55,955 nucleotides of DNA from Macrostomum lignano (GCA_002269645.1 NIVC01003479.1:1-55955), one strand, 5' to 3'; counted from the first letter of the stretch, positions 1-55,955 are shown. The notes: generated by a model not told the origin, from the letters alone. Program-made: numbers and translations.

Positions 1-930
1 TCGCACCGGTTCTTTCCTTCTCGGTTCTTGCTTCACCGGTCTTCCTCTACCGGTTCTTCCTCTACCGGTCCTTCCTCTACCGGTTCTTCCTCTACCGGTT
101 CTTCCTCTACCGTTCTTCCTCTACCGGATCTTCCTCTACCGGTTCTTCCTCTACCGGTTCTTCCTCTACCGGTCCTTCCTCTACGCGTTCTTCCTCTACC
201 GGTTCTTCCTCTACCGGTTCTTCCTCTACCGATCTTCCTCTACCGGTTCTTCCTCTACCGGTCCTTCCTCTACCGGTTCTTCCTCTACCGGATCTTCCTC
301 TACCGGTTCTTCCTCTACCGGTTCTTCCTCTACCGTTCTTCCTCTACCGGTTCTTCCTCTACCGTTCTTCCTCTACCGGATCTTCCTCTACCGGTTCTTC
401 CTCTACCGCTTCCTCTACCGGTTCTTCCTCTACCGGTTCTTCCTCTACCGGATCTTCCTCTACCGGTTCTTCCTCTACCGGTCCTTCCTCTACCGGTTCT
501 TCCTCTACCGTTCTTCCTCTACTGGTTCTTCCTCTACCGGTTCTTCCTCTACCGTCCTTCCTCTACTGGTCCTTCCTCTACGGTTCTTCTGCTCTACCGG
601 TCCTTCCTCTACCGGTTCTTCCTCTACCGGTTCTTCCTCTACCGGTTCTTCCTCTACCGTTCTTCCTCTACCGGTTCTTCCTCTACCGGTTCTTCCTCTA
701 CCGGTCCTTCCTCTACCGGTTCTTCCTCTACCGGTTCTTCCTCTACCGTCCTTCCTCTACCGGTTCTTCCTCTACCGGTTCTTCCTCTACCGGTCCTTCC
801 TCTACCGGTTCTTCCTCTACCGGTTCTATCATCACCAGTTGTATCACCGGTCCAATCACCGGTTCCTTTATCACCATTTCCTCTATCACAGTTATTTTAT
901 CACTGGTTTTTATCACCGGTTCTTCCCTAC
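1..930. repeat. Minisatellite, 15-bp unit TCTTCCTCTACCGGT, degenerating after ~830
   Basis: Directly visible tandem array; explains ORF 28..936. Confidence 0.95.
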
Positions 931-1535
931 CGGTAATTCCTGCAGCAGCTTTTCCTCCATCGCTTCTTTCTATATGTACATGTACACCAGTTCTGTATGG
1001 ATCGAGTAAGCTTGTATTCCATATTTCGCTCCATTTATTTCCTTATTTAGAAATTTCTACCTGAAATGCTACTTAAGGACATGGCAGAATGCAGCTCTGC
1101 CTACCAATGCTGTTTGTGTCACTTGGAGCGGCTAGCGATGAACGACTGACAATGTAAACTCAGCTACCAAACTCAGTCATAATTGTTCAGTCCCTGTAAA
1201 CAATTCTTGTCCAGAAACAATTTTTGCTACTATTTTTATCAATCAGCTTTTCAATTTCCTGAATCTGTCTGGCGCATGGAATCGGAAGCTTCTTACTTTT
1301 CCTGCTTAGACTAAATTTGCGAATGCCAGTGGAGTTTAGTTTGTAAACACTTTCGCCGCTGGAGTCGCACATTACTAATAATAATAAGGATGCTGGAGGA
1401 TGAAGGCCAGACTCTCATTGGCTGGGGCAGTCTTAGTCACGTGATACCGCTCCGACTCTGTGTTATCTAGCGGATCAAAGCTGCCGGGATCGCTTCGAAT
1501 GCAGCAGGCAAGATTCCAAAATCTACTATTGAACC

Positions 1536-3471
1536 ATGTCAGCAGCGTCAGCTTCTACAAGAGGTTCACAGCGGTGCAGCGCCTTGAATTTCAAGCAGCT
1601 GGGGACGAACAGCGACTGCAGTGAGCCGGGGCACCAGCAGCAGAGGGTCTCCGGCTCCTGCCAGGAGTTGACGCGGGAGAGGCTGCGGCTGCACCTGCAG
1701 ATGCGAAGGCCTGCAGAGTTTGCCATCGATCAGGACACGCTGAACACGTGAGTGTTGGGTCAGAGTGAGCATCGCTTGGCGCTGAATTGAAGCTTACAAG
1801 TCTAAACAGTGACATCTGAGTGACATACTGATAGAACACTATCAGGTGACATCTGGAGAGTGACATCTGGATTGAGTGACATCTGGATAGAGTGACATCT
1901 GGATAGAGTGACATCTGGATAGAGTGACATCTGGATAGAGTGATATCTGGATAGAGTGACATCTGGATAGAGTGACGTCTGTATAGAGTGACATCTGGAT
2001 AGAGTGACATCTGGATAGAGTGACATCTGGATAGAGTGACGTCTGTATAGAGTGACATCTGGATAGAGTGACGTCTGTATAGTGACATTTGGATAGAGTG
2101 ACATCTGTATAAAGTGACGTCTGTATGGAGTGACATCTGGATAGAGTGACATCTGGATTGAGTGACATCTGGATAGAGTGACATCTGGATAGAGTGACAT
2201 CTGGATAGAGTGACATCTGGATAGAGTGACGTCTGTATAGTGACATTTGGATAGAGTGACATCTGTATAAAGTGACGTCTGTATAGAGTGACATCTGGAT
2301 AGAGTGACATCTGGATAGAGTGACATCTGGATAGAGTGACATCTGGATAGAGTGACATCTGGATTGAGTGATATCTGGATAGAGTGACATATGGATAGAG
2401 TGACATCTGGATAGAGTGACATCTGGATAGAGTGACATCTTCATAGAGTGACATCTAGATAGAGTGACATCTAGATGAAGTGACATTACCGATGATTAAA
2501 ATGCCAAAGAATTGGCAACTGTAGAGTGAAAATTTCATGCTTCAATAAATTTATCAACAACCAGGCCAATTCACCGGCTGTTAGAATCGCCTGAAAGTCG
2601 ATCTAAACCTACGCAGACGGCTGACACTCTGTGCCGACTTCTGTCTGACCTGGCCTCGGTTGGTTACTTAGGCAGCTACATCAACCTGGCCAACCGCTGC
2701 GGCTGCGTGAGTGACATGGCATCGTACTGACGTTGTGACGGAGTGACATTGTGAATTTATGCCAGTATGCCAGAGTGAGACTGGCACTGAGACGGAGTGA
2801 CATTGAGACGGAGTGAGAATGAGACGGAGTGACATTGAGACAGAGTGACATTTGAGACGGAGTGATATTTAAGATGGAGTGACATCTGAGATGGAGTGAC
2901 ATTAGAGACGGAGTGACATTTGAGACGGAGTGACATTGAGACGGAGTGACATTGAGACGGAGTGACATTGAGACGGAGTGACATTGAGACGGGGTGACAC
3001 TGAGACGGGGTGACATGAAGATGGGTGACATTGAGACGGAGTGACATTTGAGATGGAGTGACATTTCAGACGGAGTAACACTGAGACGAATGACAAAGCA
3101 ACGAAATATCTCTCATCCCAAACCCCCAGACTCCGCTCTCCATCTGCCTACTCACTGAGCAGTACTCTAACCTCATATCCGTGCTAATCTCCCACGGAGC
3201 CCAGCTGCACCACCTGTGCGGCAGCTTGGCAGACAGGTGCAACCACTTGCACTTCGCCATGTCCAAGGCCAGTCCCAAAACCATAGACAGCACCTTGGAC
3301 GAGGTGTTTCGCACCTACCCAAGCGAAGCGGACGGAATGTACGCCCTGAATCGTCGGGGTGAGACCCCCAAAGCCGCGCTGATGAGGCGCACCGAGGAGG
3401 CTACGCTGTGCGCTTGGCGCGAGCCGCACCTGCCTGGTCAGCTGACTCGGATTCTGGAGCGAATTCCTTAA
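1536..3471 (+). CDS. Ankyrin-repeat protein, ~231 aa, join(1536..1747,2565..2706,3130..3471)
   Basis: GTGAGT donors at 1748 and 2707, CAG acceptors ending 2564 and 3129; phases match. Splicing rebuilds ankyrin motifs across both junctions: DQDTLNT|PIHRLL and INLANRCGC|TPLSICLL...VLISHGA, plus ALNRRGETP. Confidence 0.8.
1808..2485. repeat. Intronic minisatellite, 16-bp unit ATAGAGTGACATCTGG
   Basis: Tandem array filling intron 1 of the ankyrin gene. Confidence 0.95.
2708..3090. repeat. Intronic minisatellite, ~16-bp unit GAGACGGAGTGACATT
   Basis: Tandem array filling intron 2; shares GAGTGACAT core with the intron-1 array. Confidence 0.92.
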
Positions 3472-3564
3472 AATCAGCTTTTTCAGTATTGCGTTGAAGG
3501 CGATTTTCAGGGGGGGGGTTGGATTTTTAGTGGGAGTTGAAGGTGATTATCAATGGGGTTGAAA

Positions 3565-4170
3565 GCGATTGTCAGAAGGGTGTAGGAGGCGATGTGTCAG
3601 AAAGGTGTTAGAGGCGATGTGTCAGAAAGGTGTTGGAGGCGATGTGTCAGAAGGGTGTAGGAGGCGATGTGTCAGAAAGGTGTTAGAGGCGATGTGTCAG
3701 AAAGGTGTTGGAGGCGATGTGTCAGAAGGGTGTAGGAGGCGATGTGTCAGAAAGGTGTTGGAGGCGATGTTTCAGAAAGGTGTTGGAGGCGATGTGTCAG
3801 AAGGGTGTAGGAGGCGATGTGTCAGAAAGGTGTTGGAGGCGATGTGTCAGAAGGGTGTTGGAGGCGATGTGTCAGAAGGGTGTAGGAGGCGATGTGTCAG
3901 AAAGGTGTTGGAGGCGATGTGTCAGAAGGGTGTAGGAGGCGATGTGTCAGAAAGGTGTTGGAGGCGATGTGTCAGAAGGGTGTAGGAGGCGATTGTCAGA
4001 AAGGTGTTGGAGGCGATGTGTCAGAAAGGTGTAGGAGGCGATTGTCAGAAAGGTGTTGGAGGCGATGTGTCAGAAAGGTGTTGGAGGCGATTGTCAGAAA
4101 GGTGTAGGAGGCGATGTGTCAGAAAGGTGTTGGAGGCGATGTGTCAGAAAGGTGTTGGAGGCGATTGTCA
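3565..4170. repeat. Minisatellite, 25-bp unit GTCAGAAAGGTGTTGGAGGCGATGT
   Basis: Tandem array downstream of the ankyrin stop; explains ORFs 3569-4325. Confidence 0.95.
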
Positions 4171-4639
4171 GTAAGGGAGTTGGAGATAATTTAATATTTA
4201 AAATTACAAACTCGAAAAACAGTGAAAACTATGATCTGTCAATTTTTTTATCATTAAATTGTCAGTTCAAGCGGACACCAAATGAACCAGCTGCTGAAAT
4301 GGCACATTTATTTCATTGGGATTGAATGTAAGCACTGAATTAGGCATTTGAACAATAAAGTACTGCAGTTATAAAAGCGCACAAAAATTGGTCATAATAT
4401 ACATACATAAAACGCGCCCTGTGACATGATGACAAGTTACGAAACAACATAGAAATGCCAGAAATGAATTATAAAACACAATTCAAGGGTTAATTAGAAA
4501 GGGTATGCATAGCTAGTTTACAATAAGCATATTAATTAATGATTACAACAGATACAATAATTAAAATTGATGGAAAATATGGAAATATACATGGAACAAA
4601 ATAATATTGAAAATGAGCCTTAAATCAAACTTCGGATAA

Positions 4640-5175
4640 TTGAGATTATTTAAATCCCAATTAGGAAGTCCTGGGAGTTAAGGATTACTGAAATCCCAAA
4701 TAGGGAATTTCTGAGATTTGGGGATTAATGAAACCTCAATTGGAGATTTCTGAGATTTGGGGACTATTGAAATTGTAATTGGGGATTTCTGGAGTTAGAG
4801 ATTATTGAAATCCCAAATTGGGAATTCCTGGGATTTGGGAATTATTGAAACTCCAAGTAGGGGATTTCTAGGATTGGAGGATTATTGAAATCCCAATAGC
4901 AGATTTTTGGGATTTAAGTATTTTTGAAACCCCCAAAAGGGGATTTCTGAGATTTGGGATTATTGAAATCCCAATAGCGGATTTATGAGATTTGGGGATT
5001 ATTGCAATTGTAACTGGGGATTTTTTGGGAGTTAGGGATTAATAAAATCCAAATAGGGAATTCCTGGGATTTCGGGATCATTTAAACCCAAGTAGTGGAT
5101 TTCTAGGATTGGAGGATTATTGAAATCCCAATAGCGGATTTCTGGGATTTGGGTATTATTGGAATACCAAGGGAT
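4640..5175. repeat. Degenerate tandem repeat (GGGATTATTGAAATCCCAA...GATTTCTG motif)
   Basis: Recurrent motif with many substitutions between two convergent gene ends. Confidence 0.75.
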
Positions 5176-5203
5176 TTATGGTGAATGAAGCCAGTCAGAC
5201 AGT

Positions 5204-5739
5204 TTATTCAACCAGAGGGCTGTCCGTTTCCGCCAGCGCCTCCACCCCGCCGCCGCCTCCAGCCAGCCCGGGCATGAAGAAGGCGCAGTTGTCAAGGCTG
5301 TCGGCGGCTTCGGCCACGTCAACAGCTTCAGCAATGCCGGGTGCTTGGGTGGCCAGGCAGTGCAGGCAGACCAGGGCGCACAGGAGCGAGTCCGTGACCA
5401 CGTCCAGCGAGCCGGCGTGAGACACGCTGCTGGCCCGCTTCAGCCGGAGCCCCAGCGCCTGCAGCGAGTCGCCCAACAACTTCAGGTGGGCGGCCACGTC
5501 TAAGGCGGTGAATCTGCCGAGCTTGGACTTCTCCATTTGCACCTGCGCGGCGTGCGGAGGGCGGAATTGGTGGCTTGTCTGATAGGCAGACAGAGACACA
5601 GACAGACAGACAGACAGACACAGACAGGCAGGCAGACAGACAGACACAAAGACAAACAGACAGGCAGACAGACAGACAGACAGACAGACACAGACAGGCA
5701 GACAGACAGACAGGCAGATAGGCAGACAGGCAGGCAGGC

Positions 5740-5778
<39 letters not shown>

Positions 5779-7310
5779 AAAACAGACAGACAGACACACA
5801 GAATGACAAACAGACAGACAGGCAGACAGACAGACAGACAGACAGACAAACATACAGACAGACAGACAGACAGACAGATAGGCAGACAGGCGGACAGGCA
5901 GGCAGACAGACACGGAACAAAATGGCACACACCTGAAGCCGGCGCCGCTCCCCAGCCAATCGTTTGACGGCCTCCACGGCGCGGTGATCGGCCAGCTGGC
6001 GCGGACTGGCGTCGGCGCCGAAACTTTTGGCGCCGATTCGAGCAGCCTGGCGCATCAGCCGGCTGGCCTTGACGTTCCATTGGCGCTTCTCTTTCTCTGG
6101 CAGGTACTGCCACAGCTGCTGAAGCTTGCGCTTGTCCACCTGCGAGTGTGCATTGGGGTAGGGATTTTAAGTTAGAGCGTGTACATTGGAGGTTAGGGTT
6201 TTAGAGTGAGTATACCGTACATTGGGGGGTAGAGGTTCTTGAGAGCGTGTACATTGGGGGTAGGGTTTCCTGAGAGCGTATACATTAGGTAAGGGTTCTA
6301 GAGAGCGTGTGTACATTGGGGGTAGGGGTTCTAGAGAGCGTGTGTACATTGGGGGCAGGGGTTCTAGAGAGTGATTATACCGTACATTAGGGGTAGCGAT
6401 TCTAGAGAGCGTGTGTATATAAAGGGTAGGGATTCTAGAGAGCGTGTGTGCATTGGGGGCAGGGGTTCTAGAGAGCGTGTGTACATTAAGGGTAGGGATT
6501 CTAGAGAGCGTGTGTGCATTGGGGGTAGGGGTTCTAGAGAGCGTGTGTACATTGGGGCAGGGGTTCTAGAGAGCGTGTGTACATTGAGGGTAGGGGTTCT
6601 AGAGAGCGTGTGTACATTGGGGCAGGGGTTCTAGAGAGCGTGTGTACATTGGGGGTAGGGGTTCTAGAGAGTGAGTGTACATTGGGGGTAGGGGTTATAG
6701 AGAGTGAGTGTACATTGGGGCAAGGGTTTACATAACAAATTATTTTCTGCGAATTCCTAATGAGGCACGCTGGTAATTTTAGATTTTCCAGCCTGACCTG
6801 CTGCTCTTCGCCAGCTGCGGCAAAGTCCGCACTGGAAGCCGCTCCGCCTCCACCAGCGCCAAAGTCGCCACCACCGCCGCCCTCGGCCAGTCGGGCCTTC
6901 TGCACCCTCAGCCACAGCATGTGGCCGCTGAACTTTTTAAAGCCGATCAAATCGCTGGCTCGAACAACGTCGGCCTTTTTGCCGACCGAACGGCCAGTTT
7001 GCTTCATCCGGCCGCTGCTTAGCAACTGGTTGCTAAGGTGACGCCTAGCGGCGGCGTCTTCGCCCGATGCGGACGCGGCTGCCGTCGACATGACGTCGTC
7101 AAAGTCGGCAGCTCCCATATGAAAGTCGCTCATGTTAGATGGGTCGTCAATGGACATGGAGGCGGGGGCGGCCGTCGGGTGCAGTTCCGACTTCCGAGGT
7201 CGACGACGCTCTGAAGCGGCGGCAGCGGCAGCCGATGTCGACGCCGATATGGCTGACTGCAGACTGAGCAGAGTCCGGGTTAGCGGGTCGGCGGCGTCCA
7301 TCGGGTTCAT
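5204..7310 (-). CDS. HMGXB4: HMG box-containing protein 4-like, join complement(6798..7310,5933..6139,5204..5578)
   Basis: HMG-box-like KKFSGHMLWLR...LQQLWQYLPEKEKRQWNVKA. C-terminus DVAAHLKLLGDSLQALGLRL...DSLLCAL...LDNCAFFMPGL matches the conserved HMGXB4 tail (DVAAHLQLLGESL...LDNIAYIMPGL). Phase-0 GT-AG introns; the last acceptor could alternatively be ~36 nt further in. Confidence 0.88.
5582..5915. repeat. (CAGA)n-type microsatellite in HMGXB4 intron
   Basis: Imperfect CAGA/CAGG tetramer run. Confidence 0.95.
6178..6725. repeat. Minisatellite, 33-bp unit GTGTGTACATTGGGGGTAGGGGTTCTAGAGAGC (HMGXB4 intron)
   Basis: Tandem array; same family recurs at 8935-9430. Confidence 0.93.
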
Positions 7311-7409
7311 TGCGGAGCTGCAGGGGATGCCAAAGTGGTTTGAAGCAGTCAGCTTGCTTGGGAGTGGTTTTCTTGGAAAAATGTCTTAACCTGTTTATTT
7401 GGCACTAAA

Positions 7410-7862
7410 TGTCTGTGTCTTCACTAAATGTCTGTGTCCTCACAAACTGTCTGTGTCCTCACAAACTGTCTGTGTCATCACAAACTGTCTGTGTCCTAAC
7501 AAACTGTCTGTGTCCTAACAAACTGTCTGTGTCCTCATCACAACCTGTCTGTGTCCTCACAAACTGTCTGTGTCCTCATCACAACCTGTCTGTGTCCTCA
7601 CAAACTGTCTGTGTCCTCACAAACTGTCTGTGTCCTCACAAACTGTCTGTGTCATCACAAACTGTCTGTGTCCTAACAAACTGTCTGTGTTATCACAAAC
7701 TGTCTGTGTCCTAACAAACTGCCTGTGTCCTCATCACAACCTGTCTGTGTCCTCACAAACTGTCTGTGTCCTCACAAACTGTCTGTGTCCTCACAAACTG
7801 TCTGTGTCCTCACAAACTGTCTGTCCTCACAAACTGTCGGTGTCCTCACAAACTGTCTGTGT
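7410..7862. repeat. Minisatellite, 19-bp unit CACAAACTGTCTGTGTCCT
   Basis: Tandem array upstream of the HMGXB4 ATG. Confidence 0.95.
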
Positions 7863-8934
7863 CCCGGCCAGTTTACGACACTTGCCAATCAATAAAGCCA
7901 AATCAGTTAGTTGCAGTTACAAAAAGTCGCCCTGTGACAATAAAAAAGAAATTTATTTGTCCAATTAGAAAAAAGACCTTTAAAACAATTTATCAAACTC
8001 AGAGTTTTATAAATAAGGCGGCAAAAAGTCACAAAATTAGAGCATTCCACTATCCAATCCATATAATAAATTCATAAACGCTCGCAGAGCATAATATATC
8101 AGGTATTCTTATCTTTCTCATTATAATAAAGCGTCTATCATAAATTCATAAATCCAAGTAATAAATCAATTAGAGCCATAGTTAATATTTTTTGAATTAT
8201 CGCGCATGATACAGACTACTTACAGTAATAAAATCAGCATATAGAAACAATAACAATTAAATAATCCATTTAACTTACGATTGTCGGGTTTAATACAAAT
8301 AAAACACAGGCAGATAGATAGATAATCATAGGTAGAGTCAGTAGCTAGAAGCCAAAATACGCAGAAGCAGAATATGAATAACAAAAATGCCACTAAGAGT
8401 AATAAAAATAATAAAATTAAACAACTTCCGTTTCAAAAAAGAGTACAAATTTACATTGCGTAAATATTAACGCCAGTACGCGTTGGCCATTGACTTTTGT
8501 AATTTTATTGCACAGCTGATTAATAGATGCAAAAGTGAGCCACTATTGCCAATAAGCAAATCTAAATACCCAGCAAATATAATGCAATATATAAAGCATA
8601 CGAGTTCTTACATAATAGTAAAACAACATAAAAGCAAATTAAAAGCGATTTGTGCATAAAAAATTTAATTAGGCATCAGTAGTAATAATAATTTATATAA
8701 TTGTAGACAAAAACCGTCCGAAAGCAGAGTCGCAGGTATAATTCAGCAGAGAGAAGCATATTTGATAGTAGATAGTATATATAAATACATTCCATTAGTT
8801 CAAGCCAAGTCAGTCTTTATTATCACATTTTTCTTCATGATAGTTCTTCCTAATAAAAGAAAAAATAAATTTCAATAATACGCAAAAGAATTCAACTAAA
8901 TTAGGCTTGTAATTTTCTTTGATTGAGGCAGGCG

Positions 8935-9430
8935 TGTGTCCATTGGGGGTAGGGGTTCTAGAGAGCGTGTGTACATTGGGAGTAGGGGTTCTAGAGAGCG
9001 TGTGTACATTGGGAGTAGGGGTTCTAGAGAGCGTGTGTACATTGGGGGCAGGGGTTCTAGAGAGCGTGTGTACATTGGGGGCATGGGTTCTAGAGAGCGT
9101 GTACATTGGGGGTAGGGGTTCTAGAGAGCGTGTGTACATTGGGGGCAGGGGTTCTAGAGAGCGTACGGGTGTACATTGGGGGCATGGGTTCTAGAGAGCG
9201 TGTACATTGGGGGTAGGGGTTCTAGAGAGCGTGTGTACATTGGGGGTAGGGGTTCTAGAGAGCGTGTGTACATTGGGGTAGGGGTTCTAGAGAGCGTGTG
9301 TACATTGGGGGTAGGGGTTCTAGAATCTAGAGAGCGTGTGTACATTTGGGGCAGGGGTTCTAGAGAGCGTGTGTACATTTGGGGGTAGGGGTTCTAGAGA
9401 GCGCGTGTACATCAGGGGCAGGGTTCTAAA
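8935..9430. repeat. Second array of the 33-bp GTGTGTACATTGGGGG... minisatellite
   Basis: Same unit and orientation as 6178-6725. Confidence 0.93.
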
Positions 9431-9555
9431 GAACATACCGGTAAGTACATTGGGGGTGGAGCCCACACGGCTCTTAAGTTAGTAATCATGCTACTTTTAA
9501 TCACAAAAAGCTGTCAAAAAAGCCTCAACAGCGAAGCGTCTTCAATTATAACCAA

Positions 9556-11924
9556 TTAGTCATGCAAATCCTCTCCGTTAGCCAGCATTCGTTGGACCCG
9601 ATCGTCATTTCCGTGCTGGACCTGTCCGTCACTGGCGGGCTCTACACTGCCTAGCCGACTGTTCTCGGTTGTCTCATTGATTGTCAGCCGCTCTTCGTCA
9701 ACCTCCTCGTCTTCGTCGTCGGTGGTCACGTGACCGTTAGAGATAATCTCGGGATAGATTGGAGCCAGGAGGAGGCGCAATTCCGGGTCGTCGCTAGCCA
9801 AATCCATCGGGGTTTCGCCGCGCTGACAAAATTTATGAAAAATTAGAGCTTAATATAGAGCTGGTTAAGTCCCCAAAAGGGCCGTTTTGCATGCAGTAGA
9901 TTTGCCATTGATATTAATTAATTCGGTTTCAGTATAGCTTAGAAAGTTAGAAGCCAATAAAAATCGATGAAAAGCTGTTAAAAGTTCGAACTAATTTAGT
10001 TTAAGAAACTTTCTATCTAAAGTATACTTTATTATATTATTATTAAAGACGTACTTTCCTATATTTCTACTATAAGTAGAGTAGCTAATTTTTTATTATT
10101 CAGTATTTTCAGTATTCAGTATTAGAAAGAAACTTCTTAGCTCAAGAAAAGATGCAAAAATTTAGATTTGGCTATCAGAATTACTTTTTAATAAATATAA
10201 ATAGACGCCATTAGACAGTAGCTTAAACTAAATTACCAGAGATTCTCGCTCAGGATTGGCTCCATAGCTAATCAGCAGTTCAACGATGCTCTTCAATTCC
10301 CGATTAACGGCCCAGTGCAGCGCCGTCCAGCCTGACATATCGGCGGCGCCAACATCAGCGCCGTGGTCCAACAGGCACCTGGCCAGCGGCAGGTGTCCGT
10401 GATAAACGGCAAACATCAGCGGGGTGAAGTCGGCTTCGCCGCGAGCGCCGGACTCTGGTGGCTGGCTGCGATCGTCGATGCCGAGGCCGGGACAGGCGCC
10501 GGGGGCCAGCAGCTGCTCGGCAATGTCCACTAGGGCACGGGCGAAACGAGACTGGTCCAGCGGCGCTGATGCGGGCTGGTGCGCCTGGCGCCGGGCGCGC
10601 CGATCAGCTGCTGCAGCGGCTGCTGGCTTGCCTGGGAGAGCAGTTGGGGCATTGCGTGGCGCCTACTGAAGTAGCCTAGGAGAGGGGCGTGGCGCCCTCT
10701 GAACCTACCCAATGAAGATGGAGTGGCGTCCCTGAATCTGCTATGACGCCTCCCTGAAGCCACACCCATTAAGTTGGTATGGCGCCTCCCTGAAGCTACA
10801 CCCATGAAGCTGGTATGGCGCCTCCCTGAAGCCACACCTATGAAGTTGGTATGGCGCCTCTCTGAAGCTACACCCATGAAGCTGGTATGGCGCCTCCCTG
10901 AAGCCACACCTATGAAGTTGGTGTATAGCGACTCCCTGAAGCCACACCCATGAAGCTGGTATGGCGCCTCCCTGAAGCCACACCCATGAAGCTGGTGCAG
11001 TACAGCGCCTCCTTGAAGCCACACCCATGAAGCTGGTGCAGTATGGCGCCTCCCTGAAGCCACACCCATGAAGCTGGTGCAGTACAGCGCCTCCTTGAAG
11101 CTACACCCATGAAGCTGGTGCAGTATGGCGCCTCCCTGAAGCCACACCCATGAAGTTGGTGTATAGTGCCTCCCTGAAGCCACACCCATGAAGCTGGTAT
11201 GGCGCCTCCCTGAAGCCACACCTATGAAGTTGGTATGGCGCCTCTCTGAAGCTACACCCATGAAGCTGGTATGGCGCCTCCCTGAAGCCACACCCATGAA
11301 TTGAGACCCCAACTCACCATTGGCAACTGGCCAATCCGCAGCCATCAATCCGGCAGGCAGTTCCTCTTCAACGCTACGCAGCTGGGCAATCATAGCGGCA
11401 TACAGTGGTGATTGGTCCAGACTAGCCGTGCTCACCCGCTTGCCATTCTGACAGATCTGGCTCTTCGGCGCCGCTCTGCACAGCTCGTGCAGGCAATTCC
11501 TGCCGTCGCTATTGCGCAACAGATAATCGCATCTAGGCGAGGCTTGCAGGCAGCGCACAACGCTAGGCTGGCAGAAATAGCAGGCCATAATTAAAGCTGT
11601 CCAACCCCGCTCGTTCGTTGCGCTAGGATTAGCCCCGGCTTCTAGTAGCAGACGAACAATTTCCTCTTGGCCAGTCATAGACGCCTGATGCAGCGCCGTA
11701 TTGCCTTTGCCATCCAGGGCGTCCACTTGGCAACCGGCTTCCAGTAGCAGTCGGACAATTTCCGGCTTGCCCTGACTGGCAACGTGAATAGGGCAGGACT
11801 GGTGAGTGTGACTCATATAGTTCACATCGATACGGCCGCTGGTCAGCATCTGGCGGACTTTCCACTCGCGACCGTAGCTGCAGCTGTCCCAGAAGGCCTC
11901 CTGACGGGTGGCTGCTTGGCCCAT
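9556..11924 (-). CDS. Ankyrin-repeat protein, ~422 aa, join complement(11318..11924,10237..10631,9556..9822)
   Basis: Clear ankyrin repeats (DGKGNTALHQAS, NERGWTALIMAC, DFTPLMFAVYHGH, DMSGWTALHWAV, RGETPMDLA). GTGAGT donor at 11317 with CTCTCCCAG acceptor (phase 1); GTAATT donor at 10236 with TTTGTCAG acceptor (phase 0). Acidic C-terminal tail. Confidence 0.88.
10742..11300. repeat. Intronic minisatellite, 36/41-bp unit CCCTGAAGCCACACCCATGAAGCTGGTATGGCGCCT
   Basis: Tandem array in intron 1 of the second ankyrin gene; read through by the 465-aa ORF. Confidence 0.95.
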
Positions 11925-12084
11925 CACTTTTCAGATCTCTGATTATTGTTGACTGACAGCTGACTTGAGGCTATTGGACACGCAGACTAGTGAAAGACTG
12001 AAAGCTGGAAAATAATCTGAAAGTGCAAACAATTAAGGAGGAGATTAATTAAAGAACATAAATATACATCCCAACTCATGGACA

Positions 12085-12575
12085 TTGAGTGGCGCTAAAA
12101 TGGACATCGTGAGGCGCAACACTGGACACATGGAGTGGCGCTAAGATGGACCCATAGAGTGGCGCTTAAATGGACACATCAAATGGCGCTAAAATAGACA
12201 CATTGGGTGGCGCTAAAAAGGACATTGGGTGGCGCTAAAATAGACATTGGGTGACGCTAAAAGGGACACATCAAGTGGCGCTAAAAAGACCCATGGAGTG
12301 GCGCTAAAAAGACCCAGGGAGTGGCGCTAAAAAGACCCATGGAGTGGCGCTAAAAAAGACCCATTGAGTGGCGCTAAAAAAGACCCATGGAGTGGCGCTA
12401 AAAAAACCCATAAAGTGGCGCTAGAAAGGTTCATGGAGTGGCGCTAAAAGACTCATGGAGTCGCGCTAAAAAACCCATGGAGTGGCGCTAAAATGGAGAG
12501 TTGGTGGGGCTAAAAAGAGCATTGGGTGGGCTAAAATGGACTTGGATGGGGCTAAAACGGACATTGGGTGGGGCT
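12085..12575. repeat. Degenerate minisatellite, ~22-bp unit with GTGGCGCTAAAA core
   Basis: Recurrent core with variable linker. Confidence 0.85.
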
Positions 12576-13344
12576 AAAATCAATTTTTTTGGTTTTCACG
12601 ACAAATAGAATGACTAACAATGAGACCAACAACTGTGGCTGGAAAATACCTACTATAATATATACTACTGTTCAAAATAGTTTTCTTTTGATAAAGAATT
12701 ACAATACGAATCAAACAGGACATTCGGGGCGGGGGTCTGTTTAAAAAAAGAAAAGAAAACTATGTTGAAACTGGGCGATTTTCTTAAATAACACACAGAA
12801 TGTCTTTTGTGAATCATCTTAAAACAACTAATCAACTTTATATAGTATACTACTTATGCAGAGTAACGCAACGGTAGTATAAGTCTAAATCTAAAAATGA
12901 TATAACAGTTTTAATGATAATTAAATGACGTTACGAATAACTTTGTTAAGTTAGAAAATAGTTTAAAGATTAATAAATTCTAAGTTTGTTAATTTAAACA
13001 AAGGAAAAGTGTGTGTCGAAAACAACGGAAAATTTGCGAGATATGCCAAGCTAAATTTTTTTTCTATTTTTTAAAATAAAACATACAAATCTCTTAAGAC
13101 AAAATTTTGGGGAAGAAAAATGAAACTAAGCTAGATTAAAAAGGGGAAAAACCAACTATATGAATTTTGTTGATGTGCGCTATATACTACTGACGCGAAC
13201 GGAGCGGTAAGCTGAACAGATACGATTTTTAACAAATTAGCTAGTTGAAGACGAGTTGTTTTAATAGGATGATGGTTTATATCCAGAAATTTTATAATCT
13301 CATTTCTATTAAAAACACTTCCCAAAAATATCAACAGTAAAAAA

Positions 13345-14040
13345 CGAAAATCCCAAAACTAAGAATCCCATTCTGCCAGAAAAAATCCCAAAACTAAGAA
13401 TCCCATTCTGCCAGAAAAAATCCCAAAACTAAGAATCCCATTCTGCCAGAAAAATCCCAAAACTAAGAATCCCATTCTGCCAGAAATAATCCCAAAACTA
13501 AGAATCCCATATTCTATCTAAAAATCCCGAAACTAAAAATCCCATTCTGCCAGAAAAAAATCCCAAAACTAAGAATCCCATATTCTATCTAAAAATCCCA
13601 AAACTAAGAATCCCATTCTGCCAGAAAAAATCATAAAAATAAGAATCTCATTCTGCCAGAAAAAAATCCCAAAACTAAGAATCCCATTCTGCCAGAAAAA
13701 ATCCCAAAAATAAGAATCTCATTCTGCCAGAAAAAAATCCCAAAACTAAGAATCCCATTCTGCCAGAAAAAATCCCAAAACTAAGAATTCCATTCTGCCA
13801 GAAAAAATCCCAAAACTAAGAATTCCATTCTGCCAGAAAAATCCCAAAACTAAGAATTCCATTCTGCCAGAAAAAATCCCAAAACTAAGAATTCCATTCT
13901 GCCAGAAAAATCCCAAAACTAAGAATTCCATTCTGCCAGAAAAAATCCCAAAACTAAGAATCCTATTCTCCCCGAAAAATACCAAAACTAAGAATCTCAT
14001 TCTCCCCGAAAAATACCAAAACTAAGAATCCCCATTTTTC
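13345..14040. repeat. Minisatellite, ~35-bp unit AAAATCCCAAAACTAAGAATCCCATTCTGCCAGAA
   Basis: Tandem array downstream of the PK-like stop. Confidence 0.95.
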
Positions 14041-14153
14041 CAAAAAATCCTAGGTCTCACAAAACAAGTTTCCAGTAAGTAAAAGTTCAGTTCAACAACT
14101 TCCCTCAAAAAAGGTTTGATTCAATCTTACGCGCACAGAACACTGCTCAAAAA

Positions 14154-17100
14154 TCAATCAAAGGTGACGGTAGGGTTTTCGCCCCAAGCCGGAGCCGGCT
14201 GATTTGGCGGCAGCAGGTTCGGCTGGTTTGGCGCCACCTCGCGAGGCTGCTGCTGCTTGCTAGACACGTTGAACACCTGCGAGGAGCGAACAATGTGCAG
14301 CGGCGAGGACATGAACTCCTCGGCCGGGACCACCACCAGTCGAACGGTGTTGGTCTGGCCGGCGTGCCAGCCGGTGCAGATGACGACCCGTTCGCCGGGT
14401 TTAACAAATTTGGAGCGAACGGCAAATTGCAGAGTGTGCGTGATCCGCCGGTCCATGTCCTCAGACCAGTCGTCGCATTTCTCCTCTAGAAATTTTTCGG
14501 GGATCGGCAATGTTGGAATAATACTGCTAGTTGTTAAGTAGTATATCATGTACAGGGAAAAAATCTCTTTTAGTGGGGTTTTAGTGTAGACCAATCTATG
14601 GGGCGTGGGAGCTCTCTAGGAGGGAGTCTATAGGGCATGGGAGCTCTTTAAAATAGAGGCTATGGGATGTGAGATCTCTTTAGGGGGCGAATCTATGGGG
14701 TGTGGGATCTCTATAGGAGGCGAATCTATGGGATGTGGGATCTCTATAGGAGGCGAATCTATGGGGTGTGAGATCTCTATAGGAGGCGAATCTATGGGAT
14801 GTGGGATCTCTATAGGAGGCGAATCTATGGGGTGTGAGATCTCTATAGGAGGCGAATCTATGGGATGTGGGATCTCTATAGGAGGCGAATCTATGGGATG
14901 TGGGATCTCTATAGGAGGCGAATCTATGGGATGTGGGATCTCTATAGGAGGCGAATCTATGGGATTTTGGGATCTCTATAGGAGGCGAATCTATGGGATG
15001 TGGGATCTCTATAGGAGGCGAATCTATGGGATGTGGGATCTCTTTAGGAGGCGAACTTCATAGAAATTGTTGAAAGTTTTTCTGCTTAGCTTACTGAACA
15101 TAAACTACTAACAGTAGTTTTATCAACATAAAAATTATATCAATTTACCAGAAAAATACACCGGACGCAGGCCCCGATACAGGTGACACTGCCGAGCTAC
15201 GGACATCTGCCTGGTGACAGTCAGAATCGGGCAAGGCGGTCGGTAACTAGCCACAGCGAATGCGGTCTTGCCCGTAGTTGTAACCACAATGATCGCAGCA
15301 GCTCCGTTAGTCATAGCGGCGCTGACGGCCGCAGTAGCCGAGGTGAAAGTTTCAATTTGCTCGTCTTTTGGACCCATGGCAGCCAGGCGGACGGCTTCGA
15401 TGCGCTTTAGGTCGACAAATTTGCGGCCGTGATAGTAGGCCGACTCGGCCTCTTGGCACACCTGCGGAGTAGATGGCGGAGTGAGATTAGACCTGGGAGA
15501 GAGTGAGAAAAACTAAGAGAGAGAGATAGATCAGGGTGAGATATGGAAATAGATCAGGGGTGAGAGGGAGATACATCAGGGAGTGAATGAGATAGATCAG
15601 GCAGGGAGTGAGATAGATCAGACAGAGAGGGAGATAGATTAGGCAGAATGATATAGATCAGACAAAGAGAGAGATAGATCAAGCAGAGAGTGAGATAGAT
15701 CAGGCAGGGAGTGAGATAGATCAGACAGAGAGTGAGATAGATCAGAAAGAGAGTGAGATAGATCAGACAGAGAGTGAGATAGATCAGAGTGAGATAGATC
15801 AGCAACCAACTCCCCAAAAGGTCGTGACCTCACTGCAACTATTTACTCTGATTAGGCAAATTGATTAACTATTAAAAATTCAATTACAACAGAGAAGCAC
15901 CCAGACTATAGTACCAAACAGTAGTAGAAGTATTAGAAAATTCAATTACACCGACTAAATATCCCTCTATTGCATACAATCTACTGGGCAAGCTAGTCCC
16001 AGTTCGGTGGGCTGGGAGATTACTATTGCGAACCCGCAAAAAAGATTATTTTCTCCCGCTGATAAAAAATGCCACGGAAGAAGAGGCCGAGGGATTGCAA
16101 AGGAGAGAGCGTGGTTAGAATGCTTCATCATGCAGCAGCCCTGCGTAGCTGATTGGCCAAAATAATTGATGCTGATTCAGAATTACCAAGACTATATATA
16201 GTTACGTAAAAATATGTATTGTATATACTGTAGAAGTAAAGTAGAAAAGTATACACCTGCATATTTGGAACCAGCCTTGTATAATCTAACACAGCTAGTC
16301 TGATATACATCGACCTCCGACACATAATCATCACAACATAAATTGTCAACATTGACGACGTACTGATCACCCACAAAAGGTGATAATTCGATTCAATAGA
16401 CCACCATATTAGAGCGATACAGATCACCGACACATTAGAGCGACACATAGATCACCGACACATAGAGCACCGACACGTCAAAGCGACACAAAGACCACCG
16501 ACACATGAGAGGGACACATAGATCACCGACATATTAGACTGACACATAGAGCACCGACACGTAAAGGCGACACAAAGACCACCGACACATGAGAGGGACA
16601 CATAGATCACCGACATAGTAGACCGACACATAGACCACCGACACATCAAAGCGACACATAGACCACCGACACATCAAAGCGACACATAGACCACCGACAC
16701 ATCAAAGCGACACATAGATTACCGACACATCAAAGCGACACATAGACCACCGACACATCAAAGCGACACATAGACCACCGACACATCAAAGCGACACATA
16801 GACCACCGACACATCAAAGCGACACATAGACCACCGACACATCAAAGCGACACATAGACCACCGACACATCAAAGCGACACATAGACCACCAACACATGA
16901 GAGCGACACATAGATAACCGACACAGCGACAAATTAGTCTCGGACAGAAAGCAGCACAATTAATTACACGCTCACCTGAACCATGACCTGCAGAGTCTCC
17001 AATGGAAAAGCGCCTTTGGCGGTCTCCACGCCGAGTGCCAAGACGTCCGCGCCGTCAAGCACAGCGTTCGCTACGTCGGAGACTTCGGCGCGGGTGGCGC

Positions 17101-20100
17101 GCGGCTTATGCCGCATCGAGTCCAACATTTGGGCGGCAACCACTGCAGGCTTTTTGGCCGCATTGGCGTGCGCAATGACGGACTTCTGGGCTAGGAATAC
17201 TTTCTCAATTGGCAGGTTGCGGCCGAGCTCGCCGCGGTCCACAAACACTCCGTCGGCTACGGATATAATATCGGCGAGGCTGATGGGGCGAGGGGATAAA
17301 TGTCAGTTAGGGATTTATTATATAACGTTACCCACCGTACATTCCTTTCAGATCTTCTATTCCTGCCTTTCTCTGTCAGCCAATGGTAGAAGAGGCTGCT
17401 GGGTCTAGCTGCATCACAGATTAGGAATGAGGGCTAAACTATATATAGAGTGAAGGACTGACGCCATCATGTTCAAACTGAAGATTGCCATTTTTGTCTA
17501 TTCTTGAAAATGAGACTCTCTGCTTTGAAAGTAATTTCAGTTAGCTGTTGTTCACAAAGTACCGTACTACCATTTTTGAAAGAGAGGTGCCATTTTCGAA
17601 GGAAGAGTTGCCATTTTTGAAGGGAGACTTGCCAGTTTCAAAGGATGAGTTGCTACTTTTGAAGGGAGAGGTGCCATTTTAAAGTAGAGGTGTCATCTTT
17701 GAAGGGACACGTGCCATTTTTAATAGAGAGGTGCCATATTTGAAGGAGATGCCATTTTCGAAGGAAGAGTTGCCATTTTAGAAGGGAGAGGTGCCATTTT
17801 TTAAAAGAGATATGCTATTTTTGAAGGAGATGCCATTTTCAAAGGAAAAGTTGCCATTTTTGAAGGGAGGGGTGCCATTTTTAAAGGAGAGGTGCCATCT
17901 TTGAAACAGAAGTGCCATTTCTGAAGGGCGAGGTGCCAGTTTTGAAGGAGACGTACCATTTTTTATTGAGTGCCATTAATAAAGGAAGAGATGTCACTTT
18001 ATTGAATGCCATTTTTGTTAATAAGTGCCACTTATGAAAAGAGCGGTGCCATTTTTGTTCAGTGCCATTTTTGAAGGGAAATGTGACATTTCAGATTAAA
18101 AAACTGCCGCATTAAGCGTTGATTTAAGTTCGATTCTACGATTCTAAAATTCCATTAAGCATTAATCAAAATATGTACTTTTAGTTTTCTTGTAACTAAA
18201 ACACCCAGTATCTCACTTCTTCAAGCCGTCCGAAGACTCGATGCGAGCCAGAACTTTCGTGTTCAGCGAGAAGGGGCCCAGCACTTTTCGAATTTGAGTG
18301 ATGGCCAGTCCCGACTCTGCGAAGCCGCAGCAGACAATGTCCACCTGTGGAGATTCAAATAATTTGGTGGGGAATGTACTTCATGGTGATGCTAGGCGGG
18401 GAATGTACATTGTGGGGTGGGTGATGCTAGGCGGGTAATGTACATTGTGGGGTGGGTGATGCTACGCGGGGTGAGCGGGGCACTTATATTAGAGACGTAT
18501 GCACATTGTGCGATTGTAATGTTTGGCGGGGAATGCGAGTCTCAGTTGTGGGATGTTGGGTGAGGTAAGAAAATACTCTAAAAAGGAGTTCACTAAAGGA
18601 AAATTGGCGCTCGAAAATATACGAGAGTAAAGAGACCAAAAAGAACATGATAAGCTATTATATAACAACTTGCTCGAAATCGCAAGAGAGCGCTATGCTT
18701 CAATACATTATATGCAATAATTCGCTTATCTAGATTCCATTTTCGTAGTTAACCATGAAGTTTTCCATCGAGTAATTACAGTGTTACGCAATAAGATAAG
18801 AGATACTTCAAACACAGAACTCGGCAATGATTAGACTAACGAGGGGTTGCCAACGTGTAAGCCTATTTAGCTCGTAAATTCAATTGTGCATACAAAAAGC
18901 TGTAAACCGGGTGTAACTCGTAGGCCCCCAAATTATGGGTGAGATATAAAGGGATAGTTAGATGGGCCAGCAACTGAGGATCTGGGAGGCTGGGCCAGCA
19001 ACTGAGGATCTGGGAGGCTGGCCCAGCAACTGAGGATCTGAGAGGCTGGCCCAGCAACTGAGGATCTGGGAGGCTGGCCCAGCAACTGAGGATCTAGGAG
19101 GCTGGCCCAGCAACTGAGGATCTGAGAGGCTGGCCCAGCAACTGAGGATCTGAGAGGCTGGCCCAGCAACTGATGATCTGAGAGGCTGGCCCAGCAACTG
19201 AGGATCTAGGAGGCTGGCCCAGCAACTGACACTCTGGGAGGCTGGCCCAGCAACTGAGGATCTGGGAGGCTGGCCCAGCAACTGAGGATCTGGGAGGCTG
19301 GCCCAGCAACTGACACTCTGGGAGGCTGGCCCAGCAACTGAGGATCTGGGAGGCTGGCCCAGCAACTGAGGATCTGGGAGGCTGGCCCAGCAACTGAGGA
19401 TCTGGGAGGTTGGCCCAGCAACTAAGATAAATTTCAGAAATTATTCTAAAGGGACCTAGGGAGCGAAATGATTATAAATATATAAAGAATGTGGCCTAAG
19501 GACAGATAAATTAAAAAAAGAATCTTGCTCGCAAAATAATACTAATGGATACGTGAAGTAGGCATAGATAAAAATCTTGAAATTACAGAATAGCTTGCAG
19601 TTATTCCGCCATAGCAGTAAGAGATGATATATATTTCATATGCATACAACGCGGTATAGGTTTCATGTACTTTTAATAAATACAAACAGACGTCCGAAGA
19701 CTGTAAGGATGAAGGCAGCACAGAAATGGACGAAATACACTGGAGGCAGATGGTAAGCGGCAGAGATTAAGGCAGGCGGATGCGGTGATTAGAAAATGCG
19801 CAGAGACGGATCCCGTGGCAATAAGGGGAATTAAACAGATTAAAGGCAGCTTATGCGCCACATACTGCCTAGTTGTGAAGTCACTCTGTTGGTAACCATC
19901 AGCTCACTCTATAGGCAACCAACAGGTCACTCTATTGGCAACCAACAGGTCACTCTATTGGCAACCAACAGGTCACTCTATTGGCAACCAACAGGTCACT
20001 CTATTGGCAACCAACAGGTCACTCTATTGGCAACCAACAGGTCACTCTATTGGCAACCAACAGGTCACTCTATTGGCAACCAACAGGTCACTCTATGGGT

Positions 20101-23100
20101 AATCATCAGGTCACTCTATGGGTAATCATCAGGTCACTCTATGGGCAACCATCAGGTCACTCTATGGGCAACCATCAGGTCACTCTATGGGCAACCATCA
20201 GGTCACTCTATGGGCAACCATCAGGTCACTCTATGGGCAACCATCAGGTCACTCTATGGGCAACCATCAGGTCACTCTATGGGTAATCATCAGGTCACTC
20301 TATGGGCAACCATCAGGTCACTCTATGGGCAACCATCAGGTCACTCTATGGGCAACCATCAGGTCACTCTATGGGTAATCATCAGGTCACTCTATGGGCA
20401 ACCATCAGGTCACTCTATGGGCAACCATCAGGTCACTCTATGGGCAACCATCAGGTCACTCTATGGACAACCATCAGCTCACTCTATAGGTAATCATCAG
20501 GTCACTCTTTAGGTAATCATCAGGTCACTCTTTAGGTAATCATCAGGTCACTCTATAGGTAATCATCAGGTCACTCCATAGGTAATCATCAGGTCACTCC
20601 ATAGGTAATCATCAGGTCACTCTATAGGTAATCATCAGGTCACTCTACATGTATAGGCAACTATCAGGTCACTCTATAGGATACAATCAGGTACTAGTAC
20701 TAGTGTGCCTACTAGTAATCATAACCCATGTAATTTCGTTATACTATATTCTAAAATATTTTACCACTGTAATCAATGAGATAGATCTTCATGGCAAGTT
20801 AGCAAATGACATCAATCAATTGCAATAATTATACATCCCCGGTTGGCCATTTCGTGACTTCTCTAACTAGGAAAAAAGTTTTTTTTTCCTGTCGAGTTGG
20901 GAAATTGCCGGGACTGTATTAATCTAATTAACTCAGCACTGGCCATAATAATAATAGAATGCTAATAGAAATCATATTGATCTGAGTGCGTGAACTGTAT
21001 GGATGCTTAGAGATGATATAGAATGGGATAGAGATAGAGAGGTAGAGATAGAAGGGGATAGAGATAGAGAGGTAGAGATAGAAGGGGATAGAGATAGAGG
21101 TAGAGATAGAAGGGGATAGAGATAGAGAGGTAGAGATAGAAGGGGATAGAGATAGAGAGGTAGAGATAGAAGGGGATAGAGATAGAGAGGTAGAGATAGA
21201 AGGGGATAGAGATAGAGAGATAGAGATAGGATAGGATAGAGATAGAGATAGAGGTAGAGATAGAATGGGATAGAGATAGAGGTAGAGATAGAATGGGATA
21301 GAGTTAGAGATAGAGGTAGAGATAGAATTGGATAGGGATAGAGGTAGAGATAGAAGGGGATAGAGATAGAGGTAGAGATAGAAGGGGATAGAGATAGAGA
21401 GATAGAGATAGGATGGGATAGAGATAGAGGTAGAGATAGAATGGGATAGAGATAGAGATAGAGAGATAGAGATAGAATAGGATAGAGATAGAGATATAGG
21501 TAGAGATAGATTGGGATAGGGATAAAGGTAGAGATAGAATGAGATATAGGTAGAGAGGTAGAAATACAATGGGATGTAGGTAGAGAGGTAGAGACAGAAT
21601 GCCTGTACCTGATTCTCCACCGCGAACAGCAGATCCTGTTTGTACTTCTCAGCCACAGCGTATCGATATTCGGCCATCCTGGGCAGCCGGACAACACGAG
21701 AGCTCTGCAGAATGCCGCCCTGCTCAACTAGGCAGCGAATGCTGCCAGTTAGGGACGCTGAAAATAGGAAATCAGATTAGAATCAGGGATTAATGAGCTG
21801 CAGCATATTGCCTTTTTATTACAGCTGGAAGCCTGTTTCTTGGAAAAATATGTCATAGATAAGACATCGACACGAGGCACTGAAGAAACTCTACTGCATT
21901 CGTACACCTCATGCTAATGATGTAGCATTTCTCGTAAACTAATTTTCGTTTACATGACTGAATGAAATTTGAAGAAAAATAAATCAATTAAACTGCGTTA
22001 CACTCAGGGCACGAGTGAAGTCAAACTGTAATGGATACACGCTACATACTACTGAAAATATATCTTACATTCATAATTTATGCATAGTTTGCGGCATGCG
22101 TTGTTCAATATTGATAACAAATTAAAAATGATTCTTTCAGACTACAATCAATTTAATACCTATTTATGATCAATCAATCAATCAATGTAAATCAATTTAC
22201 ATACAAATTTAACTGATCATTTTAGCACAAGTAGTATGTATTCATTTCCAAAACATTTTTATTTCCATTTATCACAAACCTGAAGGACGACTTGGTGAAT
22301 AGTTGGTGAAGCCTGCGATTATGATATTTCATTAGTTTGCCTTTGGCTTTGCTTTGAAATTAACAAGTGCTGAGTTATAAACAAAGTAAATAATAATGTA
22401 TTATATTTCGGCTATTGCGCGGCGCATCTGAAGGCTACGTACGGCTGTTCAGTCCAAAGACTGGGGGGTCGCCACCATCAATTACCCCAGCTAATGCTGG
22501 CACCCATTTTACAGCTGGGTGAACTGAAGCAATGCAGAGTTAAGTGTCCTGCTCAAACGACACAAATTGTTCCGAGTTGGAGCAGGAATTGAACCCCCGA
22601 CCTTCAAGTAGAGTCCGACGCTCTAACCACTAGGCTAAAACCACTTTAAATATAATTTAAAGAGTAGAGTAACAGTGTTTAACACATACTGATACAATTA
22701 TAAACAATTTTTTGAAGATTAAGTGATAGTAAATACACAAAGACTTTCTAATCGTTAGGCACATACACTCTAAATTTCTCACCTTTCTCCGAGCAATCAG
22801 CATCACTGTGCCGTCATCAATATCGATCCTATCGCCAACATTGATAGCGTGAAAAGATTTACGCCAATAGGCGGTATCGATGTACAGGTGCTCAGCTGTG
22901 CAGTCGTCTTTGTAGGCTTCATCAACTGTGATGGTGACGAATTCGCCTTCGGAGACTTTGAACGAGCCGTTGACAGCGCCGCTAACCTGTCCGGTACGCA
23001 GGGTTGGCGCGGTGATGTCCACGGCCACGGCCACCATGTAGGAGTCCATGGACTCCGAGTTCAGTTTGGCCTCTTCGGCGCGTACAGTTTTGATGAGTTG

Positions 23101-26100
23101 TGAGCAGTACTGCAGGCGGGAAAGATGGGGTTGGCTTTCTAGTGTCATTTAATATTGGCTTTTATTACTATAGAATTATTGAAACTATGACCAGATGAGC
23201 CTCAAGTCACTTTAAAGTAACTACGAAATTATGAGGTTACTCGGTAGGTAACCATCAGGTAAACTCATCAGGTGATCATCAGGTCACTCTATAGTTGACC
23301 ATCATGTCACTCTATATGTAAACATCATGTCACTCTATAGTTAACCATAAGGTCACTCCGTAGGCAACCATCATGCCACTCTATAGATAACCATCAGGTC
23401 GCTCTATAGGCAACCATCAGGTCACTCTAAAGTTGACCATCAGGTCACTCTAAAGTTGACCATCAGGTCACTCTAAAGTTGACCATCAGGTCACTCTAAA
23501 GTTGACCATCAGGTCACTCTAAAGTTGACCATCAGGTCACTCTATAGTTGACCATCAGGTCACTCTATAGTTTACCATCAGGTCACTCTATAGTTGATCA
23601 TCAGGTTACTCTATAGTTGACCATCAGGTCACTCTATAGTTGACCATCAGGTCACTCTATAGTTGACCATCAGGTCACTCTATAGTTGACCATCAGGTCA
23701 CTCTATAGTTGATCATCAGGTCACTTTATAGTTGATCATCAGGTCACTCTATAGATAACCATCAGGTCACTCTATAAGTAACCATTTAGGTCACTATATA
23801 GGTTTTAGGTAACCATCGAGTCACTCTAGACTTAATCATCAGATCACTACATCAGGACATTAGGACAGGTAATCCAGAATCACCCCCAAAGCTCACCTTG
23901 TAGGAGCCGAGCGTCAGGTTAATGCGGGCAATATTCATACCCCGCACAATCATACGACGAATCATTTCAGGCGTTTCGCAAGACGGTCCTTAAAACGAAT
24001 AAGAAAATAAATTCACATATAGATCGAAGAAAAATATCTCAACATACTACTGAATCATGGCTGATTAAGTAGCATAGTAAGTAGCATACGGGAGTTAAAA
24101 ATAACCAGCCTGAATATAGTAGGAAAACCTGTAGAAAGTTTGGAAGCCGGCCAGAAAAAAAATTCCAGAAACCGAACTGGAACTGTGCCGGGATTTTGCT
24201 GCCCAGTCTTTCCGCCCGCAACATTGGGAAGAATGCAGTTGGGGATAAATAAAGGGACTGAACGAAGATGGGAAACGCGAGCGTGCAAGAGCGTACGTAT
24301 TATCATTTCACCCAAAAGTTGGCCTACAAGGGCGGTTACCGATCCCTTTCCCATCCTAGCACAGCAGTGCAAACTCCAAGCCGGCGATATATCAAGTATT
24401 ATAATCTTAATAAATCAATTCTGACAATATAATAGAAAGCATTGAAAAAATACATTCACAAGCACGATTAGAAATCGTTCGTCAAAAAATGATATTAGTA
24501 AATATTTTATATCGAATATAGAATTTCTGTTAGCATAGGAAATAGAAAATGTAGAACATTTATTCTTTACTTTGCTAGTTATAATACTAGTACAGTCAGA
24601 TACTATAGACTTTATCTTAGACATTTAGTAAATGCTGATTGGTTGCTCAGTAAATTATATAGATTAAAAGTTCGCTGACACAATATTTATTTTCCTGACA
24701 CCCTCTTCCATTACCTGACTACTCATTCGTTTCCCTGACGTACCCTCTCCTATTCCCTGACATCCTATTAATTTACCTGACACCCTGTTCGTTTCCCTGA
24801 CACCCTGTTCGTTTCCCAGACACCCTATTCATTTCCCTGACACCCTATTCCTTTACCAGACACCTCATTCGTTTCCCTGACGTACCCTCTCCTATTCCCT
24901 GACATCCTATTAATTTACCTGACACCCTGTTCGTTTCCCTGACACCCTGTTCATTTCCCTGACACCCTATTCCTTTACCAGACACCCTATTCCTTTACCA
25001 GACATCCTATTCATTTCCCTGACACCCTATTCATTTCCCTGACACCCTATTCATTTCCCTGACACCCTATTCCTTTACCAGACACCCTATTCCTTTACCG
25101 GACATCCTATTCATTTCCCTGACACTCTATTCCTTTACCAGACATCCTCTTCATTTACCAGACACCCTATTGATTTAGCAGACAACCTATTGATTTCCCT
25201 GACATCATATTATTCATTTCTCAACACTGATATAGACTCACCCAGCGTGCACATGATGCCGGTGACGCGAGGATAAATTGGCAAATTATCGATGTCTAAT
25301 CGGCACAGGTGAGTCAGCTGAGTCTCACGGCTGTGCATGATGCGCGACTGCGTGTTCATTCGATAGTAGCCGGGCATGGAGCTGCGGAGGGACACGGGGA
25401 TAGATATGGGATGCGTGATTTGGGGAAGCATGAACATCTTGTCTGTCTGACTGTTTAAAGATTTTAGCACTATCTTTATATCTATCTCATTCTAACTCTA
25501 CCTCTATCTCTATCCCATTCTATTTTTACCTCTCTATCTTTATCCCATTCTACCCCATTCTATTTTTACCTCTCTATCATCAAATTCTATCTTTACATCT
25601 ATCTCTTTCCGATTCTATCTCTACCCCTATATCTCTATCCCATTATATCTCTACCTAGATCTATCTACATCCCATTCTATTTTTACCTCTCTATCATCCC
25701 ATTCAACTCTACATCTATCTCTTTCCGATTCTATCTCTACCTCTCTATCTCTATCCATTCTATCTCTACCTCTCTATCTCTATCCATTCTATCTCTACAT
25801 CTATCTCTATCCCATTCTATCTCTACATCTATCTCTATCCCATTCTATCTCTACATCTATCTCTATCCCATTCTATCTCTACCCCTCTACCTCTATCCCA
25901 TTCTATCTCTACATCTATCTCTATCCCATTCTATCTCTACCCCTCTACCTCTATCCCATTCTATCTCTACCCCTCTACCTCTATCCCATTCTATCTCTAC
26001 ATCTATCTCTATCCCATTCTATCTCTACCCCTCTACCTCTATCCCATTCTATCTCTACCCCTCTATCTCGATCCCATTCTATCTCTACCTCTGTCTTTAC

Positions 26101-27555
26101 CTGTATCTTTACCTAATTCGATCCCAATTCTACATATTTCTAGTTTTAAAATTCTATTTGTCCCTTGATGTGATTATATTCATCCAATATCTATATTTAT
26201 ATTTCCTCTATCAGATAAAAAATTTAAATACGTGTAATTTAAATCTAACTTGTTAATTAACAAAAGTAGGTGACAAACAAAACAGAGCCGAACAAAAATA
26301 TTTGCAATAGACAAAGAAAGCTAAACAATATTCTTCGGTGCTACTGTTCAGGAGAAAATATCCATTACCCTTCCCTGTCGTATCTTATGCATCGCTATGT
26401 ATGTCAGACTGCGCACCTTGCAGACGCTCCCTACCCCCGCCTGACTCATGCCATCCCATTAGCTATATCCTTTGCAGGAAAAAAGGCGTGGATTTTATTT
26501 TACTACACTGCACATTCACTGATTCAGCCGGGCAATAAAGTGCATGCAACAGTAATGGCAGAAACTGGCTATATCAACATGTGCACCTATGTGTATTACT
26601 TAGCTTGTACAAGTTATAGTAAATCTCCGCAATGTTTAGTAGACTGCAGACAAACAGTCGATATTATATGTGTGTTTAGGTTAAAGTTCTTTGCGAACTT
26701 TTTATGCACGCTTCTAAAAACTGGGGATAACGTATACTTCCTGTTTCTGAACTTGGTAAAGTAATTATCCTATCCTAGTACGGGAGCTGAGTCATGCTTT
26801 GAAATACGTCAAATAACATGATACTAGCACACGAAATAATGCTGCAAGGCCAAGAAATGAGGATCTGGGAGGCTGGCCCAGCAACTGAGGATCTGGGAGG
26901 CTGGCCCAGCAACTGACACTCTGGGAGGCTGGCCCAGCAACTGACACTCTGGGAGGCTGGCCCAGCAAATTACACTCTGGGAGGCTGGCCCAGCAACTGA
27001 CACTCTGGGAGGCTGGCCCAGCAACTGACACTCTGGGAGGCTGGCCCAGCAACTGAGGATCTGGAATGTTGGCCCAGGGATCTGGGATGCTGGCCCAGCA
27101 ACTGAGGATCTGAGAGGCTGGCCCAGCAACTGACACTCTGGGAGGCTGGCCTAGCAACTGAGGATCTGGGAGGCTGGCCCAGCAACTGAGGATCTGGGAG
27201 GCTAGCCTAGCAACTGAGGATCTGGGAGGCTAGCCCAGCAACTGAGGATCTGGGATGCTGGCCCAGTAACTGAGGATCTGGGAGGCTGGCCCAGCAACTG
27301 ACACTCTGGGAGGCTGGCCTAGCAACTGAGGATCTGGGAGGCTGGCCCAGCAACTGAGGATCTGGGAGGCTGGCCCAGCAACTGAGGATCTGGGAGGCTG
27401 GCAACCCACACAAGACTTCAGCAGAACCCAGAACGGTCAGAACGTCTGCTAAATCCGAGAGCCGCTCACCTGGACACCTTCGACAGGGTGGGCGTCGGCA
27501 GCGTCAGCTGTACACCGCCGAACTGGAAAGCGTGGCTCGAGTCGTCTTGTTGCAT
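14154..27555 (-). CDS. PK: Pyruvate kinase-like protein (divergent, probably catalytically impaired), 9 exons: complement 27470..27555, 25242..25450, 23897..23988, 22783(or 22767)..23109, 21609..21757, 18217..18344, 16976..17279, 15149..15461, 14154..14485
   Basis: PK-family motifs in order: [77 protein letters not shown]...TNTVR. GT-AG junctions are phase-consistent except exon 4/5, which needs the weaker GTATGT donor 16 nt downstream or an indel/micro-exon. Confidence 0.9.
14595..15056. repeat. Intronic minisatellite, 33-bp unit GGAGGCGAATCTATGGGATGTGGGATCTCTATA
   Basis: Tandem array in PK intron 8. Confidence 0.95.
15480..15800. repeat. Intronic minisatellite, 21-bp unit GAGTGAGATAGATCAGACAGA
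   Basis: Tandem array in PK intron 7. Confidence 0.9.
16420..16925. repeat. Intronic minisatellite, 28-bp unit GACCACCGACACATCAAAGCGACACATA
   Basis: Tandem array in PK intron 7. Confidence 0.93.
17560..18085. repeat. Degenerate ~20-bp repeat, GTGCCATTTTTGAAGGAGAG-like
   Basis: Recurrent GCCATTTT..GAAGG motif in PK intron 6. Confidence 0.8.
18965..19424. repeat. Minisatellite, 28-bp unit CTGGCCCAGCAACTGAGGATCTGGGAGG (array 1 of 3)
   Basis: PK intron 5; same unit at 26855-27403 and 40760-41880. Confidence 0.96.
19880..20690. repeat. Minisatellite, 23-bp unit CAGGTCACTCTATGGGCAACCAT
   Basis: PK intron 5; related array at 23245-23830. Confidence 0.95.
21010..21600. repeat. Purine-rich minisatellite (GATAGAGATAGAGGTAGAGATAGAATGG-like)
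   Basis: Start of PK intron 5; reverse complement of the array at 25475-26115. Confidence 0.93.
22450..22643 (-). mobile_element. tRNA-derived SINE, copy 1
   Basis: Minus strand reads A-box TAGCCTAGTGG, B-box GGTTCAATTCC, then a body (..AGGACACTTAACTCTGCATTGCTTCAGTTCACCCAGCTGTAAATGGGTGCCAGC) shared with 42265-42461. Confidence 0.8.
23245..23830. repeat. Minisatellite, 23-bp unit CATCAGGTCACTCTATAGTTGAC
   Basis: PK intron 3; variant of the 19880-20690 family. Confidence 0.93.
24690..25205. repeat. Minisatellite, 20-bp unit CCCTGACACCCTATTCATTT
   Basis: PK intron 2 tandem array. Confidence 0.9.
25475..26115. repeat. Pyrimidine-rich minisatellite (TCCCATTCTATCTCTACATCTATCTCTA-like)
   Basis: End of PK intron 1; reverse complement of 21010-21600. 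Confidence 0.93.
26855..27403. repeat. 28-bp CTGGCCCAGCAACTGAGGATCTGGGAGG minisatellite (array 2 of 3)
   Basis: PK intron 1; includes the GACACT variant also seen in array 1. Confidence 0.96.
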
Positions 27556-27933
27556 TTTGTTTGTTTTACTAGTTGCTGTGGTGTAGTTGCCGACTTAAAA
27601 AAGTTAAGTTTTTAGCTTGCAACGCAATACAAAACATGCAGTAAAGTTAAAGGAAATTATTTATGTAATATTCAGTTCAATTTCTGTCATACCCACTTTT
27701 ACCTGTCACGTATTTAACCATCATATGAACTAAGGTGCCTGCCAGTTTAACTAAACTCTCGCTAATGATCGATCACTAACGCTATTGAAATAACAACAGA
27801 AGTAGCCGTAATAACTTTTACAATACTCCATATATGCAATACAAACAATCGTTAAGGAGGAAGCTGGCAGGAACTAAGGCTTGTTCGGACACTTAGGGGA
27901 GAGGAAGTGAAGCGGCTCGGACAGTCAGGGGAA

Positions 27934-28055
<122 letters not shown>

Positions 28056-28254
28056 GTGACCGTTTGGGAAATATCCCAGCGGCGTGTGCGTTACGCATGC
28101 ATCTGCCTGTCTGTCTACAAGGATAAAGGGTTGACAGGAAAAGAGACCTACAGTATACTGCGTAGCTAGATCAAGGAGATCTTGACTAAGAATCTGGAGT
28201 ACCAACTTTGTCCAAACCACATATAACTGCAAGGCTGCAAAGCTACAGAGCAAT

Positions 28255-28480
28255 CAGTGTTGCTCAGACAACGCTGCTAACTTTGGGTTCGATTCCCATG
28301 GGATTCTCGCGCGATTCACAGCCATCAGGGCCAACCCCCAAGACACAGAGAGTACACATTAGAAAGTCAAAGGGCCGATGTACACCCTGTGTGAGAATTT
28401 GTATGGAGTGTGCAAATGGAGTCAGCGGAATGTGCAAGAATTGCCTCAGCGCTGGTTCTTGAGACGATGTCGCCAAAGGC
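28255..28480 (+). mobile_element. Probable second tRNA-derived SINE family (diverged)
   Basis: B-box GGTTCGATTCCC at ~28286; the downstream body (AGGGCCGATGTACACCCTGTGTGA...GGAGTCAGCGGAATG...GAGACGATGTCGCCAAAGGCGTT) is homologous to minus-strand 49730-49875. Confidence 0.55.
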
Positions 28481-30766
28481 GTTGATCCAAAATGCGTCAG
28501 AGTTTACTGTTTGGTGGAATCGACGATTATAAAAATAATGTAGCTATATAGTCTGAGATAGTTTCGCAGAATTTTCAGAAACGTCTTGTTTACGACGTAA
28601 ATTTCTTTCGAACTCAGCTTATCATCCATCACTCAGATGCTACAGTTTTAAGTGAGACACGTAGAATCTATACGGATTTTGTAAGCAGAACCAACTTATG
28701 AAATGGTTCTGTAGTGTTAGTCTTATCGTGTCATGAAAATGAGGGTCTGGGAACAACTGGTAGTTTGGATTATGGGTTCAAGGCCTCCTTGGCTAGGCTT
28801 ATGCTTACCTGACGACAAAGCAGACTATTATAATAGATATTATTATTACTATTACTAAACCCGGTAACGACTAATGAGAAAAGAAACCATGGGGGATGAA
28901 AAAACTCTGCGTGTGGGACGAAAAGTGGACGAACGAAAAGCAAACTGACTGAACAACATTTTTTGTGCACTGCGGTTCAAATCCCAAGAGAGGGGGGGGG
29001 AATCCTGAAACAAATGCTTGACTGGAAAAAATAAAGGAAGAAAGGAAAGTGTCTGCGGCAGATATATATGAAGAATTTGGTTTAGATGAATGGAAGCCAT
29101 ATAAGAATAAAGCCCGGGAATTGCGGCTGTCGCATCTGAGGGGGAGAACAGGTGAAAGAAAAAATTCAAATTGGCTTATTAGTCTTCCTAAGCATCTCTT
29201 TTTTTCTAGCGGAATCCTATAATTAAGCATTCTCAAATTCGGCATGCAGCAAAAAACTCGTCAGAGATGGTTAACGATGCAGTTGCCATTGGATACTCAC
29301 AGCAAGCCGAGCTTTGCACCGAATTCGAGCAAGCAATGGCGGGTGCAGACTCGGGGGGGGGGAAGAGAACCGAATACTGACTTGAAACAGAACAGGAGAG
29401 ACAGGGGTGAAGAGACAGGATCCAGCATAGGCCGGACAGGTAGCCGGGGAGACGAGAGCAGGGATTAGAATTTTCTCTATCCACTGAAGCTCCCATCCTC
29501 CAAGGCTGCACATCGAATGTCCCCAGATTTTCATCCCTGAGAGAGGGTAAGAGATGCGAGCAGGTTACACTTGCGAGTAAATCCCGGAATCGAACTTGGA
29601 GACTTGCGTTCGGGGACGGAAAGGAAAAGGCAGACATAGGAGGCAACTTACCTCTCCGCTCGGAACTGGAGGGAGGGGTTTGACTGTCAGGTGCCCGTTT
29701 TCTCTTTAGGACAAGATCAGAGCACACATTAAGGGTGCCAGGTGTGCAGCGGCAAGCTCAACTCAAGCTGCCTGCCTGTACCTTTTCCTAATTTAAAGTG
29801 AGATCAGGACGAGGAGACGGGGCAGACTCTAGGAGTGAGAAGGAACTCTTCTCTGACGACGACCGAACTCAAGATCTTGGCAAGCGAAATCTATCTATTC
29901 CATTCAGTTGAAAAAAGAAATACCCGAGTCCATCAAGAGCAACAAGGTAAGATTGCTTGCATTGTTGAATTTGGCACTTTTCTGCAAATTTCTAGCAACC
30001 GTTTGATTAGCCTTAATTGTGCCAAGAACCGCATAGCTTTCTGGATAAGCATGCCATTAAGAAACATTGGCTACGATTTCATGTCAATATTTAGCATACA
30101 CAGCAGCAGCTGAAAAAATGGTGCCAAGACAGTTTTATTAAGGAATGACGAATGCAAGAGAACTGTTTAATACACGAATTATGCAGTGCAGCAGTTGAAC
30201 ACTATTGCTAGTTGCCATATTGACAGTATAGCACGAGGGTTGTAAGAAAAGTTTCGTGTATTGAGGCATAGCCTGGTTTTAGACCTACGAGTACTCGTAG
30301 CTGACAAAACAAAGGTTTTGCCACAAACAATTTCATATATAAAGAGCTCGTAGCTCCAGTTTACGGCTCGTATGGCTCGTAGCCATCAAGTCATAAGGGT
30401 GGAAAATTCTTCCGCATCGGCCATGCTCACCGGACCTCAGCCCATGGGACCTTTTCCTCTTTCCCCTTCAGTTCAGCATGGGGGAAGAGATTAACTGTGC
30501 GCCTTAAGGCGGTAATCGCGGCTGTGGCAAACAATGGCAAGCTAGGCTGCTGCCATTGAGGAGCTCGTGTGGCGTTGGCAGACATCATGCTGCATAAGGC
30601 TCTCATCAGAATGCCATCTGATTTGGATTGAAGACTAAATTGAATTGAATTCGCTGTAAATATTTCGAGCAAAGATCGATTTTTGTGGAACTTCTGTTCG
30701 TTTATCATTTCAGAACGGTTTTCAAGGTTGGCAAGCTACCTTACAGTCAAGAACACACGTATAAAA

Positions 30767-31258
30767 ATGGTACTATTTCTATGGGGATCAAGTCTGAAAC
30801 AATTCAGCAGACGCGATCGACACCTGTACTACACCTGCCACGCTCTGCTGCTAATTAGCATGGCTGCTATGGCAACTGCACTCCTAACCATCATAATTAT
30901 CTCTCTGACTGTGCAATCGCCCTACATAGGAGCCGCTGCTCGTCAGTTTACTAACAATCTAAGAATTGGTGCCATTCTGGCCGTTGGTTTTTGCAGTTTA
31001 GGCCTGGCAGTGTCCGCCCTGGGCACCAGATGGATTGCTGGCAAGAATCGAATCGGACTAGTTGTACTGGCGGACGAAGACAGCGACGGCGGACCAGAGG
31101 ACGACAAGATGGTAATTAACAAAATGAAGACTAATAATAACAAAGTTGGAGATATTGACGCCGAGAGCAAGGCGCAGCGGACTGATGGTACGGAACCGAC
31201 TAATTTCGTCTACTACGAATTGGTTGCTAAGAGCAACGGAATGAAGTTCGGCAAATAA
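30767..31258 (+). CDS. Hypothetical small membrane protein, 163 aa, two predicted TM helices and acidic/polar tail
   Basis: ATG in AAAAATGG context; non-repetitive ORF with hydrophobic stretches (ALLLISMAAMATALLTIIIISLTV; IGAILAVGFCSLGLAVSALG). Candidate 5'-UTR splice signals at ~29948 (AAG|GTAAGA) and ~30713 (TTTCAG). No family recognised. Confidence 0.55.
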   Translation: MVLFLWGSSLKQFSRRDRHLYYTCHALLLISMAAMATALLTIIIISLTVQSPYIGAAARQFTNNLRIGAILAVGFCSLGLAVSALGTRWIAGKNRIGLVVLADEDSDGGPEDDKMVINKMKTNNNKVGDIDAESKAQRTDGTEPTNFVYYELVAKSNGMKFGK

Positions 31259-31439
31259 TCAACGAAATGAAAATATCTCTTTGTCCATTAACATTAATAA
31301 CTGTCATGCAATCTTCTTTGGCGAATGGGATGAAAATCAATTTTAGCTCGTAAATCCCAAAAATTACCGGAAATTATGAGCAGGATAGATCGATTCCCTT
31401 GAAATTTGTTAATGCATCACGAAAACAGGTAGACTCAGG

Positions 31440-31730
31440 GAGGAGCTAGCTGTGAGGGCTGGGTTAGGAAAAAGGTGGTTAGCTGTGTGAGGGCTGGGTT
31501 AGGAAAGGGGTTAGGTGTGCGAGGGCTGGGTTAGGAAAGGGGTTAGGTGTGTGAGGGCTGGGTTAGGAAAGGGGTTAGGTGTGTGAGGGCTGGGTTAGGA
31601 AAGGGATTAGCTGTATGAGGGCTGGGTTAGGAAAGGGGTTAGCTGTGTGAGGGCTGAATTAAGAAAGGGGTTAGCTGTGCGAGGGCTGGGTTAGGAAAGG
31701 GGTTAGCTGTGTGAGGGCTGGGCTATGAGG
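31440..31730. repeat. G-rich minisatellite, 32-bp unit GTGAGGGCTGGGTTAGGAAAGGGGTTAGCTGT
   Basis: Tandem array with several GGG runs per unit. Confidence 0.92.
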
Positions 31731-32649
31731 GCTCGAGTGAATGGGTAAGGAAGCGAGTTGTCTGATATTTTTAAGGTAAGAAATGCTACTACTTTAGGAT
31801 GCTACTATGCTACTATTTTTCTCATTTAATTGTCAAGAACTCCGTCCCAAAAAGCAATACTGCATATAAAACCCTTTAACTGTAAACTGTCAGTGACACT
31901 TTCCGTTCACAAAATCGCTTGCCACACCACCCGCAGTAAAATCGAAACTACTCGTACAATGTTTTTTACACAAAGTCGCACAGATTCTCTTAGGCTAGCG
32001 GTGAAAAGGCTATTTTCCTTATTTTGTTTTATAGCTTCGTGAAATTTTGTATATCTGTCGATAATGCTAACCTTAAAAAGCTGTCGACGTAGTTTACGAA
32101 TCAATTTCTTTCTTTTTTTAAATTCAATGTAAATTGCAGACAATATTAATCGAATTGTCTCGCACTAAATTTGCGATTCAACCTATGCTTCTCATCGTAG
32201 TGTCCGATGTTTTTACAATGCAAAAAGCTGATGAAAATAACATTATGATGCCCAAACCCACACAGATTGTGGAAAATATAACCTAACTGAAAACCCTGAT
32301 TTACCTTTAGTTAGTCCTGTTGTTGCCCGCAAAATCGGTGTTTTCTTTCGCTGAGTTTCGCTACTTAAATGCTTTGTTTACATCACTTTGTTGAATTCTA
32401 TTATAATAGGACTTCTTTAAAAAAGCTTACGACATACTTAAACCAGCTATTTTGGCCTCTAAAATGCACTATTGAAAATATTACAAGTTTGCTACTTAGT
32501 CAGTGCCTTCAGGCATCACTGAACAGGGAGCAGAAGGGATCCCTGGTAGGGAAAAGTCATGCTTCTCCTGGAAAGATCTTGTCTCGGCCGCCAAAATGGC
32601 GCTAAAAGCTTACAGTCATTATAGGGGGGGATTTAGGACTTTTGCCCAC

Positions 32650-33215
32650 CTACCTGTGGGACCTGGGACTCTTATCCGCCCACCTATAGGATCTGGGACT
32701 CTTATCCGCCCACCTATAGGGTCCGGGACTCTTATCCGCCCACCTATAGGATCTGGGACTCTTTATCCACCCACCTATAGGATCTGGGACTCTTATCCAC
32801 CCACCTATAGGATCTGGGACTCTTATCCACCCACCTATAGGGTCCGGGACTCTTATCCGCCCACCTATAGGATCTGGGACTCTTATCCACCCACCTATAG
32901 GATCTGGGACTCTTATCCACCCACCTATAGGATCTGGGACTCTTATCCACCCACCTATAGGATCCGGGACTCTTATCCGCCCACCTATAGGATCTGGGAC
33001 TCTTATCCGCCCACCTATAGGATCTGGGACTCTTATCCGCCCACCTATAGGATCTGGGACTCTTATCCACCCACCTATAGGATCCGGGACTCTTATCCGC
33101 CCACCTATAGGATCTGGGACTCTTATCCGCCCACCTATAGGATCTGGGACTCTTATCCGCCCACCAATAGGATCTGGGACTCTTGCCCACCAAACTATGG
33201 GATTTGGGACTCTAA
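32650..33215. repeat. Minisatellite, 30-bp unit CTGGGACTCTTATCCGCCCACCTATAGGAT
   Basis: Tandem array; explains ORFs 32503-33249. Confidence 0.96.
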
Positions 33216-34028
33216 CTACCATATCAAACAACTTATATTAAAACTCTAAGAAATAAACAAGACAAAGAGTCACTACTAGTAATTATATAATAATCGAAAT
33301 TGCAACTGAAAAAGCCACGTATACATATAAATATGTATATCATCATCATCGTAACGAATAATAAATAAATAGAGATCGAGTTAGAAAAGGTATAGAAGGC
33401 GGGACAAAGTATTTGAATCATGAAGTGATTATTGATTATTAGTTACACGCAGTTAATATAATCAGATTTATAAACACATACATGTAAAGTGACTGGCTAA
33501 CAGAACACTAAAACAAACCTTGCAAAGCACGCCGAAATTTTTACTGAACTTTTATTTATTTTACTGAATTATATCTTTAAAAAACACACAAAAACAGCAC
33601 ATTTAAAACCCTACAAAACAATAACTGGTTTATTTAGCACGAAGGTCATAGCAATGATGTACAATACGCTTCTTTCTAGTGTGCAAATATTACTAACTAC
33701 CAGACACGCTAAAAAAGGCATTTAAATCGTTAATAATTCAGTCAACAACATGTAATTAGTAAGCAAAATAGGTGACAGTCTTTCAATCTACTACTACAGA
33801 AATATATAAGCAAAGCATTAGAGACTGTGTTACATGTACTCAGACAGACGCAAGAGTAAACACAATGAATCAAAGTTATTATACAACTATTATTATATAG
33901 ATTGCATGCAATACTAAATTAATAGTGCATTTATCACACAGTGGCATGCATTTGAATGTCTAATTCTAATAACAACTAGCTAATAATTCATGTTTTTCAT
34001 TTTATTTAGTAAATTTAGCTTTCAATTT

Positions 34029-34270
34029 AAGACACAGCCTACCATATTTAACCCACGCTTTGATCATTGTCTATGGCCAAACCCGTGTATTGGGGAGAGC
34101 ATTGAATTAAAGACACAGCCTACCATACTTAACCCACGCTTTGATCATTGTCTATGGCCTAACCCGTGTATTGGGGAGAGCATTGAATTAAAGACACAGC
34201 CTACCATACTTAACCCACGCTTTGATCATTGTCTATGGCCAAAATCGTGTATTTGGGAGAGCATTGAATT
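34029..34270. repeat. Three tandem copies of an 81-bp unit
   Basis: AAGACACAGCCTACC starts at 34029, 34110 and 34191. Confidence 0.95.
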
Positions 34271-35354
34271 TTAGACGTTGAGCAGTTCTAAATGGTTTTG
34301 ACCATAGAAAGAAAGTAGAATTGATTTACAGTGGCTCATAATAAGTGCTAGAATTCTTAAATAAAATGAAAAAATGGTATATAACAATTACACCTAAAAC
34401 CTGAATGCTGGTTTTCTATTAGTTTCTATCAGCATAAACAAATCATTCATTTTCGAAGCACAAAGTTACTACAATATATGGATATGAGACAATACAAAAT
34501 TGCACTGATATTTATAGTGTTTAAACAGTAGTAGAGAAAGGGTACAGACCTGCTAACCAGTACTTGGATATTGCAGTCCGCTGTGCTTTAACATAAAAGA
34601 TAGGCAAAAATTATAGAAAAAAACTACTTTTAAGTTACTTACTAAAACGAATAAATTATGTTTTGATATTTTAAAAACAATAAATAAGTTTGTGATCTTG
34701 GCCAATCAAGGCCCTAACCATAGTTGATAAATACTGTAAATGAGCATTATATAAGCTGGTACAGTCGGCAAGGATTAGAAAAAAAACTTTTAGTCATGTT
34801 AGTTTCATAAATAAAAAGCTACTAATTATCAGGTAATTATCTAATTATCTGCAGCTTAAATTAATTTTCATAGCAGTAAAACAAAAACAGCGAGAGTAAT
34901 TGTTGTTTTCTCTTAGCAACGAAAACAAGAAAAATGGAGATCGAAAATTGCAAAATTTGCTTCACCAAATTTAACGTATCACAATTGAACTAATATCTTA
35001 ATAATTACATTTTTTTATTGTTTACGCTTCGGCTTAACCACAACAAATATCAATCGAATATCGAAATTTCAGCATAAAAAAACAATTTTGCTAAAAAGTA
35101 AAATTATAAAATAGCTTATAAACACTTACTTGTAATCATATATAGGTGACAATTTAACTGAAAATAATTTGCTTAACGCCTCATTGCAATGATTTGTTGT
35201 TACTGCATATGCAGGACACACGCATCAAATTTTACAATTTATTAGAGAAATAAAGTCCTACTAGATAACCAAAAACAACAACACAAACAAATTATTATAA
35301 TCTAGTAGCAAAATACCGTGCAAAAATTTAAATATCGTCCAATTAGTGTTGTCA

Positions 35355-35785
35355 AAGCCTCCGCTATTAGACACCCCATCAGCTCAATCTGAGCAGTTCT
35401 CAGCCTCCGCTATTAGACACTCCATCAGCTCAATCTGAGCAGTTCTCAGCCTCCGCTATTAGACACCCCATCAGCTCAATCTGAGCAGTTCTCAGCCTCC
35501 GCTATTAGAGACACCCCATCAGCTCAATCTGAGCAGTTCTCAGCCTCCGCTATTAGAGACACCCCATCAGCTCAATCTGAGCAGTTCTCAGCCTCCGCTA
35601 TTAGACACCCCATCAGCTCAATCTGAGCAGTTCTCAGCCTCCGCTATTAGACACCCCATCAGCTCAATCTGAGCAGTTCTCAGCCTCCGCTATTAGACAC
35701 CCCATCAGCTCAATCTGAGCAGTTCTCAGCCTCCGCTATTAGACACCCCATCAGCTCAATCTGAGCAGTTCCCAGCCTTTGCTCT
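35355..35785. repeat. Minisatellite, 46/48-bp unit CAGCCTCCGCTATTAGACACCCCATCAGCTCAATCTGAGCAGTTCT
   Basis: About nine near-identical tandem copies. Confidence 0.96.
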
Positions 35786-36368
35786 TAGACTCAAAGCAGT
35801 CAATCTTTCACTGTATAGCTTAGAACCAAATCAACCTTAAACAAACCTTAATAGTAAAATTAAAATGGCAAAATTAACGTAGTCCAAAATATCTGTATCC
35901 GTTTAGTAGAAAAAAAACTAAAATATATTCTGCTTAAACTGCGCACTAAAATGTCGTGCTTGATATTTTTTCAATTCGTTTTTCTCTATACCTCCTACGC
36001 CTATGCAAGCTAATCCTGATCTACAATATTCCTAAATGTGTCAATAGACAACCAGTACTATTGGCATCGCCAAAAAAGGTAATGGGAAGGCAGAGTTCTG
36101 TCTAACAAAGTCTACCAAACAGATGCCAAAATATAAAAGTACACACAGACATAAACATATTAGTATCAATTAGTATCGTGCCGCAGTGTCCCAGAACAGA
36201 AAAGGCAACTGGACAGATGTCAGGCCAAACACGCACGCACAAATACATTATATAAGACTGCTTAATTGGATGATTTATATATATATATATAATCGTCTTC
36301 ATAAACTGGAAGGCATGCAGTTATATAGTGACAATGGTTACAGGCTGTTAAGGATAAGCATCTACCGG

Positions 36369-42937
<6,569 letters not shown>

Positions 42938-43934
42938 GTTTTATTAGATTTAAGCACCACCTGTGGCACAATAGATATTTAATAATAAGGAAGGCACTAA
43001 ATTACTGTTGACTAAACTAACGTTGACAAACTTTTTTTAAATATCGAATTGCGCGCCGCTAGCAACTAAATTGGCGTTTTGGCTGCGCAATTTTTTTGAG
43101 TAAACTGCAATATCACATGTGGCACAGGAATGGGAGAGGCCAATGATTTAAACATGCAGTAATGTATACAAAAAATAACTAAAATACAAAAAACTATTTG
43201 GGATCCCACCTTATAAGCTTAAGTTTACTTAATGGTCCCTAATTGTGCCCTCGCTTGTTCTCTACTATTTCAGGTCCAATTTTTGTACATTTTCCCCCAA
43301 ATTCAGCTTCCTGGTGTCAATGTGAGCAGAATGGCATATAATTTGTGTACATAGGTTACTTGGGCTTCACTTTATGAGCTTAAGTTGACAGGCTTTTTTG
43401 TATGCATCTAGCATATATAAGGTATTTTGGCTACAATGTATTTTAGTATTTATAGCCTACCTTGACTATTGTGATAGAATTAAAGAAGTATGATAACAAC
43501 TTAGAAAAAGTAGACTGCTTTAGCTGCTAATATAATTAAAACAGAAAATGACATTTTAGGTTAGAGCTACAATGCCAAAGTTAAGAATACTATTTACTTG
43601 GTATTACTTGGTAGGATACTTGTGGTCTAGGGGATTCTTTCAATTTAGGGGGAATGCTTATTATCTTTGTTAAGACTTTATTTTGTTGTATCTTTTTGTT
43701 ACTTTTAGAAGCAAGAGATTTATAGGAAGCATCTTTGTCAATTAAAATTTACTTAAATAAGGCAATTTATAAAACTGAAGAAAGAAATAGTTCTTAAGAA
43801 AATGTGCTTTTCAATGGATTAGCATGAATATAAGTTTTTCTCTTTGCTTATTGGGCACCCTGAAAGGGGCATTAGATTGATATTCATTCACTTAAATATA
43901 CTATTTGAAAGATGGGTAATTTTTTTTATTTATA

Positions 43935-44970
43935 TAAGGGGTATGCAATAAGTTTCTGTATATGTAAAGTAGAAAAGTGATATACACAATTTGGCATAGC
44001 AGGTTTTATATATTACTTGTGATTATATTTATACAATTTTAGACAAATTCACTCTATAATGCCTCTGCAACTACCATTCACACAAAAAAGCATATCCCCC
44101 TAACATTGAAAATTCACAATGGAGCTCAACAGAGGTCATTGCAAAGCAATGATTTAGTATAGCTACAAAAGTGGTCTAAGGTAACAAAAGAGCTTTGAGT
44201 GACTTCAAGTGGCTTTGAAAGACCTTCTAGGACTATAGTTTTGAAGTGGTTGGGCAAATTTTGATGTGGCCAATGGAGTCTAGATGATAAATAGTGCAGC
44301 CATGACCCTACTTCTATAGCAAGCAAAGAGGATAATTGCTTTTATTCAGGCAATGTTAGAGGATTATACCAGGGTAATTGTTACTTAAATAGAGACAAAA
44401 ATGGGGATCTTATTGGGAGCTATCTGCATTATCCTGCACTTAAGGCTGAACCTAAACAAGATTTCTATATACCAGGTGCTTTATCATTTTAAAAAGGATA
44501 AAAGGAGGCTTAGATGGCTTTGTGCCATGCTATGCTCAATAGACTTAATGGTGGTTGCTTAAACCTAATCTAAAAAATTATCAGTAACAAATCCTGGATC
44601 TATAGTTTAGGCCTAGAGACCAAGTGTAAATAACAGTTAGCCTAGTGGACATTAGTTGGAAGCACTTTACTATTGAAGCTACAATAAAAGCATAGTGGCA
44701 AAGCAGATATTGGCCATTTTTGAGACAAAAGCTAGAAGCAAAAGCAAAAAGCAAAATGCTGCAATTGAGGCTTTTGTTAGGCATGTTGAGGAAATGCCAA
44801 GTTTAAAGTAGTCTAGTGGCTTCAATGGTTTGAAAGTCAGTTCAAGTGGTTTAAAAAGATGTAATAGTGCATAGACTTTTTTGGAAAGTATCTTGAAAAT
44901 GTGACTATTAATTGCTCACTAATCTAATTATTTTAGTTTGTGCATCTAGAAGCTTATTATATACTCCTTA
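43935..44970 (+). mobile_element. Mariner (Tc1/mariner) DNA transposon, internally deleted and heavily C>T/G>A mutated; transposase remnant 44119..~44904
   Basis: 23-bp TIRs at 43935-43957 (TAAGGGGTATGCAATAAGTTTCT) and 44948-44970 (rc TAAGGAGTATATAATAAGCTTCT). Piecewise translation: MELNRGHCKAMI, PSRTIVLKWLGKF*CGQWSLDDK, ILHLRLNLNKIS, IISNKSWIY (=IVTGDESWIY), AAIEAFVRHV, WFKKM**CIDFFGKY (=WFERMQKCI..GEYF). Confidence 0.88.
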
Positions 44971-45510
44971 CAAAATTCTAAATTTTACATAATAGGTTAT
45001 CATATCTTTGGAATTATCATTGACATAATAAATATAATTATATATACAATACCCAAAAGTCCAAATCATGGTAGGAATACACTAGAATGAAAATTTGAGT
45101 TGTTTTAATTATATAAGTTAAAAAAATTTTATATATGCCAACTTTTATGATAATATAGTTTTTTATAAATAACAAGGGCTTTACAGAACTTTAAAGTGTC
45201 TATTTTGGAAATCTAATTTTTTGGTTGATTTTTAGATAAAAAGTTTTGGTATTGCCTTTACTTTTTTGGATAGAAGCAATTATTATCTGTACTTTTTTCC
45301 AAGTTAAATTATTATTTTTTATTGATATTTCCAATCATTTCTAAAGGAACTTTTTTGATTGATATTTAAATATATTATATATACTACATTAAGCCTAAAC
45401 TTGACTTTTTTGCATGTCAACTATGTTTCTATATATATTAGTTATTGTTATACCTAAAATTTCTATACTATATACCTAGTGTAGGCAATGGCTAGAGTTC
45501 TAGCATTAGA

Positions 45511-45769
45511 ACCCATTTTCTAATAGCTATAAATCTGGTAGTATTATCCTAGTAGTGCATTTTATGGATTTAATATACAAATAATAATATAAATTATAAC
45601 CTATTTTAATGGGTAGTTGATATTAAGATTTTGTTTACAATAAGATCAAAATAATATAATAAGATTCAAAACAGATACTGAGATAGGCCTACTTAAAATA
45701 TTCAAAGATTTTATTAGTAGATAACTATCTATAGGAGACTACTAGATCCATAGCTATTAGAAAATGGGT
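45511..45769. repeat. Fold-back/MITE-like element with 31-bp inverted arms (45511-45541 / 45739-45769)
   Basis: ACCCATTTTCTAATAGCTATAAATCTGGTAG vs rc ACCCATTTTCTAATAGCTATGGATCTAGTAG; the 3 mismatches are all A/G. Confidence 0.65.
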
Positions 45770-45956
45770 TTTTGTTGCTAAAACTCTTAATCTCAAAAAA
45801 TCTCAAAAAAAATTTCAAATAACACTTTTAGCACAAAATCTTGCTTTTTAATTGGCCTAGGCCCTACTTTTTGTTTGAATAAGTTAATTCATTGATTCAA
45901 GTGAACATATTCTAGGAAATAAGAATAACCTTGAACTAAATAAACAAATCAATTTG

Positions 45957-46638
45957 TAGAGCTGTCACGAGATCTTGACGAGACAAGATTCAAGACAAGA
46001 TCTCGACATTTTTTCTCGTCTTGAAAAATCTCAAATTTTGTTAAGAAATTTGAGACAAGATTCAAGAATTTTTCTGATACCTTTTTTCAAAAGCTTTTAA
46101 GTGATAAGATATAAAAAGGGGAGCAACTTTTTTATATAAATACAACTGTTTGTTGTAACACGCTTGATAGGGCAATTTTCAAATGGTAAAATCTAGCCAA
46201 TGTCGAGCAGTTTTAGTTATTTAACGAACATCGTTATATACAAGTTTGCATTGCATATGCGCTCTTTTAGTTATCATTACAGTTTTGTGGCAAGGTGTAT
46301 CATAGCAGACTCGAAGACAATCTACACAGGTCTTTTGATGAATTAGTAATAGACATAGTAGGGCCAAGGGTCTATATGCTACAAGCATAAATGCTTATGA
46401 ATAAATAGCAAAGAATTAAAACTAGAATTAAGAAAGTATTCTGGAAAATCTAAAAAATATATTTTATAATTGTTTCTTATCAAGAAATTTAAGACAAGAT
46501 AAGAGCAAGACAAGATGCAATTCTGAAATATATTTTTTTAGATTTACTTTGTCTTGTCTTGTCTCAAAATTCTCAACTTATAAGCTTTTCTCATCTCGAA
46601 TCTTGTCTCGAATAAAGTCTCTAATTTTGACAGCTCTA
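45957..46638. mobile_element. Non-autonomous hAT-type MITE, 682 bp
   Basis: Perfect 11-bp TIRs TAGAGCTGTCA/TGACAGCTCTA and perfect 8-bp TSD TCAATTTG (45949-45956, 46639-46646); subterminal AGACAAGA/TCTTGTCT repeats. Confidence 0.92.
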
Positions 46639-47255
46639 TCAATTTGGCATACTTGCCTAATTTAGTCCTTTCAAAGTTGCTTCTAAACAATTTTCATGGT
46701 AGGGGCCTATACTTGAAATGTAAAAACTTCTTATTAATCTCACCCAACTTTTCTTGACTCCCAACATTAACTACCAACAATCAACATGGTTGGGAATCTA
46801 AAAAAACACTTGGGTCCCAACCAAGTCGAGATCGGGATCAGAATCCAAGTTGGGCTCTAGTGTGCACCCAGCATGATCTGGACTATGGTAGCCATTAACC
46901 ATCCCTGGTTTAAGTAAGTATAGCCTATACCAAGGTTGTCAGTAAGGTAAAAATGTCAGAATTTTCCAGCATAAAGGCCACCTTCTGGACTATGATAAGC
47001 ATATAATTATATTACAGTTTTAATTATTAGCTATCATAATATTATATATTAGTAATATAGGCTACAGATAATAAGAGTAGCTAGCAGTAAGCCACATAAA
47101 TTGGAAAATGTGATGTGATGTCAAATTCAGATAAAAAATACACCATTATAAATAAGCAGATAGATTTTTCTAGTCATGTTATTTTTTCTTGCCATGAGGC
47201 CACTGAGGCCGTGACAATAAATAGTCAATATTTCTAATTATTATAATTACTCTTA

Positions 47256-47514
47256 GGGCCTTTTCATATTGCTTGCTCTGGTTCCAGAACCAGAACCAAT
47301 TTGTGAAGTATAACTTTTTGTCTCCATAACTAGATAGAGATACATACTATAAAGTTTTATTATTGAATGACAATCGCCAAGAAGAAAGTGAAAAATTGTG
47401 CTAAGTTATGTTGTTAAGGCAGTAAAATATTAACAGAGTTTAATAGTTATACTGCTGTTTTTCTTGGAATTCCAAACCGATTCTGGTTCTGGAATTGGTA
47501 ATATGAAAAGGCCC
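47256..47514. mobile_element. PIF/Harbinger (Tourist-like) MITE, 259 bp
   Basis: Perfect 15-bp TIR GGGCCTTTTCATATT / AATATGAAAAGGCCC, TTA TSD on both sides, inverted subterminal TTCCAGAACCAGAA. Confidence 0.9.
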
Positions 47515-48904
47515 TTAGTTGACTGCTCGCCGATCCAATATTCTATATTAAGCTTTTTATTAGAAACAAGCATAATAAAAATACTGGAAATAAATACTTA
47601 AAATTTAGTTTTACAAAACAGCAGCAGCAAACAATCACAACAATAATTTTAAGTTTTTGCAAATTCCGAATATATTGTGTGAAGTTTTTACTGCTTGCGT
47701 CATTTATTTTGTTTTAATACAAAGTCAACTCAAGTCGAATAAACAGAATACTGCAAATGAAACGTAAATTGTTCAATTATGGCTCACTTTCTATTTTTGT
47801 GGTTGTGTCTAATTCTTATTTACATTTTAGGCACCGATATCAAACTGGAGTACCGAAATGCCGGGCACCGAAAAGCACAGGCACCGAAAAGCGTAGACAC
47901 CTAACATATGTAGCTATACTAGCTGCAAATAAAACTATGACGTCCGTATTCGTCTAGAATTCGAGTTTTTCATTAAAACTTTAGAGTTATTCCAAACTGG
48001 AAACTTTAATAAAACCAGTGGTCCCTGATTAAAACTTCTGTATGTCGGAAATTCAATTTTAACCACATTGAGTCGGACAAAAATCGTCGTTCATACCAAG
48101 GACGACTAAAGTAACGTATATCAAGTAGTCCTTAGTTTATACATGTAGTTGGCTCGTGAACAGGTTCTGTTAAAAAAGTGCAAAAGCCAGCTATCGCTAT
48201 AGATGTTTTTTTACTACATGTACACTATATATGGATATTCATGTACATGTATACAAGGAGATCGATAGAAGAAAAAGAGCAAGGGAGCTCTTTTCTAATT
48301 CTCAACTGTCGAAATTAAAGTACGTGTCATACATGTAGCTAGCTACATGGTACCACATGTACATGTGCATGTATCTGTACCTGAAATCTCCTTTTATCTT
48401 TAATCACAATGCAGAATACCAGTGAAAGCAGAGATCGAATACAGCTAGCTGCATTAATTGAACCAGAATTATTTTACTAAGTATAAACGGCCTCGACTAG
48501 AATTAATAAGACAATCGATTCGATTCAATAAGTATTGAGAATGATATAATTTCTAACTGTAACACTACTTAAGTTAAAATTAGATTTACTACAGTAAAAA
48601 AATACTTACATAGTATATGCATGTACACTGTACATGTGAATATCATTAAAATGCACGTCGACGTCAATATTCTTGATTTCAGAGTAAAAAACAACAGGAG
48701 TAAAAAAGTGACCCAAGTAACAATTCAAAACAGCAAAAGTAGACTGAATTCAAAAGATTTTTGTTTATTTAAAATCAAATAAAAGTTTTTTAAACAAATA
48801 AAATGCAATGGCCAATAAAATGCGCAAACAAAATTTAAAATAAATAAAGACATGCAGATGGCGATGAATCACAAATAAGATGACAAAGGAGCAGAATCTA
48901 AAAG

Positions 48905-49537
48905 TTATTTATTTTCGCTTCGATCAATCACTAAGCTGCTCTGTTGGACTTCTGCACTCTTTCGCTCATCTCTCGATCGATTCAATCGATACGAGTAAAG
49001 GGTATCGAATCCCAGCGAAACCAAATTGTCAAACGTAACTCTCAGGCGGGTTGGCAGAAAATAAAAGTTAAACACCTGAGCGGCTGTCCAAACCGTGGCC
49101 TCGTACTTGTAAATCGTGAGACCGGACTCAATTAGATCGTCGCGTACCTCTTCTAGCGTAGACTTGCGCAATAAGCCCAACGCCAGAACGTACAACGTGA
49201 TGTACAATGGCGAGAAAAAGATCGTGTCAAACAGTAGCTTATAAGCCAGAGAGCGGCCCGTTCTACCAACGAAACGCCGGTCCAAGTACAGGTACCAATA
49301 GTGCGACAGCGGGCCCAGCATCAGGCCGCACAGGCTGATGGTGGCCGTGCGACTCCAGCTGTGAGTTCGCCTATCATTATTGGTCGATTCCAGTCGCTGG
49401 CTGATGATGTCGCCGAGGCAGGAGCTGACGCCGCAGATAACGCAGTTGGCGGCTAGGAGGTGACACGTCAGCAAACGGTTGGCTCTGCGACGACTCAGCC
49501 GGTAGACGGCTCGGAGACGGCCGAAGCGACGGAACAA
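48905..49537 (-). CDS. Mpv17/PMP22-family membrane protein (MPV17L2-like); no genomic ATG, begins at a splice acceptor
   Basis: Family motifs LGDIISQRLE, SWSRT...G..LGPLSHYWYLYLDR, KLLFDTIFFSPLY, VWTAAQVFNFYFLPTRLRV. The ORF starts directly after TTCTACAATTTCAG; the N-terminus is Arg-rich. Confidence 0.88.
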   Translation of the reverse strand: MFRRFGRLRAVYRLSRRRANRLLTCHLLAANCVICGVSSCLGDIISQRLESTNNDRRTHSWSRTATISLCGLMLGPLSHYWYLYLDRRFVGRTGRSLAYKLLFDTIFFSPLYITLYVLALGLLRKSTLEEVRDDLIESGLTIYKYEATVWTAAQVFNFYFLPTRLRVTFDNLVSLGFDTLYSYRLNRSRDERKSAEVQQSSLVIDRSENK

Positions 49538-49729
49538 CTGAAATTGTAGAATTTCGTAGAATGATTAGCTCGAATGCCTTTACAATTGAGAGCTTAGCGT
49601 GGCTTAAAAAGGCTTAGAGTGTCATCAACTAATCCAGAGATTTCAGGGTGTCTGACCGAAGATTTTTGGAGTTACGTAACGTAAGAGTTTCTTTGTTTTC
49701 AAGAGGGTTGTGCGGGCATCCCGGAGAAA

Positions 49730-49875
49730 CGCCTTTGGCAACGTCGTTTCACAACCAGTGCTGACGTCAACTCTGCTCATTCCGTTGACTCCTGAGTCCT
49801 GAGCAGTACAAGCAGACACTGTACACAGGCACGCACTCATACACACGTTCACACAAGGTGTACAGCGGCCCTGAC
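49730..49875 (-). repeat. Diverged copy of the interspersed repeat at 28370-28480
   Basis: rc CAGGGCCGCTGTACACCTTGTGTGA...GGAGTCAACGGAATG...GAAACGACGTTGCCAAAGGCGTT. Confidence 0.6.
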
Positions 49876-50553
49876 TATCTGTTGTCTGGCCTGTGAAATT
49901 CACCTAATAAACTACAGTAGCTAACACAAACTGACAAGTATTTTATTCCGGTTCCAGGCTAAGGTTACTTAAAAAACGAATATATAAGGTTAAAAAAGTC
50001 TTTTCTAGAACACAGTAATATTCATAACAGTTAAGGTTATTTTAAAAAATGTTTTTTTAATTTTTAAACATAATTTGACGATAAATCATCGATGTAACAT
50101 GTTAACAGTAATAACAACAATAATCATAATCGTATGAAAAAGTAATACAAATCACAGAACTCAAAACTATAGTAAATAATTCGGTTAAACTCGAGTTAAC
50201 ATAATGAGATGAGATTGAAACCTTCAGCGAATACAGACTAATGTAAGCGTAAAATTGAGTAGGAAGTTTATCCAATCAATTATGCAAGGACTTTATGTGG
50301 TTAAATAATAAAACTTGACGAACCCAGTAAACACTATCAGGTATCAATAAGTTAATCAAGTGATTTTGTAAAACAAAAAAGGTTATGGCATGAACTTCTG
50401 TGACATACGCCATGTACATGACAAAATTAATATCATCATAAGATGGTGCTATAAGAGCGAAACACAATTAACATAATCTATCGAGTAAATGGCAATAGGT
50501 TAGCATTTTCATCCAATTTTTGGCTGAGAATTTTCATATGATGAAGGACTTTA

Positions 50554-51086
50554 AGTGTCTCAGCATCTTCAGACTGAAGAGCTCCAGTGTCTCAGCATCT
50601 TCAGACTGAAGAGCTCCAGTGTATCAGCATCTTCAGACTGAAGAGCTCCAGTGTCTCAGCATCTTCAGACTGAAGAGCTCCAGTGTCTCAGCATCTTCAG
50701 ACTGAAGAGCTCCAGTGTCTCAACATCTTCAGACTGAAGAGCTCCAGTGTCTCAGCATCTTCAGACTGAAGAGCTCCAGTGTCTCAGCATCTTCAGACTG
50801 AAGAGCTCCAGTGTCTCAGCATCTTCAGACTGAAGAGCTCCAGTGTCTCAGCATCTTCAGACTGAACAGCTCCAGTGTCTCAGCATCTTCAGACTGAAGA
50901 GTTCCAGTGTCTCAGCATCTTCAGACTGAAGAGCTGCAGTGTCTCAGCATCTTCAGACTGAAGAGCTCGTGTCTCAGCATCTTCAGACTGAACAGCTCCA
51001 GTGTCTCAGCATCTTCAGACTGAACAGCTCCAGTGTCTCAGCATCTTCAGACTGAAGAGCTGCAGTGTCTCAGCATCTTCAGATTG
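50554..51086. repeat. Minisatellite, 32-bp unit CAGCATCTTCAGACTGAAGAGCTCCAGTGTCT with internal palindrome
   Basis: About 16 copies; each contains TCTTCAG-A-CTGAAGA. Confidence 0.96.
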
Positions 51087-51174
51087 AGACACTCATCAAT
51101 TATGATTTAAATAGATTTTTCCTAATTTCGATACACACAGATAGAGTTTACAAGTGTCTGATTGAATCTCAGAG

Positions 51175-54100
51175 TCACAGCCAAGCAGGAGTGGCCGGAC
51201 TCAAGCGCAGGGGTACCGCGCTGGAAACTCGATCTGTCTGCTGCTGTTGCTGTCTGCCCAACCCCGACCTGCTGGTGCTATTGTTGAGCAGTCGAATCGA
51301 CTCAAAGAACTCCGACCTATCCGGCGTTCTCAGTTGTTGAGCAAGACGGAAATAACAACTAGTAGCTATGGCTGAGTCCTCTGAAGATGCCGCTGCTGCT
51401 GCTGGTGCTACTGATGAAGATGAAGATGAAGAAGCAGCTTCCGCAGCAGAGGAAGTCGAGGCTGCTGTGGCGCCCGGAGAATTACGCCGATAGTGCAAAT
51501 TGGCGCCCAACGGGGTGCAGGACGGGCACTGAATGGAGCCTGGGCTGCCGCTGACGCTGCCTGATTGAATATGTGCGGTTTGAACATCACATGAACATCA
51601 TAGCGATTCTTAGATTGATCACTACTAATTGACAATTCTTCATCTGGAACCAATCAAACAATAATTCGAATGTCTTCGACACGAATAAACGCCATCAAAA
51701 GCTCAATTATCCCAACCTGGGATCTTCTAAGATGGCACAATGATCCTAATCCGGGATCTTCTAAGATGGCACAATGATCCTAATCCGGGATCTTCTAAGA
51801 TGGCACAATGATCCTAATCCGGGATCTTCTAAGATGGCACAATTATCCCAACCTGGATCTTCTAAGATGGCACAATTATCCCAACCTGGATCTTCTAAGA
51901 TGGCACAATGATCCTAATCCGGGATCTTCTAAGATGGCACAATCATCCCAATCTGGTATCTTCTAAGATGGCACAATCATCCCAATCTGGTATCTTCTAA
52001 GAAAGCACAATGATCCTAATCCGGGATCTTCTAAGAAAGCACAATGATCCCAATCTGGTATCTTCTAAGATGGCACAATTATCCCAATCTGGTATCTTCT
52101 AAGATGGCACAATTATCCCAATCTGGTATCTTCTAAGATGGCACAATTATCCCAATCTGGTATCTTCTAAGATGGCACAATTATTCCAATCTGGGATTTT
52201 TTAAGAAGATATAAATATCCCAATCTGGGATCGTCTAAGAAAAGACAAAAAATCCCAAACCAGGATCCAACAGTCCAGAGCTGCTCACCTCCCCTAGGAA
52301 CGCATCTGGAGTGGCAGGCGTGCCCGCAGCCTCGGAACAGCAGTACGCCACCGTTGCTACCGCCTGAGCTGCCGAAGGACGCCTCATCAAGCCGGAGGCC
52401 GCAGTTGGCGCAGCAGCAGCCGCCGGCGTCGCCGTTGGCCACCGCAGCCCGACGAGCCGATTGGCAGGCCTCCAGTAAGCGGAGATTTGCGTCTCTGTGC
52501 GCGATTATTGGCGTAAAAATCGGTATTATAATGGGGCTTTGGCCTGCATTAACTGCAGTTCATGCCACGCCAGCTCTCCTTTGTTCTTTGTTTGATTCGC
52601 CTGTCTCGCCTCTCCTCCTTTCACTTGATCATCCCTTTCCCTCCCTAACTTGGATATTCCCCCTCTATTGCGCCCACTTCCTCTCATGTCAAACTTCTTT
52701 CCAACTTTCTTCTTTTACTTCTCTATACCAGCTAATCCTTCCCCACTCTACCCTCCCTTCCCCACTCTACCCTCCCTTCCCGCTCTACCCTCCCTTCCCC
52801 GCTCTACCCTCCCTTCCCACTCTACCCTCCCTTCCCCACCCTACCCTCCCTTCCCCACTCTACCTCGTCTCTCTACTCTCTCCATTTTGCTCTGCACCCT
52901 CTAATTCCCCTCTCAATCCTCCAGTTTCCCTCTCAACCCTCCAATTCCCCTCCCCACCCTGCAATCCCCCTCTTAACCGTCCGATTCCCCTCTCAACCCT
53001 CCAATTCCCCTCCCAACCCTCCAATTCCCCTCCCCACCCTGCAATTCCCCTCTTAACCCTCCGATTCCCCTCTCAACCCTCCAATTCCCCTCCCAACCCT
53101 CCAATTCCCCTCCCCACCCTGCAATTCCCCTCTTAACCCTCCGATTCCCCTCTCAACCCTCCAATTCTCCTCTCAACCCACCAATTCCCCTCCCAACCGT
53201 CCAATTCCCCTCCCCACCCTCCGATTTCCCTCTCAACCCTCCGATTCCCCTCCCAACCCTCCAATTCCGCTCTCCACCTTCCCACCCAGAGCACCCACCG
53301 TCCAACCAGTCCGGCGCACGTGGCCAGCAGGGTGCTCTCGTATCGACAAGAGTCCAGCAGGTGCACCAGCAGGTCCAACAGTTCACCAACCCGATCAGCC
53401 GTATAAGCCGGATCGGACAGCAACCGTCTCAGCACGGACGGAAGCGAGACGCCGCTGCCAGCCGTCATTCGAGCTACCAAATTTCTGCAGGCCAATCGGA
53501 CCAGTTCTTGATCTTTGTCGGCTTCGTCGACGTTTCCGTCAACGTGTACTCGTCGAGCTCGTTGAAGCACCCGATCGAGCAATTGAAACCAGAGCTGCTC
53601 AGCGGCTGCAGCATCTGCTGGCTTACTGTCGTCCTGCTGCAGCCTAGCCGCGGCTCTTGAGCAGGTGTCGGCGCATTTTCCCAGCCAGTCCAATACGGCA
53701 CTGTTGCGATCGTCGGCGCTTGTCGACGCCGATGAGGAATTCCAAGCGGCGTCGAGTCGGTTGAGCAGAACGTCAAGAGCTCGGTCTGGCTGATTGGCCA
53801 GCTCGTAGCAGATTGCCTGGGCTTCGGCTTGACTGTTCGGGTCCAAGTGCTGGGATTGTTTCATAGGGGGATTGCTATTATGAACTGTTCGTAGTTGCTA
53901 CGACTTGGTTGCTATGCGTTGGTGGTTGCTACGACTTGGTTGCTATGCGTTGGTGGTTGCTACGACTTGGTTGCTATGCGTTGGTGGTTGTTATGGCTAG
54001 GTTGCTATGCTTTGGTGGTTGCTATGGCTTGGTTGCTATGCGTTGGTGGTTGCTACGACTTGGTTGCTATGCGTTGGTGGTTGCTACGACTTGGTTGCTA

Positions 54101-55824
54101 TGCGTTGGTGGTTGTTATGGCTTGGTTGCTATGCGTTGGTGGTTGCTATGGCTTGGTTGCTATGGCTTGGTTGCTATGCGTTGGTGGTTGTTATGGCTTG
54201 GTTGCTATGCGTTGGTGGTTGCTATGGCTTGGTTGCTATGCGTTGGTGGTTGCTACGACTTGTTTTTTATGCGTTGGTGGTTGTTATGGCTAGGTTGCTA
54301 TGCGTTGGTGGTAGCTACGACTTGGTTGCTATGCGTTGGTGGTTGTTATGGCTAGGTTGCTATGCGTTGGTGGTTGCTACGACTTGGTTGCTATGCGTTG
54401 GTGGTTGTTATGGCTTGGTTGCTATGCGTTGGTGGTTGCTATGGCTTGGTTGCTATGCGTTGGTGGTTGCTACGACTTGTTTTTTATGCGTTGGTGGTTG
54501 TTATGGCTAGGTTGCTATGCGTTGGTGGTAGCTACGACTTGGTTGCTATGCGTTGGTGGTTGTTATGGCTAGGTTGCTATGCGTTGGTGGTTGCTATGGC
54601 TTGGTTGCTATGCTTTGGAGGTTGCTATGGCTTGGTTGCTATGTGCTGGTGGTTGCTATGGCTTGGTTGCTATGCGTTGGTGGTTGCTACGACTTGGTTG
54701 CTATGCGTTGGTGGTTGTTATGGCTAGGTTGCTATGCGTTGGTGGTTGTTATGGCTAGGTTGCTATGCGTTGGTGGTTGCTACGACTTGGTTGCTATGCG
54801 TTGGTGGTTGTTATGGCTTGGTTGCTATGCGTTGGTGGTTGCTACGACTTGGTTGTTATGCGTTGGTGGTTGTTATGGCTAGGTTGCTATGCGTTGGTGG
54901 TTGCTATGGCTTGGTTGCTATGCTTTGGAGGTTGCTATGGCTTGGTTGCTATGTGCTGGTGGTTGCTATGGCTTGGTTGCCATGCTTTGGTGGTATGGCT
55001 TGGTTGCTATGTGCTGGTGGTTGCTATGACTTGGTTGCCATGCTTTGGTGGTATGGCTTGGTTGATCCACTTTGGTGGTTGTTATGGCTTGGTTGCTATG
55101 TGTTGGTGGTTACTATGGCTTGGTTGCTATGCTTTGGTGGTTGCTATGGCTTTGTTGCTGTGTGTTGGTGGTTGTTTTAGGTTGGTGGTTGCTATGGGTT
55201 GGTTTCTTTGCTGCTATGGGTTGATTGCTTGGTTGCTATGGGTTGTTTGCTTAGTTGCTATGGCTTGGTTGCTAAGGATTGGTGGTTGCCAAGGTTTGAT
55301 TGCTATTTGTTGGTTTTTGGTATGGTGCTGTTATGGTGTAGTAGTAGTTGCTATGGCAGATTAGGTAGATTGCACTGGGTAAATTTTGCATGATGACTAA
55401 AGTAGCCAAAGCTTCAACACGGTGTTTCAATTCAGTAAACTGCAAATGCTAGGCAGTCACCTTGATCAATGCCTTCGGTTGAACCTCAGTCCAGACTGCA
55501 GAGCATCAACCAGTCTAGCTGGAGCCTCGCTAGCCATCAGTCTCAGATAGGTCTCAGTCAGGCTGTCCTCATCGTCGCGCGTAAAGCAAAAGCCGAGGAG
55601 GCCAGGCTGATGGGCACGGTGGCCGAGGCGGTTGCGGCGGCGGCAGCGGCGGCCACGGCCGCAGTTTCTCTGTCCTCCTGTCTGAGCATGGAGAAATACG
55701 CGCCTAGCAGGCTGTAGCATAGAGAAGGCTGGTCCGCCAGACGTCGGGCGGCATTCGACAGGCGCTCGCCAAGGTGCTGCGTCACGAGCAGGACGGTCTT
55801 GGAAGCGTCTGTTGCCACTAGTCG
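51175..55824 (-). CDS. VPS8: Vacuolar protein sorting 8 homolog, 3' part (5' end outside window): exons ~55461..55824, 53299..53849, 52289..52494, 51175..51560
   Basis: LWFQLLD, VLRRLLSDPAY...LLDSCRYESTLLATCAGL and a RING (CANC...CGHACHSRC...QCPSC) match the VPS8 C-terminus. The three distal junctions are phase-consistent. The most 5' exon has two apparent frame changes. Confidence 0.85.
51710..52245. repeat. Intronic minisatellite, ~34-bp unit GGATCTTCTAAGATGGCACAATGATCCTAATCCG
   Basis: Tandem array in the last VPS8 intron. Confidence 0.93.
52740..53285. repeat. C-rich intronic minisatellites (CTCTACCCTCCCTTCCC; ACCCTCCAATTCCCCTC)
   Basis: Two adjacent C-rich arrays in a VPS8 intron. Confidence 0.88.
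53895..55260. repeat. Compound minisatellite of GGTTGCTATGCGTTGGT / GGTTGCTACGACTT / GGTTGCTATGGCTT units
   Basis: Fills a VPS8 intron; explains all ORFs 53895-55393. Confidence 0.94.
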
Positions 55825-55864
55825 CTAATTTGGTTAGGAAACGGACAACAAATGGAAAATGTAA

Positions 55865-55955
55865 ACTGTGTCCGAGACTACTCGAGACTGTCCGAGACTA
55901 CTCGAGACTGTCCGATACTACTCGAGACTATCCGATACTGCTCTCAAGACTGTCC
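55865..55955. repeat. Minisatellite, 20-bp unit ACTGTCCGAGACTACTCGAG, running off the window end
   Basis: Tandem copies to the last base. Confidence 0.88.

What the first reader, a model, noticed from the sequence alone, without database searches (positions are those of the whole stretch)
43935..44970. Mariner transposon with RIP-like C>T/G>A hypermutation in an animal genome
Seen: a TIR-bounded mariner with no CpG; its two 23-bp TIRs differ at 4 positions, all transitions. Against a typical mariner transposase (recalled from memory, ancestral codons inferred), most changes are explained by C>T or G>A on both strands. Examples: catalytic GDE read as SNK (AGT AAC AAA from GGT GAC GAA), MQQC as M**C (TAA TAG from CAA CAG), W>* (TAG), M>I (ATA), S>L (TTA), T>I, E>K, R>C/Q/W/*. 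Many of these sit in CpA/TpG and some in CpT context, not only CpG. Established: ordinary animal 5mC decay is CpG-focused, whereas dense bidirectional C>T at CpA (plus CpG/CpT in some species) is the signature of fungal repeat-induced point mutation, which needs the RID methyltransferase-like protein. Inference: this lineage may have a repeat-targeted mutagenic defence, either non-CpG methylation plus deamination or an AID/APOBEC-like deaminase acting on dsDNA. To my knowledge this is not described in animals.
Basis: partly seen in the sequence, partly recalled or inferred. Interest (0 to 1): 0.88.

Follow-up and report, generated by a model that had tools for sequence, protein, structure and literature searches.

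The report
Flatworm mariner with sustained C-to-T hypermutation
A dead mariner transposon in the flatworm Macrostomum lignano sits in a small AT-rich, CpG-free block of DNA that has gained C-to-T mutations at CpG, CpA and CpT sites about 5 to 9 times faster than its relatives elsewhere in the genome; this looks like a by-product of local DNA methylation, not a fungal-style repeat-induced mutator.

Summary
Window 43935-44970 is a TIR-bounded, internally deleted mariner-like copy with no CpG. Against a consensus of 12 GC-rich family copies it has 224 substitutions in 963 sites, and 158 of them (71%) are C>T or G>A, split evenly between strands. The genome is Macrostomum lignano, not a contaminant.

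The RIP reading is only partly supported. Most family copies are unmutated (GC 0.50, CpG o/e 0.6), including pairs 94-99% identical. Only two independent insertions are hypermutated, and both lie in 2-4 kb AT-rich, CpG-free blocks that extend beyond the TIRs.

The homeologous contig C413 gives an internal clock. Since the genome duplication, non-CpG C>T is 5-fold higher in the AT-rich copies (CpA odds ratio 9.4, CpT 4.8, CpC 1.0). Transversions and A/T transitions are unchanged. C>T and G>A changes show no strand clustering. AT-rich DNA with normal CpG is not affected.

The genome has three C5-methyltransferase gene types and no APOBEC_N or NAD1 match.

Best explanation: stable, locus-specific cytosine methylation by DNMT-type enzymes, including CpA/CpT sites, followed by deamination. 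Methylation itself was not measured.

The parts
43935..44970 (+). Dead, internally deleted mariner-like (DD34D) transposon copy. GC 0.347, 0 CpG, about 33% of its original C/G positions changed to T/A.
   Evidence: Its own translation no longer matches any Pfam family.
43935..43957 (+). Left terminal inverted repeat. The first two bases read TA where the family consensus has CG.
44948..44970 (-). Right terminal inverted repeat. It differs from the left TIR at 4 of 23 positions, all transitions.
44119..44900 (+). Remnant of the transposase reading frame, starting at ATG 44119. It has 11 stops in 202 comparable codons and several frameshifts. About 270-490 bp is missing near 44733-44751 relative to full-length copies.
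43300..45950 (.). Continuous CpG-free, AT-rich block (GC 0.22-0.36) that contains the mariner and extends about 630 bp to its left and 980 bp to its right. About 24 CpG would be expected in the flanks at o/e 1.
   Evidence: Homeolog transitions per site rise from 0.01-0.02 to 0.06-0.07 at about 43500.
43600..43885 (.). MITE-like short repeat in the left flank, with at least 1711 candidate copies in the genome and 78-84% identity to the copies scored.
45484..45787 (.). MITE-like repeat with its own inverted ends in the right flank, with at least 469 candidate copies and 72-77% identity to the copies scored.
45951..46640 (.). Abundant 685-bp repeat (at least 2238 candidates, 90-93% identity). 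It is absent at this site in the homeolog C413, so it inserted after the duplication. It still has 12 CpG (o/e 0.75).
46641..47400 (.). Continuation of the CpG-poor AT-rich block (CpG o/e about 0.2) beyond the young insertion. CpG returns to normal from about 47500.
36369..40739 (-). MRCK-like kinase gene (kinase, C1, PH_MRCK and CNH domains in one long exon). It served as the internal clock: 4-fold degenerate sites differ by 3.8% from the homeolog.
42230..43581 (.). Neighbouring non-coding DNA (GC 0.41, 40 CpG), used as an internal control. Divergence from the homeolog is 4.7%, with 27 transitions and 36 transversions.

Best explanation
The element is an old, dead mariner copy inside a block of about 3.5 kb of transposon debris, between the MRCK-like and Mpv17-like genes of Macrostomum lignano. 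This block, and similar 2-4 kb blocks elsewhere in the genome, carries a stable, heritable mark that raises the C-to-T rate on both strands. CpG sites have been driven to extinction. CpA sites, especially CAG, are raised about 9-fold and CpT sites about 5-fold. CpC sites are not raised.

The most likely mark is cytosine methylation in the germ line or stem cells, laid down by the DNMT1/DNMT3 enzymes this flatworm retains, and including non-CpG (CpA>CpT) methylation of silenced transposon clusters. Spontaneous deamination of 5-methylcytosine then gives T.

Shown here: the spectrum, the context, the extent, the persistence and the locus specificity of the excess. Inferred: that the mark is methylation, and that DNMT3 writes it. 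On this reading the inactivation of the transposon is a by-product of silencing, not the work of a homology-triggered mutator.
For: 1. Magnitude and specificity. Per-site GC>AT transitions are 0.27-0.34 in the four AT-rich copies and 0.03-0.09 in ten GC-rich copies. GC>AT transversions are about 2-fold higher. AT>GC changes are unchanged.

2. Internal clock. Contig C413 is the homeolog of the window. Since the duplication the mariner pair has 72 transitions and 22 transversions. The adjacent non-coding DNA has 27 and 36 (p = 2e-5), with equal transversion rates.

3. Non-CpG rates after the duplication. C>T per non-CpG site is 0.124 and 0.146 in the two AT-rich pairs, against 0.024-0.036 in three GC-rich homeolog pairs. 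The odds ratios are 9.4 for CpA, 4.8 for CpT and 1.0 for CpC.

4. Steady rate. The excess is of similar size (about 3- to 4-fold) before and after the duplication.

5. Regional extent. AT-rich copies lie in flanks with GC 0.23-0.38 and CpG o/e 0-0.65, below 0.5 in seven of the eight flanks measured. GC-rich copies mostly lie in flanks with CpG o/e near 1. The zero-CpG zone runs from 43300 to 45950. A non-mariner AT-rich block (L014/L015) also has 2.7-fold more transitions per C/G site.

6. Not AT-richness alone. AT-rich DNA with normal CpG in the same homeolog pair has 0.017 transitions per C/G site, against 0.153 in the CpG-poor class (p = 9e-6).

7. Compartment signature. In 32 AT-rich CpG-poor windows the o/e values are CG 0.12, CC+GG 1.31 and GC 1.59. 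That is what this context bias would leave behind.

8. The 3'-base dependence, with CAG at 0.41 against 0.16-0.25 for other CAN (p = 9e-5), is typical of DNMT-type enzymes.

9. Genes. Three C5-methyltransferase gene types are present. The literature says M. lignano keeps DNMT1 and DNMT3 and has low-level 5mC (PMC11292947, PMC9246332).

10. Independence. The two lineages share 47-53 mutated sites against 38-43 expected from context alone, so they were hit independently.
Against: - Methylation at this locus, or anywhere in this genome in a non-CpG context, was not measured.
- To my knowledge, non-CpG methylation is generally regarded as negligible in invertebrates.
- The detailed spectra rest on only two independent mariner insertions (four copies) plus one non-mariner block. 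Further hypermutated copies were seen only as stop-codon counts in a table.
- GC>AT transversions are also about 2-fold higher, which deamination does not explain.
- The young 685-bp insertion inside the block still has CpG o/e 0.75.
- A GC-rich mariner fragment that directly abuts an AT-rich block (L014/L015) is not affected. The mark therefore has sharp limits whose cause is unknown.
Confidence: 0.5

Rival explanations
1. An active, RIP-like or deaminase-based genome defence. In this reading an enzyme (a RID-like DNMT or an AID/APOBEC-like deaminase) is directed to transposon copies and deaminates cytosines in double-stranded DNA.
For: - The size of the effect: a third of all C/G positions changed.
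- The CpA preference resembles fungal RIP.
- Other family copies carry 7-10 TAG/TAA/TGA stops over about 325 codons with no frameshift. That means many point changes and few indels.
- The TpA/ApT ratio is raised to about 1.0-1.1 in the blocks, against 0.8 elsewhere.
Against: - Near-identical repeats are untouched: family pairs at 94-99% identity and 10 copies of another mariner at 99.9-100%.
- The flanks and a non-mariner block are affected.
- The rate is steady across the duplication rather than a burst.
- There is no strand clustering (z between -0.6 and +0.2).
- The RIP substrate index is 1.48.
- No APOBEC_N or NAD1 match was found (the NAD1 control rang nowhere, so that negative is weak).
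- Only three DNMT gene types are present.
- The context depends on the 3' base, not the 5' base.
Confidence: 0.1
2. A regional mutational or fixation bias without methylation. In this reading, AT-rich, late-replicating or heterochromatic DNA that melts easily suffers more deamination of ordinary cytosine, and GC-biased gene conversion is absent, so any GC-rich insert decays towards the local AT-rich equilibrium.
For: - GC>AT transversions are also about 2-fold higher.
- Transversions per site are somewhat higher in the AT-rich CpG-poor class.
- Cytosines with a 5' G or a 3' C are the most protected.
- The element's GC (0.35) is approaching that of its flanks (0.24-0.32).
Against: - CpC sites are not raised at all (odds ratio 1.0) while CpA sites are raised 9-fold. 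A domain-wide melting effect should raise all cytosines.
- AT-rich DNA with normal CpG in the same homeolog pair shows no excess.
- AT>GC changes are not higher in the GC-rich copies, which argues against gene conversion.
- The complete loss of CpG points to a CpG-directed mark.
Confidence: 0.25
3. There is nothing special. In this reading the AT-rich copies are simply much older insertions, or an ancestrally AT-rich subfamily, that decayed under the genome's ordinary AT-biased mutation spectrum.
For: - The family is old and has no intact copy.
- Distances of GC-rich copies to the consensus include subfamily divergence, so the comparison before the duplication is confounded.
Against: - The comparison after the duplication has the same start time for the mariner, its neighbours and the MRCK gene, and still shows 3.5-fold more transitions with equal transversions.
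- GC-rich copies that also predate the duplication (L014/15, L005/20, L004/7) show 0.031-0.045 GC>AT transitions per C/G site, against 0.137-0.160.
- The direction of change is fixed by the stop codons.
- The two lineages carry largely different mutated sites.
Confidence: 0.05

Closest known systems
Methylation-driven C>T decay of silenced transposons (5mC deamination), as in vertebrates, plants and some invertebrates; for example PMC7431005
   Same: - CpG is lost completely, and TpG+CpA is in excess in the element (o/e 1.20).
- DNMT1/DNMT3-type genes are present.
- Changes are strand-symmetric, unclustered and accumulate steadily.
- The affected unit is a silenced transposon cluster rather than a sequence family.
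   Different: - Most of the changes are outside CpG. After CpG was exhausted, CpA and CpT sites still mutate 5-9 times faster than in other copies.
- To my knowledge such a non-CpG component has not been described for an invertebrate.
- Methylation itself was not measured here.
Fungal repeat-induced point mutation (RIP; RID/DIM-2 dependent)
   Same: - C>T and G>A changes occur on both strands, with a preference for CpA over CpT over CpC.
- Many stop codons arise, and coding capacity is destroyed with few indels.
- The products are AT-rich blocks with sharp borders and raised TpA/ApT.
   Different: - It is not triggered by duplication: near-identical copies are untouched.
- It is a steady rate over a long time, not bursts.
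- CpG is the strongest target.
- There are no strand runs.
- The substrate index is not lowered.
- The flanks are affected.
- No extra RID-like methyltransferase is evident.
AID/APOBEC editing of retroelements in vertebrates (PMC4866542)
   Same: Cytosine-to-thymine hypermutation that inactivates mobile elements.
   Different: - APOBEC editing acts on single-stranded cDNA, so it is strand-biased, clustered and set by the 5' base (TC, CC, WRC).
- Here the element is a cut-and-paste DNA transposon and both strands are hit equally.
- There is no clustering, the 3' base sets the rate, and no APOBEC_N or NAD1 match was found.
Non-CpG (CpA, especially CAG/CAC) methylation by DNMT3 enzymes in mammalian oocytes, embryonic stem cells and neurons (from my own knowledge)
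   Same: The context order CpG > CpA > CpT > CpC and the CAG preference match the mutation contexts seen here.
   Different: It is known as an epigenetic mark in vertebrates, not as a driver of heritable hypermutation of transposon clusters in a flatworm.

Membership tests
Tc1/mariner superfamily, mariner-like (DD34D) element | Short terminal inverted repeats of about 25-30 bp | tested here: met
   The ends at 43935 and 44970 are inverted repeats with 19 of 23 positions matching. The family consensus ends match each other.
Tc1/mariner superfamily, mariner-like (DD34D) element | TA target-site duplication | tested here: inconclusive
   TA lies directly 5' of the element (43933-43934), but the 3' flank reads CA. 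The site is heavily mutated.
Tc1/mariner superfamily, mariner-like (DD34D) element | Transposase with an N-terminal helix-turn-helix and a DDE/D catalytic domain with DD34D spacing | tested here: met
   The consensus protein hits HTH_48 (40 bits) and DDE_3 (29.6 bits), both above cut-off. There are 34 residues between the second and third acidic residues. Transposase_1 (PF01359) scores only 17 bits, below its cut-off. The window copy itself matches no family.
Fungal RIP | GC>AT transitions dominate, on both strands | tested here: met
   158 of 224 substitutions: 80 C>T and 78 G>A.
Fungal RIP | All duplicated sequences above a length and identity threshold are hit | tested here: not met
   Family pairs at 94-99% identity and ten 99.9-100% identical copies of another mariner are unmutated.
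Fungal RIP | Mutation comes in bursts and stops once copies have diverged; runs on one strand | tested here: not met
   The excess is of similar size before and after the duplication. The runs test gives z between -0.6 and +0.2.
Fungal RIP | Depletion of CpA+TpG relative to ApC+GpT (substrate index below about 1) | tested here: not met
   The index is 1.48 in the element and 1.32 in AT-rich CpG-poor windows.
Fungal RIP | A RID/Masc1-type methyltransferase | tested here: inconclusive
   Three C5-methyltransferase gene types were found, each in three copies. They could not be classified because no more genome sequence could be fetched.
AID/APOBEC hypermutation | Rate set by the 5' base (TC, CC or WRC), with strand-coordinated clusters | tested here: not met
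   The 5' effect is only avoidance of G. The 3' base dominates. There is no clustering.
AID/APOBEC hypermutation | An AID/APOBEC-like deaminase gene in the genome | tested here: not met
   No match to PF08210 or PF18778 in six-frame searches. This negative is limited: other deaminase clades were not searched, and the NAD1 control rang nowhere.
Methylation-driven decay of silenced transposons | CpG depletion in the affected DNA while the rest of the genome keeps its CpG | tested here: met
   No CpG over 43300-45950. CpG o/e is 0.12 in AT-rich CpG-poor windows and about 0.75-0.85 elsewhere.
Methylation-driven decay of silenced transposons | DNMT1 and DNMT3 present | tested here: met
   PF00145 matches in three gene groups. 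The literature states both enzymes are kept (PMC11292947, PMC9246332).
Methylation-driven decay of silenced transposons | The locus is methylated in the germ line | not testable with these tools
   No methylome data were available. Wasik et al. 2015 is not held in the library.
Methylation-driven decay of silenced transposons | Excess confined to CpG | tested here: not met
   The non-CpG excess is 5-fold, with odds ratios of 9.4 for CpA and 4.8 for CpT. It is therefore filed as a variant.

The most novel reading that the evidence does not exclude
Macrostomum lignano has a heritable, locus-specific system that marks transposon clusters with non-CpG as well as CpG cytosine modification. That system, or an enzyme recruited by it, drives RIP-scale C-to-T hypermutation. 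It would create a distinct AT-rich, CpG-free genome compartment and act as a mutational transposon-inactivation pathway not described in animals.
Probability: 0.3. Interest if true: 0.8.

Novelty: new variant of a known kind. Interest (0 to 1): 0.58.

Why it matters
If the mark is non-CpG methylation, this flatworm would be an invertebrate in which DNMT-type enzymes mark transposon clusters outside CpG strongly enough to rewrite their sequence. That would bear on three things:
- when non-CpG methylation arose in animals;
- how AT-rich compartments form, including perhaps the very AT-rich genomes of other flatworms;
- whether animals can inactivate transposons by mutation as well as by silencing.

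M. lignano is a transgenic, RNAi-amenable laboratory model with a recent genome duplication. The duplication gives a built-in clock, so the question can be tested directly. There is also a practical point. Such copies fall below the detection limits of protein-family and repeat-library searches, so the transposon content and ages of this genome are probably misjudged.

Tried and rejected
- **Contaminant or chimera.** Rejected. The block is identical on contigs C3479 and C271, and homeologous on the 625-kb contig C413, with the same flanking genes.
- **Ancestrally AT-rich subfamily.** Rejected by the origins of the stop codons and by the two lineages having largely different mutated sites.
- **Simply older copies.** Rejected by the internal clock after the duplication.
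- **GC-biased gene conversion.** AT>GC changes are not raised in the GC-rich copies.
- **UV-type damage.** There is no preference for a 5' pyrimidine.
- **Transcription-coupled asymmetry.** C>T and G>A counts are equal.
- **Mariner homology hidden in the AT-rich flanks.** A purine/pyrimidine-collapsed local alignment found none beyond 90-180 bp.
- **The same pattern in other repeat families.** An all-against-all search of the roughly 280 kb held found only this family.
- **Other copies of the flank repeats among held sequences.** None were found.
- **Fetching more of the genome** (the rest of C413, the stop-rich copies, the partial copies).
- **Wasik et al. 2015,** the only reported methylation data for this species, is not held.
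- **Literature searches** for RIP-like or non-CpG hypermutation in animals found only fungal work and APOBEC editing of retroelements.

Full report
**What is there.** Window 43935-44970 is a 1036-bp element with inverted ends. The ends differ at 4 of the first 23 positions, and all four differences are transitions. The element has GC 0.347 and no CpG, where about 30 would be expected. Its reading frames are full of stops, and its translation matches no Pfam family.

A DNA search of the window's own 764-Mb assembly found the family. Most copies have GC 0.47-0.52 and CpG o/e 0.55-0.69. Four copy groups are AT-rich and nearly CpG-free:
- the window copy and its 100% duplicate on C271;
- C413:457222-458747;
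- C562;
- C1942/C998.

A consensus of 12 GC-rich copies encodes a mariner-like transposase. It hits HTH_48 of Mos1 at 40 bits and DDE_3 at 29.6 bits, and has DD34D spacing. Pfam Transposase_1 scores only 17 bits.

**Organism.** The long ORF at 36369-40739 on the minus strand has kinase, C1, PH_MRCK and CNH domains. It is 100% identical to a Macrostomum lignano protein. The assembly size and the frequent duplicated contigs fit this recently duplicated flatworm genome (PMC5704211, PMC10733133). The block is not a contaminant. It is identical on C271 and homeologous on the 625-kb contig C413, with the same neighbouring gene.

Against the consensus the window copy has 224 substitutions in 963 sites: 80 C>T, 78 G>A, 5 T>C, 11 A>G and 50 transversions. 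C>T frequency by 3' base is CpG 0.63, CpA 0.38, CpT 0.22 and CpC 0.18. Eleven stops in 202 comparable codons come almost entirely from CAG, CGA, TGG and CGG. The catalytic GGT GAC GAA now reads (deletion)GT AAC AAA. An equally diverged copy, L029, has an ordinary spectrum. With leave-one-out consensuses, the rates compare as follows.

| Class of change | AT-rich copies | GC-rich copies |
|---|---|---|
| GC>AT transitions per site | 0.27-0.34 | 0.03-0.09 |
| GC>AT transversions | about 2-fold higher | baseline |
| All other classes | about equal | about equal |

**It is not repeat-induced.**
- The window copy and the C413 copy share 128 of about 155 mutated sites, and their flanks are homologous. 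They are one insertion that was later duplicated. The C562 and C1942 copies form a second such pair.
- The two pairs share only 47-53 mutated sites, against 38-43 expected from context, so they were hit independently.
- GC-rich copies that are 94-99% identical to each other, and ten 99.9-100% identical copies of another mariner family, are unmutated. RIP would not spare them.
- The RIP substrate index is 1.48, not low.
- C>T and G>A changes are interleaved at random (runs test z between -0.6 and +0.2).

**It is regional.**
- AT-rich copies lie in flanks with GC 0.23-0.38 and CpG o/e 0-0.65 (seven of the eight flanks below 0.5). GC-rich copies lie in flanks with GC 0.36-0.59, most with CpG o/e near 1.
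- In the window the zero-CpG zone runs from about 43300 to 45950 and resumes at 46641-47400. That is well beyond the TIRs (Poisson p about 4e-5 for each flank).
- The flanks hold two MITE-like repeats and some apparently unique DNA. They are not mariner-derived.
- A 685-bp abundant repeat at 45951-46640 is absent from C413, so it is younger than the duplication. It keeps 12 CpG.
- The blocks around the other AT-rich copies are 2-4 kb long with sharp edges.

**It is a sustained rate, shown with an internal clock.** The window and C413 compare as follows.

| Segment | Divergence | Transitions : transversions |
|---|---|---|
| MRCK 4-fold degenerate sites | 3.8% | 17 : 9 |
| Non-coding 42230-43581 | 4.7% | 27 : 36 |
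| Mariner 43935-44970 | 9.1% | 72 : 22 |

The mariner and its non-coding neighbour have equal transversion rates. Their transition-to-transversion ratios differ with p = 2e-5.

Changes were then polarised with the consensus.

| Copies | GC>AT transitions per C/G site, after the split | Before the split |
|---|---|---|
| Two AT-rich pairs | 0.137 and 0.160 | 0.22-0.27 |
| Three GC-rich homeolog pairs | 0.031-0.045 | 0.06-0.08 |

By the time of the split the AT-rich copies had almost no CpG left, so the excess after the split is non-CpG. Non-CpG C>T runs at 0.124 and 0.146 in the AT-rich pairs, against 0.024-0.036 in the GC-rich pairs. The odds ratios are 9.4 for CpA (p = 2e-16), 4.8 for CpT (p = 2e-6) and 1.0 for CpC. 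Pooled over both lineages, CAG is the hottest non-CpG context: 0.41 against 0.16-0.25 for other CAN (p = 9e-5). A 5' G is protective.

**It follows CpG depletion, not AT-richness.** Aligned positions of the homeolog pairs were sorted by local composition.

| Local class | Transitions per C/G site |
|---|---|
| AT-rich, CpG-poor: window/C413 | 0.153 |
| AT-rich, CpG-poor: L009/L010 | 0.281 |
| AT-rich, CpG-poor: non-mariner block of L014/L015 | 0.075 |
| GC 0.40 or more (window/C413 and L014/L015 pairs) | 0.021-0.028 |
| AT-rich with normal CpG: window/C413 | 0.017 |

Among 489 windows of 500 bp, those with GC below 0.30 have a median CpG o/e of 0.12-0.21. Pooled AT-rich CpG-poor windows show o/e values of CG 0.12, CC+GG 1.31, GC 1.59 and TA 0.96. 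That is the residue this context bias would leave.

**How general it is.** A protein search with the consensus found more copies that span about 325 codons with no frameshift yet carry 7-10 TAG, TAA or TGA stops. Examples are C2359:23510-24496 and C2600:96017-97006. Some are at 52-55% identity and probably belong to other mariner families.

**Enzymes.** PF00145 finds three C5-methyltransferase gene types, each in three copies. This agrees with reports that M. lignano keeps DNMT1 and DNMT3 and has low 5mC of unknown pattern (PMC11292947, PMC9246332). No match to APOBEC_N or NAD1 was found. The second negative is weak, because the NAD1 control rang nowhere.

**Interpretation.** The data fit a stable, locus-specific mark on transposon clusters that raises cytosine deamination at CpG, CpA and CpT on both strands. 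A DNMT-type enzyme sets its rate by the 3' base, as seen here. An AID/APOBEC-type enzyme would not.

I judge methylation, including non-CpG methylation, followed by passive deamination to be the most likely cause (about 0.5). A methylation-free regional bias is second (0.25). It is weakened by the unchanged CpC rate and by the unaffected AT-rich, CpG-normal DNA. An active RIP-like or deaminase defence is possible but disfavoured (0.1). Ordinary ageing is largely refuted (0.05).

**Novelty.** Methylation-linked decay of transposons is known (PMC7431005), as are fungal RIP and APOBEC editing of retroelements (PMC4866542). Searches of the library found no report of a large, sustained, non-CpG, block-limited C>T excess in an animal. 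I file it as a new variant of a known kind. The main caveats are that the detailed spectra come from two independent insertions plus one other block, and that methylation was not measured.

Noticed in passing
window 1-55955, e.g. 5-827, 1846-2486, 3558-4185, 13347-14047, 19880-20692, 40764-41879, 53904-55204: The window is packed with minisatellite arrays of 15-46-bp units, about 40 arrays of 0.3-1.3 kb each. One unit (TGGCCCAGCAACTGAGGATCTGGGAGGC) recurs at 18963-19423, 26858-27402 and 40774-41879. The last of these lies directly upstream of, or within the 5' part of, the MRCK gene.
   Followed up: partly
window 45951-46640: A 685-bp repeat with more than 2000 candidate copies at 90-93% identity. 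It inserted after the genome duplication, since it is absent at the homeologous site on C413. Although it lies inside the CpG-free block it keeps CpG o/e 0.75. It would make a younger probe of the mutation rate.
   Followed up: partly
G000:C2359:23510-24496, C2600:96017-97006, C1206:246836-247813, C4191:18194-18952, C366:197706-198665: Mariner copies that align over about 325 codons with no frameshift but carry 7-10 TAG, TAA or TGA stops. This suggests point-mutation-dominated inactivation in further copies and probably in other mariner families. They were not fetched.
   Followed up: no
whole window versus G000:C271:~154800-210711 and G000:C413: Contig C3479 (the window) appears to be a redundant copy of part of C271, at 99.97-100% identity over all the stretches compared. 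C413 is the homeolog, at about 96% identity in the gene. Many loci occur in two or three near-identical contigs.
   Followed up: partly
L014 2250-3724 and L015 1-1200 (G000:C2452, C1104): A GC-rich, truncated mariner fragment directly abuts an AT-rich CpG-free block with a sharp border and is itself not hypermutated. The process therefore does not spread more than a few hundred bases. What sets the border is unknown.
   Followed up: partly
G000:C3325:72259-77864, C866:395550-400492, C112:237965-242078; C33:104621, C2943:55086, C2045:100952; C305:374945, C2545:29950, C3236:17441: There are three kinds of C5 DNA methyltransferase gene, each in three copies. They were not classified into DNMT1, DNMT2 and DNMT3.
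   Followed up: no
window 10530-11930 (-), 48905-49564 (-): Other genes in the window: an ankyrin-repeat ORF, and an Mpv17/PMP22-family ORF just beyond the AT-rich block.
   Followed up: no
L051-L060: The genome holds well over a thousand mariner transposase matches. Several families have many 99.9-100% identical copies and intact ORFs of 361-411 residues, which suggests recent or ongoing transposition alongside the hypermutated relics.
   Followed up: no
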